From the sequence record MH517022.1: a stretch of DNA of 64,000 bases; one strand, 5' to 3'. Made by a program: the position numbers and the translations under genes. The stretch comes from Acinetobacter phage SH-Ab 15599. Shown piece by piece: positions 1-64,000 of the stretch (positions are counted from its first letter, which is position 1; the number at the start of each line of letters is the position of its first letter). A model generated the notes under the pieces. That model searched no databases. It had not been told where the DNA came from and worked only from the letters and a program-made list of their open reading frames with translations.

Positions 1-240
1 CAAATTGCTGAACAGTCTGCTCTGAAAGCTGAAAATGACTTGAAGCGAATCAAGGTGGAAGGCGAACAACGAGTGGTATCTGCTAAGGCTGAAGCCGAGT
101 CTATCAAAATTCAGGCTGAAGCTATCAAAGCCAACGGCGGCGAAGAATATGTTCGTTTGACTGCTATCAAGAAGTGGGATGGACGTTTGCCAACAACTAT
201 GGTTCCAGGAACTGCAACTCCTATGGTTCACTTGAAATAA
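1..240 (+). CDS. SPFH/band-7 (prohibitin/HflK-like) protein, C-terminal fragment; the 5' end lies outside the window
   Basis: Frame 1 is open from base 1 (QIAEQSALKAENDLKRIKVEG...). Motifs AKAEAESIKIQAEAIKANGGEEYVRLTAIKKWDGRLP are typical of SPFH-domain C-termini. Confidence 0.45.
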   Translation, partial: QIAEQSALKAENDLKRIKVEGEQRVVSAKAEAESIKIQAEAIKANGGEEYVRLTAIKKWDGRLPTTMVPGTATPMVHLK

Positions 241-251
241 GGTAGTAGACA

Positions 252-674
252 ATGAAAGCATATGTAGCATTACCTGTAATTGTTCAAGCGGAACTTTGTA
301 CACTTGGACAATACAATGATTTACGCGGTTGGACAATGCCGGAAGGTGAAGACCGTACTGCCGAAGGTTATATGGTTGTAGATGCATCACAACCTTCAAA
401 TACTGACTTACATGTTGGTCATGTGACTTGGGTTCCAGCTGATAAGTTTGAAGCGAGTAATCTTATTCTTGATGCTCCAAGTGGTTTACCTCCTCATTTG
501 TTACGCGTTGTTGGTGAAGCGGCTATTCTTGAACTCAATCGAGATAAGTTACACAACTTCTTATCTGATGAAACCAAGTTTAAATTAGTTCCAGAACCGC
601 AAATCACTCTTATGCGTCAACAGAGTCATCTCCAATACCGTTTGTTGGACGTTCTGAAAGAACGTTTGAAATAA
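252..674 (+). CDS. hypothetical protein (140 aa)
   Basis: ORF begins 12 nt after the previous stop, runs in the same direction as its neighbours, and is followed by a terminator. Confidence 0.45.
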   Translation: MKAYVALPVIVQAELCTLGQYNDLRGWTMPEGEDRTAEGYMVVDASQPSNTDLHVGHVTWVPADKFEASNLILDAPSGLPPHLLRVVGEAAILELNRDKLHNFLSDETKFKLVPEPQITLMRQQSHLQYRLLDVLKERLK

Positions 675-692
675 AATATAATGGTAAACATG

Positions 693-720
693 AGCCTCCT
701 TCGGGAGGCTTTCTTGTGTT
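693..720 (+). terminator. rho-independent terminator (AGCCTCC-UUCG-GGAGGCT plus T-run)
   Basis: 7-bp GC stem with a UUCG tetraloop followed by ttcttgtgtt. The same 22-mer recurs at 8270. Confidence 0.6.
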
Positions 721-750
721 AATAATTCAGATAAACATTCGGACAGTAAG

Positions 751-942
751 ATGACTATATTTGTAATGATGATTACATTCGCCTTGACTTTGGTAACAAT
801 GATTGAGAAAACAGACATTCCAAAGTTTGCAGCTGTTATCATTGCAGCCATCTTCTCAGTCTGTGCAGCTATCATATTGAATTTTATAAATCTTAGTGTT
901 TTATTTTATGATATCTTCAGCATTTTGGAGACGCACAAATGA
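751..942 (+). CDS. small membrane protein (63 aa, two predicted TM helices)
   Basis: Hydrophobic sequence; its stop overlaps the next ATG (ATGA). Confidence 0.4.
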   Translation: MTIFVMMITFALTLVTMIEKTDIPKFAAVIIAAIFSVCAAIILNFINLSVLFYDIFSILETHK

Positions 943-1394
943 CAGAACCAACCAAACAAGATATTGTTAAAGCACACCCTAATTTTCAACAAGAACGAGT
1001 AAAACTGGGCAAAGTGATTATAGACACTTGCGAAGGGGAACATATCTATAATCATTTGTACATTAAATTGGGATTAGAAAAAGTTGAAGTTTCATTAAAC
1101 CCTACTGATCCAAGAGTGCAAGACCGTCTTAAAACTGCATCATTGTTAGCCAGTACTTGTGCAGATGTAAAGACTTCAGCTCTCTTGACAATACGAGAGA
1201 TGGCTAATCACTTGCCTATTGATATGGATTTGATAGATGATGTCTATTTTACTGCATTTGAACAACAGAAGTGCATTTGCTTGGTATTAGACAGAGGGAT
1301 AGCTCTGATTGATACAGTTCTATCCCTAGATATGCTTACGCGCCATTTGTATGAGAAATTAATGTCTGAATTATCTCTCTTCGTGAAACCTTAG
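939..1394 (+). CDS. hypothetical protein (151 aa)
   Basis: Start is coupled to the upstream stop (ATGA overlap). Confidence 0.5.
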   Translation: MTEPTKQDIVKAHPNFQQERVKLGKVIIDTCEGEHIYNHLYIKLGLEKVEVSLNPTDPRVQDRLKTASLLASTCADVKTSALLTIREMANHLPIDMDLIDDVYFTAFEQQKCICLVLDRGIALIDTVLSLDMLTRHLYEKLMSELSLFVKP

Positions 1395-1632
1395 CTTCAA
1401 GAATCTTTTGATAAGCCTCTTCATCAACTTTCAAAATTTCTTCTAATTCAACAAGAAAATCTGCCACGAGAGCTATTCCACTAGGAGTTGTTCTCGTTAC
1501 GCGTTCTCCTACTTTCAGACCAACGTACATTCCATTATAACTAACAATGGTTCCTACGCTTCCGTACAGCTTATCGCCTTGGGTTGATACCAAAACGCCT
1601 ATACGCCCGACCTTTATGTTCTTATCAATCAT
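1336..1632 (-). CDS. hypothetical protein (about 98 aa)
   Basis: Internal ATG at 1632 has a GGAG RBS 7 nt upstream. Convergent with the 939..1394 gene. Confidence 0.35.
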   Translation of the reverse strand: MIDKNIKVGRIGVLVSTQGDKLYGSVGTIVSYNGMYVGLKVGERVTRTTPSGIALVADFLVELEEILKVDEEAYQKILEAKVSRREIIQTLISHTNGA

Positions 1633-1717
1633 GATAAACTCCAAAGTTGATTTTAAGGTCAACAGATTTACTCTATTATAATTTACTCATTATTTCTAGA
1701 CTACAAATAGGTGTGTA

Positions 1718-2290
1718 ATGGAAAAGTCTTATGAACAAGTGTTGAAGGTCATTGAGGCTGCTACTATCAGCGATATGACTATGGTCAATGCTGGGCTTAT
1801 GGGGTTAAATTCAACTCAATTGACGATGGGCACTGTTAATCTCATTGAAGCGAAATACGATATTGACAACGGTCTATTTGAGACGCATGGCAAAGATATA
1901 ACAATGGTTTTGTTACAGGGAGAAGCTGAGATTCAATATGCTATCCCAAGTTTCAAATCTGAAGAAAGTAATGTAATTTACGCCAAAGCATGGAAGTCTA
2001 AATCGGAACCTAACAAATTAACGTATAAAACAGATAACCCTCTTTCATGCGATGAGTATAAGATTGAAAAATACGAACTTCAAACCGCTCAATGGGCTGT
2101 GATTCATAATGAAGTATTTCGTCGTTTGATTATCAAACGCGGTTCAAAATTAGTTGTATTTGAAGGGGAATACTCTAATCGAGATTTCACTTACGCTTTG
2201 TTCCAAGTGGCTGACAACGGGAAAGCTTACAACCCATTAGATGTAACAAACTTTTATGAACATAAAACAGAACCAAAATTCAAGGAGTAA
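1718..2290 (+). CDS. hypothetical protein (190 aa)
   Basis: Long ORF with no domain I recognise. Confidence 0.55.
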   Translation: MEKSYEQVLKVIEAATISDMTMVNAGLMGLNSTQLTMGTVNLIEAKYDIDNGLFETHGKDITMVLLQGEAEIQYAIPSFKSEESNVIYAKAWKSKSEPNKLTYKTDNPLSCDEYKIEKYELQTAQWAVIHNEVFRRLIIKRGSKLVVFEGEYSNRDFTYALFQVADNGKAYNPLDVTNFYEHKTEPKFKE

Positions 2291-2293
2291 CAA

Positions 2294-2971
2294 ATGAAGA
2301 TTTTAGGTGCACTTGACGTAATGAAGAATGCAACAGCTAATGAGACATTCTTGTTGAATTTCGGAGCTGTTGGTTTAGACAAATGTTTAAAAAACAAGGG
2401 AGAAACATTCTTCCTTGAAGCAAAGTATGAAACAGAACTTCCAAACCCAATCAGTTACAGTTGTAACTTGATTATGTTTGTTATGTCTGGTTCTATTATT
2501 ATGCACAAGTATAACTCAATAGACGCTCTACAATTTGATGACACTAGTGATAAGAACGTCAGATTCATTGAAGAACCTGTGAACCCAGATATGTCTCCTA
2601 AACGAGATTTGGCTGTCTTGAACGCGCCGTCACATTGGGAAATTTCTGAATCTGAAGTTTGGGAAGTTGGTTCTTGGCATTTCTTAAACAAATTTGATTT
2701 CCACTCTTTCCGTATGTCAAAGGGTACGAAAATTCTTTGTATTACAGATGATTTCAATATCGTTCCAACTGATGCTCTTTTCAAAGTTGGACGCGGCGGC
2801 GAACCTATCATTCCAAATGATAAATCTTTCTTGAATAAGCATTTTGCGCCCCCGCAACAACCTAGAGCTAACTTCACAGTTGATAAGACCTCAAAGCATT
2901 CTGAAGATGCAGCTCTTTTTTCTTCGGATTCATCACTTCCTAAAGCGGGCAGCGCCCCAACGAAGAAATAA
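2294..2971 (+). CDS. hypothetical protein (225 aa); possible distant paralogue of the 1718..2290 gene (shared EAKY motif)
   Basis: ORF starts 4 nt after the previous stop. Confidence 0.55.
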   Translation: MKILGALDVMKNATANETFLLNFGAVGLDKCLKNKGETFFLEAKYETELPNPISYSCNLIMFVMSGSIIMHKYNSIDALQFDDTSDKNVRFIEEPVNPDMSPKRDLAVLNAPSHWEISESEVWEVGSWHFLNKFDFHSFRMSKGTKILCITDDFNIVPTDALFKVGRGGEPIIPNDKSFLNKHFAPPQQPRANFTVDKTSKHSEDAALFSSDSSLPKAGSAPTKK

Positions 2972-3046
2972 GGAGGAGAAACTTGAATAGCGTTCAATTT
3001 ACGGCGGTGCTTTTGATAGTATCCACAATATTTTTAACAAGCGACT

Positions 3047-3400
3047 ATGCTCCTAATACATTATCCAAGTTGGGATTCGGCGTTTGTTTTGTATGTTTCT
3101 TCATTGCTTATAAGTTGCAAAAAAGAAACCAACAGTGAGTTTATGTTTATGTTAGAACTATCAAATGAAGATATAAAGTTAGTGGAACAGGCTGGGTTTG
3201 AAGTTAGAATTGCAGCTGAACTCAATTACTATGAAGGTGGTATTGAAACTTTACCCAGATTGAACAGCGCCAGAGTTGAAGTGTTTATTAGATCAGCTCA
3301 ATCTAACGGGGTTACTGGTACTATTCATCCAGTTGATATTGTAATCCCTACAGATAAGATTGTTGCTCTAATACGTTTGGCCAGAGGTCAACCAGTATAA
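3047..3400 (+). CDS. hypothetical protein; an alternative start at 3142 (MFMLELS...) would give 86 aa
   Basis: ORF is present but neither start has a strong RBS. Confidence 0.4.
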   Translation: MLLIHYPSWDSAFVLYVSSLLISCKKETNSEFMFMLELSNEDIKLVEQAGFEVRIAAELNYYEGGIETLPRLNSARVEVFIRSAQSNGVTGTIHPVDIVIPTDKIVALIRLARGQPV

Positions 3401-3468
3401 CCTTCAAATTCAAGAATGACTCCTTTATGGGGTCATTTTTATTTCTTAAAATAAATTAAAAATATTTA

Positions 3469-3507
3469 TTTGATTTTAAGGGTTATTTTCGTTAATGCTA
3501 TATAATA
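3469..3507 (+). promoter_or_regulatory. candidate sigma70-like promoter upstream of tRNA-Arg (TTGATT ... TATAAT, non-optimal spacing)
   Basis: TATAAT at 3502-3507 lies about 35 nt upstream of the tRNA 5' end, in an AT-rich spacer. Confidence 0.25.
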
Positions 3508-3541
3508 GCTCTCATGAAACAAGTATGAAGATATTTGTAAT

Positions 3542-3618
3542 GCGCTTGTAGCTCAGTTGGATAGAGCATCCGCCTTCTAAGCGGATGGTCACAGGTTCGA
3601 GTCCTGTCAGGCGCGCCA
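3542..3618 (+). tRNA. tRNA-Arg (anticodon TCT)
   Basis: Hand-folded cloverleaf: acceptor GCGCTTG/CAGGCGC, D-arm GCTC-AGTTGGATA-GAGC, anticodon stem TCCGC/GCGGA with loop CTTCTAA, T-arm ACAGG-TTCGAGT-CCTGT, encoded CCA. Confidence 0.85.
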
Positions 3619-3636
3619 ATTTATGAGGTTGTTGTC

Positions 3637-4089
3637 GTGGTTAAGATTACTAACAATGTTGTTATTGACAGTAATGGTTGTTGGATTTGGAACAAATCCT
3701 TTTCTAGTAACGGATATGGTCAGTTGACTGTAGATAAGCGTTACTGGTTGGCTCACCGTTACTCTTACACGATGTCTAAGGGAGAGATTCCAGCCGACAA
3801 CGTCGTAAGACACAAGTGTCATAACAAGAAGTGTTGTAATCCAGAACACCTTGAAGTTGGTACTCAAGCTGAGAACTGGCAAGACTCTAAAGAAGTTCAT
3901 TTGAACAATGCCAAGAACAGACGCAAGCAATGGTCTATCAATGGTAAGTCTTTTGATACTCTTATGGAGGCTCAACGTTCTTCAGGTGTACCAGCTAAGA
4001 CAATAGCAAAATATACCGTAAGAGGCGTATTTGATTTAGAGCGTTACAGACAAAGTTGCGCTAGAATAAAACGCGAACCAAAGATTTGA
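3637..4089 (+). CDS. HNH homing endonuclease (freestanding, inside the tRNA cluster)
   Basis: HNH motif ...HKCHNKKCCNPEHLEVGTQAENWQD plus upstream CWIWNK...GYGQ, as in phage HNH family members such as I-HmuI. Start lies 19 nt after the tRNA-Arg CCA. Confidence 0.8.
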   Translation: MVKITNNVVIDSNGCWIWNKSFSSNGYGQLTVDKRYWLAHRYSYTMSKGEIPADNVVRHKCHNKKCCNPEHLEVGTQAENWQDSKEVHLNNAKNRRKQWSINGKSFDTLMEAQRSSGVPAKTIAKYTVRGVFDLERYRQSCARIKREPKI

Positions 4090-4327
4090 TTCGCACGGTG
4101 AGTGAACTTGTAAACGGTTGAAGCCCCAGATGTGCGGTGGATACGTGAGCTGAAATTGTCTTGAGTAAGCTCTGAGGGACTAGACAAACCTCTCAGTCAG
4201 AAGTTCATTCAACCATGCGAAAGCAATAGACAGAGAACCGATTTGTTCCTTCTCTGGTGCGCGATTAGCATTGACGCGGTGGATGTCTATAAAGCCACAT
4301 CACTTTCTTATGTATGTAAGAGGTGAT

Positions 4328-4403
4328 TCCCTAGTAGCTCAGTTGGTAGAGCGACGGACTGTTAATCCGTGGGTCGCTGGTTCGAGTCCAGCCTAGGGAG
4401 CCA
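4328..4403 (+). tRNA. tRNA-Asn (anticodon GTT)
   Basis: Cloverleaf: acceptor TCCCTAG/CTAGGGA, D-arm GCTC-AGTTGGTA-GAGC, anticodon stem ACGGA/TCCGT with loop CTGTTAA, T-arm GCTGG-TTCGAGT-CCAGC, discriminator G and CCA. Confidence 0.85.
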
Positions 4404-4948
4404 GATTCAAGACAGTAGCCCGAGAGGGTTATGAGGTGGCTGAGAGAGTGAGCACAAATTGTAAGTACGCATGGTTTGCGAACCACTTGACTTCTAGGAA
4501 GATAGCTAGATGACTGCTGGAAAGACAGCAACCAGATTCTGACTGAATCCATATCGCGGTTGCAGGAAATACCACATGAAATGGTGGCGCGAGACACTAA
4601 CAGTAGACTAATCAGTTGTAAATTCTATTCCCTGAAAGGCTGTCTAATAGGGTATAAACTAACAGCAAAGATGTTTGGATAGGTCAAATAGCAGGTACGT
4701 CTATGCTTCCTGCTTAAAACTCAATAGGATAGGTTATGACAAACAACGGGTTTTGTTAGGATGATAACCTTGTAACTGCTCCGGCAAGTGCAGAACAATC
4801 AAAGAATTTAAGAATAAGGCTGTTGAAGGGCAGCCACCTCTAGCTATCTTTCAGGGTAGTCATGAGAATGATAGTGTAAAGGTCTTTGCTGAAGATTCAC
4901 CTTTACATGAAAGGTCTCAGGAGCCGAGAGTTAAACAAACCCTTCATT

Positions 4949-5022
4949 CCCTGGCTGGTGTAACAGGTAGCACAATGATCTTTCAGATCATGGTTTAGGT
5001 TCGAATCCTAGGCTCGGGGCCA
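4949..5022 (+). tRNA. tRNA-like gene, possibly tRNA-Glu (TTC); imperfect acceptor stem, short variable loop
   Basis: D-arm GTGT-AACAGGTA-GCAC, anticodon stem ATGAT/ATCAT with loop CTTTCAG, T-arm TTAGG-TTCGAAT-CCTAG, then GCTCGGG-G-CCA. Acceptor 5' CCCTGGC pairs with one T-C mismatch and one GU. Confidence 0.4.
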
Positions 5023-5240
5023 TTTCGAAAGCCAATTGTAAAGCACTTATCAAATACAAAGATCGCAACTTTGGGTGGATGAGGAAGGTGCTTCAAACTC
5101 CGAAAGGATACCTCGCCAAATCACAGTTGGCTTTCGAAATTGCTGCTAATAACAAATAAAATAATAATTTGAAATACTCACTCCTCTCTAAACTACATTA
5201 TACTTCCTTCATACAAACTATCTCTCAATGGAGAAATGTA

Positions 5241-5576
5241 ATGAAGCTGTGTAAAATCAATAATGCCTTTGAACAAGGCGAAGAAAACAACTACCTCTCT
5301 CAAGATGATATCAATGAATATCGTACTCACCCTGTCTTCAATGAACTGTACGAAAAGGTTATTGGGGATAAACCTCTTGCGCTCTTAGGGCCAGATGAAG
5401 ATTTTGAAGATTCAATCTTCCCTTGTGATCTCCCTTCTTTGGCTCTACGCTATAAAGATGCTTCTGTTGGTAATCTTACAATGGGCGATATCTATCACGG
5501 CGTAGTGGATGGAGTAGAGTGTTTCGGTATGCACTGGGACTATACAGGCTTGTTATTGTTCGCGGCAGGGGAATGA
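5241..5576 (+). CDS. hypothetical protein (111 aa; ATG at 5241 preferred over the upstream TTG)
   Basis: GGAGA RBS 6 nt upstream of the ATG. Confidence 0.5.
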   Translation: MKLCKINNAFEQGEENNYLSQDDINEYRTHPVFNELYEKVIGDKPLALLGPDEDFEDSIFPCDLPSLALRYKDASVGNLTMGDIYHGVVDGVECFGMHWDYTGLLLFAAGE

Positions 5577-5577
5577 T

Positions 5578-6048
5578 ATGGAATATATCATTATTGCTAT
5601 CATTTCTATAGCATTTGGGTACTGGATTGGTTTACGCAATGGAGTAGCCAAAGGGGTAGAGTCAGTTGAATCATACTGGTTGCCTGATATAGTTATGTCT
5701 GATATCAAAGGCGCTTCGGACATAACATTCCAAAACTTCATCCAAGATTTCTTTTCTGAATTTATCAGAATTTGTAATTCAAACGGCGAAGTTGCCTTTG
5801 ATGATATTAGTCTTGTACTCTCCGTATTTAAGGAGACGCATCCTATTTTCAAGAAATATGATTGTCTTAGACATACCGACAATTATTTGATCTATGAAGA
5901 CAAATATCGTTCTATAGTCATAGGAACAGACGGCGATTTATTCAAGTTATATGAATTACGGGAAGGTATAACGGGAATAAATTATAGCCAAAAATATCAA
6001 ATGTTTGGTCTTTTTGACAAATCATTCAGCGGTGGAGGGATGTATTAA
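5578..6048 (+). CDS. membrane-anchored protein; paralogue A of a tandem pair
   Basis: N-terminal TM helix and GGGGAA RBS. Shares VESYW.P.I...F.NFI.DFF.E.I...VLSVF...HPIFKKY...DGD..KLYE with the next gene. Confidence 0.6.
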   Translation: MEYIIIAIISIAFGYWIGLRNGVAKGVESVESYWLPDIVMSDIKGASDITFQNFIQDFFSEFIRICNSNGEVAFDDISLVLSVFKETHPIFKKYDCLRHTDNYLIYEDKYRSIVIGTDGDLFKLYELREGITGINYSQKYQMFGLFDKSFSGGGMY

Positions 6049-6515
6049 TGGATATTTTAATGACATCAATTGGCGTAGGCGGTATAGTCTTAGGTTACGT
6101 TTGTTACTTGTTCGGTCACTATTCTGGTTACAAATCTGGAATTGAGACTGTGGAATCTTATTGGAAACCAAATATAATTTTAGATGAAAATTTCCAAGGT
6201 GCGAAGACTCTCGAGTTTCATAATTTTATCAAAGACTTCTTCACAGAGTACATTACCCTCTGTGAAGAACAGGGTGTAAAGCCTTATGATCAGATTGGTC
6301 AAGTTCTCTCTGTATTTCACGATAACCACCCGATATTCAAGAAGTATAAACACCTCCACAGAATCAACGGAGTAATTTATTATGCTGACGATTTCCGTAA
6401 AATTGAATTCAAAGCAGACGGGGATGTATACAAATTATATGAAATTAAGAGCGATTCTGTGGGATACAGTTATAATTACAATTATTTCTATTTTGTACAG
6501 TCTTTGGATTACTAA
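6048..6515 (+). CDS. membrane-anchored protein; paralogue B of the tandem pair
   Basis: ATGA start/stop overlap, GGAGGGA RBS and N-terminal TM helix. Confidence 0.6.
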   Translation: MDILMTSIGVGGIVLGYVCYLFGHYSGYKSGIETVESYWKPNIILDENFQGAKTLEFHNFIKDFFTEYITLCEEQGVKPYDQIGQVLSVFHDNHPIFKKYKHLHRINGVIYYADDFRKIEFKADGDVYKLYEIKSDSVGYSYNYNYFYFVQSLDY

Positions 6516-6516
6516 T

Positions 6517-6813
6517 ATGAAGAAGTTACAATTTTTATACATGTATTTGAAAGTATTCCCATTCTACTATTGGGCAACATTTTGGTTAATGCCAAGATTG
6601 TATAAGAGTTACCCTCATGACTCCACAGTAGCAGTATATGAAGTGGAGGTTATCCGCTTCACTGAAATCTCTTCAGTTGTTGCTCACTCTCAGCGTATGA
6701 GAAAGACTAAGAATGAAGCATACTTGAGAATGCGTCTTGCAGCCCTACAAATTGATTTTAGAACCCCAGCAATGTTCGGTATATCGTTCCGTTTAAGAAA
6801 GGTTGGAGAATAA
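6517..6813 (+). CDS. small aromatic and hydrophobic protein (about 98 aa)
   Basis: ATG immediately after the previous stop. Starts MKKLQFLYMYLKVFPFYYWATFWLMP. The longer ORF from 6382 overlaps the upstream gene and is rejected. Confidence 0.4.
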   Translation: MKKLQFLYMYLKVFPFYYWATFWLMPRLYKSYPHDSTVAVYEVEVIRFTEISSVVAHSQRMRKTKNEAYLRMRLAALQIDFRTPAMFGISFRLRKVGE

Positions 6814-6815
6814 AC

Positions 6816-7166
6816 ATGAAATACAAATTAGAAAGTGGAGAAGAAATCAGTGAGGGTCTTCTTGTGCCAGTACAATATGCAGAAGGGCCGAATGGAGGGC
6901 GTTATAATATTGACCTTGAAGCCTTTCAACACAAACGTTTCTTTGTTCTACTTAATGATAAGTTGAACGAATTACCTCTCGGAGAAGTAGTCGAGGTTAA
7001 TGGGAACGGCGTATTTGCTCCTTGGAATCGTAAAGATTTACACTTCGTTGTTCATAATACCGAGTTTGGCCCGTCCATATTCAATTCTAAGGAACTGGCA
7101 ACCAATCCGCATTTACATTTCTACATGCTCAATGATGAAGTAAATGTAGTCTTTGAGACCTTTTAA
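6816..7166 (+). CDS. hypothetical protein; paralogue A of a second tandem pair (M.KYKL..GEEI...)
   Basis: GGAG RBS. Related to the next ORF (KYKL.SGEEI / KRFFV motifs). Confidence 0.55.
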   Translation: MKYKLESGEEISEGLLVPVQYAEGPNGGRYNIDLEAFQHKRFFVLLNDKLNELPLGEVVEVNGNGVFAPWNRKDLHFVVHNTEFGPSIFNSKELATNPHLHFYMLNDEVNVVFETF

Positions 7167-7176
7167 GGGGACTGAT

Positions 7177-7515
7177 ATGTCAAAGTACAAGTTGATAACT
7201 GGCGAAGAAATTGAAATGAACAATCTCACCGAAATCTCTTACATTGGAGGTTGGAGCGGAGGCTGCTATAATTTCAAAGTCAAAGAGTCTCTAGACAAAC
7301 GGTTCTTTGTATATGTTCTGAGCATTCATACTATTATGGAGTTGCCAAAACCTAAATTAGTTGAGATGACGGGCACAGATTATGATCACGGCCATAACTA
7401 CGCTTGGAAAAGAGATGATCTACAATTCAAGATCAGTACTCAATATGGGTTTGATTCTACATTTACGTTATATGATATTGTAACTCAATTCAAGCAGAAA
7501 GTTTGGATGATGTAA
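7177..7515 (+). CDS. hypothetical protein; paralogue B (MSKYKLITGEEIE...)
   Basis: AAGGGGA RBS before the ATG at 7177. Confidence 0.55.
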   Translation: MSKYKLITGEEIEMNNLTEISYIGGWSGGCYNFKVKESLDKRFFVYVLSIHTIMELPKPKLVEMTGTDYDHGHNYAWKRDDLQFKISTQYGFDSTFTLYDIVTQFKQKVWMM

Positions 7516-7534
7516 TATAGCCTTAAATGTATAA

Positions 7535-7560
7535 GTCTCCAAACGGAGGCTTTATTTTTA
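7535..7560 (+). terminator. rho-independent terminator (GTCTCC-AAAC-GGAGGC plus TTTATTTTTA)
   Basis: Same stem as the 693 and 8270 terminators with a different loop. Confidence 0.6.
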
Positions 7561-7661
7561 TAAATTTTCAAATTATTTTTCTTAAACCACTTTACTTCTC
7601 AAGTTGAAACCATTATATTAATACTCATTAACACACTATCTTACTCATCGGAGTACATCAA

Positions 7662-8252
7662 ATGACTACATTAACAACAAATCAAGAAAACGTTCTTTTG
7701 GCTCTTGCTAAAGACACTCAATTATTAACGCAGCCTTGGGTATCAACAGCTGAAATTGCTGAAGTTACGGGTCTCACTAAATTGGTTACATCTGGTCTTG
7801 TATGTTCAATGATCCACAAAGGTCTTTTGATTTCATTGAAACAAAAGAAATGGGATGGCTCAAGATACCAGTACACTGAAGAAGGTTTAGCTGCTATTCA
7901 ACACAAATTGACTCCAGTTCAAGAAAAACCTGCTAAACAAAGAACCAAATATGTTACATTTGCAGGTCAACGTATCACCGAGAACCAAGCTGCAGTAATC
8001 AAAGCCCTAGCATACAGTCAATATACACAGGCTAACGGCGCTCCAGAAACAGCGCAAAGCATTGATGAACTTAGCACTTGGTTATATGTAGATGAAATTG
8101 CTAAAGAATGCGGTATGACCGTTAAAACGGCTAAGGCAGTGGTTGGAACATTAGTGAAATCTGGTTATTATACAGTTGCCGAAGATGAAGACAATATTGC
8201 ATGCCCAACTGAACTCGGTTTTGAGATCATCAAAGCAATGGTTCAAAAATAA
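7662..8252 (+). CDS. protein made of two tandem winged-helix-like DNA-binding repeats
   Basis: Internal duplication: ENVLLALAKD...AEIAEVTGLTKLVTSGLVCSMIHKGLL versus ENQAAVIKALAYSQ...DEIAKECGMTVKTAKAVVGTLVKSGYY. GGAG RBS. Confidence 0.55.
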   Translation: MTTLTTNQENVLLALAKDTQLLTQPWVSTAEIAEVTGLTKLVTSGLVCSMIHKGLLISLKQKKWDGSRYQYTEEGLAAIQHKLTPVQEKPAKQRTKYVTFAGQRITENQAAVIKALAYSQYTQANGAPETAQSIDELSTWLYVDEIAKECGMTVKTAKAVVGTLVKSGYYTVAEDEDNIACPTELGFEIIKAMVQK

Positions 8253-8269
8253 TTCAAATGAAATATACA

Positions 8270-8298
8270 GTCTCCTTCGGGAGGCTTTCTTGTTTTTA
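8270..8298 (+). terminator. rho-independent terminator (GTCTCC-UUCG-GGAGGC plus T-run); 22-nt identity with the 693 site
   Basis: ctccttcgggaggctttcttgt is repeated exactly. Confidence 0.6.
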
Positions 8299-8352
8299 AA
8301 GATCATTATCTTATTCAGTTATAATATTATCATCTACCTCTGGACAACTACA

Positions 8353-8955
8353 ATGATCAAATTTTCTGATTTCAAAGATAAGTCTTATTCCCTTGCAAGT
8401 CTTCAAGACATTTTGAATAAGGCGACCCAAGAATACGTTAAGGCTAATGACGCCGTGCGTCTTCCGCCTATAAACCCCTCTTCTCCTGGTTACCAACATC
8501 ATATGGTTCGTTGCGAAGCGTATGTTGATATTTTGGAAATGGCAATTGTCGGTAAAACAAAATTTGGAGCATATCCAGAAGGGAATAAACAACTGCATCT
8601 TCCTGATCGTTTATCGTCTTTCAAATTTTTATATACAACTGAAGTTTGTGTCATTGTATCTGAAGACAGTTACGTTCAATCTGCTCTTCTGAAATTGTTT
8701 GCTTCAGCTAAAATTCAGTTCAAACTAGCAAATGCGCGTAGTGGACACTCCGTGTTCCGCAGCGCAATGGATAGACCATTACACGTTTGTTTATTCTTGG
8801 TTGAAACATTAGAAGATTCTTTATTTGGTGCTCCAATCATGGTAGTGAACAATATCAATGAAGATGTTCTGATCAAAACCGAAGAACGTCTTGCAGCAAT
8901 CAAGAATGAAATGTTCAACAGAGGTTATTTGAAAGATAGTCTCACTCAAGTATAA
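8353..8955 (+). CDS. hypothetical protein (about 200 aa)
   Basis: Start set at MIKFSDFK after the terminator. The longer ORF from 8176 overlaps the upstream gene. Confidence 0.5.
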   Translation: MIKFSDFKDKSYSLASLQDILNKATQEYVKANDAVRLPPINPSSPGYQHHMVRCEAYVDILEMAIVGKTKFGAYPEGNKQLHLPDRLSSFKFLYTTEVCVIVSEDSYVQSALLKLFASAKIQFKLANARSGHSVFRSAMDRPLHVCLFLVETLEDSLFGAPIMVVNNINEDVLIKTEERLAAIKNEMFNRGYLKDSLTQV

Positions 8956-9033
8956 ACAAAACTTGATTTTTAATTGAATTCCTTTTTAAGATTATAATCC
9001 ATTTATGATTTGAAATACTAAAAGGAATTCAAG

Positions 9034-9150
9034 ATGAAAATTTACTCAGCAACTATCTTAACATGCCGTTATTGCTTCAAACCTGTTAACAACTATAACC
9101 GCATTTGTGGTTTGTGCGATGCAGTGTTGCAAGAGGGCTTTGGCTACTAG
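9034..9150 (+). CDS. small zinc-ribbon protein (38 aa, CxxC...CxxC)
   Basis: AAAGGAA RBS. Sequence MKIYSATILTCRYCFKPVNNYNRICGLCDAVLQEGFGY. Below the ORF-track size cutoff. Confidence 0.4.
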   Translation: MKIYSATILTCRYCFKPVNNYNRICGLCDAVLQEGFGY

Positions 9151-9161
9151 GAGTTCATTAA

Positions 9162-9383
9162 ATGAACGACAAACAATTATTGAAGTTAATGGCTTCAAAT
9201 ATTGCAGCAGGTATGGTCTCTTCGTTAAAAGATCAAAAGGATTATGACCGTTTCAAAGAAATGGCGGATAGAGAAGGTCTCAAAGTGAGAACGTGGATTA
9301 CTAAAAATTCCGTTCGTCAAGCCAAGTCTATCTCCAAAGAAGTTGATCAGACATATACCGTCGTTGATGAGCAGAAGGATTAA
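9162..9383 (+). CDS. hypothetical protein (73 aa)
   Basis: Strong AGGAG RBS. Confidence 0.55.
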   Translation: MNDKQLLKLMASNIAAGMVSSLKDQKDYDRFKEMADREGLKVRTWITKNSVRQAKSISKEVDQTYTVVDEQKD

Positions 9384-9388
9384 AAGAG

Positions 9389-9694
9389 ATGGCAACTTAC
9401 ATTCTTGAAAAACAAGACTTTGAACGTCATCTCGGATCAAAAACATTTACCTTTTGTAAGTTGCATACGACTTGGGACAGAAGAGATAATCAAAGTATTT
9501 CTGAACTTTGGAAAGAGCATGTAAACCCTCATTTCAATGACTTCAGACATTCTGAGTTAAAAACGGCGTTTGTGGCTCTTCAACCTGTATTCCGTTGCGT
9601 TTCATTTTGTATGAGAGTTGAATTATCTCAAGAAGAAATGGATCATCTATTCAGATTAATTGAATTAGCGAATAGTGGAAAGGGTTCACTATAA
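9389..9694 (+). CDS. hypothetical protein (101 aa)
   Basis: AAAGAG RBS; starts 6 nt after the previous stop. Confidence 0.5.
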   Translation: MATYILEKQDFERHLGSKTFTFCKLHTTWDRRDNQSISELWKEHVNPHFNDFRHSELKTAFVALQPVFRCVSFCMRVELSQEEMDHLFRLIELANSGKGSL

Positions 9695-9985
9695 TAACTC
9701 TACTGATAATGATATGAGTTATGGTGAAGATGAGTTCCGACTTGTTTAACCCCTAAGACACTGAAGCCCTCGGGCATAACCAATAATGAGGATGTAGAAG
9801 ACAGTAAGTTGATAAGGTTGAAATTCTTATCATCTGATATAGTTCTAAGATAGAAGGAGAGTATCAACTCTCAAACCAAGAGTCACTGCGGCTATTAAAG
9901 AATAGACATACTCATATCCTTCTTGAGAATTCAGCTTGTCGGTCGTTTTAGATGTTCAACAGCAACTTAAAAATATTTAGATGAA

Positions 9986-10019
9986 AGAGGGAGCATTTCA
10001 GACTGGCTCCCTCTTTTAA
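9986..10019 (+). terminator. rho-independent terminator (AGAGGGAGC ... GCTCCCTCT plus TTTTAAT)
   Basis: 9-bp stem followed by a T-run. Confidence 0.5.
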
Positions 10020-10082
10020 TTTGAGAATAACAATAACCCTAATGATCCAATATAATAAAGAAAATCAACAGAGACTCTCAAT

Positions 10083-10352
10083 ATGCTCACGCCAGAAGAA
10101 CAACTCACCAAGCTTATAGCTTTCAAGGCTAAGATCGAATTGATCAAACCCCGTATCCCCTTGATGGGTTTAGAAGTTGAACAAGCTTGTCAAATCATGT
10201 TTGAACTTGGAGAAGCTAATAACAGCATTTGGTTAGCGACTCGAAATCAATTGAGTCAAGGTATTGTTTGTAAATTAATTGAAATTATTGAAACTCGATA
10301 CGGTCAAATATTAGATCAAGCAGAACAGGATGATTGGAATGAAGTTGATTAA
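10083..10352 (+). CDS. hypothetical protein (89 aa)
   Basis: ORF present. Confidence 0.45.
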   Translation: MLTPEEQLTKLIAFKAKIELIKPRIPLMGLEVEQACQIMFELGEANNSIWLATRNQLSQGIVCKLIEIIETRYGQILDQAEQDDWNEVD

Positions 10353-10461
10353 ATCAATAATTGGAAAAACGTTTTGTATCCTTGCTTTACCATTCTTTGG
10401 AATTGGTATGGCTTGTTTATACATTGCTGCAGTCATTACAGATACATTCATTGATTGGTGA
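10339..10461 (+). CDS. possible hydrophobic micropeptide (40 aa)
   Basis: MKLIKSIIGKTFCILALPFFGIGMACLYIAAVITDTFIDW. Overlaps the end of the upstream gene. Low confidence. Confidence 0.2.
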   Translation: MKLIKSIIGKTFCILALPFFGIGMACLYIAAVITDTFIDW

Positions 10462-10467
10462 TTCAAA

Positions 10468-10641
10468 ATGAGCAGAACGCGTAAGGGTAGTAAACCAGTT
10501 GGATATGAATACTGGGGCAAGCGTCCAGGGTCTTATTGGGTAGACAGAAAGACCTGCCATCGTAAAGAGCGCATGGAAGGCAAAGATGAGGTTAGAAACA
10601 ATCTCAAGAATGAGGAGAAACATAATGCAGATGTGTTATGA
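10468..10641 (+). CDS. possible small highly basic protein (57 aa)
   Basis: MSRTRKGSKPVGYEYWGKRPGSYWVDRKTCHRKER.... Its stop overlaps the start region of the next gene. Confidence 0.3.
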   Translation: MSRTRKGSKPVGYEYWGKRPGSYWVDRKTCHRKERMEGKDEVRNNLKNEEKHNADVL

Positions 10642-11059
10642 CAGTACATATTTCGACTGGGGAACCTACCCAAGCTGGGTCAATTGTATATTAGTTTCAA
10701 GAGTAAAACGGGAAGAGTATGATGAGTCTACAGGTTCCAATAAGCAAGTAACTTATCGCCTTTCATCTCCTCTTATGGATATGCCTACATTTGAAAATGG
10801 CGTTTATAGATTTGAGGGATTGTATATTCAGAAACAAATTGATGAAGGTACTCTTGAGCCTCTGGAGTTACACACTAAACCTACTCCGTGTCCATTTCAA
10901 ATAGGAGAGATTGTTGAACTATTTTATGAAGGGCGTACAGTGGTGGGCAATGGTTCTAGAGTTCAATTGCTTGAAATACTCGGTAATGGTTGGGTTGTAG
11001 TTACGACTGGTATTAGTCAATGGCCTGAGCGTGTATCTAATATTCGTAAATGTTCATGA
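10625..11059 (+). CDS. hypothetical protein (144 aa; start MQMCYDS with a GAGGAG RBS)
   Basis: Strong RBS 7 nt upstream of the ATG at 10625. The TTG start at 10586 is rejected. Confidence 0.55.
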   Translation: MQMCYDSTYFDWGTYPSWVNCILVSRVKREEYDESTGSNKQVTYRLSSPLMDMPTFENGVYRFEGLYIQKQIDEGTLEPLELHTKPTPCPFQIGEIVELFYEGRTVVGNGSRVQLLEILGNGWVVVTTGISQWPERVSNIRKCS

Positions 11060-11087
11060 ACAAAAATTTTTAAATTCCATAAAAATT

Positions 11088-11111
11088 GCCCTGTTATTAA
11101 CAGGGCTTTTT
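11088..11111. terminator. bidirectional rho-independent terminator (GCCCTG-TTATTAA-CAGGGC flanked by A-run and T-run)
   Basis: Sits between convergent genes: the plus gene ends at 11059 and terL ends at 11150. Confidence 0.6.
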
Positions 11112-11149
11112 AGTGTCTTATTTTGTCTCCCAGCCTACCGTGTGACTGG

Positions 11150-12961
11150 TTAATTCCAATATCCATTTCTTCCATAAGAATCATGAACATAAGGGTCATA
11201 CATATCTGTACCTCTTAATCCAGCGTAAGGGTCGGGATCATTATCAGCAAAGAACTGTTCCACGCTTCTGTTTTTAAGATATGCTAAACGTTCTTCATCT
11301 TCATTCTGCATAGATGTTGAGCTGAAGAATGTAGCCATAGCGGTATCAGACAATTTAGCGTCATGGATAGCTTTTAGACGGTCTTGAATAGTCTTTTTAT
11401 CAGCCGTCTCAAACTCTGAAATGAAGAACGGGTCTTTCACCAACCAACTGAATAACACAAGTGTCATTACAGTATCGTCTTTCGCGCCTTCATCTGCCTC
11501 ATATGATCCAGTCTTGTTAGCTACGAAAGTGCCCAACTCATCAATCATGATCTCAGATTCAATAACTAATGATTCCGTTTCTAACAAGGTTTTAAGGTTA
11601 GAACAACCAATAGATTTAGTTGCTTTAGTTGTCTTAATGCCTGGTTTAGCTCCAGAACCACCAATTTGTAAACCAAGACCGTTCTTTTTAGCAGATGTCA
11701 AGAATACATTTTCATATTCAATTTCATAGTACAGAATCTGAATAATTTGAGAACCAACGGCGTTATTCTCTACCAGACACCAAGCATTGTTGTACTGAGT
11801 ACAGATTCTTTCTATCTCATAAGGGAATAGGAGTGGCGAGATAGTGTTAGAATGATATGTGGCCACAACTTTGTATGGCTTCTCAGTTACATCAAAGATC
11901 GTAATGACGGAGTTGTCTTGACCTACCCCCTCGGCACAGTCCACTGTTGCCACATATAGACGTTCTTTATCAGGAGCTGTTAAAATTTCATACGCGCCGT
12001 CATCAAATGAATGAATCGGAGACGCAAATGACATTTTCTCAAGAATATTTGAAGAAATCAAACCGCCAGCTGATGCAAGGAACTTACACTCATGTTCTTG
12101 AGAGAATCTAGAATCGCCCAATGATTTACGAGTTTTGTTAGCCCAATCTTCAGTACGTCCAGGCACACTTCTCCAAGTAACAAGAAGTGATTTGAATCCA
12201 TTCCAATTTTCTCCTTTACCTTGAGAGCCTTGCCAGATTTTATGGAATTGACCTCTGGCTCCCTTAGGAGTAGATGTGATGAGAATCTTAGATGTTTCAC
12301 CTGAAGATACAACTGGGAATACAGAATCAACAAAGTCTTCGTCATTGGCTAAGAACGCCATCTCATCAAGATACAGTAATGATGCTGAACGACCACGAAT
12401 AGAGTCAGAAGATGATGCATGACCTTCACAAGATGAACCATTTTCAAACAAGATGTTACCTTGGTTGAATGCGACTGCGCCCTGTTGTAAGAAGTATGGC
12501 AATTCTTCATATAAACGTCTTAGACGCTTCATGATTTCCATTGCCTGAGCTTCTTTGTTAGCAAGTACGTGACAATCTTTCTCAGCATGGAAGATCAAAT
12601 ACCAAGCCAAGAACCCTACAACAGCAGTAGTCTTACCAGCCTGACGACAAGTAAGAGCAATATTATAGCGATTCTCTTGATAGTTCTTGATCATTTCCTC
12701 TTGATATGGGTATAACTCAAGAGGTACAAGACCTCGGTCAACGTGTACTACGCGTCCATAGGTCTTCAAGAAGTAAATTGGATCTTTCTTACACTTCAGC
12801 CATTCTTTGATCTGAGCTTCAGACATGTCAATAGACACACCAGCTCTCTTCACACGAGGTTTACCAACAAACAATTGTTCTTTTGTAAGAATGGAATCCT
12901 CTACAGGCCAAGGGTATTTGCCACCATTCTTTTGAAATGTAGTGATTCCATCTGCTTTCAT
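11150..12961 (-). CDS. terminase large subunit (T4 gp17-like)
   Basis: Walker A TCRQAGKTT and T4 gp17-like motifs (YQEEM, LYLDEMAF, ILITSTPKG). 603 aa. Confidence 0.9.
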   Translation of the reverse strand: MKADGITTFQKNGGKYPWPVEDSILTKEQLFVGKPRVKRAGVSIDMSEAQIKEWLKCKKDPIYFLKTYGRVVHVDRGLVPLELYPYQEEMIKNYQENRYNIALTCRQAGKTTAVVGFLAWYLIFHAEKDCHVLANKEAQAMEIMKRLRRLYEELPYFLQQGAVAFNQGNILFENGSSCEGHASSSDSIRGRSASLLYLDEMAFLANDEDFVDSVFPVVSSGETSKILITSTPKGARGQFHKIWQGSQGKGENWNGFKSLLVTWRSVPGRTEDWANKTRKSLGDSRFSQEHECKFLASAGGLISSNILEKMSFASPIHSFDDGAYEILTAPDKERLYVATVDCAEGVGQDNSVITIFDVTEKPYKVVATYHSNTISPLLFPYEIERICTQYNNAWCLVENNAVGSQIIQILYYEIEYENVFLTSAKKNGLGLQIGGSGAKPGIKTTKATKSIGCSNLKTLLETESLVIESEIMIDELGTFVANKTGSYEADEGAKDDTVMTLVLFSWLVKDPFFISEFETADKKTIQDRLKAIHDAKLSDTAMATFFSSTSMQNEDEERLAYLKNRSVEQFFADNDPDPYAGLRGTDMYDPYVHDSYGRNGYWN

Positions 12962-13470
12962 TAAGAGTTACCGCCTTGACTATTACGTTCAGCTTCAGCT
13001 TCATCAGCTAATCTGAGGAGTTCAGATGTATTTACTGCTACTGTCTTAGCGATGTTAATTGTTGTACCTTCTTCAGCCTCTTCAGGTGGCGTCTTAGGAA
13101 CAACTTTAGCGTCTTTGTAAATGGTCTTCATGTTACTATGAAGTGAAACAAGTTCTTTCACAGAGTTCAAAGCATTTGAAGATGCAGAGTTGAAAGCCTC
13201 AATTGCTCGAGGGTGTTCAGTCTCTTTAGCAACTGTAGATGCTCTATGAGTGATCTCAAGGTTCATTGTAATCAATGCATGAATGGCACTACGAGCAAAA
13301 GACAAGTCTGGTTTAGCATCAGAGTCTTCAATATCAGGCGCATTGGATGGTTTGATTTCAAGCTCAAAATCTTCGCGCTGCGGTCTCTCATCTGGAGATA
13401 CGTCTCCTAGATTTGTATCTGAGCCTGCGGGGATAATCCCCAACTCAGATAAAAGGTTATTCATGCTCAT
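12961..13470 (-). CDS. terminase small subunit (T4 gp16-like)
   Basis: Immediately upstream of terL. C-terminal similarity to T4 gp16 (…LHSNMKTIYKDAKVV… / …LKLHKDMKDITSEQVG…). Confidence 0.7.
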   Translation of the reverse strand: MSMNNLLSELGIIPAGSDTNLGDVSPDERPQREDFELEIKPSNAPDIEDSDAKPDLSFARSAIHALITMNLEITHRASTVAKETEHPRAIEAFNSASSNALNSVKELVSLHSNMKTIYKDAKVVPKTPPEEAEEGTTINIAKTVAVNTSELLRLADEAEAERNSQGGNS

Positions 13471-14242
13471 TCATATCCTCCACAACAACCTGTTTCAATG
13501 ATCTCAATTCTACATCTTCAGAAGGTGCAATGGTTGTGATCCATTTATTTTCTTCCAAATTAGTGTCAATTTGGAGAACAACTGGAACATCATCAATTGA
13601 ATTGTACAAGTATCCCTTCAGCGTGAACATCAGGTTGAACTCTACAATTCTGGTTTGATCCATATCCTCGAAATTGTCAGTAAGATCCATTGATGGATGT
13701 TTTCTTATATTTATGACTCTGGTAACGTCAAGAATTGAAGAATCCAAAACTCTAACGTTCACGCCCTTTGCAAATGCAGATTCGATCTGTTCAAAGATCA
13801 ATAATGCCTCGGTTGTTGTATTTGTTCTTACAGTTAACACATAATCTACATTATATGGAGATGGAGCAAGAGCTGATTTAGAAAAAGCTGTATTTCTTTT
13901 GTAATAAATGCTGGCACTCTTTACTCTGGCATGATCCACTGTTTGTCTAGAACCATCCCTTTGAATGGAACCGAAAGTGAATGCCATAGCTGGTAGAGTA
14001 GGTTTAGCCTTTGGGGTCCCGCTATCATTCAGTTGCGTATCACCTTTGTTTCTCACATTACCATTGGCAAAACGGATTGGTACGGGGATTTCTTTCCCAC
14101 CCAATCTGATCTTGAACCCAGAGAACAATGCACCGAAGATTGCTGAATAACGACTCAGTTGAGATTGCTCTACAATATGATGTCCATCTGCAAATAAAGA
14201 AAACTGGTTAGACATATCATTCTCCAAATGGGTTATCAACAT
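13457..14242 (-). CDS. gp15-like tail completion / sheath stabiliser (assigned by synteny)
   Basis: Position matches the T4 order 13-14-15-16-17, with overlapping starts and stops. Confidence 0.45.
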   Translation of the reverse strand: MLITHLENDMSNQFSLFADGHHIVEQSQLSRYSAIFGALFSGFKIRLGGKEIPVPIRFANGNVRNKGDTQLNDSGTPKAKPTLPAMAFTFGSIQRDGSRQTVDHARVKSASIYYKRNTAFSKSALAPSPYNVDYVLTVRTNTTTEALLIFEQIESAFAKGVNVRVLDSSILDVTRVINIRKHPSMDLTDNFEDMDQTRIVEFNLMFTLKGYLYNSIDDVPVVLQIDTNLEENKWITTIAPSEDVELRSLKQVVVEDMNEHE

Positions 14243-14846
14243 CGAACTTGACTACAGCTTCAATAGCATTAGCTGCCGTATCTTCAAAATTCTCACTTTC
14301 ATCCTGAGAAGGAAGTCCTTTGGCAAGATCGTCAAGAACGCCTTGGAAAACGTAATCTTGATTATCAAAAGCATCTTCATGTTTTGGTTGATAGATTGTA
14401 CAGTTGATAATCCAGCTATATCGTTTAGCCCCGACATAATATGTGTCATCAGTTCTCACGCGTCTTATTTCCCAGAGTCTATTACCAACTGGGTCATATA
14501 ACACGTCTCCCTCTTTGGGTTCGGAAATATTGAAGGGCTTTGATTCTTCCTTAAATCGACTCATAGCAAATCTAAGGACGGCTGTATCTGAAGGGATTAC
14601 ACCCCAGTTACTGAAGATATCAGCCTCGCCCCCGAAATTCTGGATTTCAATAACTTCACCCTCAATGGTGAATTGACGGGCTAATTTTTTGATTTCAGCA
14701 TCATTCAAAGCATTATGTTCAGATTCGATCAACTGAATATATTTGAAATCAATGCCTACAACTTGAATAGCCTCAACAACTAGATCATTGTATAGGTCGC
14801 ATTCTCCATCCGTTACTTGGATGGCATTTAACATTGGATTTAGCAT
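14217..14846 (-). CDS. gp14-like neck protein (by synteny)
   Basis: Position in the conserved neck and terminase block. Confidence 0.45.
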   Translation of the reverse strand: MLNPMLNAIQVTDGECDLYNDLVVEAIQVVGIDFKYIQLIESEHNALNDAEIKKLARQFTIEGEVIEIQNFGGEADIFSNWGVIPSDTAVLRFAMSRFKEESKPFNISEPKEGDVLYDPVGNRLWEIRRVRTDDTYYVGAKRYSWIINCTIYQPKHEDAFDNQDYVFQGVLDDLAKGLPSQDESENFEDTAANAIEAVVKFDVDNPFGE

Positions 14847-14868
14847 CAGTTGATCTCCTCTGGTCTAT

Positions 14869-15654
14869 TTACGCTAGATAAAATAAATCACATGCTTCAT
14901 TGCGTAAACGTTGCATAATGTCATCTTCATCTTGACGCCCTTGCTCTAACATAGCTTGACCGCTGATAACTTGTCCGCCAGGCAAGCGCATACCTTCGTA
15001 TTTCGACATTGTTTGACCAATAATCTGTTTACAAAAGGCAGTAGCCAAATCTTGCATGGTTTCATTATCAAAGATAAGACCGCCGTTGATTTCACTAATT
15101 GGAACAGTTTGGTTCATACCAGTATGTTGTTCTTCAGGAGGATAATCTTCAATGGCTCTTACGCAGATCATATCATTCAATTTCACAGGAAACTTTAACA
15201 TAACGCGGTGATTGAATTTAGAGAATACAAATGGAAAGATGTCCATACCAGTGGTAATCTTATATGTATCAACCCGAGCTAATGCCGCAAAATAGTCTAC
15301 CATAGACAAAGGTGTCATAAACACCCCATTTAGGAACACATTGCGAGTGAGAGTGAATTCAGTTGTAGCAAAGTACAATGGATCTGAATTTGTATTACCA
15401 GCCGGGATAATATCAGTGACGGCGTCAAATGTATCTGGTACTACAAAATAACCTTGGTCAAGAATCTCTTGGGTAATCTTAACAACACAGAAAGATTCAA
15501 ATGAAAAGTTGGTATGCCATCTCCACATTTTCTTCAGTGCGCCGTCAATAGCCCCGTTCATCTGCTCATCAGTAATGTTGATCTTCACTACTGGATAACC
15601 TAAAGAGTTCATGATGCGAGATTTTACATCAGCTCTCGTTCTATTTCTGTACAT
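14869..15654 (-). CDS. gp13-like neck protein (by synteny)
   Basis: Position in the conserved block. Confidence 0.45.
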   Translation of the reverse strand: MYRNRTRADVKSRIMNSLGYPVVKINITDEQMNGAIDGALKKMWRWHTNFSFESFCVVKITQEILDQGYFVVPDTFDAVTDIIPAGNTNSDPLYFATTEFTLTRNVFLNGVFMTPLSMVDYFAALARVDTYKITTGMDIFPFVFSKFNHRVMLKFPVKLNDMICVRAIEDYPPEEQHTGMNQTVPISEINGGLIFDNETMQDLATAFCKQIIGQTMSKYEGMRLPGGQVISGQAMLEQGRQDEDDIMQRLRNEACDLFYLA

Positions 15655-15865
15655 TGTTCATTAACTCCCGTATCTGCTCTTGCTGTTCATTATACAGACG
15701 TTTTAATGTTAGGACATCAGATTCAAGACTTTCAATTCTTTGTTTCTGAGTCCTAACAATTTCTCTTGATTTTACAAACTGAAGGAAGCCTTCGGTATCG
15801 TTATTTGATACCGAAGCCCCTTGTCTAATCCATTTATCGCTCATATTAGCCTTACGCCAACGCAA
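15641..15865 (-). CDS. small coiled-coil protein (74 aa)
   Basis: Heptad-rich C-terminus (QKQRIESLESDVLTLKRLYNEQQEQIRELMNN). Lies between the large structural gene and the gp13-like gene, where T4 has wac. Confidence 0.4.
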   Translation of the reverse strand: MRWRKANMSDKWIRQGASVSNNDTEGFLQFVKSREIVRTQKQRIESLESDVLTLKRLYNEQQEQIRELMNNVQK

Positions 15866-18800
15866 TCAAACGCAATTCACTCAATTCAGGGGCTTGGTTC
15901 CCTTCAGACGCAAACAGTTCAATGCGAAGTTTTAATCCCAAGAATGTATCTTGAGTATTAATCTCATATTCAGCTTCATATGAATCGGAGTTAGAGTTTT
16001 TGAAGTTCTTAACAACAGAAACATCCTTCCATTCTTTGTTTGTCAAGTTCTCATCCCCAGAAGTCAAATCCTTGTATTTCAACTTCACACTAGAACCATA
16101 TGGAATGTTACCAACCAAGTAGATTCTAGCAGATGTTGAAGGGTTGTTGAACTTCATAGAACGGGTGATGACCTTAGCAATTACATCAGTCGCATTAGTG
16201 CTGATACGCGAACCAATTAATTCAAGTCCAGCTCCATCTAGATCAATCATTGGAGTAACCCATTCATTGTCAGATTTCATTGTAATTGAAAGTTTTGGTT
16301 TAAGGTCTTTAGTTGAAATTCCATCAAATGGCATATCAGCTAATGTATCAGGTAATAGACCTGTGAATGTTGCAGCTGTTCTGTTACCTTGTTGATGAGT
16401 TAACAAGTCAAGAGATAAAGATGTACTATCAAGAACAAATGTTCCTAACCAAGGGCACACTTTATCAAACGGGTTGTTACAAGCTACCATGATAGCGCCA
16501 CCGCCAATGGAACCGCTAACCAAAGCAGGGGTAGTTGCATCAATAGTGAACCAGTCTACATCTGCAGTTACAACGCGTTGTTCTTGGTTGATACGCGATG
16601 CATCAATTCCATTACCAGATACTGCTCCAGTAATAGAGACGTAATCGCCCACTTTCAGACCGTGACCAAGACACTCTACTTTTAACGAAGAGCTTGCTTC
16701 TGTAGTAGAGATTGAGTTGTATGGTAAAAGTCTTGCGCTTGGTGAAGAACCTTCTAAAACGGCGGTATAAGCTGTATCGGTCTTAAATTTACAACCCATG
16801 ATCTTGAATTTCAAGTCTTCTAACTGATTAGGAGTCCAAGTTTGGCCGTTAGAAGATACAAAGAAAACGCCAGTATGAGGTTGTTTAGCAACAACATAGT
16901 TGTTAGCAAGATCAATCTCTCCCATACGAGCTAAGAATACATTGTACTCTTGGGTATCTGCAAGCAATACAATAGCATATTCCTTATCTTTCTCAAGATA
17001 AACAGGATCAGAAAATTCAAATCTTGTTGCTACTGTACCGTTGTTTGAAACATTCACTTGGTCTGGGTTCTTAATAACTTCACCAAACATCAACACTTCA
17101 TTTGAAGGAGTACCATTGTATACATTACGGATTTGCAATGTCACAGGGATACTACGGGCTTTAGTTGAGAAGTAAATGTCAACTGCTTTAATGAACCCAC
17201 CTCCATCTTTAGAGATAGAGAATGTTTGAGCAACAGGGTCACGATTCCAACGCGCTGTAACTCTTGATGAAGATGAAGTCCATTTGGTTTGGATTGCTCT
17301 GAGGGTTTTAGTTACAGTTGTAGTCTTTTGACGAGTCTCTAACTCACCGCCAGATACAAAGGCCGCTTCGCCCATAGTGAAGTTGTTATTTGGATCATCA
17401 GAGTTTGTCTGAGAATCTGTGAACTTCAGAATATTCGTACCATTCTTGAAGCGGAAGTCAGTTGTAGTAGGGATTCTAAATGTTCCTGTTGCTGAGCCGT
17501 TAGCATCAGTTACAATAGCTTCACCAAAGTCCTTACCAGTTTGGCGACACTGAGATGATACTGCAATACCTGAGAAGAATGGATACAAACGAGTCAATGG
17601 TTTGAAACCTTTCAAATCGAATGAAATATCAATACCACGCATGTAAGGTAATACTTGGATTGATACTCTTGAATCAGTAACCTTAACACTTGTACTTTCT
17701 TGAATCTTAGTGTTTACAAATGTATCAGTTGTAGTCTGAATAGTCTCACCTAGACGTTGTGTCAAACGAGTGGTTTCAGATACGACTGAAGAGAGAAGTT
17801 CATCACCTGCTTTCAAACCATTAGTCAAATCATTTGTTTCATTCAAAACGATAGGTTTGTTGTATACAGTATCTTTCCAGAAATCCTGCATTGGATTCAA
17901 AGTAACCGTACCGCCCCAAGTGAATACTGCAAATGGGTTGATGTTAGATGTAGTTGTAGCATAAACCTGAGAAGCAAACTCTACAAGATCATACGGTAAT
18001 GTAACTGTTGAACCATGTTTAACGCCACCACTCAAATATGATAGATCAATACCATTTTGTACGATAGGAGCAGAAACAATTCCTTCTTCAGTATCAATAG
18101 ACGCAGCCCACTCTTGATCTAAAATATCAATCAAACGGAAGTCTTTGAAACGGTCAGCAGCAATACCGTTTTTGTAGCGGTTGTTACCTGTATCTGGATC
18201 CAGAATCTGAGTGCGTTCAGCCTTGGTCTCTACTTGACTCAATGTAGCATAATATTCAACATTTTTCAAGCGTTGATCGATCTTACCAATATCAGCCATT
18301 GTATAGCGTCTATTCTCGACAACACTAGCTTTCACAGACAGAATTGTATCTGTATAAGCAGGAATATTGAGTTGATATAGAGCCATAGAGTCAGCAGGTA
18401 TTTTTGGAGCTACAGGAGTCTCAGATGACGTACCCTTAGCAACAGAATAATTTCCTGCAGCTGAAACGTACAAAATGTCAATACGTGGCAAGAACATTGT
18501 TAAATCAATACGCACGTTATCATTTGGATTAACAATATCATAAGCAGTAGGCAAGTTCGTGAAACTACCGTTAGAAGTCTTCAACAGACGGAAATCAATA
18601 CAGTCAGCAAGGCTGCGCAATACTCGGTCTGAAGACTCTTTAGACGTTGGAATATCAGTACGTGGAACATTATATGAATCTACGCAGAAGAACTCTCCTG
18701 AGTTAGAGTGTTCAAAGTATTCATAAGTCACAGTGATGTTAGCAGTAACAGTACCAGATGTTGAAATCAAAGAACCAGTTTCATACCAGTTAGGGCGTTG

Positions 18801-20663
18801 ACCGTCAAAGAATGTAAACCCTGAAGTCATATCTAAACCACTATCTGTATTGATAACTGAAACAATACGATAGATGTCAGCTTTTGAAAGACTAACAGAA
18901 GACGCATCATTCAATGAAAGATTTTCAGTCGTCTCTCTGAGCGTCTTTGTCTTGTATGTTGGGTTGGTTTTGATGATTGTAGCAATTACACGCAAAGCAA
19001 CGCCAGCATATGAATTGCCGTAGTCAACATTCAAAACTTTACCTGTAGGTGAACCACCTAATGCTAAACCAGTTACAGGTAGAGTTCCAGAACCATTTTG
19101 ACAAACAAGATAGTCCAGAGAATTGATAGAATTAAAGATTTCAGAGCCAGTTAAACCAATTGAAGATTTACCCGTAGCATCTAAAACGATATCAAAAGAA
19201 CGGGTAACATTGAATGTAACATCTAGGCCACCAGTTCCAGTTAATGAACTAACATTTGCATATGGCAGAGGGAATAACAAGCTGTCTACCGTACCACCGA
19301 ACACGCTAGAAACAACTAATGAAGCCTCGAATGTATCTAGAGTTGAAAAACTAGCAACAATACGTTTTACGTTGGAAAACGCTTGGTTAGCGTTCATCTT
19401 GATATCCATTAGATATAATACAAGATTTTCTCCATCGCGTTTAGCAGCACGGACTTTACAAGTCCCGAGAATTGTATTTGCATCATCTACAAGGTTATGA
19501 GTTCTGGTGAGATCCAGTTTTGGCAAACCTTTGATTACACTGGTTACAATATAAGAACCGTATTGAGATTGTACTACACCATTGTTGATGATTTTGGTAT
19601 CTCTGGCCTTCTCTACAACAACATCTTTGTAGTTAGAAATTTCATGACGGTAGCCCTGAACATAAGAAACGCCACGTTTCAAACGCATAACCATCAAAGA
19701 CTCATTACCACCTTCAACTGGAGTATACAATCCATCGACATGTGATTCATCTCGAATATGGTCTAAAATCTCAACAGGAGGGTGAGTGACGGTGTAGTTA
19801 CCAGACTCTTCATATGTGCGTTGAGCCAAGATGTCATTAAAAGCAGCATATTGAGTAGTATCATTGACATTCAACACATCGCCTTCTTGAATTTCTACAA
19901 TTTCAATGAATGTATCATCTTTAGCAGAACGGTCAATTGCTTCAAGACTTAATGAGAGTTTAAGACGACATGCCCCTGCCCCCTTGTAGTTAGGTTCACC
20001 AGAAGCGTTAGAGAATAGCGATGCATCCATAGTCTCATCAATGATTTCTTCATGAATTCTGAAGCCAACCAATTTTGAAGGAGACGGTTCTGGGATCAAG
20101 ATAGATTGAGCTGGAGACAATACAAATGAACCGTTTACAAAATAAACACCTTCAATGATACCAGCATAGAAGCCTTTTGACTTTTCAGCAATAACAGCTG
20201 TAGTGATATCAACTTCAGTACCGTCAATCAATTGAGAAACAATTAACGATTCTTCAAGAGCATATTCTGTTTTAGTTTCGCCGTCTGTATTCAGATACTC
20301 AATAGCAAACCAACCTGTATTACCGCTGATATCCAAGTATTTTAAGATTTTAGCGCGTAAGCCACTGTTTGCTCCACGAAGATAAAAATCATTGCTCTGA
20401 GACAAGAAATTAGATTGGAAATCAGTTGGGAACAATACACGTAATGTATCTTGATCTTCACGAACTGATACTGAACCCTCACCTACAACAGATCCAGATT
20501 TGAAGAAGTGTGAACCAATACGATTAATTTGTTCTTCAATGATTGACTGCAACTGGTTCATTTCACGAACTTGCACAGAACGACCTGGGCGGAACAATAC
20601 CTTGTGGAATCCCTTACTTGGATCAAAGTCATCGTAGAAAGGTGATGCGTTTGTGTCAACCAT
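15852..20663 (-). CDS. giant virion structural protein (1603 aa); baseplate or fibre component
   Basis: Very long ORF rich in T, S, N and G inside the structural module. Followed by a terminator. Confidence 0.7.
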   Translation of the reverse strand: MVDTNASPFYDDFDPSKGFHKVLFRPGRSVQVREMNQLQSIIEEQINRIGSHFFKSGSVVGEGSVSVREDQDTLRVLFPTDFQSNFLSQSNDFYLRGANSGLRAKILKYLDISGNTGWFAIEYLNTDGETKTEYALEESLIVSQLIDGTEVDITTAVIAEKSKGFYAGIIEGVYFVNGSFVLSPAQSILIPEPSPSKLVGFRIHEEIIDETMDASLFSNASGEPNYKGAGACRLKLSLSLEAIDRSAKDDTFIEIVEIQEGDVLNVNDTTQYAAFNDILAQRTYEESGNYTVTHPPVEILDHIRDESHVDGLYTPVEGGNESLMVMRLKRGVSYVQGYRHEISNYKDVVVEKARDTKIINNGVVQSQYGSYIVTSVIKGLPKLDLTRTHNLVDDANTILGTCKVRAAKRDGENLVLYLMDIKMNANQAFSNVKRIVASFSTLDTFEASLVVSSVFGGTVDSLLFPLPYANVSSLTGTGGLDVTFNVTRSFDIVLDATGKSSIGLTGSEIFNSINSLDYLVCQNGSGTLPVTGLALGGSPTGKVLNVDYGNSYAGVALRVIATIIKTNPTYKTKTLRETTENLSLNDASSVSLSKADIYRIVSVINTDSGLDMTSGFTFFDGQRPNWYETGSLISTSGTVTANITVTYEYFEHSNSGEFFCVDSYNVPRTDIPTSKESSDRVLRSLADCIDFRLLKTSNGSFTNLPTAYDIVNPNDNVRIDLTMFLPRIDILYVSAAGNYSVAKGTSSETPVAPKIPADSMALYQLNIPAYTDTILSVKASVVENRRYTMADIGKIDQRLKNVEYYATLSQVETKAERTQILDPDTGNNRYKNGIAADRFKDFRLIDILDQEWAASIDTEEGIVSAPIVQNGIDLSYLSGGVKHGSTVTLPYDLVEFASQVYATTTSNINPFAVFTWGGTVTLNPMQDFWKDTVYNKPIVLNETNDLTNGLKAGDELLSSVVSETTRLTQRLGETIQTTTDTFVNTKIQESTSVKVTDSRVSIQVLPYMRGIDISFDLKGFKPLTRLYPFFSGIAVSSQCRQTGKDFGEAIVTDANGSATGTFRIPTTTDFRFKNGTNILKFTDSQTNSDDPNNNFTMGEAAFVSGGELETRQKTTTVTKTLRAIQTKWTSSSSRVTARWNRDPVAQTFSISKDGGGFIKAVDIYFSTKARSIPVTLQIRNVYNGTPSNEVLMFGEVIKNPDQVNVSNNGTVATRFEFSDPVYLEKDKEYAIVLLADTQEYNVFLARMGEIDLANNYVVAKQPHTGVFFVSSNGQTWTPNQLEDLKFKIMGCKFKTDTAYTAVLEGSSPSARLLPYNSISTTEASSSLKVECLGHGLKVGDYVSITGAVSGNGIDASRINQEQRVVTADVDWFTIDATTPALVSGSIGGGAIMVACNNPFDKVCPWLGTFVLDSTSLSLDLLTHQQGNRTAATFTGLLPDTLADMPFDGISTKDLKPKLSITMKSDNEWVTPMIDLDGAGLELIGSRISTNATDVIAKVITRSMKFNNPSTSARIYLVGNIPYGSSVKLKYKDLTSGDENLTNKEWKDVSVVKNFKNSNSDSYEAEYEINTQDTFLGLKLRIELFASEGNQAPELSELRLIALA

Positions 20664-20718
20664 TCTGGTATCTCCAATGTTGAAATTATGTGTACTATAT
20701 TGTTTTATTTAGTTAAAA

Positions 20719-20748
20719 GACAAAAGAAAGGGAGCCATTAAGCTCCCT
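20719..20748 (-). terminator. rho-independent terminator (minus strand; AGGGAGC-loop-GCTCCCT plus TTTCTTTTG)
   Basis: Located after the stop of the 935-aa gene. Confidence 0.55.
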
Positions 20749-20754
20749 TGATCT

Positions 20755-23562
20755 TTACCATCCACCCCGTATATAGGAGTTTTCATTGTAGTACTGAGAT
20801 GATGTGATCAAGCTGCCATTCTTCTTGATAACAAGAGTTCCGGAACCAGATTTGATATTACCGTATGTTCCAGCCGCCGTATTAGAACCAGAACCTGTTG
20901 CAACAGAACCCGATAGACCTGCATCACCACCTTTACCACCGTTGAATACAGTAGTTACAGAAGTGCCTGGGTCAGTATAAGAATATGAACCGCCATCTCC
21001 ACCGATTGTTCTAGTTGCAACAACACCATTGTAATCGCCTGTACCAGCTGCACCTGTAGAAGCGCCACCGCCCCCGCCAATGTTCTTTCCATTAACAGCT
21101 ACACCGCCGCCGCCGCCGCCGCCTGATGCAATGATACAATCGGAGGTAGAGATGTTCAAGTTCAGAGTAAGACCAGAACCTACTTCAATACATGGCCCAC
21201 CGTTTGCTCCTACTTGAGAAAGACCAGGAGATGCACCCTTACCACCTTTACCTACAACGCCGCCAGTACTGTTCCAGAAAATGTTCATTTCTGTACCAGC
21301 TAACCAGTTAACATTTCTCAGAGCAGCGCCCAGAGTAGAAGACGCTGTGAACCAACACTCTCCAGTAATGTACAAGTTACAAATCCAAGCAACGTCTTGA
21401 GTGCCAAATTGGGCTTCAAACAACGACTTGAGATCAACATCTGTAAGGTTTGAACCAGAGAGATACATATTCATCACAGGTGTCAAAGAGGTATCTTTCA
21501 CCAGTAATTGTTTGTTTGAATCTCCTACAACTTGAGATGTAGTTTGGTTGACCCATTCCATCAATAACAATTCATCTCCTTCAGTCTTCTTATCAGCAAT
21601 GATTTCAATCTTTTGAGCAAGAATCATATTGCCTGTATATTGTTTAGCGACCATTGTACTGTTAGTGATATCAACATCTTGTCCTTCTACGATTTCACCT
21701 GTTGTAGATACTGATTTAATTGTAGGTTTGAAATAGGTATTGATAAGCGTTCCAGACGGTACTCTTAGGATCAAATAAACTGTTTTACCTTCATCAGATT
21801 GAGTGATGATATCCGTCCCATTTGGATTAGTTGAATACCAAGTTTCAGCCTTCCAAGCAGTGTCAATAATGATGAGAGCAGTAGATGTAACAACAGCACC
21901 TAAACGTCTCACTTCAAGAGTGATTGTTTCTGTACCTTCATATGGTTTAGTTGGATCAGCCTCTAATGTAACAGGTACAATAATCAAGTTATTGTTAATG
22001 TTTCTTGGAGTACCAAATTCAACAATGTTACTGATATCCGAGTCACTTGAACTGGTAAATGTGAATTCAGTACCATTTGCTACATATTTTGTTTCAAGAA
22101 CCAAATAAACAGTATCGCCTTCATTAGCTTGGGTAATGGTATTTGATCCATCTGCATAGCGAGAGACTCTTGATGCATACTCCGGAGGGCCAGATACATC
22201 AATAACATCTATTTCTTTGAAAGTATTAGATGCTGACAAAGTGAAACGTAACTTCTCAGTTGCTTCAGGTAAAAAGTCTTGTACAATAGGAATATCTACA
22301 ATACCGTTGCCACTTCTGATTTCTACATTCCCAGATAATGGGATACCAATATCGGATTGCGATACTTGAGTGATGTTATATGCCAATAAAGAACCGTCTG
22401 CATTTTGAGGGGCGTTAACAATAACGCGTAGCATTTGTCCTTCACTGACAGTTGTAGATTCAATAAACGCAGAACCCTGTAATATACCCATCTGTAAAGA
22501 ATATGTCATTTCTTCTGATGAAGAGTATGATTCCATGATTGTCCAGTTGATCTTCCCTGTCCAGTTACCACCAGAATCATTTTTAGCAACAAGTCCAAAT
22601 GATCCATTAGCCCGATTTGTTACTTCAACGCCTCCGCAGACAGCTGAGATTTTCTCTGGAGTAGTCAGAATTACAAATCTTTCTCTTGAGAGATCAATGC
22701 CTGGAACGGATACATCAAATGGGGATGTAGGACTGAATGTAGTCACTGCGCTCCCAGCTGCTACAACCTTCGGATAAATCTTAGTTGTATAGATTTGAGT
22801 CCAGAACCCATAAGCGCCGTTGACCTTAGAACGGAAATACATCTCATTTTCTTCTGAGATGAACATTTGCGCTCCCATTGAGGCGTTATATGTTCCTGCA
22901 ATTGTTTGACAAACGCCTTTACCATTCGCATTAGGTCTAGAGCCAGGAGTAGCTGGATTACAATAAACGATAGATGAGAATGAAATTGAGTTCAAGTCTA
23001 CATTGACCCCAGCTGCATCATCTTTCACTTCAACGCTGTTAACATACCCGTATTTGCGTTGTACAACGGTACGCTCAAACAAATTGTAATTTGTTGACGG
23101 CGATAAACGACCTTGAGTACTGAGACCAGTAATTTCAACAGATGCTGCATCATAAACTGTGCTGATAGCAGTCATGGTCAGAATGATACCTACTGAAGTG
23201 GTACCAATCTTTTGCGCCAATGATAATTCTTTAAATTTGAATAAAGATGGATCTTCATTCAGAACGCTAATGATATTCACACTGTTATCGATAGCCGCGC
23301 CCGTATTTCTACCTTGACCACTAACTGCTACGACAAGATTGAAACGCTTTCTGTTCATAGAGAAATCAATAATGTAGAATCCATTAATCAATTCCCCCTC
23401 GTCAATCAATACGTTGTATTCCCCGTCCTTTCTTGTAACAACAATAGGAGAGGGAGTTGTATCAATCGTCATGTTTTTGTCAAAAGACATATATCCCAAC
23501 CCAGAAATATTCGGGGCTTGAATACCCTGAGGGAACTGGGTTGCTACATTATTATCAGACAT
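20755..23562 (-). CDS. structural protein (935 aa) with a glycine-rich C-terminal region; paralogue of the 24005..26437 gene
   Basis: Poly-Gly tracts (GGGGGGGVAVNGKNIGGGGGAS...). Shares blocks with the 810-aa protein, including MYFRSK and IGIPLSGN...G.VDIPIV.D..PE..E. Confidence 0.65.
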   Translation of the reverse strand: MSDNNVATQFPQGIQAPNISGLGYMSFDKNMTIDTTPSPIVVTRKDGEYNVLIDEGELINGFYIIDFSMNRKRFNLVVAVSGQGRNTGAAIDNSVNIISVLNEDPSLFKFKELSLAQKIGTTSVGIILTMTAISTVYDAASVEITGLSTQGRLSPSTNYNLFERTVVQRKYGYVNSVEVKDDAAGVNVDLNSISFSSIVYCNPATPGSRPNANGKGVCQTIAGTYNASMGAQMFISEENEMYFRSKVNGAYGFWTQIYTTKIYPKVVAAGSAVTTFSPTSPFDVSVPGIDLSRERFVILTTPEKISAVCGGVEVTNRANGSFGLVAKNDSGGNWTGKINWTIMESYSSSEEMTYSLQMGILQGSAFIESTTVSEGQMLRVIVNAPQNADGSLLAYNITQVSQSDIGIPLSGNVEIRSGNGIVDIPIVQDFLPEATEKLRFTLSASNTFKEIDVIDVSGPPEYASRVSRYADGSNTITQANEGDTVYLVLETKYVANGTEFTFTSSSDSDISNIVEFGTPRNINNNLIIVPVTLEADPTKPYEGTETITLEVRRLGAVVTSTALIIIDTAWKAETWYSTNPNGTDIITQSDEGKTVYLILRVPSGTLINTYFKPTIKSVSTTGEIVEGQDVDITNSTMVAKQYTGNMILAQKIEIIADKKTEGDELLLMEWVNQTTSQVVGDSNKQLLVKDTSLTPVMNMYLSGSNLTDVDLKSLFEAQFGTQDVAWICNLYITGECWFTASSTLGAALRNVNWLAGTEMNIFWNSTGGVVGKGGKGASPGLSQVGANGGPCIEVGSGLTLNLNISTSDCIIASGGGGGGGVAVNGKNIGGGGGASTGAAGTGDYNGVVATRTIGGDGGSYSYTDPGTSVTTVFNGGKGGDAGLSGSVATGSGSNTAAGTYGNIKSGSGTLVIKKNGSLITSSQYYNENSYIRGGW

Positions 23563-23586
23563 TAGTCAAATCCTCTGCTTCATACG

Positions 23587-23595
23587 TTATTTATG
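23587..23595 (-). promoter_or_regulatory. late-promoter-like motif CATAAATAA (T4 TATAAATA / NATAAATA type), 26 nt upstream of the start
   Basis: Motif read on the minus strand. Confidence 0.3.
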
Positions 23596-23600
23596 TTATA

Positions 23601-24002
23601 TCACACTTTCAACGCATAATACTTGTATCCTATTACTTTATCAGCATAGTTGACGTGTTGTATCTGAATGATTACATTACCAAACCAATTTGATGGTATT
23701 GAGAACAACCAAATACATTCACTGCCATTTACAAATTTGATTTCAGTCAATTCCATACGAGCTGTTGATTCAGTACCCACGGGTTGAATAAAGGCTCTTA
23801 ATGTATCTCCGTTCACCAATCCACTAAAAGATTTCAATGAAATGGTATGTTGAGTTGATTTTTTAATATCATTGACCTCAACATTATTCAACTTCACCAT
23901 TGGGACAACAGTAGAGGCTCTGGTCACTCTTGACACTTGAGCCATACCCGTTTTGAGAGGGTTGTTGTTATGTTTTACTGTAGCAACTACTGTAGCAGCC
24001 AT
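23601..24002 (-). CDS. small structural-module protein (about 134 aa; start MAATVV)
   Basis: Sits between the two large paralogues. The longer ORF would overlap the upstream gene. Confidence 0.45.
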   Translation of the reverse strand: MAATVVATVKHNNNPLKTGMAQVSRVTRASTVVPMVKLNNVEVNDIKKSTQHTISLKSFSGLVNGDTLRAFIQPVGTESTARMELTEIKFVNGSECIWLFSIPSNWFGNVIIQIQHVNYADKVIGYKYYALKV

Positions 24003-24004
24003 GT

Positions 24005-26437
24005 TTATCTCCCAGAAATCCAACCAGAATAGTTTCTGATATCTACATTATGTTCATTTGTTTCAATAATTTTACCCTTCAAACCGCCCTTGCCTGGAGC
24101 TAAAGCAACATACCAAGTACCAGTATAGTTGAATATTCCGTCACTGCCGTCGGCTCCAATGTCGCCGCCATTGCCTGGTTTCATAGGGCGCATAGTTGGG
24201 TCATACTGTTGAGGAGCCGTTGTAGCGTTCCCTACTGGTCCAACGTCTGTTTGAACTTCTTGTCCAGACGGGTATCGTCTATAAACTTTATCATTTTTGG
24301 AATAGGCTGAAAAGTCGTAAGCATCAGTCCAGATCGGCCAAGACTGTAGATCGGGAGAAATTAGAGTTTGAGGCGTGTACATCATTTTAGGCGTAATTCC
24401 ATAAGGAGCGCCGCCGCTTCCAGCTACAATAGGGTGCCAAGCGTTTCGGTTACTCATTTCAGTACTTGCGCCCACACCAGAAGCGCCACCTCCGCCGCCG
24501 CCTCCAGCTACAACTCCATAGTTCTCAAAGATCAAGAAATTGTTATTTGATCCAGATATACAACTCCCGCCATCCTCTCCATTAAAGTTTGTTGTATTCA
24601 AAGGGGATATTGCATATCCACCTTGACCACCTCTGCCCCAGACAGAACCAAAGTTTACATACTTGATCTTTGACCCATAAGGGAAATCTCCAACAGTGAT
24701 AGCTGAGATGGCAGTAGACGATGCTACAACAACCGTTCCATAGTTTTGAGTAAACTTGATGTTCACAGGGTTGGTTACATCTACGCCCTTTGACTTAGCA
24801 AAATTGTAAAGATTCAAATCAACCATATCTGTAGAAATGTTAATAACAATTTCATTTACAACTGGTTGGTTAAACAACAACGGATAATAAAAGCGCCCGT
24901 TATTATCCAGTGAAACATCTATCTCATTGGGAACGGAGTTGATAAGAGAGGATGCAAAGTCGGAACCTTCAAAGGAAAGTCTATATGTTTGCTGAGGGTC
25001 ATAAACAATACCCACGACCTGAACATATAATACAAATCCATCTTTCAGATCAGTGACAGGCATATTACCTTGGATATCAGAAGAGAAATATACATTAAAT
25101 TCAGGTGCAATTGAAGTATCTTGAATTATCATAGAAGCTGACACGCCAGAACCATTTTGTAATGTTAGGGTCATTGTTTCTTGACCTTCTGGTGTCATAT
25201 CTTTGATTACTGGAACATCTATTACACCAGAGGAGTTCATGATAGTGAAATTACCAGATAATGGGATACCAATATCGGTCTCTGTAACGCCAGTAATCAA
25301 AAATGGAATCAGCGTACCGTTAGGGACATTCAAAGTCGAAAGAACGAATCTTACAGTTTGCCCCTCCTCAACCGAAGTAACTGGAGTTGTATCTGACCCA
25401 TCTAAGCGTCCAGCATACATATTATATCTTGGCGCGTTAGAAGGAGCGTAAGCCTCTGATATGTTATAATTGATTACGCCCGCCCAAGCTGTCTTCAAAA
25501 CAATATCAAAGAATCCATAACCTCTATCAGCAATCTGAGGAGTTGGAGATAGATCAATGTTATCATATTGGGTAGACATATTGATAACATAAGCTTCGTT
25601 GGTAAGATCAATGTTGCCTACGCTTATTCTGATCAATTGGGTTCCAGTACCAGCTGCTACAAATTGAATACCACTTTTGACCAGTTTAGGATATTTGTCA
25701 TCACTTAATGCTTCCTCCCAACTTGTACCCGTTGATCTGAAATACATCTTTCTGTTTTCTGAGACAAATATCTGATTGACCTTATCGCCAAAGGCAAAGG
25801 TCATACAAACGCCAACCCCGTTGAAATCTGGTCTAGAATTAACAGAAGCTGGTTGACATAAATTGATGGAGTTTTCTTTGATATTATTCAAATCAACATT
25901 TGTAATGTCATCAACTCTTAGAATATTCTTTGGATTAATGATAGAGGCGTCAATATTATTAGTGTAATTGTTATAATTGAGATTTGGAGAGACTTCTATC
26001 TGTGAACCAATATGAACAATTGAGCAACTTAATGGGCCGTGAGTTCCAGCGCCGTTGGTTCCAATTTTCAATAACAAACCTACATCTGTTGATGCATTAG
26101 CTCTTAAATCAACATCTTTGAGATAAATTGGGCCTGGGTTTGAGATGCTCAAGATGTTGAGTGTGTTACTACCTGAATCAGCTGATTGTCTTCCATTAGC
26201 TGAAGCCAGGATCATGAGTTTTTCATTATCTGGGTTAGTGAATGTAATGAAATACAGACCACTTATGGTTTGTTTTGAGTCTACAACAAATAAATATTCA
26301 TCGCCATTAACAGGAATATTAGCAACATCCTTTCTTGAGCTGCCAAAATTTCTAGAGAATTTCAATCCATCGATACCAATGAGGCTTTTTGCTCCAACTC
26401 CTCTAGGGTAGATGGATGGTAATTTCACGTCAGCCAT
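24005..26437 (-). CDS. structural protein (810 aa), glycine-rich; paralogue of the 20755..23562 gene
   Basis: Shared N-terminal and central blocks plus Gly-rich tract (GGGGGGASGVGAS...GNGGDIGADGSDG). Confidence 0.65.
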   Translation of the reverse strand: MADVKLPSIYPRGVGAKSLIGIDGLKFSRNFGSSRKDVANIPVNGDEYLFVVDSKQTISGLYFITFTNPDNEKLMILASANGRQSADSGSNTLNILSISNPGPIYLKDVDLRANASTDVGLLLKIGTNGAGTHGPLSCSIVHIGSQIEVSPNLNYNNYTNNIDASIINPKNILRVDDITNVDLNNIKENSINLCQPASVNSRPDFNGVGVCMTFAFGDKVNQIFVSENRKMYFRSTGTSWEEALSDDKYPKLVKSGIQFVAAGTGTQLIRISVGNIDLTNEAYVINMSTQYDNIDLSPTPQIADRGYGFFDIVLKTAWAGVINYNISEAYAPSNAPRYNMYAGRLDGSDTTPVTSVEEGQTVRFVLSTLNVPNGTLIPFLITGVTETDIGIPLSGNFTIMNSSGVIDVPVIKDMTPEGQETMTLTLQNGSGVSASMIIQDTSIAPEFNVYFSSDIQGNMPVTDLKDGFVLYVQVVGIVYDPQQTYRLSFEGSDFASSLINSVPNEIDVSLDNNGRFYYPLLFNQPVVNEIVINISTDMVDLNLYNFAKSKGVDVTNPVNIKFTQNYGTVVVASSTAISAITVGDFPYGSKIKYVNFGSVWGRGGQGGYAISPLNTTNFNGEDGGSCISGSNNNFLIFENYGVVAGGGGGGGASGVGASTEMSNRNAWHPIVAGSGGAPYGITPKMMYTPQTLISPDLQSWPIWTDAYDFSAYSKNDKVYRRYPSGQEVQTDVGPVGNATTAPQQYDPTMRPMKPGNGGDIGADGSDGIFNYTGTWYVALAPGKGGLKGKIIETNEHNVDIRNYSGWISGR

Positions 26438-26458
26438 TTCTTTATCTCAATAATTGCC

Positions 26459-26466
26459 AATTTATA
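26459..26466 (-). promoter_or_regulatory. late-promoter-like TATAAATT, 22-29 nt upstream of the start at 26437
   Basis: Plus strand reads aatttata; the reverse complement is TATAAATT. Confidence 0.25.
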
Positions 26467-26523
26467 CTTTATTTACAAAACATTCAAGATTGTAAATAAT
26501 ACTGAGCAAGAGAGGAAATCAAC

Positions 26524-26910
26524 ATGACTCCTAAGAACCATCTTACATTGGAATGTCACTACGGCACCAATCTGACAACTACGGTGACAGGTATTGATCC
26601 AGAGACGTCATTAACGTACCGTTTTGATCAGTTCACAGATATTCAAATGCACATTTCAGTATCTGCAATTGACCCTCCATACAAAATCGTACCCCTAGAA
26701 TTTGATCAGGGCGATCCTAGACAATTGGTTGTGGAGGTATTAGAGACGCAATTGATGAACTCAGATGTAGTGTCATCAATGGTATTAGTGAATCCACCGC
26801 CTTACTTTGTATTTTCAATAATTGGAAAGAAAGACGGCGTTAACAAGGTGTTGTTTGATGGTATAATCAATTATACCAGATTTGGAGCTATGAAGTTCTC
26901 ACGACTTTGA
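26524..26910 (+). CDS. hypothetical protein (128 aa); the only plus-strand gene inside the minus-strand structural block
   Basis: Strong GAGAGGAAA RBS. Convergent with the gp25-like gene. Confidence 0.5.
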   Translation: MTPKNHLTLECHYGTNLTTTVTGIDPETSLTYRFDQFTDIQMHISVSAIDPPYKIVPLEFDQGDPRQLVVEVLETQLMNSDVVSSMVLVNPPPYFVFSIIGKKDGVNKVLFDGIINYTRFGAMKFSRL

Positions 26911-27259
26911 TGAAATCAGTAGAGGCATCAAGTTCATTCTCATACAGATAAATGATACGTATGGTCAGCTGATGCCTCTCAATACTCTCAAACAATACAT
27001 CTTTCACTGTAATTCTAGGTTCATCAATCCTAGCAATTTCTTCAATCCGACTCTTCACTTGATTTCTTATAAGAGCATTATCATTCTGGAACAGAGTGTT
27101 GTAAACTTCCCCGCCATGAATATCAGTTCTCATAATAAAATCTGTGATGCTAGACAATACAAGTGTCTTAAATGATTGAAAAACTGCTCGCTTTCCAGTG
27201 AGTAAGAACAAATCCTGAGTCTCTGGATGGGATAAAAATCTAGGGTCAAAATCGGCCAT
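26888..27259 (-). CDS. baseplate wedge protein, gp25/GPW family
   Basis: About 123 aa with the EPRI motif (RIDEPRITVKDV) characteristic of gp25-like proteins. Adjacent to the hub and lysozyme genes. Confidence 0.6.
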   Translation of the reverse strand: MADFDPRFLSHPETQDLFLLTGKRAVFQSFKTLVLSSITDFIMRTDIHGGEVYNTLFQNDNALIRNQVKSRIEEIARIDEPRITVKDVLFESIERHQLTIRIIYLYENELDASTDFIKVVRTS

Positions 27260-27269
27260 TTTAGATACC

Positions 27270-28730
27270 TCAAGGACTAGGCGTAGGTGTTACGGGCGCA
27301 CCCAAAGGGAATATTTTGTTTCCAACGCCCAAATACACTGAGTCATTATGAATGAACATCCCAGAGTATGTTGTTGGCATAGAATTCAAAGTTGGAACAA
27401 TCATACCAGCTGCAACATTGATTGGTGAGTTGAAAGATACCTCTCCAGCTGTACCTCCACTACCACCTTCCCCTCCACTTGGAGGTTGAACGTTGATTGC
27501 TCCAGAAAGACCTGCTAATGCCGCTCCAGCTGCACTGCCTGGGGCTAATGCGTTTGCGACCTTAGCAAGTTCTGATGAAGCTGCGTTCAACTGAGCAATA
27601 GGGGCTTTACAAGTCAACTCTTGAGTATCAATACTCTTGGCATCAACAGGTTGAGCAAATGCTGCCGGAGAGTTGACTTGAAGGTCTTTAGATTCAATAG
27701 TCATATTGTCGTTAGACATGACCTTTTGTCCAGTTTTCTCATAAGACTGACCTTCAACAATTTCAGCTTGGTCTTCCTTTTGAAGCTTTTGGACTGACCC
27801 ATTAGCCAACAAAAATAGGTCTTTATGCGCTTTGATTACAATATCTCCATCTGCGTGCATCTCAATATATGAGCCACTCATATGAAATATCATAATGCGT
27901 TCAACCCCAGGGGTATCGTCAATCTCAATACAGTGACCAGACGGAGATTGATACACCTTATTATGAGGATATTGCGGGGCTGCTCTACTTCTTGGTTCAG
28001 TTACACCTGAAGAACGAGAATTTGGGGTCGGTGAATCAGTAGAAGTACCAGACTCAGGGACAGCTTCATCCAAATCCTCAACTTCCTTTCCCGTGAGGAC
28101 ACTCAAAGCGCGTTTGTACATTGTAGTACGTTCTTCAAAATGGAGACTTGCTGCGTTGATTCGCTTAACAACAACAGCCCAGTTACCAGCATCGGCTTGT
28201 CTATTCAGAGATTTGTTACCCCAGAACCAACAAGCGGAAAGAGCCGCGTTTTGTTTCTGTTGTAAAGACTCTGGATTGTTTACAGCCCCAGAACTCGGTT
28301 CACTGCGTTGGAAATCGGCATAGTTCCCTCTGCCCGTCAATTGGATGATACCTTGTCCTCGATATCTCCAACCGTCTCCAGACGCTTCATTGCCATTACC
28401 AATCTTGTTAGCATAGACGTAGTTTGCAATCTTTTGAGGGTTGCGAGCATATGCATTAGCCTGAGCTGAGGTTTTGAACTTGCTAGGGAATACTTCCATC
28501 AAACGTTCAGCTGAATAATTGAGGTTCTCAACCAGTCTGCTAAAGTTACTTGATTCAACAGAAACATTTCCAAAGAACATTGCAATACGATACAACTTTA
28601 CAATCTGATACTTTTGCATTGAAGGCCAGAGTGCAGCATGCCAACCAGCTGCATTACTCGCACTCAAACCAAATATCTTCTGAACATGTTCTACAGTGAG
28701 AACAATATCCTTATTTTCTAATTCAGCCAT
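27270..28730 (-). CDS. virion-associated peptidoglycan hydrolase: GH19 glycosidase domain plus C-terminal extension
   Basis: GH19 signature YRGQGIIQLTGRGNY plus upstream GDGWRYRG. Starts 1 nt after the gp5-like ORF stop. C-terminus is Gly/Ala-rich. Confidence 0.65.
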   Translation of the reverse strand: MAELENKDIVLTVEHVQKIFGLSASNAAGWHAALWPSMQKYQIVKLYRIAMFFGNVSVESSNFSRLVENLNYSAERLMEVFPSKFKTSAQANAYARNPQKIANYVYANKIGNGNEASGDGWRYRGQGIIQLTGRGNYADFQRSEPSSGAVNNPESLQQKQNAALSACWFWGNKSLNRQADAGNWAVVVKRINAASLHFEERTTMYKRALSVLTGKEVEDLDEAVPESGTSTDSPTPNSRSSGVTEPRSRAAPQYPHNKVYQSPSGHCIEIDDTPGVERIMIFHMSGSYIEMHADGDIVIKAHKDLFLLANGSVQKLQKEDQAEIVEGQSYEKTGQKVMSNDNMTIESKDLQVNSPAAFAQPVDAKSIDTQELTCKAPIAQLNAASSELAKVANALAPGSAAGAALAGLSGAINVQPPSGGEGGSGGTAGEVSFNSPINVAAGMIVPTLNSMPTTYSGMFIHNDSVYLGVGNKIFPLGAPVTPTPSP

Positions 28731-28731
28731 G

Positions 28732-29700
28732 TTATTTCGCCTTTAAATTAGCAACATCTGGAAAGACTGCTGCAATGAGACTTGATCTAGCAAAGGTTGT
28801 TCTTGTAACTTCCCCGCCATTCTGTTTGTTCTTAGCCGATTGGTTACCACCCACAGCATGTATACGCCCATCTTTTTCATATTCACAGAAAAATACGTGA
28901 CCAGAAGATGCGCCCCTGTTACCCGCAATTACACAAATACTGCCTGGCGGAATAGGCTTCTGATTAAGAGTTGATTTACCGTATCTTGTATAAGAACGGG
29001 CTGCAGCTGAGCCAGATCCTTTGATACCAACCTTTTGTAAACACCAACCCACAAAGGATGCACACCATGGAGTCTCTCCTCCCCATTTAGATGAACCACC
29101 GCCTTTGGCGTGATACTCTCTAATTTGAGCAGGGTTATCTCTTTCATCAACACCCAATTGAGAAATAGCTACAGCCAACCAAGGATAGTTTTTCAACTCC
29201 TCTGGACTAATCTGCGTATCATTTGGATTGTTAGCGCCGTCAATGTCACCAGAAATGGCATTTGCGTCTTTCTGAGCATATACATCTGATGAAGTTACAA
29301 TACCACGGGCCAAGGGGTTGACGTCATGGTCAGTACCATTTGGAAAGGGAACTGAAGGGTCAATGAGATTGTTACGCTGTCCGGCAATAGTGAATTGAAC
29401 TTCCCATTCTTGAAAGTCATTTGATGACTTAGGTCTCAATCTGACCAAAGAACCTTCTAGAAGTCCTAGAGGGGCAGTTCCTAAACCACTTACAAATGGA
29501 TTTGTAGCTGGTACTGCTATAGTACACCAAGGTAATTTTTCTTTCGGGACCTCTGCTGGGTTCAAAGAATGAATACCAAAAATGCGAACTCTCACGCGTC
29601 CACACTCTTTTGGATCCATAAGGTCTTCAACAATCCCTATATGATCTCCACAATACAATGGTAATTCTTTTCTTGACATAATAAATGCCCGATAACACAA
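28732..29700 (-). CDS. baseplate hub protein with gp5-like N-terminal OB domain fused to a CHAP peptidase domain
   Basis: GIVEDLMDPKECGRVRVRIFGIHS matches the T4 gp5 N-terminus. C-terminal CHAP motifs: catalytic Cys in TPWCASFVGWCLQ and His in SGHVFFCEY. Confidence 0.75.
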   Translation of the reverse strand: MCYRAFIMSRKELPLYCGDHIGIVEDLMDPKECGRVRVRIFGIHSLNPAEVPKEKLPWCTIAVPATNPFVSGLGTAPLGLLEGSLVRLRPKSSNDFQEWEVQFTIAGQRNNLIDPSVPFPNGTDHDVNPLARGIVTSSDVYAQKDANAISGDIDGANNPNDTQISPEELKNYPWLAVAISQLGVDERDNPAQIREYHAKGGGSSKWGGETPWCASFVGWCLQKVGIKGSGSAAARSYTRYGKSTLNQKPIPPGSICVIAGNRGASSGHVFFCEYEKDGRIHAVGGNQSAKNKQNGGEVTRTTFARSSLIAAVFPDVANLKAK

Positions 29701-29724
29701 TATATTGAATATTTAGCTTCAGGC

Positions 29725-29748
29725 ATAAAGAAAGGGGCTTTCGCCCCT
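29725..29748 (-). terminator. rho-independent terminator (AGGGGC-GAAA-GCCCCT plus TTTCTTTAT on the minus strand)
   Basis: Located after the stop of the 29751..30089 gene. Confidence 0.55.
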
Positions 29749-29750
29749 GT

Positions 29751-30089
29751 TTAGATTTTAGACCAAGTCACTTCAAATTGATGAATTGTTTTGAGATTAC
29801 CGCAGGGAGAACCCTCATGTCCAATTATAGCGGTTTGTTTCTCTTCATCTACTTCTAAAACGCAACCTACAATCCCTTTGAATAATATACCTCTCTTTCT
29901 TAGCATGTCCCATAAAGGTATAGCGTAGATTGAGTTGTTCATATCAATACATTTTACGATAGTATCAAACTCAATTTCACCTGCTTTAGCATGGTCAGTT
30001 TCCAAACTTGTTACATTTACGTGGTAGCGATTTTTCTCATTATTTTCCATGACCTTCTCCTTAGAATAAATGTGGGCCAAATAGATCAA
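29751..30089 (-). CDS. hypothetical protein (112 aa)
   Basis: ORF present. Confidence 0.5.
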   Translation of the reverse strand: MIYLAHIYSKEKVMENNEKNRYHVNVTSLETDHAKAGEIEFDTIVKCIDMNNSIYAIPLWDMLRKRGILFKGIVGCVLEVDEEKQTAIIGHEGSPCGNLKTIHQFEVTWSKI

Positions 30090-30390
30090 TTGAAACTAGC
30101 ATATGTTTATATTCATTAAGCATACGTTGGTCAAACGGGTAGTGACAAGCTTTGATATATTCAACTGCTTCAGAGAATGTAGGGAAATGTCTAGCATCGC
30201 CGCCGTCACAAGCTTCTATACTTGAATCATTTACTTCAAACAAACCGCCAGCTGAATCAACAGCTTTATCAAAAGCGATATAGATCCAACGGTCGCCTTT
30301 AACATAGTTCATAGCAGGTAAACAGCTTAGTGATTCATCACGAGAATCAATGTAAACGTTTTCAGAAAGGTCTTTGCGAATGTTAGTCAT
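30061..30390 (-). CDS. hypothetical protein (109 aa)
   Basis: ORF present. Confidence 0.5.
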   Translation of the reverse strand: MTNIRKDLSENVYIDSRDESLSCLPAMNYVKGDRWIYIAFDKAVDSAGGLFEVNDSSIEACDGGDARHFPTFSEAVEYIKACHYPFDQRMLNEYKHMLVSIDLFGPHLF

Positions 30391-30475
30391 ATTCTACTCC
30401 GTTGAGTGATAGTATGTTTGATAGAGATATAATAACCGTTTTCAAGTTTCAAGTAAAGTGGTTTACTTGAAAATT

Positions 30476-30715
30476 TTAATAAAGATTATTAAAACATATC
30501 TTTCTGATAGTTCCAACCCAAACAACTTTAGGTTTATTATCAGCTAAACATTTGCTCTTAACAATATCGCTTTTACCAACCCATGCGAAATATACTGCGG
30601 CTGCTATCACTAATAACAAACCAATCACCAACCCAATATTTTTCAACCAAGACTCTACCGCAAATGTAATACCGCTATGATTCAATGAGAGGTACCATTT
30701 TAAGAATTTGTTCAT
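30476..30715 (-). CDS. small single-pass membrane protein (79 aa)
   Basis: Central TM helix GLVIGLLLVIAAAVYFAWVG. Confidence 0.5.
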   Translation of the reverse strand: MNKFLKWYLSLNHSGITFAVESWLKNIGLVIGLLLVIAAAVYFAWVGKSDIVKSKCLADNKPKVVWVGTIRKICFNNLY

Positions 30716-30830
30716 TGTTGCTCCGTTGAGCGTTATTCAGATGTAATATATTAGCCCTCTAAAGTGTACAAGTAAAGTGGTATTTTAATATTGTTCCACA
30801 CGGTAGGCTGAGAGGTAAAATATACACATT

Positions 30831-30861
30831 AAAAAGCCTGTACTAGACAGGCTTAATTTTT
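30831..30861. terminator. bidirectional terminator (AGCCTGT-ACTA-ACAGGCT flanked by A-run and T-run)
   Basis: Located between the gene that ends at 30891 and the 30715 gene. Confidence 0.55.
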
Positions 30862-30890
30862 GGCTTTTTATAAAATAATGTTCATGAACA

Positions 30891-31532
30891 TTATTCTTTA
30901 TCTGCGGCCGCTTCTTTAGCTGCATTTGCCTCAGTCGCTTTCTTAGCAGCTGCACGGGCTTTTGCTGCTAATGAAAGATTTACGCGGCGTTTGATTTCTT
31001 CATCATCCAGACCTTCGTATTTCGGGTCTTTCTTAGCCGCTGCAAACGCTTCATCAAATAGGATTTCTTCAGATGTTTTACCGCCGTTAGCATCTACAAT
31101 CACTTGACTGACTTCTTGTACAGAACGTTGGTCATCTGTACCTTCAAATGCTACTTCTTTGTCTTCTGGCGTCTGTTCTGATACAGGGGTTTGCTCGGTC
31201 TCAGCAGGAGTTTCAGCTGGGGTTGAGTCAACGTCACCTGTTGTATCTGTTGATTTGGTATCATCTTGTCCAGAAGTTTCATCAGCGTCTTCATCTTTAT
31301 CTTCTTCATCAGATGTAGTTTCAACAGGTTTACCAGTAGCAATAGCAAGGTTTTCAGCTTGTTCTGCACGGATGGCATCAAAGTGCTCAGCATAGTCTTG
31401 ATCTGCATTCGGTAGACCAATTAATAGCTCATCCAACTTCCCTTCTCGGATTAATACAACACCGCGCTCTGTTAGAACAGCATTTGGATTCTTACGAATC
31501 TCATTTTCAATATGTGCAGGCATTTTGTTCAT
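30891..31532 (-). CDS. highly acidic protein (213 aa, Asp/Glu/Thr-rich centre)
   Basis: Low-complexity acidic region TSDEEDKDEDADETSGQDDTKSTDTTGDVDSTPAETPAETEQTPVSEQTPEDKE. Confidence 0.6.
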   Translation of the reverse strand: MNKMPAHIENEIRKNPNAVLTERGVVLIREGKLDELLIGLPNADQDYAEHFDAIRAEQAENLAIATGKPVETTSDEEDKDEDADETSGQDDTKSTDTTGDVDSTPAETPAETEQTPVSEQTPEDKEVAFEGTDDQRSVQEVSQVIVDANGGKTSEEILFDEAFAAAKKDPKYEGLDDEEIKRRVNLSLAAKARAAAKKATEANAAKEAAADKE

Positions 31533-31951
31533 TATAGAACCTCATTCAATATAACTGGGCGAAATATGTTTAGATGTAATTCCATCTGATTAACTTGAAC
31601 GCCATTAGCCCTCAAGTAATTGATGCCATCTGGAAGACGATAATCAAGAATATAACTTACATATGGTATTCCCGCTTCAACAATCTTCTTAGCGCATTCT
31701 ATACAAGGAGAATGGGTCACATGTAGATGTAAGATATCATCACACTGACTGATAACATGACACTCTGCATGTTCCACGTCTGGTTTGGATTGTTCTAGGG
31801 TAATTTCACAAGGTGAACCATCTTTCATATGATTCCAACCCAAATAATGAGTACCCTTGTAATCAATACCAATACACCCGACTTGGAGTCGGATGCATTT
31901 GGAATTAGAAGCCACCTTGAACAAATCACTTGGTCGGATCAATTGGTTCAA
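31532..31951 (-). CDS. cd: dCMP deaminase
   Basis: Zinc-binding motifs HAECH and SPCIECAK of the deoxycytidylate deaminase family. About 139 aa. Confidence 0.75.
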   Translation of the reverse strand: MNQLIRPSDLFKVASNSKCIRLQVGCIGIDYKGTHYLGWNHMKDGSPCEITLEQSKPDVEHAECHVISQCDDILHLHVTHSPCIECAKKIVEAGIPYVSYILDYRLPDGINYLRANGVQVNQMELHLNIFRPVILNEVL

Positions 31952-32438
31952 CTTTCATATCCTTCAAACGGAAGCTATCAATATTGGTTGTGCCAATTAG
32001 CACATAGCGTTTACCAGATAGAGAGTTGGCATACACTTTGCGTTCATCTTCAATAGTTGTTCTAATACCCCATTGAGATAAATCAATTTTGAGGTCTTCT
32101 TCATTGAGTTTATCAACAATAAACTCAGGAATCATTACATCCATAAGGCTCTCCGCGTGAGCTATTTTCACTTTCAAAATATCTAGCAGACGTTTGAAAT
32201 CAGCCTTACACTCAGCCATATTATGACCAACACCTTCTATATGAAGACGACCCAAATAACTGATATCGCCAGAAGTGCTATCTCCTAGATCAACAGCAAA
32301 CTGTTTGAAAAAGTTATGTTCTGGATGATTTACATCATGGTATCGAGTGTAACCGTATTCAACCTTTACATTTGATTCGCCAGATGCGCAGCGGTCTTTC
32401 CAAAATTGTACTGAAGGATCAATTTCTTTGTTATCCAT
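31926..32438 (-). CDS. hypothetical protein (170 aa)
   Basis: ORF present; translationally coupled to its neighbours. Confidence 0.5.
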   Translation of the reverse strand: MDNKEIDPSVQFWKDRCASGESNVKVEYGYTRYHDVNHPEHNFFKQFAVDLGDSTSGDISYLGRLHIEGVGHNMAECKADFKRLLDILKVKIAHAESLMDVMIPEFIVDKLNEEDLKIDLSQWGIRTTIEDERKVYANSLSGKRYVLIGTTNIDSFRLKDMKVEPIDPTK

Positions 32439-33238
32439 TAGAATAAATCCATGAGATTGGTCGTAGATTGGTATTGACGTTTCAGAGCTTCAGATGGAAC
32501 ATACATCTCCCCATCTCTCATCTTCTGGGAATACAATTCCATGTCTGGAACAAAGAAATGTTCTTTAGTGAAATCAACCCCTTCCAAGGTATTTTCTCTA
32601 AGAAGTCTTACAATGCGTGGCACCAAGTAGTCAGTATCGCCCCAAAGAACATAGGAGCCATAATAAACTGCATGGTTAGTGCCAGTATTAATTGATTTGA
32701 CCTTTCCAATTACATTTTTCAATTGCATTGGTTCAAATACGCCACGCTTAGCCCGTCTTTCCATGATACGGTCAAGATGAGTTTGACAATCCCATTGGAA
32801 TGCACACCATACAGAGGCATGACCCATTTCTCTCAGTTCTCTGTCTAGACGATGCATAGCAGAGAAGACTGAAGACCAAAGTACGCCTTCCATGAGTATA
32901 GATTTGGTTCCAATCAGTTGTTTAACCAATGGAGCAATTACATAGAAGTCTCTCACACCGTCAAGACCGCCGCACTCATTGTCATATGAGCCTAACACAT
33001 AGAAGGTTTCATATTCATCTACAGGGACTTTGACTGTACCGTATTTTTCACTAGGCATATCAAATACATGTCTAGCAATAGGCTTATGAAACTGACTAAC
33101 AACCTTACGGATACAATATGATTTACCTGAACCATTTGAACCACGTAAGTTTACCAGAATGTTGCCAGTATGCTGGAAAGCAGGGAGTTGTGAAACTCCC
33201 TCCATCCCTGAAATTGTTTTAGACAATTTGAAAATCAA
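32438..33238 (-). CDS. P-loop NTPase (putative kinase), function unknown
   Basis: Walker A motif GSNGSGKS near the N-terminus. Confidence 0.55.
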   Translation of the reverse strand: MIFKLSKTISGMEGVSQLPAFQHTGNILVNLRGSNGSGKSYCIRKVVSQFHKPIARHVFDMPSEKYGTVKVPVDEYETFYVLGSYDNECGGLDGVRDFYVIAPLVKQLIGTKSILMEGVLWSSVFSAMHRLDRELREMGHASVWCAFQWDCQTHLDRIMERRAKRGVFEPMQLKNVIGKVKSINTGTNHAVYYGSYVLWGDTDYLVPRIVRLLRENTLEGVDFTKEHFFVPDMELYSQKMRDGEMYVPSEALKRQYQSTTNLMDLF

Positions 33239-33441
33239 GATTCGTTGCTCCCATTCAAATAATACCGCGAATCAGTTCTGTTACCATTCGGAGATACTAT
33301 AAAGCCTATAACATCCCGAGTTTCAGAATCAATAATGTTAACGCGGTTAGACTGTTTATCGTCAGGTTCATTGATATAAGACTTTCCGCGCAAGTGGTTT
33401 ATGAAATCAAAATACGTGACTCTTTTCATTTTGAATCTCAA
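33235..33441 (-). CDS. hypothetical protein (68 aa)
   Basis: Small ORF in the operon. Confidence 0.4.
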   Translation of the reverse strand: MRFKMKRVTYFDFINHLRGKSYINEPDDKQSNRVNIIDSETRDVIGFIVSPNGNRTDSRYYLNGSNES

Positions 33442-33625
33442 CTAGAATATTGGTCACTTTAGCAACACACTTCCATTTCCCAAATTTGTTATCATTGTAA
33501 CGTTGACGCATGTATAGGTCTCCGTTTTCAATGTTCATCTGAGGGTTATTTGGCCCGCCATTCACAACATTAGAAACATCTTCAACTGTTACATTGTACT
33601 GACTAACGATATTTTTTAATTTCAT
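33407..33625 (-). CDS. hypothetical protein (72 aa)
   Basis: Small ORF in the operon. Confidence 0.4.
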   Translation of the reverse strand: MKLKNIVSQYNVTVEDVSNVVNGGPNNPQMNIENGDLYMRQRYNDNKFGKWKCVAKVTNILVEIQNEKSHVF

Positions 33626-33632
33626 GTTTACA

Positions 33633-35336
33633 TTATCCTTGTTTAACTTCTACGATGCTGTCGAGGAACCACTGCGGGAAAAGATTCATTTGTTTGCCTT
33701 CATAAAGAACGCGCTGGAAATTGGAGTCAATGATATAGGTATCAGCATAATCATCAACACCGCGTACTGAACGCCCGCACATTTGAACAATTGATAAAAT
33801 TGCTTTACGCAGATACCATCCAGAACGATATTCAGAATTCAATTTGATAAGAGGGTCGCCCAAATAACCAAATGGAACTTTAGCAATAATTTGGAAACGA
33901 CTCATATCTCCCTTGAAGTCATAACCCTTCACAATAGACGGGCTGATACATACTGCACCCGTCTTATGACGAGCCATTTCATTAACAATTTCATTACGGT
34001 CTCGGCCAATAAAAGCACCGCCTTTGTTCTGAAGGTTCTGAAAGATGTTATTACCCAGAGCATAACTGACACAGTGTACTAGACCATTATGAGGGGCATG
34101 TCGGTCAATCAATTTTCCAACTACATTAGCCAAAGCAGGGTAATCTTTGAATTGAGCGTTCATTTTGAATTTAGGGATAACATACACCTTACGGTTATCA
34201 ACTGGAATTGGATTCTGAAGTTCTCCATATTGGAACTTCTCAAGACCAAGAGTTGATGCATATTCATCAATACCGCAAATGGTAGCAGACATGTGTAAGA
34301 ATATATCACCCTTTCTGAATAGAGCATAGTCAGCTACTTGCCAAGCGAAAACTGGTTTAATAGTTGCCATTTGACTTTCATCATTGTTGCTGTACTCATT
34401 TACAATCCACTTAGCTCCCGCTTCAGCTTCACCAAATAGAGTCAATTTATCGCTGATAGATTGAATTGTCTCAAGCATATCTCCTAACTTCTCAATGCGA
34501 GAATCAGAAGCACCTTCTTCAATTTCCGCTTCTAAAGCTTCAATGATATCTTCAGCAATAACATGAAGATCATGACAACTTTGACGCAGATCATCTGGTG
34601 TATCAAAATATTCCATTTTAGAATATTTTTCAATTACCTCAAGAAGTTCTTTCATGCCAACAAAAAATTGAGGGAATCCAAGTTCTTCCGTAAATTTGTA
34701 CATGTTAGGGAAGATTGAAATGGTTGTATGATCTACAATTGCATCATCAATTTCATGACATTCATCAATGATAATGAGATTTGCGCGGTTTTCTTCTTTT
34801 GTACAAAGAGTGTCGCATGCTTCAATTTGGAAACTGAAATTAGAAGAACGCAACATTGCTTCGTTACACCAACGTTTTCTACGGATCACATAAGGGCAAT
34901 CCAAATGTTTGCGACAACCGCCGTTGCGAACCATAGCTCGACATTGACCGCTGTTGTATGGTCCTTTGTTATGAGGGCAACTGTAATTTGTACGTCCACG
35001 GATATCATAGATTGTACGATCTGATTCACAATACTGATCTTGTAAACCAATAGTGGCGGTCACAATTGTACTACGGAAATTATTCACCAGATCAGCTAAG
35101 ACCTTATGCACTACAATTGCGAACACACTTTTACCGAAGCCTGTAGGGGCCTGAACAATTACGTGCTTCTCTCCAGCGAGGAACTGTACTACAGCCCAAA
35201 CAACTGCCTCAATCTGACCTGGGTTTGGAACGTCAAATGGAAAATGTTTTTTAGCAAGATCCATTATGGCTTCGTGAGAAATTGATACATTTCTCAAATT
35301 AGAAATATCTGGAGCTGCGTTTTTAGATTCATTCAT
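33633..35336 (-). CDS. DinG/XPD (Rad3)-family Fe-S DNA helicase
   Basis: Walker A APTGFGKS and DEAH-like box IIDECHEI. Four-cysteine cluster (C...C...C...C) between the motifs, typical of the Fe-S domain. Confidence 0.65.
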   Translation of the reverse strand: MNESKNAAPDISNLRNVSISHEAIMDLAKKHFPFDVPNPGQIEAVVWAVVQFLAGEKHVIVQAPTGFGKSVFAIVVHKVLADLVNNFRSTIVTATIGLQDQYCESDRTIYDIRGRTNYSCPHNKGPYNSGQCRAMVRNGGCRKHLDCPYVIRRKRWCNEAMLRSSNFSFQIEACDTLCTKEENRANLIIIDECHEIDDAIVDHTTISIFPNMYKFTEELGFPQFFVGMKELLEVIEKYSKMEYFDTPDDLRQSCHDLHVIAEDIIEALEAEIEEGASDSRIEKLGDMLETIQSISDKLTLFGEAEAGAKWIVNEYSNNDESQMATIKPVFAWQVADYALFRKGDIFLHMSATICGIDEYASTLGLEKFQYGELQNPIPVDNRKVYVIPKFKMNAQFKDYPALANVVGKLIDRHAPHNGLVHCVSYALGNNIFQNLQNKGGAFIGRDRNEIVNEMARHKTGAVCISPSIVKGYDFKGDMSRFQIIAKVPFGYLGDPLIKLNSEYRSGWYLRKAILSIVQMCGRSVRGVDDYADTYIIDSNFQRVLYEGKQMNLFPQWFLDSIVEVKQG

Positions 35337-35992
35337 TAAATTGTCTCATTCCCTGCAAATGTTTCAATAAAACGGTATGCATCAAGCGCGGCATCATGAG
35401 CTGCGTGATGGTATTTGAAGTTTGGAGATGTAATTGAGTCCACTGGAATGTTTGCATAGTTATCATTTGTGAACAGTTTAAACATCTGAGAACATTCCCA
35501 ATATGCGTATTGGTTATAAGGCAATTTGACCTTCGTTTCAGAAGCATCATTTCCTAATGTTACGGCATGGATATGTTGTAATTTTGAAACGTCATAATGT
35601 TTGCGATCAACTAAACGGGTTTGATCAAGCGTAACGCCGTAATGAATATGGTAAGCCTGTAATAAATTGAAGATTTCCGTAATAGAAAGATCATCTTCAG
35701 AAGGCTTAATCACTTCATCATATACTTCAGCAGGTTGTTCTTTCCAAAATTGGATAGCGCTCTTTGTTGTAGTACGCCCTAGACGCGCTTGTTCCTTAAC
35801 ATCAAACTTCCAAGAGTTTGCGCGGTTGATCAATGCGTCAATGTTATTTGTTGTTTCGCCGTTCAGATGACCTTGCTTCAACTCTTCATTAGAAATGAAA
35901 CAAACTCCAGTCATTGCAATAATAGAGCTATCCCAATGCCCTAATGTTTCATGGTCGATGAAAGTCCAACCAAGGGGTGTTTTATGAGCCAT
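35336..35992 (-). CDS. DnaQ-like DEDDh 3'-5' exonuclease (DexA-like)
   Basis: Exo I FIDHETLG and Exo III HHAAHDAALDA motifs. Confidence 0.65.
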   Translation of the reverse strand: MAHKTPLGWTFIDHETLGHWDSSIIAMTGVCFISNEELKQGHLNGETTNNIDALINRANSWKFDVKEQARLGRTTTKSAIQFWKEQPAEVYDEVIKPSEDDLSITEIFNLLQAYHIHYGVTLDQTRLVDRKHYDVSKLQHIHAVTLGNDASETKVKLPYNQYAYWECSQMFKLFTNDNYANIPVDSITSPNFKYHHAAHDAALDAYRFIETFAGNETI

Positions 35993-36002
35993 GTTATTTG
36001 TC

Positions 36003-36031
36003 CTAAAATAAAGGAGACCAAATCGTCTCCT
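36003..36031 (-). terminator. rho-independent terminator (AGGAGAC-loop-GTCTCCT plus TTATTTT on the minus strand)
   Basis: Located after the stop of the 36066 gene. Confidence 0.5.
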
Positions 36032-36065
36032 CTATTATAACTTTGTTTAATGATTTATGGAATTA

Positions 36066-36935
36066 TCAAATAGGTTTACCGTCTTCGCCAACCAATTCAA
36101 TTTTAGGAGTGTTTTGAACAATATCAACAGCTGCAGCAGCATGAGCAGCTTCAATAGGAGAATGTTTCACCATAGGCGCAAATACTGGATCCATGAATTC
36201 AACAGATTTCAAGAATTTATTGGCTTCATATTTTTTGCCGTGACAGTCTACTTGGTCACCTAAAGAATATACCGCATACACGTCATGCTCAACTTCTTTA
36301 TGGAACAATTTAATGCCAATTGCAGCATATTTCGAATATGTTGAATCTAAAGACGTTGTGCCATAACAAAGTTTAGAGACGTTTGAAACTGTAACAGCAT
36401 ATAAGTCGTCTACTGGATCAACACCAATGAATACCGAGATATGAATTAATGCATTGATCAATTTATCAAGGTCTTGGCAGAATTTTTCATTTGTGTAGTT
36501 TTTAGTTTTCAAAGAAGTTGCAATGTCTTTTACAAGAGTATCAATTTCATCGCGATATTCTTCAAACTCTACAGTTAGCAAGTTACGCTCTGTGCTGTTC
36601 ACATGAGCAAAGCCGCCGCGAATTTCAGCAATAGTTTGAGTGAAATAATATTGAGTATCAACACCAGCGCGCCAAATACTACCAATAGAAGTAGTCAAAC
36701 AATCAGATAGACCATCACGTAATTCATCAGAAACATAACCGTGATTCAATGCTAATAGGACTTCATCCCATTCAGATTCAGTATAAGAATGTTGATCAAT
36801 TGCATTTTGGGTTCCAGCTTCTGCATCACCTAAAGCGCGACCAAACAATGAATTCATATAAGCAATTTGACCAGCAAATGTTTGCTTTTCTTTTAAACTA
36901 GCAACAGAAAGAAGCATTTTGTTATTTCCTAACAT
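36066..36935 (-). CDS. hypothetical protein, possibly a tandem MazG-like NTP pyrophosphohydrolase
   Basis: Two helical segments with EExxE/D-rich motifs (EFEEYRDEIDTLVKD ... DPVDDLYAVTVSNVSK). Function assignment is tentative. Confidence 0.35.
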   Translation of the reverse strand: MLGNNKMLLSVASLKEKQTFAGQIAYMNSLFGRALGDAEAGTQNAIDQHSYTESEWDEVLLALNHGYVSDELRDGLSDCLTTSIGSIWRAGVDTQYYFTQTIAEIRGGFAHVNSTERNLLTVEFEEYRDEIDTLVKDIATSLKTKNYTNEKFCQDLDKLINALIHISVFIGVDPVDDLYAVTVSNVSKLCYGTTSLDSTYSKYAAIGIKLFHKEVEHDVYAVYSLGDQVDCHGKKYEANKFLKSVEFMDPVFAPMVKHSPIEAAHAAAAVDIVQNTPKIELVGEDGKPI

Positions 36936-36991
36936 GTTAAGGGGTTCACGGTAAAGTTTACCCCTTAATCTTAGTCAAGATAAAAATCAAA

Positions 36992-38983
36992 TTAAACTTT
37001 AAAAGAATCATCAGGCATGCGAGTAGAGATAGGCAGAGAGTTATACACGTTGGTACTGCTATTTGATACGTTGTTAGTCGTATTATTTTGAGTGGTCTGG
37101 TGAATAGCTGCTTGTGCTTTCTTCTCCTCTTTCTCCCTTTCTTCTTTGGTATCAAAGATATCCTTTAAAGAAGGCCAGTCAGATGTCCAACGCTCAATCA
37201 GAGGCTTTTTAGCCTCCTTCTCAGCGTCCTTTTGTTTAGCCTCTGGAGATGATTTCTCTTGTTTATCTGTATTTCCAATACTAGGAAAGAATTTGTCTCC
37301 TAGGTTACCAGGCAATACATTAAGCGCATCACGAGCCTTTTCTTGGAACAGTTTCTTCAAAGTCGGCCCGATATTGTCAATGAAATTAGATACGTCAGCA
37401 AATACATCTGTAATGAAAGTGAATCCAGATTCTATCTTGTCTTTAGCTGTAGAAAGACCGTCTGAGATAGTATTCTTCAGATCAACAAGAAAGGCGAATG
37501 ACTGAATGATAACATTAGGGATGTCTGCCAATTTCTTAGCAACGTATTGCTTAACAAATCCGCCAATATCAGTTTCAAACCCGAAGAATCCAGTGATAAC
37601 ATCTACGATACCAACGATACCGCCAATGAAACCCCCAACGCCAGCACTTACTTTGTCCCAAAGGGTTAATGCCTCTTTAGCCTTACCCAGTACTTGATCT
37701 GCATTGGAGAAAGCGTCAAAGAAATCAAACAGACCTACTACAACTGCAATGACCTGTCCAATAACGGGTATGCTCTTTGTCAATTTGCCCAATTTGGATA
37801 CCTTTCCAAGCGTACCCTTGAGGCCATCAAATGCTTCCCCGAGTTTACCGAACGCCCCTCCAATAAAGTCTTTTACAACAGTAATAACATTACCAGCGAA
37901 CTTGATCAGATTTTTAGGACTAAGGGCCGCCAAAACCATAACTCCAGCCCTAGCAATGAACGATACAATCCCTTTCATCAAGCCCTTGCGTCCAAACAAC
38001 AGAGGCGTTATGAAATCCAAAATGCCGCCTCCAGTGTCACCCTGAGGAGGGGCCAATGTTGGCGTTGTAGATACTGGGGTTGCTTTAGGTTTATAGTGAC
38101 GGAAATTGTTACCCATCTTCTCAGCATTACGAGCTTCAGCATCATTTTTACTCATAATGAGTTGTTCTTTGATATCTGCTGCAATAGCCTCAATATGAGT
38201 TAAGATACCCTGATCTACATCTTTTAGACCTAGAATATCAGCCTTCATTTCCTTGTAATCAAATGTAACTGGATTATTGATTACGACGGGAGCAGAACTT
38301 GCCACTGTTGGTTTTGGTAACTTAACAGGCTTAGTCTGTTCTTCAACCTCTGGGATTTTAGGAACAGGGAAAGGGCGCTCTTTCATATGATCAAGGAATG
38401 AAATCTGCGGAGCGCTCTTGGTCTTTCTTTCACTTCTGTCTACAATCTTTTTAGAGACGGATTTCACAACATCTTTCATTAGACCAAACAAAGGACCAGT
38501 TTGATCTGCAAAATCTCCCACTCCCATCTTATCCTTTTGGATATTAGATGCAATACGTTCCAATAGACTATCAGTTTTCACTGAATCAATAGCAACTTTA
38601 ACATTTTGTTTAACAGCCTCTTGATCTACATTATGTGTTGTAGAGTCTTCTGCCAACTTAATATTGCTGTTGATAGTTTTCAACGTCAACAATGCCTGAC
38701 GTCTCAGAGCAGGATCATTCAACGAGCGTAATTGCATTGATACATCTAGCGCCGTTTGAATAGCGGCAGACGTTATAGCATCAATCTGTTTATCTTCAGA
38801 CAATTTCACCTGTTCAGTGATTTTCTTCATTGCCTTCAAAAGTTCAGATTTATCTCCCTTGTCTTTTGACAGATCGTGCATTGCTTTGTTCAGCTCTTCT
38901 GCTGACTTAGCCGCCTCCAATTCCCGTTGACGTTCCAATGCTGCCTTAGATGGAGATGTTATTGGTTTGTTATCAGGTTCCAT
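36992..38983 (-). CDS. tape measure / baseplate hub protein (T4 gp29-like)
   Basis: 663 aa with a coiled-coil N-terminus and Gly-rich hydrophobic segments (GVGGFIGGIVGIVDVITGFFGF), typical of tape measure proteins. Confidence 0.65.
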   Translation of the reverse strand: MEPDNKPITSPSKAALERQRELEAAKSAEELNKAMHDLSKDKGDKSELLKAMKKITEQVKLSEDKQIDAITSAAIQTALDVSMQLRSLNDPALRRQALLTLKTINSNIKLAEDSTTHNVDQEAVKQNVKVAIDSVKTDSLLERIASNIQKDKMGVGDFADQTGPLFGLMKDVVKSVSKKIVDRSERKTKSAPQISFLDHMKERPFPVPKIPEVEEQTKPVKLPKPTVASSAPVVINNPVTFDYKEMKADILGLKDVDQGILTHIEAIAADIKEQLIMSKNDAEARNAEKMGNNFRHYKPKATPVSTTPTLAPPQGDTGGGILDFITPLLFGRKGLMKGIVSFIARAGVMVLAALSPKNLIKFAGNVITVVKDFIGGAFGKLGEAFDGLKGTLGKVSKLGKLTKSIPVIGQVIAVVVGLFDFFDAFSNADQVLGKAKEALTLWDKVSAGVGGFIGGIVGIVDVITGFFGFETDIGGFVKQYVAKKLADIPNVIIQSFAFLVDLKNTISDGLSTAKDKIESGFTFITDVFADVSNFIDNIGPTLKKLFQEKARDALNVLPGNLGDKFFPSIGNTDKQEKSSPEAKQKDAEKEAKKPLIERWTSDWPSLKDIFDTKEEREKEEKKAQAAIHQTTQNNTTNNVSNSSTNVYNSLPISTRMPDDSFKV

Positions 38984-38993
38984 TGTTTACACC

Positions 38994-40289
38994 TCAAGGA
39001 AGTAATTTCTGCGCAGGTGCATTCTCTGGAGGAGGAGCATCTTTGCTTTGGGCGGTCTTTTGATCTGTTTGAGGGACTTCTGGAAGCCCAATCTCAGCTT
39101 GAACATCTACAGCATAACTGTCTTTACATAATTCAAGAGCGCAACTGTAATTGTTCCCTTTGATCAAATGTCTGAGTGAAGTGATTAACCAACGTCCAGA
39201 CGTTAATGTTTCATTTTGTACATTTGAAGATGATAAATCAGGTACAGCCATTTCAATAATCTGACCCGCCTTGTATCCACTATCTCCTGGAACAATGACT
39301 TTGATCTTATAGAAATCCATAAGACCTATTAACATGTTGCGATAGACTTCACCCTCATGGCTCATATCAGCTCTGGTATACATGAAGTCCATTCTGAAGA
39401 AATTTTGGTCAGTTTCAGGATATAAAGGGAACTCATCAATTTTAGCAAAGTTTTCAGTACCAGATAGGGTTCTATAATCATATTGTTGCGTCTCTACAAT
39501 TCTGGAGTCGGCATTCAATAGGATCAGATTTACTCCCCACGCGCCGTTCTGAATTTGTTTCATACGGTCTGCTGATTTACAATATTCGTATTTTTGAACT
39601 CGTCTCCAAGCTCTATCTCCATCATCAGATACTCGACTCGGCTCAATATACAATCTGGTATAAGGTTCTTGAGAATATACATTATGTAATGATCTGAATT
39701 GATAACCGTCCATTGTTTCCCAGAATAAGAATGGATCGGTTTTTACACCGTATGCTCTCCCTGATATCCATTTACAAGCTTGTAAAGGAGAATAATATGG
39801 ACAAACGAAGGTTTGATTGTAATTAGCAGTATCTTTTGTTAAAGAGGTTGTTGAACCCAAGTCTTTTAATAACATTTCAACAATAGCATCATATGTTCCA
39901 TCGTATGCTTTAGAAATGTTTAACTTGAAATCTCTGTAACGGTCTTGGGTGATCAAATACAATGTATAGATTTGTTTATTGGTTTGATCAGTCTCTAATC
40001 TATCCCCGACTTTGGCTACACAAAGAGTTATCAATTGAGTATCTTGATAAACTGGAGTTCTGAATCTAACATCTATCAACTCTCCGCCCACCAATGGAAA
40101 TGACTCAGGCAAGTTAATGAGATCATGCATTACAATAGTTCCGAATATTGTAGGCGAGAACATATCTTCATGAATAGCTAGTTCAAAGACAAAATCTCTG
40201 ATATCAAATTTTTCGTCTTCAGTCATACCCTCTCTATACATCAATATGCTTTCTATTCGGAATGTATCCAAAGGAACAAAATCACTCAT
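38994..40289 (-). CDS. baseplate hub protein (gp27 / gpD / VgrG-N-like)
   Basis: 431 aa with ...SGRWLITSLRHLI... near the C-terminus, a motif typical of gp27-like hubs. Adjacent to the tape measure gene. Confidence 0.5.
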   Translation of the reverse strand: MSDFVPLDTFRIESILMYREGMTEDEKFDIRDFVFELAIHEDMFSPTIFGTIVMHDLINLPESFPLVGGELIDVRFRTPVYQDTQLITLCVAKVGDRLETDQTNKQIYTLYLITQDRYRDFKLNISKAYDGTYDAIVEMLLKDLGSTTSLTKDTANYNQTFVCPYYSPLQACKWISGRAYGVKTDPFLFWETMDGYQFRSLHNVYSQEPYTRLYIEPSRVSDDGDRAWRRVQKYEYCKSADRMKQIQNGAWGVNLILLNADSRIVETQQYDYRTLSGTENFAKIDEFPLYPETDQNFFRMDFMYTRADMSHEGEVYRNMLIGLMDFYKIKVIVPGDSGYKAGQIIEMAVPDLSSSNVQNETLTSGRWLITSLRHLIKGNNYSCALELCKDSYAVDVQAEIGLPEVPQTDQKTAQSKDAPPPENAPAQKLLP

Positions 40290-40831
40290 TTGAATAACTC
40301 CTCAATTTGACGAACAATGTTAGGGATATATTCCGGCAGAATCAATTTGATTTGTCTTTTCTTTTGGTTGATTTCATCTTCATAAGCAAAATACGTTACG
40401 GGTTTAAGACCATGTTTCGAAATTGCTTCTTGTGTTGAAATGCTCTCTCCAATCAACACATAAGCTTCTGGGTCTTGAACATTCCCATGTTCATCAATCC
40501 AATGGTATACGTCTCCGTATTCATTATCGGGGTACTTGTCTTTGAACCATTTTTCAAATGCGTATTGAGGTACAGGCCAACTGTCAACTATGTTAACCAT
40601 ATTGTTAGCAAGAACAATAACCCACCAATAATTGGGAGAACCATATACAATTCTGGATAGGTCTGAGAGTGTATCAGAATCTCTCAATGAATGTTCTGTC
40701 CAATATCTTGGATTGTTTTTGTATTGATCTGGAATTGCTACATGCTTGGTCAGATCGGGAATGGATACAATCTGACCCTGTTTATTGTATTCTGCCTTTC
40801 CGAAATAACGAGATAGCATCTCAATTCTCAC
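40286..40831 (-). CDS. baseplate-associated protein with a LysM-like segment (gp53-like?)
   Basis: SDTLSDLSRIVYGSPNYWWVIVLANN resembles a LysM fold. Lies in the baseplate module. Confidence 0.4.
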   Translation of the reverse strand: MRIEMLSRYFGKAEYNKQGQIVSIPDLTKHVAIPDQYKNNPRYWTEHSLRDSDTLSDLSRIVYGSPNYWWVIVLANNMVNIVDSWPVPQYAFEKWFKDKYPDNEYGDVYHWIDEHGNVQDPEAYVLIGESISTQEAISKHGLKPVTYFAYEDEINQKKRQIKLILPEYIPNIVRQIEELFK

Positions 40832-40898
40832 TTAGTCTTATCACTAATCGTACTTATGAGAATAGACATTCTATGAGTGAGCAGTAATTTCTAAAATC

Positions 40899-40931
40899 CA
40901 TAAAAATTGCCCTGATAGATACAGAGCAATT
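40899..40931 (-). terminator. rho-independent terminator (ATTGCTCTG-TATCTAT-CAGGGCAAT plus TTTTTAT on the minus strand)
   Basis: Located after the stop of the 40966 gene. Confidence 0.55.
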
Positions 40932-40965
40932 TGACCCAATTTTACCATTTCCACACGGTAGTGAC

Positions 40966-41991
40966 TCAATAAGATTCGTTCGGATCATCGTTGGCGTCTC
41001 TGACTAAACGCAACAACTCAACGAATTGTAGTTCTATTACTACAGACTGAGGAATATATTCGCCCTCTGGACTCTTGATAATACTCATGCCACCGTTAGG
41101 GGTTCTGTTCACATTGATGTTAGTCAACGCACAAGTCTGAAGTTTTGTCCAATATTTTGAACGTTTACCACTCTTAGCATCAACAAAGCTGATGTCAAAT
41201 GTGTAAGGTGCTCTGAAGTATGAACCATTATCAGTTCCGTTGACCCAAAGCTCAGGTAGAGAAGCTTGCTTCAGCCTATGGATCAACAACTGCATTGTTT
41301 CAGCTTCTTGTAGATTTCTAGGCGTTAATGTAAACTGAAAGGGAATCATACGGTTGTTTACATTAGAGAACAACATCTCAGTAAAGTCATTGGCTCTGAT
41401 ACCTGCCATTAACTCAACATAACGTTTAGCGCCATCAGCAACCTTTGAGAGATTGCTGCCCTTTCTACCAGCAACCTTTGCTAAAACAGAAGGAGCAGCA
41501 GCTGCTACTTGTTGCCCAGCCCCTGCATAATCGCCTTGAACAACTGACTGTACAAGCTCTGCATTGCGGGCTAATGCACCAAACTCAGTCTGAGACCAAC
41601 CGACGTTTAAGTTTTCAATCCACTGATCAGGTGGAGGTAGTACAATGGATTGACCCGTCTTTCTGTAACCAGGCAATGATGAACGCACAGAACCAGCGTT
41701 GGTAGAATTACCTTTCTTCTGCATCTCAACTTCAGTATTTTCAACACCTGTTGTATTTTTAGATGTCAAACTGGATTTGTTGTTTGTCTTAGTTGAAGCA
41801 TTATTGGTTGCGTTAGACGAGTCTTTGTTATAGTCAATAGCATTAAGCTCAAACATGACTACCAAACCAGAGTGATCCTCTCTGTTTAACAAATCAGTCG
41901 GCAATACCAATTGATCTTTGATTTTAGATTGGTTGTCATTCTTATCATTTGACAACTGTTGCTTAATTCTTTCTGCTACTGACGTTGCCAT
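40966..41991 (-). CDS. baseplate/tail-tube-associated protein (gp48/gp54-like?)
   Basis: 341 aa. Low-complexity N-terminus; C-terminal region (MIPFQFTLTPRNL...YFRAPYTFDISFV) resembles tail-tube-fold proteins. Confidence 0.4.
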   Translation of the reverse strand: MATSVAERIKQQLSNDKNDNQSKIKDQLVLPTDLLNREDHSGLVVMFELNAIDYNKDSSNATNNASTKTNNKSSLTSKNTTGVENTEVEMQKKGNSTNAGSVRSSLPGYRKTGQSIVLPPPDQWIENLNVGWSQTEFGALARNAELVQSVVQGDYAGAGQQVAAAAPSVLAKVAGRKGSNLSKVADGAKRYVELMAGIRANDFTEMLFSNVNNRMIPFQFTLTPRNLQEAETMQLLIHRLKQASLPELWVNGTDNGSYFRAPYTFDISFVDAKSGKRSKYWTKLQTCALTNINVNRTPNGGMSIIKSPEGEYIPQSVVIELQFVELLRLVRDANDDPNESY

Positions 41992-42490
41992 TGACTTTCA
42001 CCTTTGGTTTCTTTGGTTGTCTATACGGTTTGATAGCATTTCTGTTAGGCATGATATGATCTTCAGTCAAGATGATGAAGACTGCTTTTTCAGCTTCTGC
42101 TACCTTCTTAGCCGCAGCCCATTTAGCGCTATTGATCGTCCAAGTCTTCACCTTCTCTTGCCAAGTGAATTCAGATTCCTTTGGCCCCCGTTTAGGCGGT
42201 TGAGTCTCGTGTTTAGGTTTGACTTCAACTAAGAACTTTGTCAACCCATCTTTTGTATTAGACCAAAACACAAAATCAATAATATATCTTCTCATCTTGC
42301 TCGAAGTTGGATCCCAATATGGTATCTCCTTCTCCTCAGATTGCCATCTAAGAATTTCAGGAGTTTCATCAAACCACTTCATGAGAATGCGTTCCCAAGA
42401 ACTTCTGAAAACGCAATTAGTGTGATCCCCAATATACTTCTCAGGATGTAAGATTCCATATTTGCCTTGTTGGAATTTTCCCCAAGCCAT
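41963..42490 (-). CDS. hypothetical protein (175 aa), possibly gp4-like head completion
   Basis: ORF with basic C-terminus. Assignment rests on remembered similarity only. Confidence 0.35.
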   Translation of the reverse strand: MAWGKFQQGKYGILHPEKYIGDHTNCVFRSSWERILMKWFDETPEILRWQSEEKEIPYWDPTSSKMRRYIIDFVFWSNTKDGLTKFLVEVKPKHETQPPKRGPKESEFTWQEKVKTWTINSAKWAAAKKVAEAEKAVFIILTEDHIMPNRNAIKPYRQPKKPKVKVNGNVSSRKN

Positions 42491-42841
42491 TTACATATCT
42501 CCTAGTTCAACCATATCAACAGTTTGTCCAGCTAATGAATGGTGGCAATCGCTCAAGAATTGAATCTTTCCATCTGTCATAAACAAATGACATTGATTAC
42601 TATCGCCTTGATTAACCATTAATGAAGGGGTGAACGTAGGTTTATCAATATCGCCGTTGAAGTTCCAAGTGATAGGATAACGAGCTGGATTGGTATGATA
42701 TGGGTGTAGACGGTCGCACCCAGGGCATCTGAAAAAGTAGATATCCTGAGAACGGTAGAAGAACTTGTTCAACGGCTTCCATTCATGGTCTTCGTCTTCA
42801 ATGGTATGATTCATTTCTTCTTCAATAATTTTATGTATCAT
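42491..42841 (-). CDS. small Cys/His-rich (zinc-binding?) protein (116 aa)
   Basis: CPGC...C.H...CHH pattern. Confidence 0.45.
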   Translation of the reverse strand: MIHKIIEEEMNHTIEDEDHEWKPLNKFFYRSQDIYFFRCPGCDRLHPYHTNPARYPITWNFNGDIDKPTFTPSLMVNQGDSNQCHLFMTDGKIQFLSDCHHSLAGQTVDMVELGDM

Positions 42842-43416
42842 TTCTTGACCACTCCGGCATTCGAATTAGATTTGTCCATTGACTTCAGTTTACGATACTT
42901 AAATGTAACTGTGAATGAACCGACAACATCTCTTTCTTCTCGGTTGATCGTTAAATCAGTAACAATGGATGGCCACACTTCCGTAGCAACGCATTTTCTT
43001 ACGTCTCTGTCCATTCGGTCTTTCAATATAATTGCGACTTGTTCTGAAACGTAATCGTCGTAAAATCCTACAGTATGATCTTCCTTGAAAATAACCTCAC
43101 GCCAAATGGTGAAGAATTTATGTTCAAGCATATCGCCCATACAAATGAATGTAATTGCGAAATCGCCATTTGATTTCTCATATGCCACATAAGCAGTAAA
43201 CCCCACATGAATCTCTGAAGCGGCAATAGAAAAACCAGGCAGGTTGGTGTCTCTAGCAGTGAGGTTAATACGGTTTAATATGGGATCATTATTGTATTCA
43301 GCATTGAATTTATTGAGCACAGCTTCAGGAACAGCCAATTGTACTGAAAATCTGTTAGTGCGCTGCACATCCTTAGTCTTGACTAAGTTGATGAACTGCT
43401 GTAATTGTTCAGACAT
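42838..43416 (-). CDS. tail tube family protein (gp19/gp48/gp54 fold)
   Basis: RTNRFSVQL...LPGFSI...EVWPSIVTDLTINREERDVVGSFTVTFKY parallels T4 gp19 (RPNLFQVEI...GLWPTNVGELQLDWDSNNEIQTFEVTL). Confidence 0.5.
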   Translation of the reverse strand: MSEQLQQFINLVKTKDVQRTNRFSVQLAVPEAVLNKFNAEYNNDPILNRINLTARDTNLPGFSIAASEIHVGFTAYVAYEKSNGDFAITFICMGDMLEHKFFTIWREVIFKEDHTVGFYDDYVSEQVAIILKDRMDRDVRKCVATEVWPSIVTDLTINREERDVVGSFTVTFKYRKLKSMDKSNSNAGVVKK

Positions 43417-43435
43417 GGTATCACCTCAACTTACA

Positions 43436-43449
43436 CATAAATATTTATG
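43436..43449. promoter_or_regulatory. perfect 14-bp palindrome CATAAATATTTATG giving a CATAAATA late-promoter-like motif on both strands of a divergent intergenic region
   Basis: Lies 26 nt from the minus-strand start at 43416 and 32 nt from the plus-strand start at 43475. Confidence 0.4.
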
Positions 43450-43474
43450 CTGGTATTGAAATGGGAGTAAATCA

Positions 43475-44152
43475 ATGGCAACAGCTAAAGAACAATTGAT
43501 GTCGCCTTTGGCTATTACCCGTTATTGGGATAAATTCTTCAAAGCGAATCCATATCAACAGAAGGTTTATAATGACGAAGCCGTTGAATGGTTCAGAAAA
43601 CGCGTCTCAAAAGACTTAAAGGTACAAGCTGAAAAGATCATTGATGCAAATTCTGGATATAAAAAGCGTACCCCAAAAGCAACTGCCAGACTATCTACCA
43701 GTTCATTGTATACATTCGAGTATAAAGCTGAGAGTCCAGGCAGCGATTTAGGATTCTATGATAGATTTCCAATGTGTTTCTTCTTCAATTCATATAAATC
43801 AAAAGAAGGGAAAACAATCATATTAGGATTGAATCTACACTATCTCACCCCTATGCAACGCGCACAATTGTTGAAGGCATTAATGAAAATCAAAAATGCC
43901 AAAGGTATTGATATGGGCAGACGTTTGAATCTCGAATGGCAAACAATTGTATCAGTTGCTGGTACAAAGATTGCCGAAGCGGCGGTGCATGCCTACAGAG
44001 CGGATAGATTCCTATCTCATACTGTAGAGGTAGCTCCTGAGGATTACATTGTAGCAGCCTTCCTACGCTCAGAAAGATGGGTTAAACCAGTTTCAGTTGA
44101 TCCTGCAGTTCAGTCTCATGTAAGAAGAATGATAAGAAAAGGCGCCAAATAA
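43475..44152 (+). CDS. hypothetical protein (225 aa)
   Basis: Divergently oriented from the structural genes. Confidence 0.55.
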   Translation: MATAKEQLMSPLAITRYWDKFFKANPYQQKVYNDEAVEWFRKRVSKDLKVQAEKIIDANSGYKKRTPKATARLSTSSLYTFEYKAESPGSDLGFYDRFPMCFFFNSYKSKEGKTIILGLNLHYLTPMQRAQLLKALMKIKNAKGIDMGRRLNLEWQTIVSVAGTKIAEAAVHAYRADRFLSHTVEVAPEDYIVAAFLRSERWVKPVSVDPAVQSHVRRMIRKGAK

Positions 44153-44162
44153 GCGCCTTCTT

Positions 44163-44789
44163 TTAAGCCAATATGCGTTTGGCCTTTTGAGTTTGATCAA
44201 TTATTTCTTGAAATCCATCAACATGTTGTATCCAAGCAGATTGAGGACCAGAAGATAACAATTTGTGTTCTTTCGGGGTTATCTGATTGGTTTGAATAAG
44301 CATAGCTGGAATACCAGAATTTGCAACATCTTGTAGCACTTTAGGGTTATCATCCACCAATAAGTGATACTGATATTTGCTTTTACAAACGTTGGCATCA
44401 ATTAGTTTCACATCCTGGCCGAAATGTTTTTTCAGGAAATTGAACTTAGAAGTAAAATGACCTGGATAACATACGCTCAAAAAGTAGAAGTCAATATTGT
44501 TTCTGCGTAACCACTCAACATATTCTTGTGAACCAGACATTGGATCTAAATGGTCGTATAAATCGGCGTTGCTCCAGAAGTCATTGATTTTGTCTTCATT
44601 TACGCCGTAAAGTTCGTTCAAATGTTTATTATAATGACCATCTATTGATTGATATTGAGGTCTGATATAATCTTCTGGATGATTAACCCCCATCCATTTT
44701 AACCAAGGTTGTAATACGTCAACAACCGTCATATCTACATCTATCGCTACTGTCAAAGACATTTCAAATTTCCCGTAGGTTGTTATCAA
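44163..44789 (-). CDS. HAD-superfamily phosphatase, putative 5'(3')-deoxyribonucleotidase
   Basis: N-terminal DxDxT motif (AIDVDMTVVD) and size and architecture consistent with NT5C-like nucleotidases. Confidence 0.55.
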   Translation of the reverse strand: MITTYGKFEMSLTVAIDVDMTVVDVLQPWLKWMGVNHPEDYIRPQYQSIDGHYNKHLNELYGVNEDKINDFWSNADLYDHLDPMSGSQEYVEWLRRNNIDFYFLSVCYPGHFTSKFNFLKKHFGQDVKLIDANVCKSKYQYHLLVDDNPKVLQDVANSGIPAMLIQTNQITPKEHKLLSSGPQSAWIQHVDGFQEIIDQTQKAKRILA

Positions 44790-44790
44790 G

Positions 44791-44816
44791 AATTAAAAGG
44801 GAGTCGCAAGACTCCC
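44791..44816 (-). terminator. rho-independent terminator (GGGAGTC-TTGC-GACTCCC plus TTTTAATT on the minus strand) after gene 32
   Basis: Strong hairpin followed by a T-run. Confidence 0.6.
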
Positions 44817-44823
44817 TCTTTCA

Positions 44824-45912
44824 TTACGCGTCTTTTAACAGATCGGATAATGCAGCCAAGGTATTCTCTTGTGGATTTGTACCAAGGGCTGGCTCATTCG
44901 CAGTAGCAGGTTGTGCTTCTGGAGTGGCAGCAGATTGAGCAACGGTATTAGTTGTCGCAGTCGAAGGAGCAGATGCACCCACAGACGGTTGAGCAACAGA
45001 ACCGATTTGATGAGCTGTAGTTGTACTTGTAGTACCAGATGAAGGCGCTTTTGGATTGTAGTCCGCGTCAAAATTCATGGCTTTACAGAATTCAGCTTTT
45101 GCATCATCATAATCTTTAGGGAAATGCTTACGATCCAAGAACTCTTGAAGAGAGTGGGCTTGACGCCAAATTTCTTCAATCTTTTCTTCAGATTCAGCAA
45201 TAGGTGTAGCATTAGGTTGCCAAGCGCAAAGATCGAATTTAGGAACCGAAACTTCACGACCATTGAAAGTACGGTTTTCAAAAGTCAATTTAAGTTCTAA
45301 GTTACGACCTTCGAAGGCATCAAACGGATCAAACGGCGCAGCACCAAAAGGCGGCTCGCTTGCTTGATCAATGTATTTACGAATTGCACGACCAAATTTG
45401 AATAAACGAACAGTACCATTGTTTTCAGGATGATTTAAATCAGAAACAATAAGAATGTTTGCGTAGTAATCTTCACTTGGGATGTAATTTTTCAATTCAT
45501 TTTTACGGCGTTCATAGTCAGGGTGACCTTCACCTAATTTTTTGAGATCGCCCCATAATGGCATAGACCATTCACGGACTGGATCTTCTTCACCGAAAGT
45601 AGCTAAAGAGTTTTTATTATACCATTTATTACTTGGTGTTTTGAAGCTGTGACGCAAGATTTTTACAACTGGAGATAGGTTTTCAGCTAACACTTCACCA
45701 GCTTCAGCTTTTTCCATATCAACAGCTGGAATAGGAAGAAAACGAATTACAGCGAGAGCTTCATTCTTTGCGTTCTTTTCATATTTCCAGATACGCGGAT
45801 CATCATAACTTGGACGCTCGGTTTTCTCCAAAGTTTTTTGGAGTTGAGCCATATTATTGGTTCCACTTTTACGTAAAGCACTAAAATCAATAGCCATTTT
45901 TTCATTACTCAC
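44824..45912 (-). CDS. single-stranded DNA-binding protein (T4 gp32-like) with an extended S/T/A-rich C-terminal tail
   Basis: Matches to T4 gp32: AVIRFLP, YYANILIVSDLNHPENNGTVRLFKFGRAIRKYI (T4: [33 protein letters not shown]). Confidence 0.85.
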   Translation of the reverse strand: MSNEKMAIDFSALRKSGTNNMAQLQKTLEKTERPSYDDPRIWKYEKNAKNEALAVIRFLPIPAVDMEKAEAGEVLAENLSPVVKILRHSFKTPSNKWYNKNSLATFGEEDPVREWSMPLWGDLKKLGEGHPDYERRKNELKNYIPSEDYYANILIVSDLNHPENNGTVRLFKFGRAIRKYIDQASEPPFGAAPFDPFDAFEGRNLELKLTFENRTFNGREVSVPKFDLCAWQPNATPIAESEEKIEEIWRQAHSLQEFLDRKHFPKDYDDAKAEFCKAMNFDADYNPKAPSSGTTSTTTAHQIGSVAQPSVGASAPSTATTNTVAQSAATPEAQPATANEPALGTNPQENTLAALSDLLKDA

Positions 45913-46017
45913 TTAATATCGCCATTCCTAAAGCGTGGTTGGCGGCCGACCAAAGACGGGTTTGAACCCTCGTGAGAATCTATCATATAGATAAAATCCC
46001 ACGCTATACTTAATCAA
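45913..46017 (-). promoter_or_regulatory. gene 32 5' leader: GC-rich structured segment followed by an AU-rich tract; candidate autoregulatory translational operator
   Basis: On the minus strand the leader reads ...cacgagggttcaaacccgtctttggtcggccgccaaccacgctttaggaatggcgatattaagtgagtaATG. It is locally GC-rich in an AT-rich genome. Confidence 0.3.
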
Positions 46018-46281
46018 TTAAAATAATTCTTTCAAAGAGATAGTTGTTTGTTCGACTTTGAGAATCCTTTGCTCAACGCATTCAGCTTCAATCTTGTCAA
46101 TGATCAGCTTGGCTACCATATTTTTGACTTTATGATAATCAATCTGATGCTCTTCAACTAACAAAGAGAGGGCTTCAGAATATGTAATGTCTTCAGCCCA
46201 TACAAGGTCTTCAACCGCCTTTGAGAATGCCTCAACGCTTCCGAAAGGGTTTTCAGACTCCTCTAATTCCTTCTCAATCAT
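46018..46281 (-). CDS. hypothetical acidic protein (87 aa)
   Basis: ORF present. Confidence 0.5.
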   Translation of the reverse strand: MIEKELEESENPFGSVEAFSKAVEDLVWAEDITYSEALSLLVEEHQIDYHKVKNMVAKLIIDKIEAECVEQRILKVEQTTISLKELF

Positions 46282-46535
46282 TCTGTATACTCCTGATTAT
46301 GAGCTTTTTTAATTCCTTTCACTAGGTCTTTGAAATCTTGAGGAACCTTTTTGTAGTTCAGCTGATCAGATTTGTTTGAAATATGAGAAGAACCGATTTT
46401 GATATAAATTTCACCCTGACAATTTGCACAAGGCGTTTCAGTTGGTATATTGCGGTCATCCACTTTATGTAATTGAGTGAATTCATTAGTACATGACCGA
46501 CAAGCGTATTGATATAGAGGCATGTCACTTTCCAA
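46278..46535 (-). CDS. zinc-ribbon protein (85 aa; CxxC ... CxxC)
   Basis: CRSC...CANC pattern. Confidence 0.5.
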   Translation of the reverse strand: MESDMPLYQYACRSCTNEFTQLHKVDDRNIPTETPCANCQGEIYIKIGSSHISNKSDQLNYKKVPQDFKDLVKGIKKAHNQEYTE

Positions 46536-46965
46536 TTAGCATATTGTACGTTTCAAGACCGAAATCATCAAATTCCACAATTTGCTCTAATTTGATAAAC
46601 TTTTTGATGATTTCAACGTCATCTTTATTAGTATACTCTAATAAAGCAGAGATATGATTTTTCAACCGTTCTATGTTGATTTCTTTATTCTCCCATTGTT
46701 CAATATCACGGAAGAATCTTTCAAAATTGAATTTATCAATCATACGCGTTTCACGCACTTTGATATCATCAATAACTTCAGCTACATGCACCAATTTGTA
46801 TTCGCGTTCCCCGAAGTAAATGTCCATAAAGGTCTTCATATGAGGAATTTTTGTGAATACAAATCGAGTTCTTGCGGCGCGTTCAGAAGAACCTTCAACA
46901 TCATTGATGTATTCCATTACTTCTGAAAACGGGGTAGCATAATCGAGAATAATTTTCTTAGTCAT
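46525..46965 (-). CDS. hypothetical protein (about 146 aa; start MTKKIILDY)
   Basis: Start chosen to avoid a 95-nt overlap with the upstream gene. Confidence 0.45.
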   Translation of the reverse strand: MTKKIILDYATPFSEVMEYINDVEGSSERAARTRFVFTKIPHMKTFMDIYFGEREYKLVHVAEVIDDIKVRETRMIDKFNFERFFRDIEQWENKEINIERLKNHISALLEYTNKDDVEIIKKFIKLEQIVEFDDFGLETYNMLIGK

Positions 46966-46972
46966 AACAGGC

Positions 46973-47530
46973 TCACATAAACATCTTTTTGGCGGCTTTC
47001 TCATCAAGGCGTACATCACAATGGGCAATTGAATAAGCATCGACCATGTCGTTTTCAGGAGTTTCATATTGTTTAGTCCCTAAAATTTCGTAGAATCTAG
47101 CGCCATGAACCTGATAGAACTTCTCGCACATCTCAGGCTTCCCTGCATTACCCATTCCAAAGAATGCTTTTTTATTTGTAGTAGGCGGTATGAAGTTGAC
47201 TTTGATACCAGCCTCATGAATCTTCATATAGAGGATTCCAGAATGCGCCCCGATATCGTATGTCGCTTGTCCAGAGGTAGAACCCATTGAGAATGATTCT
47301 AGATTGAGTTCAGTAACACCCTCGGACTTCAGAATGTTTATAGCCCAATCAGCCACGTATATCGCTCTTTCTAGCTTGGAAGCGTACTTGGGGTGACGTT
47401 TGATACAGATAGTGTCATTATCTTGTACTAGGCGTAAAACCTCTTGGATCAAGTACCACTTCTCACTTCCATCATCGCGTTTGACGTAGATACAAGGACA
47501 AGACATTGAATAATCTATACCAACTTTCAT
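46973..47530 (-). CDS. RuvC-family Holliday junction resolvase-like protein
   Basis: N-terminal MKVGIDYS (catalytic Asp strand) and C-terminal DAYSIAHC motif. GGAG RBS before the ATG at 47530. Confidence 0.55.
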   Translation of the reverse strand: MKVGIDYSMSCPCIYVKRDDGSEKWYLIQEVLRLVQDNDTICIKRHPKYASKLERAIYVADWAINILKSEGVTELNLESFSMGSTSGQATYDIGAHSGILYMKIHEAGIKVNFIPPTTNKKAFFGMGNAGKPEMCEKFYQVHGARFYEILGTKQYETPENDMVDAYSIAHCDVRLDEKAAKKMFM

Positions 47531-47535
47531 AACAA

Positions 47536-47676
47536 TTACTCCAAAGGTTCGCCGCAGAATGGGCAACATTCGGTTTTTTCATGGTTGTTATGAAGAACGA
47601 TATATTGCTTCTCACAATTCTGACAATCGTGAGTCTCACGCTGTTCAATATCTTCTTGGTCGTCTAAAATGCTCAT
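47536..47676 (-). CDS. small zinc-ribbon protein (46 aa)
   Basis: MSILDDQEDIEQRETHDCQNCEKQYIVLHNNHEKTECCPFCGEPLE. Its stop overlaps the RBS of the resolvase-like gene. Confidence 0.35.
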   Translation of the reverse strand: MSILDDQEDIEQRETHDCQNCEKQYIVLHNNHEKTECCPFCGEPLE

Positions 47677-47723
47677 TTACAATCTCTTTTGTTTGTCTAT
47701 GAACATATAAAGGGGCAAAGAAA

Positions 47724-47748
47724 ATCCCGCAATTTGCGGGATTTTTAT
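47724..47748. terminator. bidirectional terminator (ATCCCGCAA-TT-TGCGGGAT plus TTTTT)
   Basis: Near-perfect palindromic hairpin. Confidence 0.6.
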
Positions 47749-47759
47749 TACAGAATTAG

Positions 47760-48629
47760 TTATTCCGTAGGTTGCGCTACTTCAGCAGGTTGTTCTGTTT
47801 TAGTCTCTTCAGATTGAGCTTGTAACTCTTCAACGGCTTGATCAACAACTACCGTAGCAGCTGGAACTTCATCTGCCTTCGCTTTTTCAGCCGCTTCAGC
47901 TTGCTCAGCAGCCATAACTGCATTTTGAGCATCTTCAATACGCTTCAATGTAGCACGACCTGAAAGATAAGCTGCTTTAGCCGCAATCGCCATAACTTGA
48001 TCTGGATCAGCAACTAACACGTGACGACCTGACTCAGTACGTACTGGGGCAATCATACCAGCAATGTCAAGTTTAAGACCTTTGCGAGATAAACGCTCTT
48101 GCATATTCAAGGCCATTTCTAACACACCAACAGCGTCATCTGCAGGGAAACCAGAAACAAACACAGCATTTTGAATGTATTCAATTTCTTCAGCAGTTGC
48201 TTCAGGGCGCTGTTTTGCTACATCAGAACAATAAGCGAATTGTAATGTAGGATTACCAAATGAAGTAAGAGTATAAGTTCCATCAACGCAATCTAGTTGA
48301 GTATGCATGATGCTACCGTAATCAGTACCGAACTGAATAAAGATTGCTTTTACAACTTCAACAGTATCATTTGGATCAATTTCACCTTCAGCCAATTTTA
48401 CATTTTCTGAAATTGAAACTGGTAAAGGCGCTTCTACTTCTGAAACTTGTACAGTAGGCTCGTCTACTGTTACTTCAACGCCAGAAGCTACTTCAACTGA
48501 AGGATCTGAAGTTTCAGGTTGAGCAACTTCAGCGGCTTCGGTTTGTTTTGTTGCTTCAGATTGATCCAATTCTACATCTACAACTTCAGCAGCAGTAATT
48601 TCGTTCAATGTTTGAGTTGTCTGTGTCAT
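47760..48629 (-). CDS. hypothetical protein (289 aa) with acidic, low-complexity termini
   Basis: Central globular region flanked by E/A/Q/T-rich tails. Confidence 0.55.
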   Translation of the reverse strand: MTQTTQTLNEITAAEVVDVELDQSEATKQTEAAEVAQPETSDPSVEVASGVEVTVDEPTVQVSEVEAPLPVSISENVKLAEGEIDPNDTVEVVKAIFIQFGTDYGSIMHTQLDCVDGTYTLTSFGNPTLQFAYCSDVAKQRPEATAEEIEYIQNAVFVSGFPADDAVGVLEMALNMQERLSRKGLKLDIAGMIAPVRTESGRHVLVADPDQVMAIAAKAAYLSGRATLKRIEDAQNAVMAAEQAEAAEKAKADEVPAATVVVDQAVEELQAQSEETKTEQPAEVAQPTE

Positions 48630-48709
48630 TTCATATCTCCAAAATATATTTCTCTCTAACAGATAGGGCTATTATAAACCCTATCTGTCTACCCAATAAA
48701 AATCAATTA

Positions 48710-49753
48710 TTAGAATTTTTGCCCAAGAGCTAACATTTCATTCAAATCAAATTTACCAACAATCGCGCCGTCAACTTGGTATGAACTCACTTTTGTTTCA
48801 AAGAATGAGCTTACTTTGTTTTCAGTTAAGATTGGATCAATCCAGCTACAAGGGTTTGTAGTGATTTCAGTAAATTCTGGTTTCAAGCCCATTTGCACCA
48901 TACGGCGGTTAGACATAAAACGCATATACGCTTTGTTTTCATCAAGAGAGAATGTATCAAGTTGTAAAGCTCGATGAGCACGATCCAAGAATGTATCTTC
49001 AACCTGAATGAAACGACGGTTCAATTCATAAATCTCTTTCTTGAACTTGTCATTAACAATCGGGTGCTCATAAGTCAACTGTTGGAAGAACTTCACGTTG
49101 GCGTCTGTATGTAACGTTTCATCACGTAATGACCAAGCGTTGATTTTTGAGAAGCCTTTGAGACGACCACCGCGTTTACCGTTGAACGCAACTTTGTCAC
49201 GACGCATGAATTGTAATAAACTCACAAATACGCCGAACAGACCTACGCCTTCATCAATTACAGAGTGAGCGTGGTTGATTGCTAATTGATCTACAGTGTC
49301 GCAATCGAAATTGAAGAACATGCCTTCAAGACGTTCTTTCATTTCTTTGTATTCATGGAATGCTGCAAAGATAGAGTCATCCATGTTGAAGATTTCAGCC
49401 GCCAATGCATATGCTTCTTGGTGAATTGCTTCACGAGCTGCAATAGACATAAGCAGGTTACTTGCTTCATTGTTTTCATATTTTGTAAGGAAACACTTCT
49501 TGTAATTTTTAGCTACAACAACGTCACCTGTAGTGAAAACAGCAAAGATCAATTTGATGAATTTCTTCTCATCTTCTGTCAAGTTGTTTGCCCAGTCTTC
49601 ATGATCGTCTTGCATCTGGGCTTCGCCTGGAATCCAGTGAATTTTTTCATGCTCTTGGAACATCGTTTGAGCCCACATATAATGGAATGGGCGGTACACC
49701 AATGAGTCTTGGAACAGTGGACTTGAAGAGTCTTTAATTAAAATATTAGACAT
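48710..49753 (-). CDS. nrdB: ribonucleotide reductase class Ia beta subunit
   Basis: Di-iron/tyrosyl radical fold motifs including RDETLH. Immediately downstream of nrdA. Confidence 0.8.
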   Translation of the reverse strand: MSNILIKDSSSPLFQDSLVYRPFHYMWAQTMFQEHEKIHWIPGEAQMQDDHEDWANNLTEDEKKFIKLIFAVFTTGDVVVAKNYKKCFLTKYENNEASNLLMSIAAREAIHQEAYALAAEIFNMDDSIFAAFHEYKEMKERLEGMFFNFDCDTVDQLAINHAHSVIDEGVGLFGVFVSLLQFMRRDKVAFNGKRGGRLKGFSKINAWSLRDETLHTDANVKFFQQLTYEHPIVNDKFKKEIYELNRRFIQVEDTFLDRAHRALQLDTFSLDENKAYMRFMSNRRMVQMGLKPEFTEITTNPCSWIDPILTENKVSSFFETKVSSYQVDGAIVGKFDLNEMLALGQKF

Positions 49754-49759
49754 TATATG

Positions 49760-52381
49760 TTATCCTTGGCAATTCGAGCATTCTTTATCTTCAAACAGTG
49801 TATCTGCTTGAGCTTTATGTTCTTTGTAAAGGGCTTGTACTTCTTTCATACCGCCGATCCACTCTCCGTTCAAGAACACTTGAGGCACAGAACGAATAGA
49901 TGGGTCACCTGTAACTTCAGCCGCCGTTTTACCAACTTGTTGTAAATCAACAAATTTGAAATCAAGACCCATATCGCTTAACATACGTTTAACAGTGTTA
50001 CAGTTCGGACAAACCTTGGTACCATATACAATATTTTCACCCTTCTCTTTTTCTTTCTTCTCTGAATCTTTCAGAGCTTTACGAACAAGAGCTTGAGATA
50101 ATGTTTCAATCTCAACTTCAGGTTTTGTACGGTAGTAATAGAGAGATTTCAAACCCCACAACCAAGCGTGATAGTGACAAGCGAACACGTGGTTGATATC
50201 GCTGCCTGGTTTGAAGAACAAGTTCAGAGACTGAGCCTGACAGATATTAGGTTGACGGTCAGCAGCTAAACGTACAATACACATCTGATCAATTTCAAAT
50301 GCAGTTTTGAAGATTGCTCGTTCTAAATCTGTTAATTGTTTAAGATGAGCTACAGAACCTTCATTGTTAGCAATGTCTGTCCACGTTTCTTCATTATCAA
50401 TACCGTATTTTTGGAGAATCTCCTTCAAATACGGGTTGCGGCGTTCAAAGATACCAACACGAGTTTCTTTAGTGTAGATGTTAGCATACTCTGGCTCACA
50501 ACTAGCAGATGTTGTTAACATATCTGCGTTGTTTGAGTTAGGAGCAATAGCCAACAAGTGCATATTACGACGACCAACGTGAGGGTGATCCGTAGATGAT
50601 GCAGCATCTGGACACTCACCGCGCTCAGCCCCTAGACGAAGACTTTCAGCAACAGCTTGTTCTTTGATAGAACGGAACAAATCAATATTGAATTGTTTAG
50701 CTTCAGGAGACTCGAAAGGCATACCATGTTTCTGGAATGCATAGTGAAGACCCATTACACCAAGACCGATAGAACGTTCTTGTTTAGCTGAGTTAATCAC
50801 TTTATGTAATGCTAATTTGATCAATTCGCGATGACGCGGATTTGTATAACGGTTAGCAATCCAATCGGCGGTACGAATGAAGTGTTCAAGAGCGTTGTCC
50901 AAAGCGCGGACTAAGTCACCAACTAATGTAGGAGCCCACACGTCTGAATATTCGGCATTAAGAGAAGATAAACAACAAACTGGAGTACGGTCATCATTAG
51001 CAGGTAATGTAATTTCAGTACAGTTTGAAACTAACAACATCTTGTGGCTATGACCTTCACCACTGATGCTGATATAGAAGTTATGGTTGTCTTCAACTTC
51101 TAAACAATAAACTTCTTTTATTGCGCCGTCAAAAATTAGTTCAGCAACAATTGGATCAGAGTTTACATTTGATACATTACCATTGCGATACAAACGAGCA
51201 TCAAGACGTTTACCAATAGAATCTTTGGCTTTTACGCGGTGACCCTGAGTTGTAAACAATTCGTGATCTTTGGTACATTGAAAACGTTCACCAGAGTTTA
51301 GAACAACTGTAACAAGCTCTTTACGACCTGTTAAACGTGCAGTTGCTGTCTTCACTTCTGGGATTACTCGTCCACCAACTACTTTCCCTGACCAGACTTT
51401 GAAAGGAATTGAACCAGATGATTCACGAGCCAATTGTTTAACTGTAATTGGTTTACGACCGTCAGCTACCATCACCAATGTATCTTCAGATAAACAAAGG
51501 TTTGATGCGTATGAGTAAAGACCTAGACGCTTTTGAGCTTCTGGTAATGCGCGGTTAGCATTTCCGCGGAAATACATAAACGGTTCGCCAGTACGTCCAC
51601 GCTCAGTGAGCATAGATTGGAAGTATTCAGCTGGGTTTACTGTATCAATTACGCGTTTAGTATGAGGGTCGATCAAGTGATATTCTTTTTCGCCGTCACG
51701 GATACGTTCCATCAAGTCGTCATCAATAGAGAACCCGATATGAATGTTCTCAGCCTTACGGTTTGAGTCACCTGTTGGAGTACGAATTTTCAAGAACTCT
51801 TTAGCTGAACCGTGGTTAGCAGATAACCACGCAGCTTCAGCTCCGCGACGCACTTTACCTTGTTTCCAAGCTAAGATAGAAGCATCATCTTCAATTACAA
51901 ATGGAATTGGGCCAGGGCTTTTATCAGATACATAACGGACATCAAAATATTTCCCGATGCCACCGCCGATGACAGAGAGTAAAGATGTTTCCAATTTGCC
52001 CATAAGCAAAGATGGGATTGAGTCACTAACCATTGGTAGGAAACAACTGATGTTTTGTGATCCGTTATGTTCGAAATCATCTTCATGATCCCAAATAGGT
52101 AAACTTTGATTTGCCATTCCAGCTACCCAAATTTCTTCTTTGAGAAGAGGCGCATTGGAAAGCATTGGAGAAGACCACATGAAATGTAGTAAAGAGTTTG
52201 CATCATATAGGCGTTGTGCATGAGCTAAGTCATCAGACCAAGCCACGCAAGCTCGGGCTAGTCGCTCTTGTATTGTTTCTTTTCCACTTGTGTAGAATCC
52301 CTTGATTAAGTCTTTAGCAGGTTCTGTAAGGAGTTCATCTCGACTATCGTCAATTTGAATTCCAAGATAAACACGTGACAT
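49760..52381 (-). CDS. nrdA: ribonucleotide reductase class I alpha subunit with an in-frame mini-intein and a C-terminal glutaredoxin-like domain
   Basis: Catalytic-site sequence SNL|C..TEI is split by an intein. C-terminus VCPNC...VPQVFLNGEWIGG is a glutaredoxin fold. Confidence 0.9.
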   Translation of the reverse strand: MSRVYLGIQIDDSRDELLTEPAKDLIKGFYTSGKETIQERLARACVAWSDDLAHAQRLYDANSLLHFMWSSPMLSNAPLLKEEIWVAGMANQSLPIWDHEDDFEHNGSQNISCFLPMVSDSIPSLLMGKLETSLLSVIGGGIGKYFDVRYVSDKSPGPIPFVIEDDASILAWKQGKVRRGAEAAWLSANHGSAKEFLKIRTPTGDSNRKAENIHIGFSIDDDLMERIRDGEKEYHLIDPHTKRVIDTVNPAEYFQSMLTERGRTGEPFMYFRGNANRALPEAQKRLGLYSYASNLCLSEDTLVMVADGRKPITVKQLARESSGSIPFKVWSGKVVGGRVIPEVKTATARLTGRKELVTVVLNSGERFQCTKDHELFTTQGHRVKAKDSIGKRLDARLYRNGNVSNVNSDPIVAELIFDGAIKEVYCLEVEDNHNFYISISGEGHSHKMLLVSNCTEITLPANDDRTPVCCLSSLNAEYSDVWAPTLVGDLVRALDNALEHFIRTADWIANRYTNPRHRELIKLALHKVINSAKQERSIGLGVMGLHYAFQKHGMPFESPEAKQFNIDLFRSIKEQAVAESLRLGAERGECPDAASSTDHPHVGRRNMHLLAIAPNSNNADMLTTSASCEPEYANIYTKETRVGIFERRNPYLKEILQKYGIDNEETWTDIANNEGSVAHLKQLTDLERAIFKTAFEIDQMCIVRLAADRQPNICQAQSLNLFFKPGSDINHVFACHYHAWLWGLKSLYYYRTKPEVEIETLSQALVRKALKDSEKKEKEKGENIVYGTKVCPNCNTVKRMLSDMGLDFKFVDLQQVGKTAAEVTGDPSIRSVPQVFLNGEWIGGMKEVQALYKEHKAQADTLFEDKECSNCQG
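51023..51496 (-). mobile_element. mini-intein (about 158 aa, no homing endonuclease domain) inserted just before the NrdA catalytic cysteine
   Basis: Block A CLSEDTLV, Block B TKDHELFT, Block F VYCLEVEDNHNFYI, and C-terminal ...LLVSN|C. Flanking exteins rejoin as YSYASNL-CTEITLP, the conserved RNR active-site loop. Confidence 0.75.
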
Positions 52382-52496
52382 ATTTTCACCGTATCAGTTA
52401 ATGTAATTGTCTTTGGTTCAGCCCAATGACGCCTCAGCCTATTATAATGCTATTTATTAGATAGAGCATTATATCAAAATCATTTCGGAGCTACAT

Positions 52497-53234
52497 ATGT
52501 TACCATCTATTGCCGTTCAGAAGGTTAGCAAGAAGATCGGACACATTGATCTTAAATTTCAACCATTCAACGTTGGTTTGGAAAATTTACTTCTTATCGT
52601 AAAGGATTCCAAAGACCCGAAGGAAATTCTTGAAGCTATTCTCCAAATTGAAGATGAATGTTTATTGGACGATTGGCGCGGAAAAGCTAAAGCCCTTCCT
52701 TCATATATAGCTGAAATGCTTTTCATCGAGTTGCGTAAAGTCAGTAATGGAACAGAGATTCCAATCAATTTGAATTGTAAAAACATAATAAAAGATTCTT
52801 CAGGTAAAGAGAAGACTTGCGGCACTCAGGTTCAATCTATCATAGATTTGAACTCAGTTAAGATCATAACCCCCGAAGATTTTAAAGATACCTTTGTGAT
52901 TGAGGGAGAATCTAAAATTTATGTAAAATTGGGTGTGCTTTCAGCTGGCGAGATTGTTGAAGATTTAGACCAAATTTCTTCTTCCACAGGTATATACAAG
53001 CACCTAAAAAGTATCACAACGGGTGATGAAATTATCACCAAAGATGACGTATCAAAAGATGACCTTCTAGATTGGATTAATAAAATCCCATTAAGTGTTA
53101 AAGCGGATATGACAAAACACTTCTTCGGTAAAATGCCTCATATTCATCTAGGCATCCCGTTCAAGTGTACAAATGAGAATTGTAACCACGAACACAATCT
53201 TGAGTTCACATCAGTACTAGATTTTTTTATCTGA
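52497..53234 (+). CDS. hypothetical protein with C-terminal Cys-rich motifs (245 aa)
   Basis: CKNIIKDSSGKEKTCG and CTNENCNHEH pairs suggest a zinc ribbon. Confidence 0.5.
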   Translation: MLPSIAVQKVSKKIGHIDLKFQPFNVGLENLLLIVKDSKDPKEILEAILQIEDECLLDDWRGKAKALPSYIAEMLFIELRKVSNGTEIPINLNCKNIIKDSSGKEKTCGTQVQSIIDLNSVKIITPEDFKDTFVIEGESKIYVKLGVLSAGEIVEDLDQISSSTGIYKHLKSITTGDEIITKDDVSKDDLLDWINKIPLSVKADMTKHFFGKMPHIHLGIPFKCTNENCNHEHNLEFTSVLDFFI

Positions 53235-53387
53235 TCGCAGGAGAAGATGGAAAAGACCTCCTGCGAAGATTTGATGACACTCAAAAGCTGCAACAACACT
53301 TTGGTCAATCGATTGAAACATCTTACGCATTGACCCCTTGGGAATTTGAGTTGAGACTTGCATTGATCATAGAACAACAAAAAGAAA

Positions 53388-53410
53388 AGGACTCCTAGGA
53401 GTCCTTTTTA
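53388..53410. terminator. bidirectional terminator (AGGACTCC-TAGGAGTCCT plus TTTTTA)
   Basis: Perfect 18-bp palindrome. Confidence 0.6.
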
Positions 53411-53485
53411 TATAGAGCTTCAAAGTCTCAATGGAGGTCGGGATCGCTAACAATCATTGGACTGTGATTATATATGTATTTGATT

Positions 53486-54064
53486 TCATAATTCCATACT
53501 CACTTTATCTCTGCGATCAATCTTAGCATTGAGAATGCGTTTCATATATGCGTCAAAATGAGGAATTTTTATCAAAGGATTCTTCAAGTGTATATCAGTC
53601 TCGCTCATCCAGACGGCTGAGATATAACTTTGTATTTCTGTATAATCATCTTTAGTAAACGTATTTCCATATACAGATAGCGTCTGAGTATAGAATTCAT
53701 ATTCGAGCTTTTGCAACAGTTTGAACTCTCGCTCAGTATAATCAATTTGATCATCAACGTAGAGTTTAAATTGATTGCCCATGAATTCAATACAGAATGG
53801 CGTACCCTTTATGAGAATCAAATTGGGGTTGCGTTCTAACATATAAGCATATGTCCCACTTCTGAACTGTTCCCTCAGTTCTGGTTTAGGTTCAACAATT
53901 GGATCTGACGTCACATATCTTGAATATCTTGACGTATATTCTCCTACAGCTGTATCAGCCCAAATCTTCATTCTTTCTGGGAATTTTCCGTCTGTAGCAT
54001 AAGCAGTTGCAACGCTGCGCCAAAGCTCTCTGCATTCATCATCAAATTGGGTTTTAGTTACCAT
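53486..54064 (-). CDS. hypothetical protein (192 aa)
   Basis: ORF present. Confidence 0.5.
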   Translation of the reverse strand: MVTKTQFDDECRELWRSVATAYATDGKFPERMKIWADTAVGEYTSRYSRYVTSDPIVEPKPELREQFRSGTYAYMLERNPNLILIKGTPFCIEFMGNQFKLYVDDQIDYTEREFKLLQKLEYEFYTQTLSVYGNTFTKDDYTEIQSYISAVWMSETDIHLKNPLIKIPHFDAYMKRILNAKIDRRDKVSMEL

Positions 54065-54435
54065 TACTCTTGTTCCTCAGAAAGTTGCCAAAATTGAACT
54101 CTGCGCCATATACTGTCTGCTATAGACTTTGTAAATGAAGACAGATCGATTATTTGTTTCTTACAATCAACAGTTCCTATCTCCTCATAGATCATTCTAT
54201 ATTTCTGTTCTATGAATATTGGTACATTCTCCAAAATCTCTGGTCTTATCTGTTGATAACCATAGATTGCCATAACATTACTTCTGATAAGCAACGCGAC
54301 TACATCCAACGCCTCCAATTCAGCCGCTGAGAACTGTTCAATGTTGCGGATACATAACTCAAGTTGTAATGTATCAGGAGACAGTCCCAAAGCGAACGGG
54401 GTATTTTTGATAGCATCAAATCTTCTGATGTTCAT
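54064..54435 (-). CDS. hypothetical protein (123 aa)
   Basis: Start and stop overlap with neighbouring genes. Confidence 0.5.
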   Translation of the reverse strand: MNIRRFDAIKNTPFALGLSPDTLQLELCIRNIEQFSAAELEALDVVALLIRSNVMAIYGYQQIRPEILENVPIFIEQKYRMIYEEIGTVDCKKQIIDLSSFTKSIADSIWRRVQFWQLSEEQE

Positions 54436-54788
54436 TTGTATTTCTCCAAAACGAGTTCAAGAGAACTCTCATATATTGTCTTGCAATTTCTTCTCAAAAT
54501 TACGGATACCAAATCCCTTATTATTGTATGAACATCTTTCGACTTCATATTTTCAATATTTGGAATCTTATTCAATCTTTCAGCAATAACATGAGTCATA
54601 TGATGCAAAGCACTATATGTATAAGGGCGCTTCTCAATATCCTCATCAATACAAATAGTTCTTCCGTCAAATCCAGACAAATAGAAAATTGTACCTTCAA
54701 CCCATTGTTCTGGTCTAGGAGTATACTTTTGAATGGTCATCATATCACTATTGATGCCAGAGTAAAGAGGGTTGGGGATTGTAATCAT
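54432..54788 (-). CDS. hypothetical protein (118 aa)
   Basis: ORF present. Confidence 0.5.
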   Translation of the reverse strand: MITIPNPLYSGINSDMMTIQKYTPRPEQWVEGTIFYLSGFDGRTICIDEDIEKRPYTYSALHHMTHVIAERLNKIPNIENMKSKDVHTIIRDLVSVILRRNCKTIYESSLELVLEKYK

Positions 54789-54849
54789 GATAGTATGCTT
54801 TAGCCGTAATTCTGCGAATTATAATACTATTTTTATTATTGTATAAAAA

Positions 54850-54872
54850 TCAAGAAAGGGGCGCAAGCCCCT
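54850..54872 (-). terminator. terminator hairpin (AGGGGC-TTGC-GCCCCT) after the endolysin gene
   Basis: GC stem but a weak T-run. Confidence 0.45.
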
Positions 54873-54876
54873 TATC

Positions 54877-55488
54877 TCACTTAGGATATTTCGCCCAAGA
54901 CAATTGGTAGTGTGGCCCGTCTTTGAAAGACTTCCAATCGCCTCCCCATTCCAGACCTTCAATGTTAAGCTCTTTAGCAGCTTGCTTCATAGCTTCTTCA
55001 ATCATGTAGTAGTATTTCCAATCCCAAGAAACAACTCCATTAGGGTAGGCAATAAGGTCTACTGCATGACCAGTGAGATGACGGCTGTTCAGAGTCTGAG
55101 TTGCGCCCTGTTTGATTAGAACCTTCTGACGTTCTAAAGTGCGCATACCCTCTCCAACCTGAAACTGAATGTTGGACAACTGAATGGCGCGTTTCACAAT
55201 CTTTTGAAGGATTGGGTTGATTTCTGACAGACGCTTGAGAGAAGTTTCGCTCAAAGAGAAATCAGTTGTAGGTTTGAGACCCAACTGAAGTCCTAAATGA
55301 GCAGCTGTCTTATCTCCTACAATACCATCAAATGGCTTGATATTATTATCGGTCTGATATTTCTTGACAGCGTCTTTCGTACCCTGACCAAAGATATCAT
55401 CAATGCGTTTGTTGTAATATCCTTGTTGATGAAGAAGCTCTTGAAGCTCCTTCACCTTCGGGCTTTTATCTCCGAGTTTCAAAATCAT
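54877..55488 (-). CDS. endolysin: peptidoglycan-binding domain plus M15 (L-alanyl-D-glutamate peptidase) catalytic domain
   Basis: N-terminal PG_binding_1-like repeat (LKLGDKSPKVKELQELL...YQTDNNIKPFDGIVGDKT). C-terminal SRHLTGHAVDL...DWGGDW...DGPHYQL zinc-peptidase motifs. Confidence 0.75.
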   Translation of the reverse strand: MILKLGDKSPKVKELQELLHQQGYYNKRIDDIFGQGTKDAVKKYQTDNNIKPFDGIVGDKTAAHLGLQLGLKPTTDFSLSETSLKRLSEINPILQKIVKRAIQLSNIQFQVGEGMRTLERQKVLIKQGATQTLNSRHLTGHAVDLIAYPNGVVSWDWKYYYMIEEAMKQAAKELNIEGLEWGGDWKSFKDGPHYQLSWAKYPK

Positions 55489-55525
55489 TTGATGCTCCTC
55501 TTATTTTCATCTCTCTGAATAAAAT

Positions 55526-58327
55526 TTAAACCATTTGGATTATTAAATTTCCCGATTCCACAGTCACAGATACAGCGGTTGGGTTAGTGTGGTAGACAGT
55601 GAAATTGTCAACAGAAGTTACTTCGGCATAAAACCTAGTTCCGCCTTTCGGTTTATCCATTTCAACCGCTAATCTATCGCCAAGTTTTAAACCAGTTATA
55701 GTTCCTGTTCGAGCTACAACTGTAGCTCCCGCGGATAAAGCTGCAGGAGAATACAATAATTTTACTGGCTTAGCTTCTATTACTCTTAAAACAGCATCTG
55801 TACCGACTACACCAGCTTGCTCCACTATATACTTATAAGGCGCACCAGCACCAGCGCCTAAATTATAAACATAATCATTAGCACTAACCTTGGCGCCAGT
55901 AATTAAGGTTCCAGCCTGCCATTCTCTGTTTCGCCCAGAGCACTTAATAGAAGAACCACCGCTTACTGCAACTGTAATCGTTCCAGATACAACATCATAA
56001 GAATCTAATTCTACTGGGTCTGAAATGGGATTAGAGTTGTTTACTAGGAAATTGTTTGAATAAGAAGGATCCAATACCATAATCTTTCCTACTTTTAGCG
56101 TTTTGCCTAAACTAGCAGTATTAGCAGATGAAACAACGCAGTAAGAATTTCCATGTTCAGTTACGATAATCTCATCAACTATTGTATTTAAAGCTAATTC
56201 ATTTCTTAAAGCTGTTCTAAATACGGTGTTGGAACTAGTGACTCCATATCTAATACATTCCATTCTACCCACTTTAGTATTTTTGGGTAATTTGGATGGA
56301 TCATTACCCGTTCCGATGACATTAACTGGATTAATTTTGGAATCTTTACTTATTAAATTATCAACTACTACATTGTTGGCTAAATTTCTGACGTATAAAC
56401 TAGAATAGAAATATTGACTTTCTGCATTTATTACTCTAAAATTACCTCCTCCGTTATCTCCGTTTATGAGAATATTAGACGCATTTCCAGTTTCTAATTT
56501 GCCAAAACAATTAATTGCCTCCACTAAACCAGAAATCTTAGCTAGATAATCGTCTGGAGTTGGAGTAAAACCAGCATTAGTAGTATCGTCAACAGTTGCA
56601 TATAGAGCATTGCCAAGCATACCTATACCTAAAGCATAAGAAGTTCCTTGTATTGAACCCACTTGGATATTTCTCATTCTATTCCTCTTGTCTTTCTCAT
56701 TTGCGTAAGCAAATCCTAGATCGCCAGCAGTTAAGAATAATAGACCTTTCCCTGTTATAGTATGATCCAAAATAGATCCTTCAATCTTTCCAATCTTAAT
56801 ATCGTAACCAGCAGAAATCAAAACCACTCCGGAATAATCATTAGTGTCGCAAGTTAAATTTCCAGCAGAAATTTCCTCGATTATACAATCGTGAGGGTGA
56901 GTAGTAGGTAACCAACCAACCTTATGTCTGTAGGTTCCGTTGTCATTATAATGATCTTGGAAGTTGCCCCAATGAGCCATAAAGACTCTACCAATAACTG
57001 CAGAATCGCCGCATTCGATCCTCTTTCCCCTAACTAGATTCGCTCCCCCAGCCATCACAAATCCATTACAATTAAAATGCCCCCCCTTTAAGATTAGGGT
57101 GTCAAAATAAAAACCAGAAATTTGTGGTTCTCTATTAGTGAAACTATCTATTCTGACGTGACACTTTTCTCCCCACCCTACAGTTGGATTTCCCATGTCT
57201 ACTGTAAGAGTTCCAATTATTCTAACATTAGATTCCGGAGCTAAACCAGATGCACTAGCACTTTGACTTGCGGCGCCTACTTGCTTTAGTGTTGAATTGT
57301 TACTAAACCATACCAAACCACTTTTAGGTTTAAATTCTTGATTAACTTCGTATACTTTTTCAGAAGTTAATAGAATACCATTGTTAGCTACTGCATAATC
57401 GGAAGCTAAGATAATATCGTCTCCAAACATCTCTGGTAGGACAATTAATTTCGATCTGATATCAAAATAACTTTTAGCTGTAATACCGTTCCACTCAACC
57501 AACTCTGAGTTAGTCGTTTTAAACTTCCAACCCGTCATATCTACATTAGGATTTTTCTTGTTACCATTTACAGTAGAATACACTTCCCCCGTATTGTTGT
57601 CAAGACGGATCACTGCCCCAAACGGATAACCACCTATTTTAAGGAATTTGTCTTCCCAATAGTTCTCATTGGTAACTCGGACAAGATCCAATTTTTCATC
57701 CAGTTTATCTCTGGTATAGGTCTTATTTTCCAATAGCGCTGCAATACCATCTGCACTTAATGTCTCAGATTTAGTATAGACATTCGTTTTGTCAGCTTTT
57801 GAATCGTATAAATCTTGAATAACTGGACTCAAATCTGGAATCTTATCATAAGATGGTAACTGTTCTTGAATAATTTTACCATCTTCTCCAAGCGTAGCCT
57901 TTGAACGCTCAAGTTGATCAGTACGCGTTACCATATCATGACGAGCTTCATTAGCTACATCATTTAGAGCAGTTTCAAATTCTGGATAAGAACCGAGAGA
58001 TGGTAGTTGATTTGTAGGGACCTTCCCTTCAACCAAGTCAGCTTTACGAGCTGCTACATCATCGGTATATGCTTCTGCGTAGTCTTTAGCAGTTTGAAGA
58101 TTATTGGTTAGAGCAAGATCAACCTGAGAGAGTTTGAGGTTGACTTCTTGAATATGTTGACTAATGAAGTCTGGCAGTTGAGATGAAACTAATTTGTTGT
58201 CATCCCCCAAATCAGCTTTTTTAACCAAACCTGCGCTCAATTGCTCCTTTGTAGCAAAGAAGCTTGCAATCTCACCTTCCATGGTGAGTTCGCTTATCAA
58301 GCATTCCAATCTTAGAGTCTGTGTCAT
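55526..58327 (-). CDS. tail fibre / tailspike 1 with a parallel beta-helix-like central region
   Basis: N-terminal repeats KADLVEGKVPTNQLP / EDGKIIQEQLPSYDKIP shared with the other two fibres. Gly/Asn-rich beta-helix-type repeats. 933 aa. Confidence 0.75.
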   Translation of the reverse strand: MTQTLRLECLISELTMEGEIASFFATKEQLSAGLVKKADLGDDNKLVSSQLPDFISQHIQEVNLKLSQVDLALTNNLQTAKDYAEAYTDDVAARKADLVEGKVPTNQLPSLGSYPEFETALNDVANEARHDMVTRTDQLERSKATLGEDGKIIQEQLPSYDKIPDLSPVIQDLYDSKADKTNVYTKSETLSADGIAALLENKTYTRDKLDEKLDLVRVTNENYWEDKFLKIGGYPFGAVIRLDNNTGEVYSTVNGNKKNPNVDMTGWKFKTTNSELVEWNGITAKSYFDIRSKLIVLPEMFGDDIILASDYAVANNGILLTSEKVYEVNQEFKPKSGLVWFSNNSTLKQVGAASQSASASGLAPESNVRIIGTLTVDMGNPTVGWGEKCHVRIDSFTNREPQISGFYFDTLILKGGHFNCNGFVMAGGANLVRGKRIECGDSAVIGRVFMAHWGNFQDHYNDNGTYRHKVGWLPTTHPHDCIIEEISAGNLTCDTNDYSGVVLISAGYDIKIGKIEGSILDHTITGKGLLFLTAGDLGFAYANEKDKRNRMRNIQVGSIQGTSYALGIGMLGNALYATVDDTTNAGFTPTPDDYLAKISGLVEAINCFGKLETGNASNILINGDNGGGNFRVINAESQYFYSSLYVRNLANNVVVDNLISKDSKINPVNVIGTGNDPSKLPKNTKVGRMECIRYGVTSSNTVFRTALRNELALNTIVDEIIVTEHGNSYCVVSSANTASLGKTLKVGKIMVLDPSYSNNFLVNNSNPISDPVELDSYDVVSGTITVAVSGGSSIKCSGRNREWQAGTLITGAKVSANDYVYNLGAGAGAPYKYIVEQAGVVGTDAVLRVIEAKPVKLLYSPAALSAGATVVARTGTITGLKLGDRLAVEMDKPKGGTRFYAEVTSVDNFTVYHTNPTAVSVTVESGNLIIQMV

Positions 58328-58348
58328 GAGGAGAAATCCGTAACTATT

Positions 58349-58365
58349 GAATTTCTCCTATTTAT
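58349..58365 (-). promoter_or_regulatory. late-promoter-like AACATAAATAGGAG, 31 nt upstream of the fibre start
   Basis: Plus strand reads ctcctatttatgtt. Confidence 0.3.
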
Positions 58366-58596
58366 GTTCTAAATGTAACTGTTGTTTGCCTCATATTACA
58401 ATAAATCCATGATGATCTTCCACTAAGCTTGAATGACGTCTTCCATGCGCCGTTTAGTAAAATATAAGAGTTATACCCTGACCCGCTTTACGCAATTAAC
58501 CCAATAGATATACGTCAACTACATGAACTTTTAGCCACTCCAGAATCATTCCAACAAATTCCACTATAGAACATCCTATATAAGTTTTACTTATAA

Positions 58597-58620
58597 TAGC
58601 AAAAAACCCCCGAAGGGGTT
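58597..58620 (-). terminator. rho-independent terminator (AACCCC-TTCG-GGGGTT plus TTTTTTGC on the minus strand)
   Basis: Located after the stop of the 58626 gene. Confidence 0.65.
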
Positions 58621-58625
58621 AGTTA

Positions 58626-61019
58626 TTAACTTGTAGCAGTAAAGGCGACTGTAAACCTATGCGGGTCAACCAGCGTCCCCGCTGCATCGCGCCAAAATAC
58701 CTTAAATCCCGCTGCTTCGGTGAAAGAAGTCCATGATCCAGGATATGTTTCAATCATTTGAACTCCATGAGTAGCACCTGTTCCAGTCCCCAAACGAGAA
58801 CCCATTAAGGGTGAGCCAACAACAATATGCCCATTTGTGATTACTGATGTATTTCCAGAAACTCGTTCAACTCGGTATACTCCTGTTGACTCTTTTACGA
58901 TCTGCCATCCGTTGTTATTTTGAGGTGTGCTGAATGACTGATCATAAGTCAGCATCATTGGTGCATAGAATGCACCCGCATTATTTGAGCCGTGGTTATA
59001 TGTTCCCCACTTGCGAGAAAGCTTTGTATAGGTGTCTGATGCAAGGTATTGTGCTCCAGAGCCATCTGCGCCAATAACACGTCTCTTAACTAATGGTGTT
59101 ACGGTAGATGAACTAATGTGCGTTTCATCAATCGTTGCATTGCCAGTCTTAAAGCCACTTGGCAGCATAAGCATTTTTGCCTTATTGCCAGCATTCACAA
59201 TAGCGATACCTTCTGCACTGACTGAAACACCACCATAGTTATTTGTTGGTAAGGAGTCCAAAGTGGGCGAAGTTTTTGATGTCCACCCGCCTAATAGTTT
59301 CGTGTATGCATAAAAGCTATTTCCATAACAGCTATTGGTTCCAGTAACCTCCAGCCAATCTTTAGATGTCTCTGTCTTTAGGTTTTCACACCAAAATTTA
59401 CCAAAACCGCAATGTGCTACTGTTCGAGCCTTGATACCTCCATTCATGCTTTCAAAAATAATATTTCCAAAATCACATCCATGAATATCTCTATCGAAAA
59501 TCATCGAATAGCCATCACCTAACTGGAAATAAATATTGTGGAATGTTCCAGTTGTGCTAACTCGGTTCAATGGGTCTTCACAATAAATTCCAGCATTTCG
59601 CGAGTAATATAGCCAAGCATTTGTGAAATTGAATCCCACAAGTGCTTGCTTAACAACAATTTGATTATAAAAATTAACAAGGGTAATGTGGTCAATATTA
59701 GCTAAGTACCCATCTATTTCAATGAATGATACTTGCTTGCCAGCGCCATTTGAACATCGAGCTGTTACATTCTGGATTGTAGGTCCGCAGTTAATGAATG
59801 CCGACTTGTTTGTAAGTGATGGAGAGCTACCATCCACATCAATACAACCAAGATTGTAGTAAAATTCGGAAACTTTCCCACAACCGTTACCAACCAAACC
59901 CTTACCTTTAAGGTCTACTTGGTTTTTTATTATGTATCGACCTTTTGCACCCAGATATAAATTTTGTCCAGTCAATGGACTATCACAGTAGGCCTGAAAA
60001 GCGGCACTATCATCAGTAATACCATCACCCTTTGCTCCAAAATTATCAACAGTAATAACATTTCCGTTAATTACTGATTGCGACAATCCGAAAAGATCGT
60101 CAAAAATATTCTTTGTAGAGTTAACCTTAACCCATCCCGTCATATCCACATTTGGGTCTGTGGTATTGTTTGGCATTGTATTTTTAACGATATCCCCATT
60201 TTCCAACATTACTCTGTCATTTAGAGCGTATCCACCAGATTTCGATTTCCATTTATAATCAATCTGAGACGTATGATAAATTTTCGATGACCAACCAGTA
60301 GTATTAACGTTTGGATTAGCTGCATTATCATCAACATTGTTAACGTATTCCACTCCGCTATCCAACAATATTCTAGAACCCTTTTTATAAGGCGCAAGAG
60401 TTGAGACATATAACGGAGTTTCGCCTTTATTATAATGAACAATAGCGCTTTCAGAAGCTTCCAAACGATTATCAAAATCATTTACTTGTGCATTGACCTG
60501 TTGTTCAAACTCGGAGAATGTATTATCAATATACTCTCTTTGTTCATTTACTTTGCTATCAACGTAAATTTTTGTATTGTTTTCTGATGTACCGATAGCT
60601 TGCATAAGAGTTTGATTGCCAGCGTCAATCTCTTGACGCACCTCGGTAAACTCATTTGCAATATTTTGTTCAAAATTTACTGGATATGGTAATTGTTGAT
60701 GAGGGATTTTCCCTTCAACAAGATCAGCTTTTTTAGCCAACTCAGTTGATAATTTGGTGTCTGTATAGGATTGAGAGTCCGTTACGGCTTGGGTTTTACT
60801 AGCAACGATATCTTCCTCAATATCTTCAAATTTTTCCGGTAAACCAGCAATCTGATCGTAATCTGGTAATTGAGAAGCGACAATTTTTCCATCTTCGCCT
60901 AAAGAGACGCGCTTGGATAATTCACTATCTACATAATCTTTAGTTGGGAATTCAGACGCAATAACCCCATTAGGGTCAAGATCGTCAATGGCTACTTCGA
61001 TTTTAAGTGTCTTTGACAT
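58626..61019 (-). CDS. tailspike 2 with a pectate-lyase-superfamily beta-helix (putative polysaccharide depolymerase)
   Basis: DNFGAKGDGITDDSAAFQAY hallmark of pectate lyase 3 / P22-like tailspikes. N-terminal fibre repeats. Start may be 61034 (longest ORF) or 61019, which is favoured by the spacing of the CATAAATA motif at 61047-61054. Confidence 0.75.
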   Translation of the reverse strand: MSKTLKIEVAIDDLDPNGVIASEFPTKDYVDSELSKRVSLGEDGKIVASQLPDYDQIAGLPEKFEDIEEDIVASKTQAVTDSQSYTDTKLSTELAKKADLVEGKIPHQQLPYPVNFEQNIANEFTEVRQEIDAGNQTLMQAIGTSENNTKIYVDSKVNEQREYIDNTFSEFEQQVNAQVNDFDNRLEASESAIVHYNKGETPLYVSTLAPYKKGSRILLDSGVEYVNNVDDNAANPNVNTTGWSSKIYHTSQIDYKWKSKSGGYALNDRVMLENGDIVKNTMPNNTTDPNVDMTGWVKVNSTKNIFDDLFGLSQSVINGNVITVDNFGAKGDGITDDSAAFQAYCDSPLTGQNLYLGAKGRYIIKNQVDLKGKGLVGNGCGKVSEFYYNLGCIDVDGSSPSLTNKSAFINCGPTIQNVTARCSNGAGKQVSFIEIDGYLANIDHITLVNFYNQIVVKQALVGFNFTNAWLYYSRNAGIYCEDPLNRVSTTGTFHNIYFQLGDGYSMIFDRDIHGCDFGNIIFESMNGGIKARTVAHCGFGKFWCENLKTETSKDWLEVTGTNSCYGNSFYAYTKLLGGWTSKTSPTLDSLPTNNYGGVSVSAEGIAIVNAGNKAKMLMLPSGFKTGNATIDETHISSSTVTPLVKRRVIGADGSGAQYLASDTYTKLSRKWGTYNHGSNNAGAFYAPMMLTYDQSFSTPQNNNGWQIVKESTGVYRVERVSGNTSVITNGHIVVGSPLMGSRLGTGTGATHGVQMIETYPGSWTSFTEAAGFKVFWRDAAGTLVDPHRFTVAFTATS

Positions 61020-61046
61020 GGGAGTGGATTCCATAAACGTTTGAAC

Positions 61047-61054
61047 TATTTATG
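61047..61054 (-). promoter_or_regulatory. late-promoter-like CATAAATA upstream of tailspike 2
   Basis: Plus strand reads tatttatg. Confidence 0.3.
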
Positions 61055-61069
61055 GAATCCACTTTTCAA

Positions 61070-63949
61070 TTAGTACATCATGCGTTTAATAATTTCGCTG
61101 CAGATGTAGTTCGATTGTAAAAGTTTACCAGCTGCATTAGGGTGTAGACCGTCTCTCAAGAATGTGCCGGCATCTGGGTCTGTTGGATTCGCCTTCCAAA
61201 CTTCTAATTCTTTAATAATTCCAGAATTAGCATATTGGTCAATTACATTAAACCCATATTGACGAGCCATTCTTGCAAGGTTCGTATTCAAATCTTTTCG
61301 AGCTTGTGTCTCAAGATCAGCGCGTTGTAAAGGTAAGCAATAGAAGCAGACCGCATTTGGCCATTTCTGTCTTAAAGTCCATAACGCCCAACGCATAGAT
61401 TCCAAAGTAAGCGCTCTGTTTAAATCATCCAGAGTTGGTTTGCTCATAGCAGTATCAAAATCACCTAGATTCACGCCTGCATCATTTGTGCCACAAGCAA
61501 GTACAATAACCCCTGGATTAAATCCGCTAGCAATAGCAGTATTGATTTGATGAGAAATCTTCTGCCATGTTAACTGCCCCGCATATTCCCTGAAAGCAGC
61601 TCCGCTTCTACCAACGTTCATATAACCGCCCATTTTCAGGGTAACATATGCATAGGTTGGCCAGTTAGGATACCAGTTAGGATCATAATACATTCCATTT
61701 TCAACATCGCAAGTTACTGTAATGGAATCTCCAATCATCAAATAAGAAGCACCAAATGCTCTTGAAACCATTGAGCTGGAACCACCGCCACTTTCGCCGC
61801 CTCTGATGATATCAACGCCGTTTATACCAGATATGCCTGGTTTAAATGCTTCATATGCGGTTGCAACAGTTCCAGATTCGATTTGTGTGGCGCTAATATC
61901 GAAAATTGTAGCAGTACGTTGAAGTAAACTCACTTGGAACCATTTAGCATTTGCTGGAACCGTAATTGTATAGAAAGAATCTGGATTTGGGACTTGAGCT
62001 TTTAAAATAAGCGTATTGTTCGCATCTAGGAATCTGTAATATCTAGGAATTTCTGGGTTTGGTTGAAGACCACTCAATGTAATATTTTGTAAACCACTCA
62101 CATTGATCAAATCTGTCGTAATACTTTGAGCCTGTGGTAATAAAGTACCATCACCATACACTTCAGTGCCCATAAGGATAGTGGCAGGGTTGAGAAGGTT
62201 TTTTGCTATTGCCTCATACCCGAGTTTTAAGTCAGTCTGTTTTATATGACTGCCATGAATACCAATCACATCTCCTTTACTGAATGCAGTATAGGAAGTT
62301 ATCACGCTTCCATATTCAATTTGAGCTGTAGAAGTATTCAAAGGATCTGAGTTACGTTGTTTGATAGACAACTGGAACCAAACAGCGTTAGCTGGTACCG
62401 TAAGAACTCTTTGATTGACTAAACCAATACTCGTTATTGTACCGACTAGATTCTCATCTTTATCTAAAAATCTGTAAAGACGCCCAATTTGAGGGTTTAG
62501 TTGTAGACCAGATATTGCAATTGAAGACGCACCTCTTACATCGATATAATCAGTTGTTACACTGTTCGCCTCAGCTATCAATCCAAGCGTAGCGTGCAAT
62601 TCATATCCCACTAAAAGATTCTGTGTATCCAAAATATTCTTAGTGGTAGAAGCGTAAATTGGGTGGGTGAGAGTTTTGATCGAATTTTTGATTGTATTAA
62701 CAATATTAGTAGTCAATACAGAGTCATCGCTATAATAAGTCCAAGGAGTCCAAACATTTGCTGTATCGCATAAACGCATTGCGAAAGCTTTAGCATTCAT
62801 ACACACTACCATCTGACAAACTACCGTTGCAGATACTGGCAATACAAATAATTGACCCCATTGGTTGGTATAACTTGGTTTATTAGCGCAACTATTCCAA
62901 ACTGTACCGCTCACAAACGTATGAAGACCGTATGTTTTCAGTGAGTTGAAGTCGACTGCTGAAGAAATTACCATTGGATTAAACATTCTGTTAGAATCCG
63001 CATAACTCTTAGCTAAAGCATATGGATCATAAGCAGATTTAGAGAACGCTGTACCATTCCACTGCCAATCTCCGTTGTTAGAGGCAGTTGAGTCATTCGT
63101 TACTGTGATTTTAGAATTGACTGGTAGAGTCGCTTTGTTAGCGTCCATCTCCGCATATGTTTTATAAGCTTTGTTGCCAGTACCAATAGCATTGATCTGA
63201 GCTTGTAGAACATTTTCTTGAGATACTGCTCTGTCTCGTTCTTCTATAATAGTATTGTTAATTTTCAATACCTGAGCGTCGGTATCGGTTTTATTGTAAA
63301 CGTCGGTTATATTAGCTTTGTTCGCAACTTTATTGTTTGTAGAGATCATATATGAATTAAAATCATTATTCATATTCTCTTGAAAATCATTTTGTTGATC
63401 CGTAATTGTTTCAACAAAATGATTTAATTCAGCATCTCTGGTAACGCCATCTGGAATTACAGTAATTGGTAACTTTCCAGACGCGTCCATCTTAGGAACT
63501 TTTACGCTGAGCTCATCGACTTTTGAATCAGTATATTGTTTAGATGCCAACTTCGCTGCGTCAACAGCCTCTTTAGCCCCAGGAACGTGTTTGAATTCAG
63601 TTGCTTGAGTATTTGGTACGCGGCCAGATACCAAGTCGGCTTTATTCTGAAGACCTGCAGTCATTTGTTGTCCGAGATTTTGAGACGCAGTTGCAACCTT
63701 TGTATCAGTCTCATCTCTCAATGTAGTTGCCAACTCATCAAATTTTTGAGTAACGCCGTTTAGATTTTGAAAGTCTGGCAGCTGATCTGGATCAACCTTT
63801 CCATCTTGAAGCAAGTCAGCCTTCTTAGCTTGATCAACCTCATATTGAGATTGGGCTACATATTCTGAAAGAACAATGCCGTCATCCCCGACATCAGCCA
63901 CCACAACGTCTAGCTTTAAATTGTTATCGGCCATGATCAGCCTCTCCAC
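61070..63949 (-). CDS. tail fibre 3 with a C-terminal SGNH/GDSL hydrolase (esterase) domain
   Basis: C-terminal blocks IGDSIT (I), GTND (III) and DGLHPN (V). N-terminal KADLLQDGKVDPDQLPDF repeats. GGAGAGG RBS. Confidence 0.75.
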   Translation of the reverse strand: MERLIMADNNLKLDVVVADVGDDGIVLSEYVAQSQYEVDQAKKADLLQDGKVDPDQLPDFQNLNGVTQKFDELATTLRDETDTKVATASQNLGQQMTAGLQNKADLVSGRVPNTQATEFKHVPGAKEAVDAAKLASKQYTDSKVDELSVKVPKMDASGKLPITVIPDGVTRDAELNHFVETITDQQNDFQENMNNDFNSYMISTNNKVANKANITDVYNKTDTDAQVLKINNTIIEERDRAVSQENVLQAQINAIGTGNKAYKTYAEMDANKATLPVNSKITVTNDSTASNNGDWQWNGTAFSKSAYDPYALAKSYADSNRMFNPMVISSAVDFNSLKTYGLHTFVSGTVWNSCANKPSYTNQWGQLFVLPVSATVVCQMVVCMNAKAFAMRLCDTANVWTPWTYYSDDSVLTTNIVNTIKNSIKTLTHPIYASTTKNILDTQNLLVGYELHATLGLIAEANSVTTDYIDVRGASSIAISGLQLNPQIGRLYRFLDKDENLVGTITSIGLVNQRVLTVPANAVWFQLSIKQRNSDPLNTSTAQIEYGSVITSYTAFSKGDVIGIHGSHIKQTDLKLGYEAIAKNLLNPATILMGTEVYGDGTLLPQAQSITTDLINVSGLQNITLSGLQPNPEIPRYYRFLDANNTLILKAQVPNPDSFYTITVPANAKWFQVSLLQRTATIFDISATQIESGTVATAYEAFKPGISGINGVDIIRGGESGGGSSSMVSRAFGASYLMIGDSITVTCDVENGMYYDPNWYPNWPTYAYVTLKMGGYMNVGRSGAAFREYAGQLTWQKISHQINTAIASGFNPGVIVLACGTNDAGVNLGDFDTAMSKPTLDDLNRALTLESMRWALWTLRQKWPNAVCFYCLPLQRADLETQARKDLNTNLARMARQYGFNVIDQYANSGIIKELEVWKANPTDPDAGTFLRDGLHPNAAGKLLQSNYICSEIIKRMMY

Positions 63950-64000
63950 TAATTGAATACATCTTCAGTTGAAGATATTTAGGGAAATTGAGACATAAAA

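Follow-up and report, generated by a model that had tools for sequence, protein, structure and literature searches.

The window analysed here (64,000 nucleotides of Acinetobacter phage SH-Ab 15599, record MH517022.1) contains a tRNA cluster with an HNH endonuclease gene and intervening spacers, and the question that it raises is what these spacers are. In annotations of phage tRNA clusters, whatever is not a tRNA usually figures as junk or as spurious small ORFs. A sequence-only reading had singled out the tRNA cluster, the HNH gene and the ORF-free spacers as a possible source of structured RNA, and as a whole this observation was confirmed. The "junk" of this island comprises exchangeable structured RNA modules, and the region probably serves a lytic Acinetobacter-type phage as an operon for non-coding RNAs, in which three tRNAs are co-oriented with small structured RNA modules.

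All three tRNA genes lie on the + strand, were called concordantly by ARAGORN, which assigned the anticodons, and by Rfam (RF00005, each above the gathering score of 29 bits), and encode their CCA ends. tRNA-Arg (anticodon UCU, 3542–3618) and tRNA-Asn (anticodon GUU, 4328–4403) score 72.6 and 73.8 bits, as befits the two clean tRNAs (Arg-TCT, Asn-GTT) noticed at the outset. The gene at 4949–5022, described then as tRNA-like, is an atypical tRNA-Glu (anticodon UUC). It is the weaker call at 41 bits, with a C1–G72 pair and one acceptor-stem mismatch, U4/C69. A hidden tmRNA, standard or permuted, which would be recognised by G3–U70 in its tRNA-like domain, a tag ORF and a resume codon, was rejected, as ARAGORN and Rfam find none in the window. 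An intrinsic-terminator-like hairpin on the + strand (3412–3440; a 12-pair stem, then a T-run) ends the upstream gene and is the 5′ boundary of the island. A −10 region, TGCTATATAAT, was read at 3497–3507 on the + strand, ~35 nt upstream of tRNA-Arg; it is no more than a candidate, as the sigma-70 scan made no call there, nor did that scan call any promoter for the island. The island closes with a long + strand hairpin (5019–5143), an inverted repeat whose 21-nt arms are 90% complementary and enclose 83 nt. The folding z-score of 5020–5145 is −4.40, and the hairpin has no homolog among 50,697 phage records. The source phage is a distant relative of nACB2 (Ackermannviridae), whose tRNA-Arg is 96% identical to that of the window; no close relative was recovered from IMG/VR via the downstream ORF.

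The endonuclease gene (3637–4089, + strand; 150 aa) begins 18 nt after tRNA-Arg with a GTG start, 8 nt upstream of which lies GAGG. Pfam assigns it to HNH_3 (PF13392; residues 38–80, E = 8.9e-13, 48.1 bits vs a cut-off of 24.8). Matches were obtained by tblastn in 1475 phage records with a top identity of 46%; a search for close relatives did not find the protein itself on record, and IMG/VR yielded a single relative, at 39%. The best homolog, in Alishewanella phage Slickus01 (46% amino acid identity), is free-standing and lies near the beginning of a tRNA cluster, with its start 17 nt behind a tRNA. The original proposal of an HNH homing endonuclease gene next to tRNA-Arg is thereby supported; the gene is free-standing and analogous to segB in the tRNA cluster of T4. 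The layout in nACB2 is Arg–115 nt–Asn–Met. Because no HNH gene occupies that 115-nt spacer, the HNH gene and the ~170 nt behind it (4090–4256) look like an insertion in the Arg–Asn spacer, judged by comparison with this nearest relative. The absence of the gene from the nACB2 Arg–Asn spacer, its own GAGG–GTG start and the placement of the Slickus01 homolog, likewise after a tRNA, show the pattern of a mobile insertion. The direct repeat TTATGAGGT(T/G)G, with copies at 3621 and 4429, was rejected as a possible scar of the insertion, because about five such repeats are expected by chance.

Between the tRNAs, ~0.86 kb is without a credible ORF. The longest + strand ORFs in 4090–4948 encode 40–41 aa, in agreement with the ORF-free description, and the sole longer ORF (88 aa, minus strand, 4331–4597) runs antisense through tRNA-Asn and module A, described below. 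The GC content, first described as locally high, is indeed raised in the spacers 4090–4327 (0.458) and 4404–4948 (0.424) vs the window (0.39), though only modestly. The GNRA-type hairpins reported there are present, for example CCCGAGAGGG at 4418–4427 and GCGAAAGC at 4216–4223. Predicted folding energy offers weak evidence, with z-scores of −2.4 for spacer 1 and −1.2 for spacer 2. In the predicted fold of the lineage-specific, ORF-free segment at 4090–4225 (+ strand; MFE z = −2.19), which comparison does not support, an imperfect closing stem of ~20 bp surrounds three small hairpins; the segment has no homolog at E ≤ 1 among the 50,697 phage records. The leader of tRNA-Asn (4257–4327, + strand), delimited by alignment with nACB2 and by sequence reading, contains GCGCGAUUAGCAUUGACGCGG...AAAGCC, partly common to the nACB2 Arg–Asn spacer. 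For spacer 1 (4090–4327), a modest z-score and this partly shared leader of ~70 nt are thus what suggests structured RNA. The ORF-free leader of tRNA-Glu (4801–4948, + strand) has local hairpins (GGCUGUUGAAGGGCAGCC; 4860–4922; z = −1.15) and gave no homolog in BLAST against phage records. As spacer 1, 4606–4689, 4801–4948 and the terminal hairpin are without homologs, they may be lineage-specific filler.

The 545-nt Asn–Glu spacer is a mosaic of at least three small RNA modules, A, B and C, all on the + strand. The core of module A (4435–4487), delimited by covariation, column conservation and model R1, comprises helix P1 (4435–4439 with 4483–4487), helix P2 (4468–4471 with 4477–4480, followed by AA at 4481–4482) and a near-invariant strand at 4439–4465, GCUGAGAGAGUGAGCACAAAYNGUNAG, for which the consensus of the proposed family is GCUGAGAGAGYGAGCACRARYNGUNAG. 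The P1+P2 helix is thereby interrupted by a near-invariant bulge strand of 26–27 nt, and hairpins Pa and Pb flank it. Pa (4415–4432; UAGCCCGAGAGGGUUA, GAGA loop, z = −3.85) has a counterpart at the same position in phages BP10 and 3098, in L008 and in class I members. Pb (4493–4510; UCUAG-GAAGAUAG-CUAGA) shows stem covariation, with CUAG/CUAG, UUAG/CUAA, UUUAG/CUAAA and CUCG/CGAG in Acinetobacter-phage members; the class I equivalent is GCCGG-AGAUCAGCA-CCGGC, which in L021 is GUCGG/CCGAC. A long stem, P0, encloses the whole module in the GC-rich phages, and P0, Pa and Pb all differ in sequence among members while their complementarity is kept. Behind Pb lies UGAC with a GAAAGA-hexaloop hairpin (4511–4530; stem 4515–4519 with 4526–4530), a recurrent boundary hairpin that carries the same kind of loop on at least nine different complementary stems. 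The loop reads GAAAGW in BP10, BUCT628 (two copies), phiAC-1, L008, L010, L015 and L024, with the variants CAAAGA in L021 and AGAGA in L018. A 12-nt perfect inverted repeat links 4499–4510 and 4839–4850 (~0.1 expected by chance); a long-range helix between its arms would compete with the covarying local Pb hairpin.

Module A has 15 members, which occur in cultured Acinetobacter phages, in GC-rich uncultivated phages and in one Delftia prophage and score 66–84 bits with model R1. The window copy, at 79.1 bits (E = 1.7e-21), belongs to this proposed family, which is defined by covarying P1 and P2 helices around the consensus. Over P1 and P2, 97.6% of 126 cells are paired vs 24–41% with slid partners, both sides have changed in 8 of the 9 pairs, and none of 500 shuffles reached the observed score. 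Twenty-one of the 27 strand columns are invariant, a figure owed in part to ascertainment, since the strand itself supplied the search patterns by which most members came to light. Scans that freed 7–8 strand positions recovered two further true members only, with 1–2 substitutions each, by which the ascertainment is mitigated, not removed; four other matches from these relaxed scans (L019, L020, L022 and L023) were rejected as chance. The module lies on the strand of the adjoining tRNAs in five of five cases, and an intrinsic terminator follows directly on its 3′ side in L008 and L021. Across 185,579 bacterial species genomes the module is all but missing, the single match being in the immunity region of a prophage, and since nACB2 is without it, it is an accessory element. 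No protein is shared beside module A across the loci, so the neighbourhoods give no hint of a partner. The invariant strand has no complementary match of ~20 nt or more in E. coli genomes, including rRNA and tRNA. A literature search found no paper on the motif (the supplement of a survey of 10,006 candidate viral RNAs lay outside that search), and the only matches to the strand sequence, in plant miR156, were rejected as a 12-nt chance identity.

Module B (4540–4605) has P1 (4554–4558 with 4588–4592), P2 (4572–4575 with 4584–4587) and a conserved joiner, GUUG(C)AGGAAAUA. It is 91% identical to intergenic DNA of phiAC-1 and 89% identical to the IMG/VR contig L008, where one pair has changed in a compensatory manner (G-C to C-G); its conservation is mainly at the sequence level, and an exact scan found phiAC-1 itself only. 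Module C (4690–4800) has P1 (4690–4695 with 4709–4714), P3 (4737–4743 with 4752–4758) and P4 (4777–4779 with 4784–4786), and its homologs lie between tRNA-Arg and tRNA-Met in Ab1-TPeters and directly after module A in 3098. Across these three sequences, 48 of 48 cells pair and 7 of 16 pairs have changed on both sides (slid controls, 31–58%). A module C match in L012 was rejected as a chance coding match, and a degenerate-pattern scan for the module returned nothing. The module homologs are found in intergenic DNA of BP10, BUCT628, 3098, phiAC-1 and Ab1-TPeters; in non-coding tRNA/tmRNA islands of unrelated Acinetobacter phages the modules recur in shuffled order. The folding z-scores of the modules are unremarkable (A, −0.8; B, +1.0; C, −0.2). 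The annotation of 3098 places antisense ORFs over tRNA-Arg and module A and should be corrected, and the permuted tmRNA genes of BUCT628 and 3098 are unannotated.

With Rfam 15, only the tRNAs were detected in 3400–5300, even at E ≤ 10. Scans of related loci added permuted tmRNAs in BUCT628 and 3098 to the tRNAs found there, and no family matched module A in the window and the 11 module A loci covered (a set exclusive of L013–L016, L018, L021 and L024). Module A is a conserved structured RNA that matches no Rfam family. Of the checks proposed with the sequence-only reading, the Rfam and ARAGORN searches confirmed the tRNAs and were otherwise blank, and the covariation comparison with other phages supported modules A and C. 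Of the three options in that reading, novel ncRNAs is the one now backed, by parts of spacer 2 that have homologs with compensatory changes in other phages and match no Rfam family.

We consider it likely, with a probability of roughly 60%, that the island is one tRNA operon whose inter-tRNA segments give rise to stable small RNAs and that module A serves as a binding platform, a function inferred from its conservation pattern. The island would be transcribed as a single precursor, from which host RNase P and 3′ processing would release the tRNAs; the inter-tRNA modules would therefore be freed as stable small RNAs, in the way that the T4 species 1/2 RNAs are, and could be protected by their closing stems. 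Module A would act in trans: a protein or a universal RNA that is conserved in very different hosts would dock on its invariant strand. The HNH gene may be a selfish passenger homing next to tRNA genes. The transcript ends, the stability of the modules and their action in trans are inferred from the arrangement of the sequence. A more specific version is doubtful. In it, module A represents a novel type of functional phage RNA whose universally conserved docking site, reached through two tandem T-loop-like pentamers of the strand, is the tRNA elbow or else the ribosome, RNase P or RNA polymerase of the host. If it were true, phages of very different hosts could interfere with the handling of tRNAs, with translation or with transcription, or weaken defences that target tRNAs, and modules A, B and C together with the permuted tmRNAs would form a shuffled "RNA accessory island" toolkit.

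Several other explanations bear on module A. It could, with the GAAAGA hairpin, be a cis-acting element for processive antitermination, like HK022 put or lambda nut/boxB, that lets RNA polymerase withstand Rho and read through intrinsic terminators in untranslated, highly structured islands or in early operons. The islands are long untranslated transcripts and natural Rho targets, RNA polymerase, being universally conserved, would be a fitting partner for a near-invariant strand, and the GAAAGW loops recall those of boxB, which are GAAAA and GAAGA. The Delftia prophage RNA, moreover, lies in the immunity region just after an HTH+Arc regulator, with three terminator-like sites before the next ORF. 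However, in L008 and L021 the terminator directly after the RNA looks like the end of the unit, the window copy sits 900 nt into the island, far from its start, no boxA-like sequence was noticed, and a model R1 search of the HK022 put region gave no match; antitermination is thus unlikely. A further idea, that module A represents a novel small ribozyme which cleaves or processes itself and would cut a polycistronic tRNA/ncRNA precursor, is quite improbable. HDV-like and hammerhead ribozymes act beside tRNAs in other phages, the ~55-nt size and the covarying helix scaffold around a near-invariant core fit small ribozyme classes, and the module occurs in multi-RNA transcripts adjoining tRNAs and tmRNA. 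The known small self-cleaving ribozymes, among them hammerhead, HDV-like, twister, pistol and hatchet, were nonetheless rejected: Rfam ribozyme models have no match at E ≤ 10, and by hand neither the hammerhead core order (CUGANGA–stem II–GAAA) nor the HDV-like double pseudoknot fits the alignment, the latter requiring the invariant strand to pair in P1 with upstream sequence that varies. The copies that are 5′-UTR-like or at an operon end (L014, L016 and L021) have, besides, no obvious need for cleavage.

The conserved 27-mer might instead work as DNA (a homing-endonuclease target, a recombination site or a single-strand initiation signal), or the spacers might be neutral filler. Its near-invariance in phages of very different GC content and the HNH genes near it in the window and L011 would suit such a role, as would the frequent recombination at module borders that follows from module shuffling. 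This is nevertheless very unlikely: the flanking helices keep their pairing through double changes, which recognition of duplex DNA leaves unexplained, the strand of module A always matches that of the adjoining tRNAs or genes, terminators follow on that same strand, and an HNH gene is nearby in only 2 of 15 loci. If module A were the aptamer of a riboswitch that senses a universal metabolite or ion, this would account for a helix with a conserved asymmetric internal loop and for the copies in L014 and L016, 45–130 nt upstream of same-strand ORFs. These two copies, however, have no expression platform overlapping P1′, no terminator and no sequestered Shine–Dalgarno, and behind most members there is no ORF to control but a tRNA, another module or a terminator, so that a riboswitch is highly unlikely. 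Least probable is the alternative raised in the sequence-only reading, in which the spacers are what is left of a group I intron that formerly carried the HNH gene. The GNRA hairpins and the raised GC agree with it, and phage group I introns often house HNH genes. But group I and group II models are both silent at E ≤ 10 on 3400–5300, where the conserved P3–P9 core is not detected, no host gene is split, all three tRNAs are intact, and the Slickus01 homolog is also free-standing after a tRNA. The resemblance to intron P/Q and R/S elements did not hold: the P/Q-like stretch TTGCAGGAAA falls within module B and the R/S-like stretch CAGTAGACTAATC just past its BLAST-aligned end, and in phiAC-1 and L008 module B has no HNH gene called or annotated alongside. 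Since Rfam shows only tRNAs, the degenerate intron (RF00028) is left without support, was rejected and is close to refuted.

What makes the binding-platform reading of module A interesting is that the module is conserved at nearly every base in phages as different as the AT-rich Acinetobacter phages, the GC-rich uncultivated ones and a Delftia prophage, as would be expected if the RNA makes contact with some component common to all bacteria. Its role is directly testable because three cultured phages (BP10, BUCT628 and 3098) carry it. If module A proves to be just another orphan motif, the return would be modest: one more family model, and better insight into the way in which module shuffling and HNH invasion assemble these islands.

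The closest known arrangement is the tRNA region of T4, which contains the homing endonuclease gene segB and the stable "species 1/2" RNAs (RNA C and D). Both are phage tRNA clusters with a free-standing homing endonuclease and non-tRNA segments, in the window presumably co-transcribed and released by tRNA processing. The endonuclease here is HNH_3, whereas that of T4 segB is GIY-YIG, and there is no detectable sequence relation to the T4 RNAs, because BLAST of the spacers against the 50,697 phage records recovered only Acinetobacter phages; stable small RNAs like species 1/2 are thus a reasonable analogy only. The immunity RNAs P1 c4 and P4 CI are small, structured and cut by RNase P from longer transcripts, and their single-stranded loops covary with phage-specific targets. 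The Delftia prophage copy of module A likewise lies in an immunity region; in contrast to c4 and CI, its strand is near-invariant across unrelated phages, and the Rfam C4 family is not matched. HK022 put and lambda nut (boxB) resemble module A in being small RNA elements of phages, in their location on early or untranslated transcripts and in a hairpin loop rich in purines (here GAAAGA), but the HK022 region has no likeness to module A in sequence or by model R1, and where the module lies with respect to promoters and terminators differs from member to member. The permuted, two-piece phage tmRNAs (RF04321, RF01850) share the same type of island and lie within 25–900 nt of module A in BUCT628 and 3098; module A is not part of them, because BP10 and others carry it without a tmRNA. 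GOLLD (RF01998) and ROOL (RF03087) are structured orphan RNAs that phages and prophages encode, often beside tRNA genes (PMC12286853), and in this they resemble the RNAs described here. A large ornate RNA of this kind was rejected, as no match was found at E ≤ 10 and the spacer splits into independent, separable modules rather than one fold, the module A core being ~55 nt.

The double T-loop module that docks on the tRNA elbow has a UGNNA/AGNNA pentamer pattern (PMC3664808); its pentamers, AGNNA before UGNNA, are placed head to tail, and the residue two positions ahead of each loop forms a platform pair. The invariant strand of module A contains UGAGA-G-AGUGA, two pentamers that fit this pattern, and in the one natural variant, AGCGA of L021, the substitution falls on an N. 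Unlike in the double T-loop module, the pentamers are one nucleotide apart and in reversed order, the required platform pairs would clash with P1, and T-box and RNase P models have no match at E ≤ 10 on 3400–5300. The likeness is a resemblance only, at the level of the pentamers; a tRNA-binding RNA would make sense within tRNA islands.

The island carries three plus-strand tRNA genes on which ARAGORN and Rfam concur: tRNA-Arg(UCU) at 3542–3618 (72.6 bits), tRNA-Asn(GUU) at 4328–4403 (73.8 bits) and tRNA-Glu(UUC) at 4949–5022, the last with one acceptor-stem mismatch and 41 bits vs a gathering score of 29. All three encode CCA. The sequence-only reading had placed them correctly, the third as a tRNA-like gene, together with an HNH endonuclease gene directly after tRNA-Arg, which is a plus-strand HNH_3 ORF (3637–4089; Pfam 8.9e-13) with a GTG start 18 nt past the tRNA and GAGG ahead of it. 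The spacers were rightly described as free of ORFs, the longest plus-strand frames within 4090–4948 being 40–41 aa. The only longer ORF there is an 88-aa minus-strand frame (4331–4597), antisense to tRNA-Asn and to module A, a small RNA segment of the Asn–Glu spacer. The record of phage vB_AbaM_3098 (3098) annotates a 'hypothetical protein' (L007 1386–1637, minus strand) antisense across tRNA-Arg and module A; both antisense ORFs are almost certainly spurious. The spacers were also said to be GC-rich, and they are richer than the window, but only slightly (0.458 for 4090–4327 and 0.424 for 4404–4948 vs 0.39). Folding-energy z scores were -2.4 and -1.2 for these two spacers and -4.4 for a terminal hairpin (5020–5145); by themselves, such predicted energies are weak evidence for structured RNA in the island.

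A search of 3400–5300 against Rfam 15 with permissive filters and E ≤ 10 returned nothing beyond the tRNAs, which rules out group I and II introns, ribozymes, tmRNA, GOLLD/ROOL and RNase P. The proposal that a degenerate group I intron once housed the HNH gene is therefore unsupported, and the 'P/Q-like' and 'R/S-like' stretches said to resemble intron elements lie inside module B (TTGCAGGAAA) and just past it (CAGTAGACTAATC).

The phage, IMG/VR and gene-position collections contained no close relative of the window phage. The nearest relative is Acinetobacter phage nACB2 (Ackermannviridae; helicase 67% identical), in which tRNA-Arg (96% identical to that of the window) is followed after 115 nt by tRNA-Asn and then tRNA-Met/Ile. 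The final ~70 nt ahead of the window tRNA-Asn align partly with the nACB2 spacer, around GCG..AUUAGCAU.GAC. Because the nACB2 island has neither the HNH gene nor a long spacer and this leader is partly shared, the HNH gene and about 170 nt after it (4090–4256) are best read, from the alignment, as an insertion. Proteins of the same family as the HNH protein are very common in phages (tblastn matches 1475 records), and the closest one is encoded by Alishewanella phage Slickus01 (46% amino acid identity). The Slickus01 homolog (L025 2394–2947) starts 17 nt past tRNA-Ser, where a cluster with 12 annotated tRNA features begins, the same placement relative to a tRNA as in the window. This fits a lineage that would home beside tRNA genes, where the T4 homing endonuclease segB also lies.

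BLAST of the Asn–Glu spacer alone yielded piecewise matches, only to intergenic DNA of other Acinetobacter phages. Module A (4432–4532, plus strand) matches the Obolenskviruses BP10 and BUCT628, phage 3098 and IMG/VR contig L008; module B (4540–4605, plus strand) matches phiAC-1 and L008; module C (4690–4800, plus strand) matches 3098 and Ab1-TPeters, where it lies between tRNA-Arg and tRNA-Met. The order is A, hairpin, B, gap, C in the window, tRNA-Arg, A, C in 3098, and B ... A, terminator in L008. Judged from these matches, the spacer is built mosaic-like from RNA modules that recur in other phages in varying order. The same islands of BUCT628 (MZ593728; L006 1563–1867, tag ANDNVFGAKTLAA, RF04321 124 bits) and 3098 (PV081573; L007 2381–2698, tag ANDSTFGTRALAA, RF04321 108 bits) contain permuted tmRNA genes, called by ARAGORN and by Rfam (RF04321, RF01850). 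Both are unannotated in their records, and that of 3098 has three small CDSs over the gene.

Through pattern searches and the covariance model R1, module A grew to a family of 15 members (14 distinct). Besides the window copy, these come from three cultured Acinetobacter phages, six contigs of IMG/VR, four from metagenomes and a prophage of Delftia acidovorans; several of the metagenome contigs are GC-rich. P1 and P2 together make up a core helix whose 5' strand is interrupted by GCUGAGAGAGUGAGCACAAAYNGUNAG. In the model-fitted alignment, 97.6% of 126 P1/P2 cells are paired vs 24–41% with slid partners, and both partners have changed in 8 of 9 pairs; none of 500 shuffles reached the observed score, and a MAFFT alignment is 94.9% paired. 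The interrupting strand is invariant in 21 of 27 columns, partly through ascertainment; scans freeing 7 or 8 of its positions yielded only two new true members, with 1–2 substitutions each. The AGUA that precedes P2 and the (G)AA that follows it are reminiscent of a bulged-G (sarcin-ricin-like) motif. The strict pattern was absent from 185,579 bacterial species genomes, and the relaxed pattern occurred in bacterial genomes once, in a prophage immunity region adjoining an S24 repressor and an HTH+Arc regulator. No protein was found common to module A neighbourhoods across loci.

Hairpins Pa and Pb (loop ..AGAU.AGC..) lie upstream and downstream of the core, and phages of high GC content add a long stem, P0, around all three. 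P0, Pa and Pb vary in sequence between members and keep their complementarity. Module borders are marked by 'UGAC' together with a hairpin whose hexaloop is of the GAAAGW type. This hairpin precedes P0 in GC-rich members, follows Pb in Acinetobacter phages and lies on both sides of the tmRNA in BUCT628. Locus L015 holds tandem units (6890–7015 and 7090–7215) with near-identical long P0 stems (CCAUCACG..CGGAUUG / CAGUCCG..CGUGAUGG); after its GAAAGA hairpin the first carries a different cargo and the second the module A core, as if inserts could be exchanged on a common scaffold. At L013 (3015–3090 vs 3195–3215), upstream CUACUACAUCAG is predicted to be able to pair with the P0 5' strand instead of the 3' strand, so that the P0 region can adopt two mutually exclusive foldings. 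In the window, a perfect 12-nt inverted repeat (4499–4510 / 4839–4850; AAGAUAGCUAGA / UCUAGCUAUCUU) might enclose modules B and C in a 328-nt domain; chance alone would give ~0.1 repeats of this kind, and the pairing competes with that of the local, covarying Pb hairpin.

In module C, for which three sequences are available, 48 of 48 cells are paired in three helices (slid controls, 31–58%) and 7 of 16 pairs change on both sides (controls, 0–2). Of the origins proposed from sequence, novel ncRNAs thus gained ground, since the Rfam scan and the comparison with related phages gave no known ncRNA family and covariation in modules A and C. Module B is conserved (about 90% identity in three phages), and a single compensatory pair weakly supports its structure. 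No homologs were detected for spacer 1 (4090–4327) beyond the shared leader, for 4606–4689, for 4801–4948 or for the terminal hairpin (5019–5143), all predicted to be structured from energy alone. The hairpin abuts the tRNA-Glu 3' end, with 21-nt arms 90% complementary (z = -4.4), no U-run after it and no homolog among the phage records; it might serve as an RNase III site or stabilise the 3' end. A further conserved element of Obolenskvirus islands, 'module D', is absent from the window (L001 about 3130–3250; L005 2377–2472; L006 1377–1472; L008 about 4380–4265, minus strand). It reads UUGAUCG-AAUCUGUGGGCGACACA-[variable insert]-GCAACUAUUCGCACGUUGCC-GAUCAA, and its closing stem covaries (GUUG/CAAC in L008). 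Upstream of module B, L008 4640–4575 (minus strand) resembles a tRNA/tmRNA 3' half (..CUGGUUCGACUCCAG..AAUCGCCACC) that draws no ARAGORN or Rfam call and is perhaps what is left of an acceptor piece that decayed. At 252–671, a few kb from the island, an ORF encodes a crAss001_48-related domain; relatives are fused to a Tad2-like (anti-Thoeris) domain adjoining module A at L014 (1955–2677) and to a gp49/66 domain in Ab1-TPeters (L004 38–739). These ORFs and fusions suggest that the RNA islands are located in accessory or anti-defence regions.

A single precursor would begin past the terminator at 3412–3440, with TATAAT at 3502–3507, not called by a promoter scan, as a candidate -10 box. RNase P and 3' processing would cut it at the three CCA-encoding tRNAs, and the modules between them, closed by their own stems, would persist as small RNAs, as inter-tRNA segments do in the T4 tRNA region. 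Because its strand barely varies among phages of very different hosts while its surroundings do, module A probably contacts something conserved across bacteria, and we favour a trans-acting binding platform. A tRNA or tmRNA lies within 300 nt of module A at 6 of 15 loci, and module A shares the strand of its neighbouring tRNAs in 5 of 5 cases. A DNA-level site would leave this strand bias and the covariation unexplained. A cis-acting antiterminator would be compatible with the three terminator-like sites that follow module A in the Delftia prophage, but not with the terminators directly 3' of module A in L008 and L021. A riboswitch would lack an expression platform, and a new self-cleaving ribozyme fits neither hammerhead nor HDV-like schemes.

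The interrupting strand of module A was not complementary to E. coli genomes over stretches of about 20 nt or longer. It holds UGAGA-G-AGUGA, whose pentamers fit the UGNNA/AGNNA of the double T-loop module, a docking element for the tRNA elbow (PMC3664808), and the sole natural variant within them alters an N position; the one-nucleotide spacing and the P1 pairing are unlike the published geometry.

No Rfam 15 match to module A was obtained on the loci scanned (seven of 15, L013–L016, L018, L021 and L024, lay outside the scan) and no description in the searchable literature, although candidate lists of large viral surveys, which are not searchable, may include it. Its cultured carriers make its function testable. 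T4 already provides an island of tRNAs, a homing endonuclease and non-tRNA RNA, and GOLLD and ROOL are known examples of orphan RNAs next to tRNAs; what appears unclassified is the module A family and the view that unrelated Acinetobacter phages have shuffled RNA modules in common.

Follow-up and report, generated by a model that had tools for sequence, protein, structure and literature searches.

A probably two-gene gp5-type tail spike carrying CHAP and GH19 lytic domains in Acinetobacter phage SH-Ab 15599

The gp5 protein of phage T4 matures into two chains, gp5* and gp5C, which remain associated, gp5C packing non-covalently against gp5* after the cleavage. Both chains derive from one gene with one lysozyme, of the GH24 type, and they are made by proteolysis at S351/A352. 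In Vi1-like Ackermannviridae, gp5 is a single chain with the order OB-CHAP-helix, as in G646_gp134 of Serratia phage phiMAM1 (606 aa). Among the phages of Gram-positive bacteria, virion-associated hydrolases such as HydH5 (CHAP and LYZ2) combine a peptidase or amidase with a glycosidase and are delivered by the tail.

The two adjacent genes considered here, ORF A and ORF B, lie in a 64,000-nucleotide stretch of Acinetobacter phage SH-Ab 15599 (MH517022.1), which is the window to which all coordinates refer. The comparisons described below make it probable that the gp5-type central spike of the contractile tail is genetically split in this phage, each of the two genes encoding one half. Our literature searches gave no description of a CHAP- or GH19-bearing gp5 or of a split of this type, nor did they turn up virion proteomics, a structure or enzymology for SH-Ab 15599 or for phages nACB2, RSP15 and PhiW-14. 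The locus contains the following features:

26888..27259, minus strand: gp25-like baseplate wedge gene
27270..28730, minus strand: ORF B (SHAb15599_00155), putative needle subunit of 486 aa plus stop, with a GH19 muramidase-type domain at the N-terminus, then linker 2, a beta-helix and a C-terminal tip region
28728..28734, minus strand: gene junction TAA-c-ATG (stop of A, 1 nt, start of B)
28732..29679, minus strand: ORF A (SHAb15599_00156), putative spike-base subunit of 315 aa plus stop, in which a gp5-type OB domain is joined through linker 1 to the CHAP peptidase
29703..29715, minus strand: motif TAAATATTCAATA, between the hairpin and the ATG of ORF A
29733..29748, minus strand: hairpin AGGGGCGAAAGCCCCT with a T-rich tail, resembling an intrinsic terminator

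The most likely start of ORF A is the ATG at 29679, which gives the 315-aa protein of the GenBank record, and not the TTG at 29700. Like its T4 counterpart, the gp5-type spike gene of SH-Ab 15599 lies beside baseplate genes; gp25 follows here and is found directly after B in all close relatives. The hairpin closes the gene upstream of A, and ORF A therefore opens a new transcription unit. The same hairpin arrangement is present upstream of the A-type gene of nACB2, in which the counterpart of TAAATATTCAATA is TAAATATCTCAATA, although megablast detects no DNA similarity (about 85% or higher) between the two genomes; a megablast of positions 27000-30000 against the phage collection gave zero matches. 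We infer TAAATATTCAATA only to be a candidate T4-type late promoter, and its 10-mer taken alone is not significant.

ORF A matches the N-terminal part of gp5 and ORF B matches gp5C, so that the pair is colinear with a single T4 gp5 (PDB 1K28, 1WTH). The OB domain, both linkers (1 and 2) and the beta-helix of T4 gp5 have homologous counterparts in the two products, in the same order. The gp5 hub profile PHROG 430 is divided in the same way, positions 22-179 matching A and positions 302-430 matching B. The slot of the T4 lysozyme is occupied here by CHAP, the stop/start and GH19, and neither A nor B gave a match to a GH24 (T4-lysozyme) domain between OB and helix. Unlike T4, SH-Ab 15599 has two genes and two unrelated enzymes, in two ORFs that lie in different frames and not in a single polypeptide; the second enzyme stands after the break, so that the needle chain bears a lysin of its own.

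The features of ORF A are:

29380..29643, minus strand: gp5-type OB-fold domain, about residues 13-100 (Pfam Gp5_OB)
28759..29199, minus strand: CHAP/NlpC-P60 (TIGR02594-type) cysteine peptidase, about residues 161-307
29062-29064, 28897-28899 and 28843-28845, minus strand: predicted CHAP catalytic codons Cys206, His261 and Asn279 (codons checked)

The sequence-only reading had proposed a gp5-like OB domain fused to a CHAP domain with catalytic Cys and His, and the domain searches bear this out, with scores above the cutoffs for Gp5_OB (E 2.2e-9, 38.1 bits; cutoff 25), CHAP (PF05257; E 1.9e-8, 35.1 bits; cutoff 26) and NCBIfam TIGR02594 (71.6 bits; cutoff 70.55). Residues 20-177 align to T4 gp5 11-176 with E 1e-12 as a single sequence and E 1e-30 with a family profile, and Foldseek places the ORF A model with the T4 and KP1 spikes (E 5e-6; 2z6b and 1k28 with probability 1.0). 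In the CHAP region, pLDDT is mostly 70-90 over 10-residue blocks, three blocks being at 56-62, and the predicted structure is a papain-like alpha+beta fold whose Foldseek neighbours are Ly7917, Acd33800, LysIME-EF1, LysK CHAPK and NlpC1/2 (E 2e-3 to 0.1, probability 0.6-1.0). C206, H261 and N279 are invariant across 26 homologues, and 317 phage records align to at least 80% of ORF A.

The replacement of the lysozyme by CHAP, to which the earlier reading had drawn attention, is real here but not special. phiMAM1, which belongs to the same virus family cluster as SH-Ab 15599, has it in a single OB-CHAP-helix chain, and judged by sequence the arrangement is ordinary in Ackermannviridae. The phiMAM1 protein shares the TIGR02594-type CHAP with A (34% identity over about 300 aa of OB and CHAP), its helix onset is 39% identical to B, and its gene is likewise followed by gp25; residues 10-282 align to A and residues 338-417 to B 253-332. 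It is without GH19, and its CHAP-helix linker of about 55 aa is the site at which SH-Ab 15599 has the stop/start and the GH19 domain.

The features of the N-terminal part of ORF B are:

28086..28730, minus strand: GH19 endolysin-type domain, residues 1-215
28554-28556 and 28527-28529, minus strand: predicted GH19 catalytic codons Glu59 and Glu68 (codons checked)

The adjacent gene had been read as a GH19 muramidase, and its GH19 nature stood up to PDB matches and fold comparison, but it is not merely an adjacent lysin, as it is also the gp5C needle and hence half of the spike. The proposed Pfam check supported OB and CHAP on A but not GH19 on B, where PF00182 scores 13.3 bits (E 0.073), below its cutoff of 25.5, and no Pfam family is found at E<=0.01. 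Because this score is sub-threshold, GH19 was confirmed by sequence matches in the PDB and by fold. In phmmer, ORF B matches the solved GH19 endolysins 9ms6 (1.8e-41), 9eoi (1.1e-37) and SPN1S 4ok7 (4.4e-25); the model of residues 1-215 (pLDDT about 90) superposes on 9eoi with TM 0.88, rmsd 2.1 A and 40% identity; and Foldseek relates it to the GH19 chitinases 3wh1, 2cjl and 1wvu (E 6e-5 to 4e-4). Homologues of the same architecture do exceed the PF00182 cutoff of 25.5 (L008 38.4, P0199 27.0, P0158 31.6). The GH19 identity of the N-terminus of B is thus firmly supported by sequence comparison and by the model. E59, E68 and the cleft residues Y106, Q130, T132, N192 and R201 do not vary among 15 homologues, and the cleft motif GRGxIQLT is present, G125, G127, Q130 and T132 being invariant in the same set. 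PaGH19Lys (PA14_08160/PA0629, PDB 9EOI) was found by experiment to be a muramidase, and its catalytic residues E51/E60 are experimentally supported (PMC12329726). B E59/E68 align to these residues and the cleft residues correspond too, and by analogy with PaGH19Lys only, the GH19 domain of B would be a muramidase that cleaves MurNAc-GlcNAc.

The last 270 residues of B correspond to gp5C, with a linker and a beta-helix needle:

27975..28085, minus strand: linker 2, residues 216-252; Ser/Thr/Pro-rich, E245 and P246 nearly invariant
27651..27974, minus strand: gp5C-type beta-helix, onset and body, about residues 253-360, from the phrog_430, T4 gp5 and phiMAM1 alignments
27273..27650, minus strand: C-terminal region, residues 361-486; predicted helices 383-409 and a small beta domain 457-476 (low pLDDT)

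Residues 221-325 align to T4 gp5 354-459 (E 1.3e-8) and, in BLASTP, residues 223-327 to 356-460 (2e-12), the helix region carries an invariant motif, YPxN..SxSGHxxExDDTPGxER, and the Pfam Gp5_C repeat is above its cutoff in homologues of B. The model is of low confidence in the beta-helix and tip, with pLDDT <50 at residues 295-447, which for the helix results from its having been calculated as a monomer. Residues 361-486, which presumably form the spike tip, belong to a C-terminal region of variable length, homologues ranging from 474 aa to 2647 aa. Linker 2 has its homologue in the T4 gp5 stretch right behind the maturation cleavage site S351/A352, and this site maps onto B residues 218/219, immediately C-terminal to GH19.

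This last correspondence bears on an alternative that we consider rather unlikely, in which both proteins are in the virion but one or both enzymes are catalytically silent, or GH19 is cleaved at linker 2 while the virion is assembled, in the manner of T4 gp5 maturation, and lost, so that entry would use at most one activity. The position of the mapped cleavage site directly behind GH19, the sub-threshold Pfam score and the replacement of the active-site His50 of PaGH19Lys by Val58 in B speak for it. Against it stand the intact predicted GH19 fold and the invariance of the catalytic and most cleft residues in A and B homologues that are only 31-70% identical to the SH-Ab 15599 proteins, which argues for selection on activity.

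The phage also encodes a separate soluble endolysin:

54877..55488, minus strand: PG_binding_1 plus M15 L-Ala-D-Glu-type metallopeptidase, separate from the spike

Its assignment by the sequence-only reading is confirmed by homology. The product scores 52.3 bits against Peptidase_M15_4 (cutoff 25), PG_binding_1 is also matched, and it resembles the L-Ala-D-Glu endopeptidases ChiX (5opz, 5.8e-38), 8q2g (9e-37) and that of T5 (2mxz, 1.9e-17); the Zn-ligand motifs SRHLTGHAVD and GPH are seen in the translation. No transmembrane segments were found in the ORFs neighbouring the M15 gene, and a lysis cassette could therefore not be defined. The claim of three different peptidoglycan-cleaving activities agrees with the domain content (CHAP, GH19 and M15), and two of the three lytic domains appear to sit on baseplate-spike parts, A being OB plus CHAP and B being GH19 plus gp5C.

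It is improbable that B is instead a lysis endolysin, or a dual-use soluble lysin, that lies beside the hub gene incidentally, with A alone being structural. PHROG 181 'endolysin' is the best family match of B (1e-87), RefSeq calls its RSP15 and PhiW-14 homologues endolysin, and between its GH19 domain and free endolysins the identity is 40-48%. Free GH19 endolysins are, however, about 200-290 aa long, whereas B is longer by 270 residues with homology to gp5C; in PaGH19Lys and the SPN1S endolysin (4OK7), GH19 makes up a free soluble lysis enzyme of about 210 aa, whereas in B it is the N-terminus of a needle protein. B-type genes moreover always accompany OB-CHAP and gp25, and a modular PG_binding_1 plus M15 endolysin is encoded elsewhere in the phage. 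The presence of the gp5C linker and needle on the 486-aa protein is the strongest argument for virion association.

The split spike has identical architecture and synteny in nACB2 (gp131/gp130; 83% identity to A and 68.5% to B), Ralstonia phage RSP15 (ORF208/207; 39% and 38%) and Delftia phage PhiW-14 (an unannotated ORF and gene 82; 44% and 37%), and these modules differ only in junction geometry and in the length of the B C-terminus. It recurs in about 36 metagenomic clusters with GH19 at the very N-terminus followed by the helix, found in a search of 1.84 billion representatives and none of them fused to OB-CHAP upstream, and in IMG/VR each full-length OB-CHAP locus with downstream data adjoins a B-type gene. 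In SH-Ab 15599, the spacing of 1 nt given by the earlier reading is exact: the junction is AAA TAA c ATG, both ORFs being on the minus strand and ORF B in frame +1 relative to ORF A, with AAGG 9 nt upstream of its ATG. The junction is TAATG in nACB2, TGATG in PhiW-14 and ATGA in RSP15 as well as in two metagenomic phages. A and B are 10 nt apart in one lineage; another has a 77-aa ORF between the A-type and B-type genes, a further one has gp25 between A and B, and in Atu_ph04 the two halves are unlinked, about 98 kb apart. That A and B are one gene, through a sequencing error or a programmed +1 frameshift at AAA-TAA-C that would yield an OB-CHAP-GH19-helix chain of about 800 aa, is very improbable: B does lie in the +1 frame 1 nt past the stop and A does end in A-rich codons, but the break falls at the same domain boundary in >10 independent genomes/contigs, the junction geometry and frame vary by lineage (+1, -1, 4-nt overlap), a stop-containing spacer, the 77-aa ORF or gp25 intervenes in some, no slippery site is conserved, and no OB-CHAP-GH19-helix fusion occurs among 307 B matches, 30 A matches and the best 150 of 22,287 profile matches (1.84 billion representatives).

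The proposal that a single ancestral gp5-like gene acquired a second lytic domain and split holds in so far as the two ORFs equal one gp5-like gene, but the split is present in every relative found and, judging from these genomes, is old and fixed, not recent. Single-chain spikes of the order OB-GH19-helix exist in metagenomic P0190 and P0199, whose GH19 is of the endolysin type as in B, and B aligns in one piece to P0190 residues 143-478. Instead of gain followed by split, the pair could equally go back to a chimera in which a CHAP-type 5' half was joined to a GH19-type 3' half. In a neighbour-joining tree of 130 GH19 domains, in which we asked whether spike-borne GH19 had a single origin, the best split united 23 of the 36 B-types with 2 others. 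Other metagenomic single polypeptides with this type of GH19 have the enzymes in other positions, P0225 being OB-helix-GH19 and P0175 being OB-helix-CHAP-GH19; P0175 pairs CHAP with GH19, but its CHAP is not close to that of A (23% identity, E 0.23). The metagenomic spikes show that the CHAP/GH19 pairing recurs, which does not imply that the pairing is inherited.

For the split spike as we prefer to read it, we infer virion location, A/B stoichiometry, docking and the bonds cut by analogy. As in T4 gp5-gp27, three copies of A would form an OB-fold collar under the hub and tube tip, with one CHAP per copy. Three copies of B would intertwine their C-terminal halves into a beta-helical needle with GH19 at each N-terminus, and the linker and helix onset of B (equivalent to T4 gp5 352-390) would pack non-covalently on the A trimer. 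The tight stop-start junction is read as translational coupling, which we propose would favour equal amounts of A and B. Upon tail contraction, the needle would pass through the outer membrane and CHAP and GH19 would reach the peptidoglycan, where GH19 would cut glycan bonds between MurNAc and GlcNAc and CHAP would cut the stem peptide or the amide link of that peptide; between them they would open a local hole for the tail tube. Lysis at the end of the cycle would fall to the separate M15 endolysin.

More tentatively, and with well under even confidence, these elements may be combined into a modular, splittable gp5 platform with a detaching (GH19-needle)3 'warhead'. The needle, as a separate product with its own muramidase, would be freed into the periplasm as (GH19-needle)3 after puncture and cut glycan strands, while CHAP would remain at the tube tip and cut peptide stems. 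The peptidase-GH19 pairing would have arisen repeatedly, in the two-gene form, as OB-helix-CHAP-GH19 and possibly as OB-GH19-helix-M15; if true, this would mean that selection favours the cleavage of two bonds at entry. Dual-function T6SS effectors and evolved VgrGs (TseP, PDB 8XCL) follow the same logic of peptidase or amidase plus glycosidase as A/B. Proteins of the HydH5 and TseP types differ in having other carriers (tape measure, tail tip or secreted effectors), usually on one polypeptide, and share no homology with A/B outside the catalytic folds.

The probable two-gene spike with two lysins is a conserved but undescribed variant of the known gp5 machine. It widens the T4 scheme, in which a single gp5 with a single lysozyme matures by proteolysis, in three respects: a spike can be encoded by two coupled, and even unlinked, genes; GH24, CHAP and GH19 can freely replace one another in the enzyme slot; and one spike can bear two complementary cell-wall enzymes. 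The A/B pair offers a natural system for studying the non-covalent docking of a needle on an OB collar, and A and B are enzybiotic candidates, as two putative virion-borne lysins for the cell walls of Acinetobacter, Ralstonia and Delftia. Several annotations can be corrected: B-type proteins are now called 'endolysin' or 'hypothetical', the OB-CHAP gene is absent from the PhiW-14 record, and in nACB2 the only protein given as 'lysozyme family' in the published description, gp129, is gp25-like.

Two further phage proteins deserve mention. In Ochrobactrum phage vB_OspM_OC, a protein called 'chitinase' aligns with 61% query coverage, but it was left out of the comparisons, its context being unrelated and lacking neighbouring OB or gp25 genes. 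For Atu_ph04 gp12, about the first 500 residues had no match in Pfam or the PDB; we noted a putative SLT-like motif, ES...GYQFG.

ORF A and ORF B of SH-Ab 15599 are, judged by sequence, colinear with a single gp5, the central spike protein of T4, in the order OB domain, linker 1, CHAP domain, stop/start, GH19 domain, linker 2 and beta-helix; this colinearity follows from alignments to T4 gp5, from positions in the PHROG 430 profile and from an invariant motif. The window covers part of the 143,204-bp genome, and the two ORFs match its annotated proteins at 100% identity: SHAb15599_00155 for ORF B, and SHAb15599_00156 for ORF A when counted from the ATG at 29679. The genes concerned are:

27270-28730, minus strand: ORF B (ORF scan)
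28732-29700 (ATG at 29679), minus strand: open frame of ORF A (ORF scan)
54877-55488: PG_binding_1 and M15 peptidase (domain search and similarity to characterised L-Ala-D-Glu endopeptidases)

The fusion of an OB domain to a CHAP domain with catalytic Cys and His, proposed in the sequence-only reading, is upheld for ORF A. Gp5_OB and CHAP each exceeded the Pfam cutoff, NCBIfam TIGR02594 was also matched, and residues 11-176 of T4 gp5 were aligned by sequence, a match that a profile of 26 homologues lifted to E 1e-30. Cys206, His261 and Asn279 (315-aa numbering) are invariant in the homologues. In the AlphaFold model, pLDDT was mostly 70-90 within both domain cores, and the nearest folds were the T4 and KP1 spikes, followed by CHAP/NlpC-P60 lysins.

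ORF B starts 1 nt past the TAA of ORF A, the gap originally read, and its proposed GH19 domain was also recovered, although the Pfam check suggested for both ORFs succeeded only for ORF A: GH19 remained sub-threshold in ORF B (13.3 bits versus a cutoff of 25.5). Solved GH19 endolysins align to residues 11-212 with E values between 1e-41 and 1e-25, and the modelled domain (pLDDT ~90) superposes on PaGH19Lys (9EOI) with a TM of 0.88; true GH19 chitinases also match this model. PaGH19Lys is a muramidase by experiment, with catalytic E51 and E60 (PMC12329726). These residues align to E59 and E68 of ORF B; neither that pair nor the cleft residues Y106, Q130, T132, N192 and R201 vary among 15 homologues. 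With the M15 peptidase at 54877-55488 also borne out, the facts of the sequence-only reading are correct.

Beyond this domain, ORF B residues 221-325 match T4 gp5 354-459 in a sequence search, and BLASTP aligned residues 223-327 to 356-460; this T4 segment runs from directly past the S351/A352 maturation site into the beta-helix. Positions 22-179 of the PHROG 430 (gp5 hub) profile match ORF A and positions 302-430 match ORF B. The motif YPxN..SxSGHxxExDDTPGxER is invariant across the ORF B family, and the Pfam Gp5_C repeat was found in ORF B homologues. The beta-helix part was poorly modelled as a monomer, as expected for an intertwined trimer. By homology, ORF B is more than a lysin, and its needle half had been overlooked at first reading.

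The earlier proposal that one gp5-like gene gained a domain and then split is compatible with the data as one possible order of events. An equally simple route would be a chimeric origin, in which a CHAP-type 5' half was joined to a GH19-type 3' half (for instance after tandem duplication or recombination), because CHAP-only and GH19-only single-chain spikes both exist. A tree of GH19 domains is compatible with a single capture as well as with several. Unlike the two-gene arrangement, phiMAM1 gp5 (606 aa) is one OB-CHAP-helix chain; having a CHAP domain where T4 has lysozyme is usual for Ackermannviridae, with which SH-Ab 15599 has been placed as a singleton (PMC8878043), and 317 phage records span at least 80% of ORF A. 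Among metagenomic single-chain spikes, P0199 and P0190 carry GH19 in the lysozyme slot, and ORF B aligns to P0190 in one piece; P0225 has the layout OB-helix-GH19; and P0175, encoded between gp53 and gp25 on a T4-like contig, has the layout OB-helix-CHAP-GH19, with a CHAP subtype unrelated to that of ORF A. From these CHAP, GH19 and mixed layouts, we infer that the gp5 enzyme slot is highly modular and that two-enzyme spikes arose more than once. P0175 (L029 5001-7529), whose enzymes are placed beyond the helix tip, and P0190 (L032 1362-3713), an OB-GH19-helix protein with a PAAR gene downstream, resemble "evolved" VgrG proteins. P0190 may also carry a candidate C-terminal M15 domain (sub-threshold match, motif SQHNKGMAVD).

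Comparison of related sequences shows that the two-gene split is genuine. The module recurs in Acinetobacter phage nACB2, the nearest sequenced relative, with a TAATG junction, in PhiW-14 with TGATG and an OB-CHAP ORF that is intact yet unannotated, in RSP15 with ATGA, and in four metagenomic phage contigs (ATGA in two, a 10-nt spacer in one and an intervening 77-aa ORF in one). With frames and spacers differing in this way, a sequencing error is ruled out, and a programmed frameshift conserved across the group becomes very unlikely. In IMG/VR, a B-type gene adjoins all full-length OB-CHAP loci with enough downstream sequence, and searching 1.84 billion protein representatives with a profile yielded ~36 clusters with an extreme N-terminal GH19 followed by the helix, none of them with an upstream OB-CHAP fusion. 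Megablast of the spike-gene region against the phage collection gave no match.

In one lineage, whose B proteins are very long (1291-2647 aa), the genes run in the order OB-CHAP, gp25, B. On the metagenomic contigs L030 (674-8617) and L031 (2165-6115), gp25 precedes the needle gene, and the 800-2100 residues past GH19 and helix are Pfam-blank except for a faint DUF7863. In Agrobacterium phage Atu_ph04, OB-CHAP (gp43) lies ~98 kb from the unlinked helix protein gp12 (853 aa; L011 30272-32833), whose N-terminus differs from the GH19-bearing B type; no family was matched by the first 500 residues of gp12, and its motif RESSGNY...GGYQFG has a putative lytic-transglycosylase look.

We propose that an ORF A trimer would form an OB collar bearing three CHAP domains, and an ORF B trimer a needle bearing three GH19 domains, docked non-covalently via the conserved linker and helix-onset segment, by analogy with T4 gp5C on gp5*. 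Translational coupling would favour equal amounts of both chains, and tail contraction would bring muramidase and peptidase to the same peptidoglycan patch. Lysis would be left to the separate M15 peptidase, which is close to characterised L-Ala-D-Glu endopeptidases. A terminator upstream of ORF A and a nearby motif kept in nACB2 (TAATAT.CAATA-like, TAAATAT.CAATA) suggest one late transcription unit of ORF A, ORF B and gp25, with the motif as candidate promoter.

No paper recognising a two-gene, two-enzyme spike was found in the literature searched, the coverage of which was incomplete, and an earlier description is possible. The nACB2 paper identified gp129 as the sole lysozyme-family gene; gp129 is in fact gp25-like. 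This gp25-like wedge (nACB2_129, L001 6427-6798; window 26888-27259) is labelled "lysozyme family protein" in nACB2, which looks like a mis-assignment from the GPW_gp25 family name. The module is not taken up in the PhiW-14 paper; the 328-aa OB-CHAP ORF (L003 2967-3953; record 70153-71139) has no CDS in GenBank/RefSeq, locus tag gp082 is skipped, and gene 82, the ORF B homologue, is gp5 in one record and endolysin in the other. PhiW-14 contains alpha-putrescinylthymine according to the literature, so that thymidine hypermodification and the spike module are found together within this group of phages.

Two large proteins of 935 and 810 aa (20755-23562 and 24005-26437, both minus), encoded immediately downstream of the gp25-like gene, each contain a glycine-rich stretch that Pfam matches to the T4 GP38 tail-fibre adhesin (E 4e-8 and 5e-13); it seems unusual for GP38-like modules to be embedded in proteins of this length. 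Between the gp25-like and 810-aa genes lies a single plus-strand ORF (26524-26910, 128 aa) without family match, and nACB2_128 is an opposite-strand ORF at the matching position. The 1603-aa ORF at 15852-20663 (minus) matches solely unknown-function PHROGs (phrog_358, phrog_877); the 5-kb "VriC" gene of Atu_ph04 occupies a comparable position, beside neck and sheath-stabiliser genes. An 873-aa ribonucleotide reductase large subunit (49760-52381, minus) has a C-terminal thioredoxin-domain match (phrog_22, 771-865), suggesting a fused NrdA-thioredoxin/glutaredoxin. A cluster of three tRNA genes (Arg-TCT, Asn-GTT and Glu-TTC) lies at 3542-5022 (plus).

What the first reader, a model, noticed from the sequence alone, without database searches (positions are those of the whole stretch)
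51023..51496. Mini-intein interrupting NrdA immediately before the catalytic cysteine
The alpha subunit reads ...YSYASNL then a 158-residue insert, then CTEITLP.... The insert begins CLSEDTLV and carries TKDHELFT, VYCLEVEDNHNFYI and a terminal ...LLVSN followed by Cys. Splicing restores the universally conserved RNR active-site loop SNLC.EI. It is a HEN-less mini-intein at a classic RIR1 insertion site. An intein at the thiyl-radical cysteine means enzyme activity is strictly splicing-dependent. The penultimate residue is Ser rather than the usual His, which may affect splicing chemistry.
Basis: partly seen in the sequence, partly recalled or inferred. Interest (0 to 1): 0.7.

Follow-up and report, generated by a model that had tools for sequence, protein, structure and literature searches.

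The report
Mini-intein in phage ribonucleotide reductase
The large subunit of this Acinetobacter phage's ribonucleotide reductase is interrupted, just before its catalytic cysteine, by a genuine 158-residue self-splicing mini-intein; this is the commonest place for inteins in these enzymes, so the finding is real but ordinary.

Summary
The minus-strand gene 49760..52381 encodes an 873-aa NrdA. It is 100% identical to the RNR alpha subunit of Acinetobacter phage SH-Ab 15599. Codons 296-453 (window 51023..51496) form a 158-aa insert, CLSEDTLV...LLVSN, followed by Cys.

Removing the insert restores ...YASNL|CTEITLP..., which aligns without a gap to solved NrdA structures and to intein-free phage homologues. 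The +1 Cys corresponds to E. coli C439, the thiyl-radical cysteine.

The insert is a Hint domain:
- Two curated NCBIfam intein models pass their cut-offs.
- PDB sequence matches are DnaB and DnaE mini-inteins.
- The AlphaFold model (pLDDT 92.9) matches intein structures at TM 0.74-0.86.

There is no endonuclease domain. Cys1, the block B TxxH motif, the terminal Asn and Cys+1 are invariant among relatives. The intein is under purifying selection (dN/dS 0.17) and has co-diverged with its host gene.

This insertion point is described in the literature as the most frequent one for RNR inteins. Penultimate Ser or Lys in place of His is a known habit of phage inteins.

Block F position 4 is Cys rather than Asp, and that change co-varies with loss of the penultimate His. 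Related metagenomic phages carry two abutting inteins at this same site.

Verdict: a new member of a known kind, of low interest. Splicing itself has not been tested.

The parts
49760..52381 (-). nrdA precursor gene (873 aa, 98.1 kDa): N-extein, mini-intein, C-extein with a fused glutaredoxin domain
   Evidence: ORF. Pfam Ribonuc_red_lgC E 7.9e-78, split into two stretches. 100% identical to the RNR alpha subunit of Acinetobacter phage SH-Ab 15599, AXF41540.1. Mass.
51497..52381 (-). N-extein, aa 1-295, ending ...YSYASNL. Contains C113 (E. coli C225 equivalent), N294 (N437) and L295 (L438).
51023..51496 (-). Class 1 mini-intein, 158 aa, 17.4 kDa (protein aa 296-453)
51473..51496 (-). Intein block A, CLSEDTLV. 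Cys1 is the nucleophile for the N-S acyl shift.
   Evidence: Cys1 is invariant in alignments A1 and A2. TIGR01445 intein_Nterm matches protein aa 296-377.
51251..51292 (-). Intein block B, GERFQCTKDHELFT. Thr75 and His78 form the TxxH motif. Cys74 before the Thr is invariant in this family.
   Evidence: C74, T75 and H78 are invariant. Sequence read.
51071..51112 (-). Intein block F, VYCLEVEDNHNFYI. Position F:4 is Cys131 rather than the usual Asp. The block F His is His138.
   Evidence: TIGR01443 intein_Cterm matches this stretch.
51023..51043 (-). Intein block G, KMLLVSN. The penultimate residue is Ser157 (not His) and the terminal residue is Asn158. An extended beta-hairpin of about 9 extra residues separates it from block F.
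   Evidence: N158 is invariant; the penultimate residue is S, K or H among relatives. Strands 139-147 and 150-156 appear in the model.
51020..51022 (-). +1 Cys codon (precursor C454). It is the splicing nucleophile and, after splicing, the thiyl-radical cysteine (E. coli C439 equivalent).
49760..51022 (-). C-extein (aa 454-873 plus stop), starting CTEITLP. Contains E456 (E. coli E441), C469 (C462) and Y748/Y749 (Y730/Y731).
49856..50032 (-). Glutaredoxin domain fused to the C-terminus of NrdA (aa 784-842, active site CPNC)
   Evidence: Pfam Glutaredoxin E 1.2e-10, 41.9 bits against a cut-off of 22.9. PDB glutaredoxin matches. Sequence.
49763..49780 (-). C-terminal tail CSNCQG. This is a CxxC pair in the position of the NrdA redox-shuttle cysteines (inferred).
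   Evidence: Sequence. The role of the C-terminal Cys pair in class I RNR is described in PMC6187632.
48710..49753 (-). nrdB (347 aa), the radical-generating partner, immediately downstream of nrdA
   Evidence: Pfam Ribonuc_red_sm E 1.9e-49. PDB 9dws E 1.5e-66.

Best explanation
This is a genuine class 1 mini-intein with no endonuclease domain, inserted in frame in the phage nrdA gene between the equivalents of E. coli L438 and C439. The gene is translated as a 98-kDa precursor in which the 17.4-kDa Hint domain splits the active-site loop that carries the thiyl-radical cysteine. Splicing is inferred to follow the standard four steps. First, Cys1 (C296) makes an N-S acyl shift at the Leu295-Cys296 bond, assisted by block B Thr75 and His78. 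Second, the +1 Cys (C454) attacks that thioester and forms the branched intermediate. Third, Asn158 (N453) cyclises and releases the intein. Fourth, an S-N acyl shift restores the peptide bond. The product is an 80.7-kDa NrdA-glutaredoxin protein with the intact SNLCTEI loop. The intein has lost its homing endonuclease. It has been inherited vertically within the SH-Ab 15599 / nACB2 phage clade, and selection on the phage's dNTP supply keeps it able to splice. Its catalytic set is non-canonical but precedented: Cys instead of Asp at F:4, and Ser instead of His at the penultimate position. The block F His138 may take over the role of the missing His. Shown here: the insert, its fold, the conserved nucleophiles, the gapless restoration of NrdA, and purifying selection. 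Inferred: that splicing occurs, and by this route.
For: The coordinates and junctions are exact. Hint-domain membership is supported by TIGR01445 at 39.3 bits (cut-off 24.5) and TIGR01443 at 22.8 bits (cut-off 15.6), Pfam PF14890 at E 2e-7, and PDB DnaB and DnaE mini-inteins at E 1.3e-4 to 4.5e-3. The AF2 model has pLDDT 92.9 and pTM 0.87. All 50 best PDB fold matches are inteins or Hint domains; NpuDnaB gives TM 0.74/0.82 and Mtu RecA 0.76/0.86. A profile of the family finds 6220 proteins at E<=1e-3. The spliced sequence aligns without a gap across the junction to 6dqw and 6dqx and to E. coli NrdA, with all catalytic residues present. Intein-free homologues P0009, P0011 and P0020 read ASNLCTE[VI]TLA or ATNICTEITLA. 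C1, T75, H78, N158 and C+1 are invariant in 10-11 relatives. dN/dS against phage nACB2 is 0.17 for the intein and 0.09 for the exteins, with similar dS. Intein identity falls in step with extein identity across the clade. Intein GC (38.8%) equals the window's (39.0%). The literature names this the most frequent RNR intein site, and 37 proteins with an intein at this point turned up in my survey. Non-His penultimate residues splice in other phage inteins (PMC5050341).
Against: No experiment shows splicing. The Pfam Intein_splicing score (31.4 bits) is below its gathering score of 35.8. Two assisting residues depart from consensus (F:4 Cys, G:6 Ser), so splicing could be slow or conditional. dS between the two phages is near saturation (about 1.5-1.8), so the dN/dS values are rough.
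Confidence: 0.88

Rival explanations
1. The intein is a conditional splicing switch. The Cys1 / Cys131 (F:4) / Cys+1 cluster, together with the loss of the penultimate His, makes splicing sensitive to redox state or zinc. Active RNR would then appear only under reducing conditions, possibly helped by the fused glutaredoxin.
For: F:4 lies centrally between both splice junctions, and an F:4 Cys forms a regulatory disulfide in the mycobacterial DnaB intein (PMC6195587). In 113 intein C-terminal modules, F:4 Cys goes with a non-His penultimate residue in 15 of 17 cases, whereas F:4 Asp goes with His in 90 of 95. This points to a distinct catalytic configuration. Penultimate-residue changes tune splicing rate in phage inteins.
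Against: There is no direct evidence. The co-variation is not corrected for shared ancestry. Cys at F:4 is the second most common residue at that position in inteins generally (PMC4031507). The bacterial cytoplasm is reducing. A lytic phage gains little by delaying dNTP synthesis.
Confidence: 0.08
2. The intein is degenerate and no longer splices. The nrdA gene would then be functionally dead, or would yield only cleaved fragments, and the phage would rely on the host RNR.
For: Two assisting residues are non-canonical. Some relatives (P0005, P0006, P0007) also lack the block F His. Decaying intein-containing nrdA genes have been proposed in Campylobacter phages (PMC3653736).
Against: The ORF is intact. 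The exteins are under strong purifying selection (dN/dS 0.09) and so is the intein (0.17), at a synonymous divergence above 1. All nucleophiles are invariant. All catalytic RNR residues, nrdB and the glutaredoxin domain are retained.
Confidence: 0.03
3. The intein splices by a class 3-like route in which Cys131 (F:4), rather than Cys1, attacks the N-terminal junction.
For: Cys at F:4 is the class 3 nucleophile (PMC4031507).
Against: Cys1 is present and invariant. Block B has the class 1 Thr (TxxH). Of the WCT triplet, only the Cys is present: B:12 is Leu80 and G:5 is Val156.
Confidence: 0.01

Closest known systems
Contiguous RNR inteins at the thiyl-radical site (InBase 'RIR1' inteins inserted directly N-terminal to the catalytic Cys of class I and II RNRs), and the allelic split NrdA inteins of Dassa et al. 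2009
   Same: The insertion point is identical (SNL|CxEI). The +1 residue is the catalytic Cys. The intein has a class 1 Hint splicing domain. It belongs to a broad family found at this site in class I (SNL|C) and class II (TNP|CGEQ) enzymes.
   Different: It is contiguous and lacks an endonuclease, whereas many allelic members carry one (290-390 aa) or are split. It has F:4 Cys and penultimate Ser, where nearly all allelic members have Asp and His. The host is a phage NrdA with a C-terminal glutaredoxin fusion.
Npu and Ssp DnaB mini-inteins and the Mtu RecA mini-intein (solved class 1 mini-inteins)
   Same: They have the same fold (TM 0.71-0.86) and detectable sequence similarity (24% identity to NpuDnaB). 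Blocks A, B, F and G occur in the same order.
   Different: The host protein and insertion site differ. The window intein has a longer hairpin between blocks F and G, Cys at F:4 and Ser at G:6.
Mycobacteriophage class 1 inteins lacking the penultimate His (Kelley et al. 2016)
   Same: They are phage inteins in DNA-metabolism proteins in which the penultimate His is replaced by Gly, Lys or Ser. The tested example splices well.
   Different: The phages, exteins and intein lineage are different. Splicing of the window intein has not been tested.
Intein in the nrdA of Acinetobacter phage nACB2 (OQ032512, gp159) and of metagenomic relatives P0002-P0008
   Same: These are orthologous inteins at the same site, 47-65% identical, with the same F:4 Cys and a Ser or Lys penultimate residue.
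   Different: They differ by sequence divergence only. None is annotated as an intein in the record or the papers seen.

Membership tests
Intein (Hint superfamily), class 1 | Hint (Hedgehog/intein) fold of the splicing domain | tested here: met
   The AF2 model has pLDDT 92.9. All of the top 50 Foldseek PDB matches are inteins or Hint domains, at E 1e-7 and TM 0.74-0.86.
Intein (Hint superfamily), class 1 | [quoted passage not shown] | tested here: met
   TIGR01445 scores 39.3 bits (cut-off 24.5) and TIGR01443 scores 22.8 bits (cut-off 15.6). Pfam PF14890 scores 31.4 bits, below its cut-off of 35.8, at E 2e-7.
Intein (Hint superfamily), class 1 | N-terminal nucleophile (Cys or Ser at position 1) | tested here: met
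   Cys296 is intein Cys1, and it is invariant in relatives.
Intein (Hint superfamily), class 1 | Block B TxxH motif | tested here: met
   T75-K-D-H78 is present, and both Thr and His are invariant.
Intein (Hint superfamily), class 1 | C-terminal Asn followed by a Cys, Ser or Thr +1 nucleophile | tested here: met
   Asn158 is followed by Cys454. Both are invariant.
Intein (Hint superfamily), class 1 | Penultimate His (G:6) and Asp at F:4. These are common assisting residues, not strictly required. | tested here: not met
   G:6 is Ser157 and F:4 is Cys131. Both substitutions are documented in functional inteins.
Intein (Hint superfamily), class 1 | In-frame insertion at a conserved site of a host protein that also exists without the insert | tested here: met
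   Alignment across the junction to 6dqw, 6dqx and E. coli NrdA is gapless. Intein-free homologues are P0009, P0011, P0017 and P0020.
Intein (Hint superfamily), class 1 | Demonstrated protein splicing (excised intein plus ligated exteins) | not testable with these tools
   This needs expression and SDS-PAGE or mass spectrometry. Purifying selection on the intein and exteins is indirect support only.
Mini-intein | No homing-endonuclease domain between blocks B and F | tested here: met
   The intein is 158 aa and has no LAGLIDADG or HNH Pfam match. A relative's HNH domain aligns as a roughly 200-residue insertion that the window intein lacks.
Class 3 intein | No position-1 nucleophile, and the WCT triplet (Trp B:12, Cys F:4, Thr G:5) | tested here: not met
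   Cys1 is present. B:12 is Leu80, F:4 is Cys131 and G:5 is Val156.
Class 2 intein (KlbA type) | Ala1 together with Ser at G:6 | tested here: not met
   Ser is present at G:6, but position 1 is Cys, not Ala. Criterion taken from PMC4031507.
RNR thiyl-site intein allele | Insertion directly N-terminal to the thiyl-radical Cys (E. coli C439 equivalent) | tested here: met
   E. coli L438 maps to L295 and C439 maps to the +1 Cys. The site is defined in PMC2677866, and 37 proteins with an intein at this point were found.
Class I RNR alpha subunit (NrdA) | Catalytic residues C225, N437, C439, E441, C462, Y730 and Y731, and a C-terminal Cys pair | tested here: met
   All seven residues align. The C-terminal tail CSNC is present, though not aligned to E. 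coli. Pfam Ribonuc_red_lgC gives E 7.9e-78.

The most novel reading that the evidence does not exclude
The Cys1 / Cys131 (F:4) / Cys+1 triad, with Ser in place of the penultimate His, may define a distinct catalytic configuration of class 1 inteins. It may make splicing, and therefore activation of the phage RNR at its radical cysteine, responsive to thiol redox state or metal ions, perhaps in concert with the glutaredoxin domain fused to the same polypeptide.
Probability: 0.08. Interest if true: 0.55.

Novelty: new member of a known kind. Interest (0 to 1): 0.2.

Why it matters
The practical gain is small. The gene is annotated only as 'ribonucleotide-diphosphate reductase subunit alpha', and the papers on SH-Ab 15599 and nACB2 do not mention the intein. 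The annotation should therefore be corrected to an 80.7-kDa mature protein rather than 98 kDa. The intein adds a compact 158-aa cysteine-dependent mini-intein with native SNL/CTE junctions to the catalogue, which could be useful as a protein-engineering scaffold. The clade also offers natural variants for studying how the assisting residues trade off: penultimate S, K or H, F:4 C or D, with or without the block F His. The more unusual material lies outside the window. Related phages carry two inteins abutting at this same site, plus a split intein before the other active-site cysteine.

Tried and rejected
- The word-indexed protein search with the intein alone returned nothing. The whole-protein search and the exhaustive profile search were used instead.
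They were repeated with alignment A2.
- A literature search linking RIR1, thiyl radical and C439 found nothing useful. Lazarevic 2001 is not held. Swithers 2009 has nothing specific on RNR.
- Class 3 and class 2 mechanisms were considered because of F:4 Cys and G:6 Ser. Both were rejected because Cys1 and the block B Thr are present and the Trp and Thr of the WCT triplet are absent.
- A conserved His at intein position 151 (the 'DH' motif upstream of block G) was considered as a substitute for the penultimate His.
- I considered whether the intein's 3' end (TCA AAC | TGT) mimics the N-extein's TCA AAC CTT | TGT and acts as a pseudo-target for the second intein. This was dropped because the tandem alleles end in CAT AAC (His-Asn).
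- Other inteins in the window were searched for with the family HMM on six-frame translations and with Pfam on 20 further ORFs. None was found.
Full report
**Observation**

The finding's coordinates are exact, but the feature lies on the minus strand. Window 49760..52381 (-) is one intact 873-codon ORF. Translating 51023..51496 (-) gives 158 residues, CLSEDTLVMV...HSHKMLLVSN. These are residues 296-453 of the ORF. The flanks are ...LGLYSYASNL on one side and CTEITLPANDD... on the other.

Pfam assigns the ORF to Ribonuc_red_lgC (E 7.9e-78, in two stretches split by the insert). It also finds a C-terminal glutaredoxin domain and a sub-threshold Intein_splicing match. The protein is 100% identical to the RNR alpha subunit of Acinetobacter phage SH-Ab 15599, AXF41540.1. 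The window is therefore part of that published genome.

**Is the insert an intein?**

Sequence evidence:
- NCBIfam intein_Nterm (TIGR01445) scores 39.3 bits against a cut-off of 24.5.
- NCBIfam intein_Cterm (TIGR01443) scores 22.8 bits against a cut-off of 15.6.
- Pfam PF14890 gives E 2e-7 but 31.4 bits, below its 35.8-bit gathering score.
- phmmer against PDB returns only inteins at the top: NpuDnaB 4o1r at E 1.3e-4, then DnaE inteins and Ssp DnaB.

Fold evidence:
- An AlphaFold2 model built on a 10-sequence alignment is confident (pLDDT 92.9, pTM 0.87) and is an all-beta structure.
- All 50 best Foldseek matches in PDB are inteins or Hint domains. NpuDnaB gives E 1e-7 and TM 0.74/0.82; Mtu RecA gives TM 0.76/0.86.
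- A profile of the family finds 6220 proteins at E<=1e-3 among 1.84 billion representatives.

There is no endonuclease. The intein is 158 aa and has no LAGLIDADG or HNH match. The HNH domain of a related intein aligns as a roughly 200-residue insertion between blocks B and F that is absent here.

**Does removal restore NrdA?**

The 715-aa spliced sequence aligns without a gap across the junction to the NrdA structures 6dqw and 6dqx (E 3e-67; 'asnlcteitlpanddrtpvcclsslN' against 'ASNLCSEIMLPSTHDESFICCLSSMN').

Alignment to E. coli NrdA maps the key residues as follows:

| E. coli NrdA | Window precursor |
|---|---|
| C225 | C113 |
| N437 | N294 |
| L438 | L295 |
| C439 | C454, the +1 Cys |
| E441 | E456 |
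| C462 | C469 |
| Y730 / Y731 | Y748 / Y749 |

Intein-free phage homologues (P0009, P0011, P0017, and P0020 from Delftia phage PhiW-14) read straight through the site. The intein therefore sits immediately before the thiyl-radical cysteine, which doubles as the +1 splicing nucleophile.

**Catalytic anatomy**

- Block A is C1-LSEDTLV.
- Block B is QCT75KDH78ELFT (TxxH motif).
- Block F is VYC131LEVEDNH138NFYI.
- Block G is LLVS157N158, followed by Cys.

Cys1, T75, H78, N158 and Cys+1 are invariant in 10-11 relatives.

Two assisting positions depart from the consensus. F:4 is Cys where Asp is most common, and the penultimate G:6 is Ser where His is usual. Both departures have precedent. The Mills/Perler review lists Cys as the second most frequent residue at F:4 (PMC4031507). 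Kelley et al. 2016 found that the penultimate His is poorly conserved in phage class 1 inteins, being replaced by Gly, Lys or Ser, and that a Gly variant spliced better than its His mutant (PMC5050341).

The intein is neither class 3 nor class 2. It has Cys1 and the block B Thr. B:12 is Leu and G:5 is Val, so the WCT triplet is incomplete. Position 1 is not Ala.

**Evolution**

The nearest cultured relative, phage nACB2, has the orthologous intein. Metagenomic relatives P0002-P0008 have it too.

Against nACB2, the selection figures are:

| Region | aa identity | dN/dS |
|---|---|---|
| Intein | 64.6% | 0.17 |
| Exteins | 84.2% | 0.09 |

dS is similar for both (about 1.5-1.8, near saturation). 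The intein is therefore under weaker constraint than its host gene but is clearly under purifying selection, and it was present in the common ancestor.

Intein identity falls in step with extein identity through the clade (0.65/0.83, 0.56/0.75, 0.47/0.61, 0.42/0.52). Across very distant RNRs it plateaus at about 0.35-0.44, higher than the extein identity. That pattern fits old horizontal spread followed by vertical descent. Intein GC (38.8%) matches the window's (39.0%).

Polarity of the residue changes: outgroups P0010, P0038 and P0060 have F:4 Asp and G:6 His. The SH-Ab 15599 clade has F:4 Cys with G:6 Ser or Lys.

In 113 intein C-terminal modules recovered from the hits, Asp goes with His in 90 of 95 cases. 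Cys goes with Lys, Ser or Asn in 15 of 17. Fisher's exact test gives p = 1e-12, but this is not corrected for shared ancestry.

**Comparison with what is known**

Dassa et al. [quoted passage not shown] RNR is the second most common intein host in bacteria (PMC4760082).

Among the best profile hits together with the earlier NrdA homologues, I found 37 proteins with an intein at exactly this point. They include class I (SNL|CxEI) and class II (TNP|CGEQ) enzymes, and both mini and endonuclease-bearing forms.

The papers on nACB2 and SH-Ab 15599 do not mention the intein, and the GenBank product names do not either.

**Mechanism**

The most likely course is standard class 1 splicing:
1. N-S acyl shift at Leu295-Cys296.
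2. Trans-thioesterification by Cys454.
3. Cyclisation of Asn453.
4. S-N shift.

This turns a 98.1-kDa precursor into an 80.7-kDa NrdA-Grx protein and a 17.4-kDa free intein (masses).

Because a 158-residue domain splits the active-site loop, the precursor is expected to be inactive. This is an inference and was not tested. The fold, the residues and the selection are shown. Splicing and its route are inferred.

**Rivals**

A conditional, redox-tuned switch is possible and has precedent: an F:4 Cys disulfide regulates the M. smegmatis DnaB intein (PMC6195587). There is no direct support for it here.

A dead intein is unlikely, given the selection on both intein and exteins.

**Verdict**

It is a new, unannotated member of a well-known kind, and its interest is low.

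The surrounding clade is more unusual. It contains abutting double inteins and a split intein in the same gene in related phages. These are listed under things noticed in passing.

Noticed in passing
L002:6001-9681 (protein P0004; also P0267 and P0268): A related metagenomic phage, syntenic with the window, carries two inteins back to back at the same SNL|C site. A 159-aa mini-intein (...LLVHN) is followed immediately by a 349-aa HNH-bearing intein (CFAGETIV...ILTNN) and then CTEVTLP. No extein residue lies between them, so Cys1 of the second intein is the +1 nucleophile of the first. All three cluster members, from different assemblies, show this arrangement. The second intein has lower GC (38.3% against 44-45%). 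A phrase search of the paper library found no description of directly abutting inteins.
   Followed up: partly
L004:3475-7409 (protein P0007; 9 contigs): In another relative, nrdA is fractured just before the C225-equivalent cysteine (NIS|CFLP). An upstream ORF encodes the N-extein plus a Hint_2 N-intein. A 345-aa antisense ORF without a Pfam match follows. The next ORF begins with the C-intein (...GLVAHN|CFLP) and still contains the mini-intein, here with a penultimate Lys. This looks like a split-intein 'fractured gene' of the Dassa 2009 type. P0267 combines it with the tandem double intein, giving three inteins in one nrdA.
   Followed up: partly
window 49763-50032 (-): NrdA carries a C-terminal glutaredoxin domain (CPNC) followed by a CSNCQG tail. 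The reductant therefore appears to be fused between the RNR core and the C-terminal redox-shuttle cysteines. Nearly all of the 120 best homologues have the same fusion. A 2018 RefSeq survey reported grx::nrdA fusions in only two viruses (PMC6187632).
   Followed up: partly
intein C-terminal modules of profile hits (P0121-P0266): Block F position 4 and the penultimate residue co-vary. Asp goes with His in 90 of 95 modules. Cys goes with Lys, Ser or Asn in 15 of 17, including inteins in unrelated multi-intein proteins. This is not corrected for phylogeny.
   Followed up: partly
window 48710-49753 (-) and 49760-52381 (-): The closest solved NrdA structures are 6dqw and 6dqx (short alpha subunits without an ATP cone). 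The closest NrdB is 9dws (E 1.5e-66), well ahead of E. coli-type R2. The 'class Ia' label in the nACB2 record may therefore be imprecise.
   Followed up: no
whole window (phage SH-Ab 15599): A 2026 paper reports that this phage's DNA carries a hypermodified thymine, alpha-1,3-diaminopropanylthymine (PMC13458397). I did not look for the responsible genes in the window.
   Followed up: no
window 55526-63949 (-): Three large tail-spike-like ORFs lie in tandem. One has pectate-lyase-like and tailspike Ig-like domains and one has a GDSL lipase/esterase domain. This matches the three depolymerases noted for nACB2 and SH-Ab 15599.
   Followed up: no
L004:11393-12409: The related phage contig carries an OrfB_IS605 / Cas12f-like TnpB gene a few kb downstream of nrdB.
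   Followed up: no
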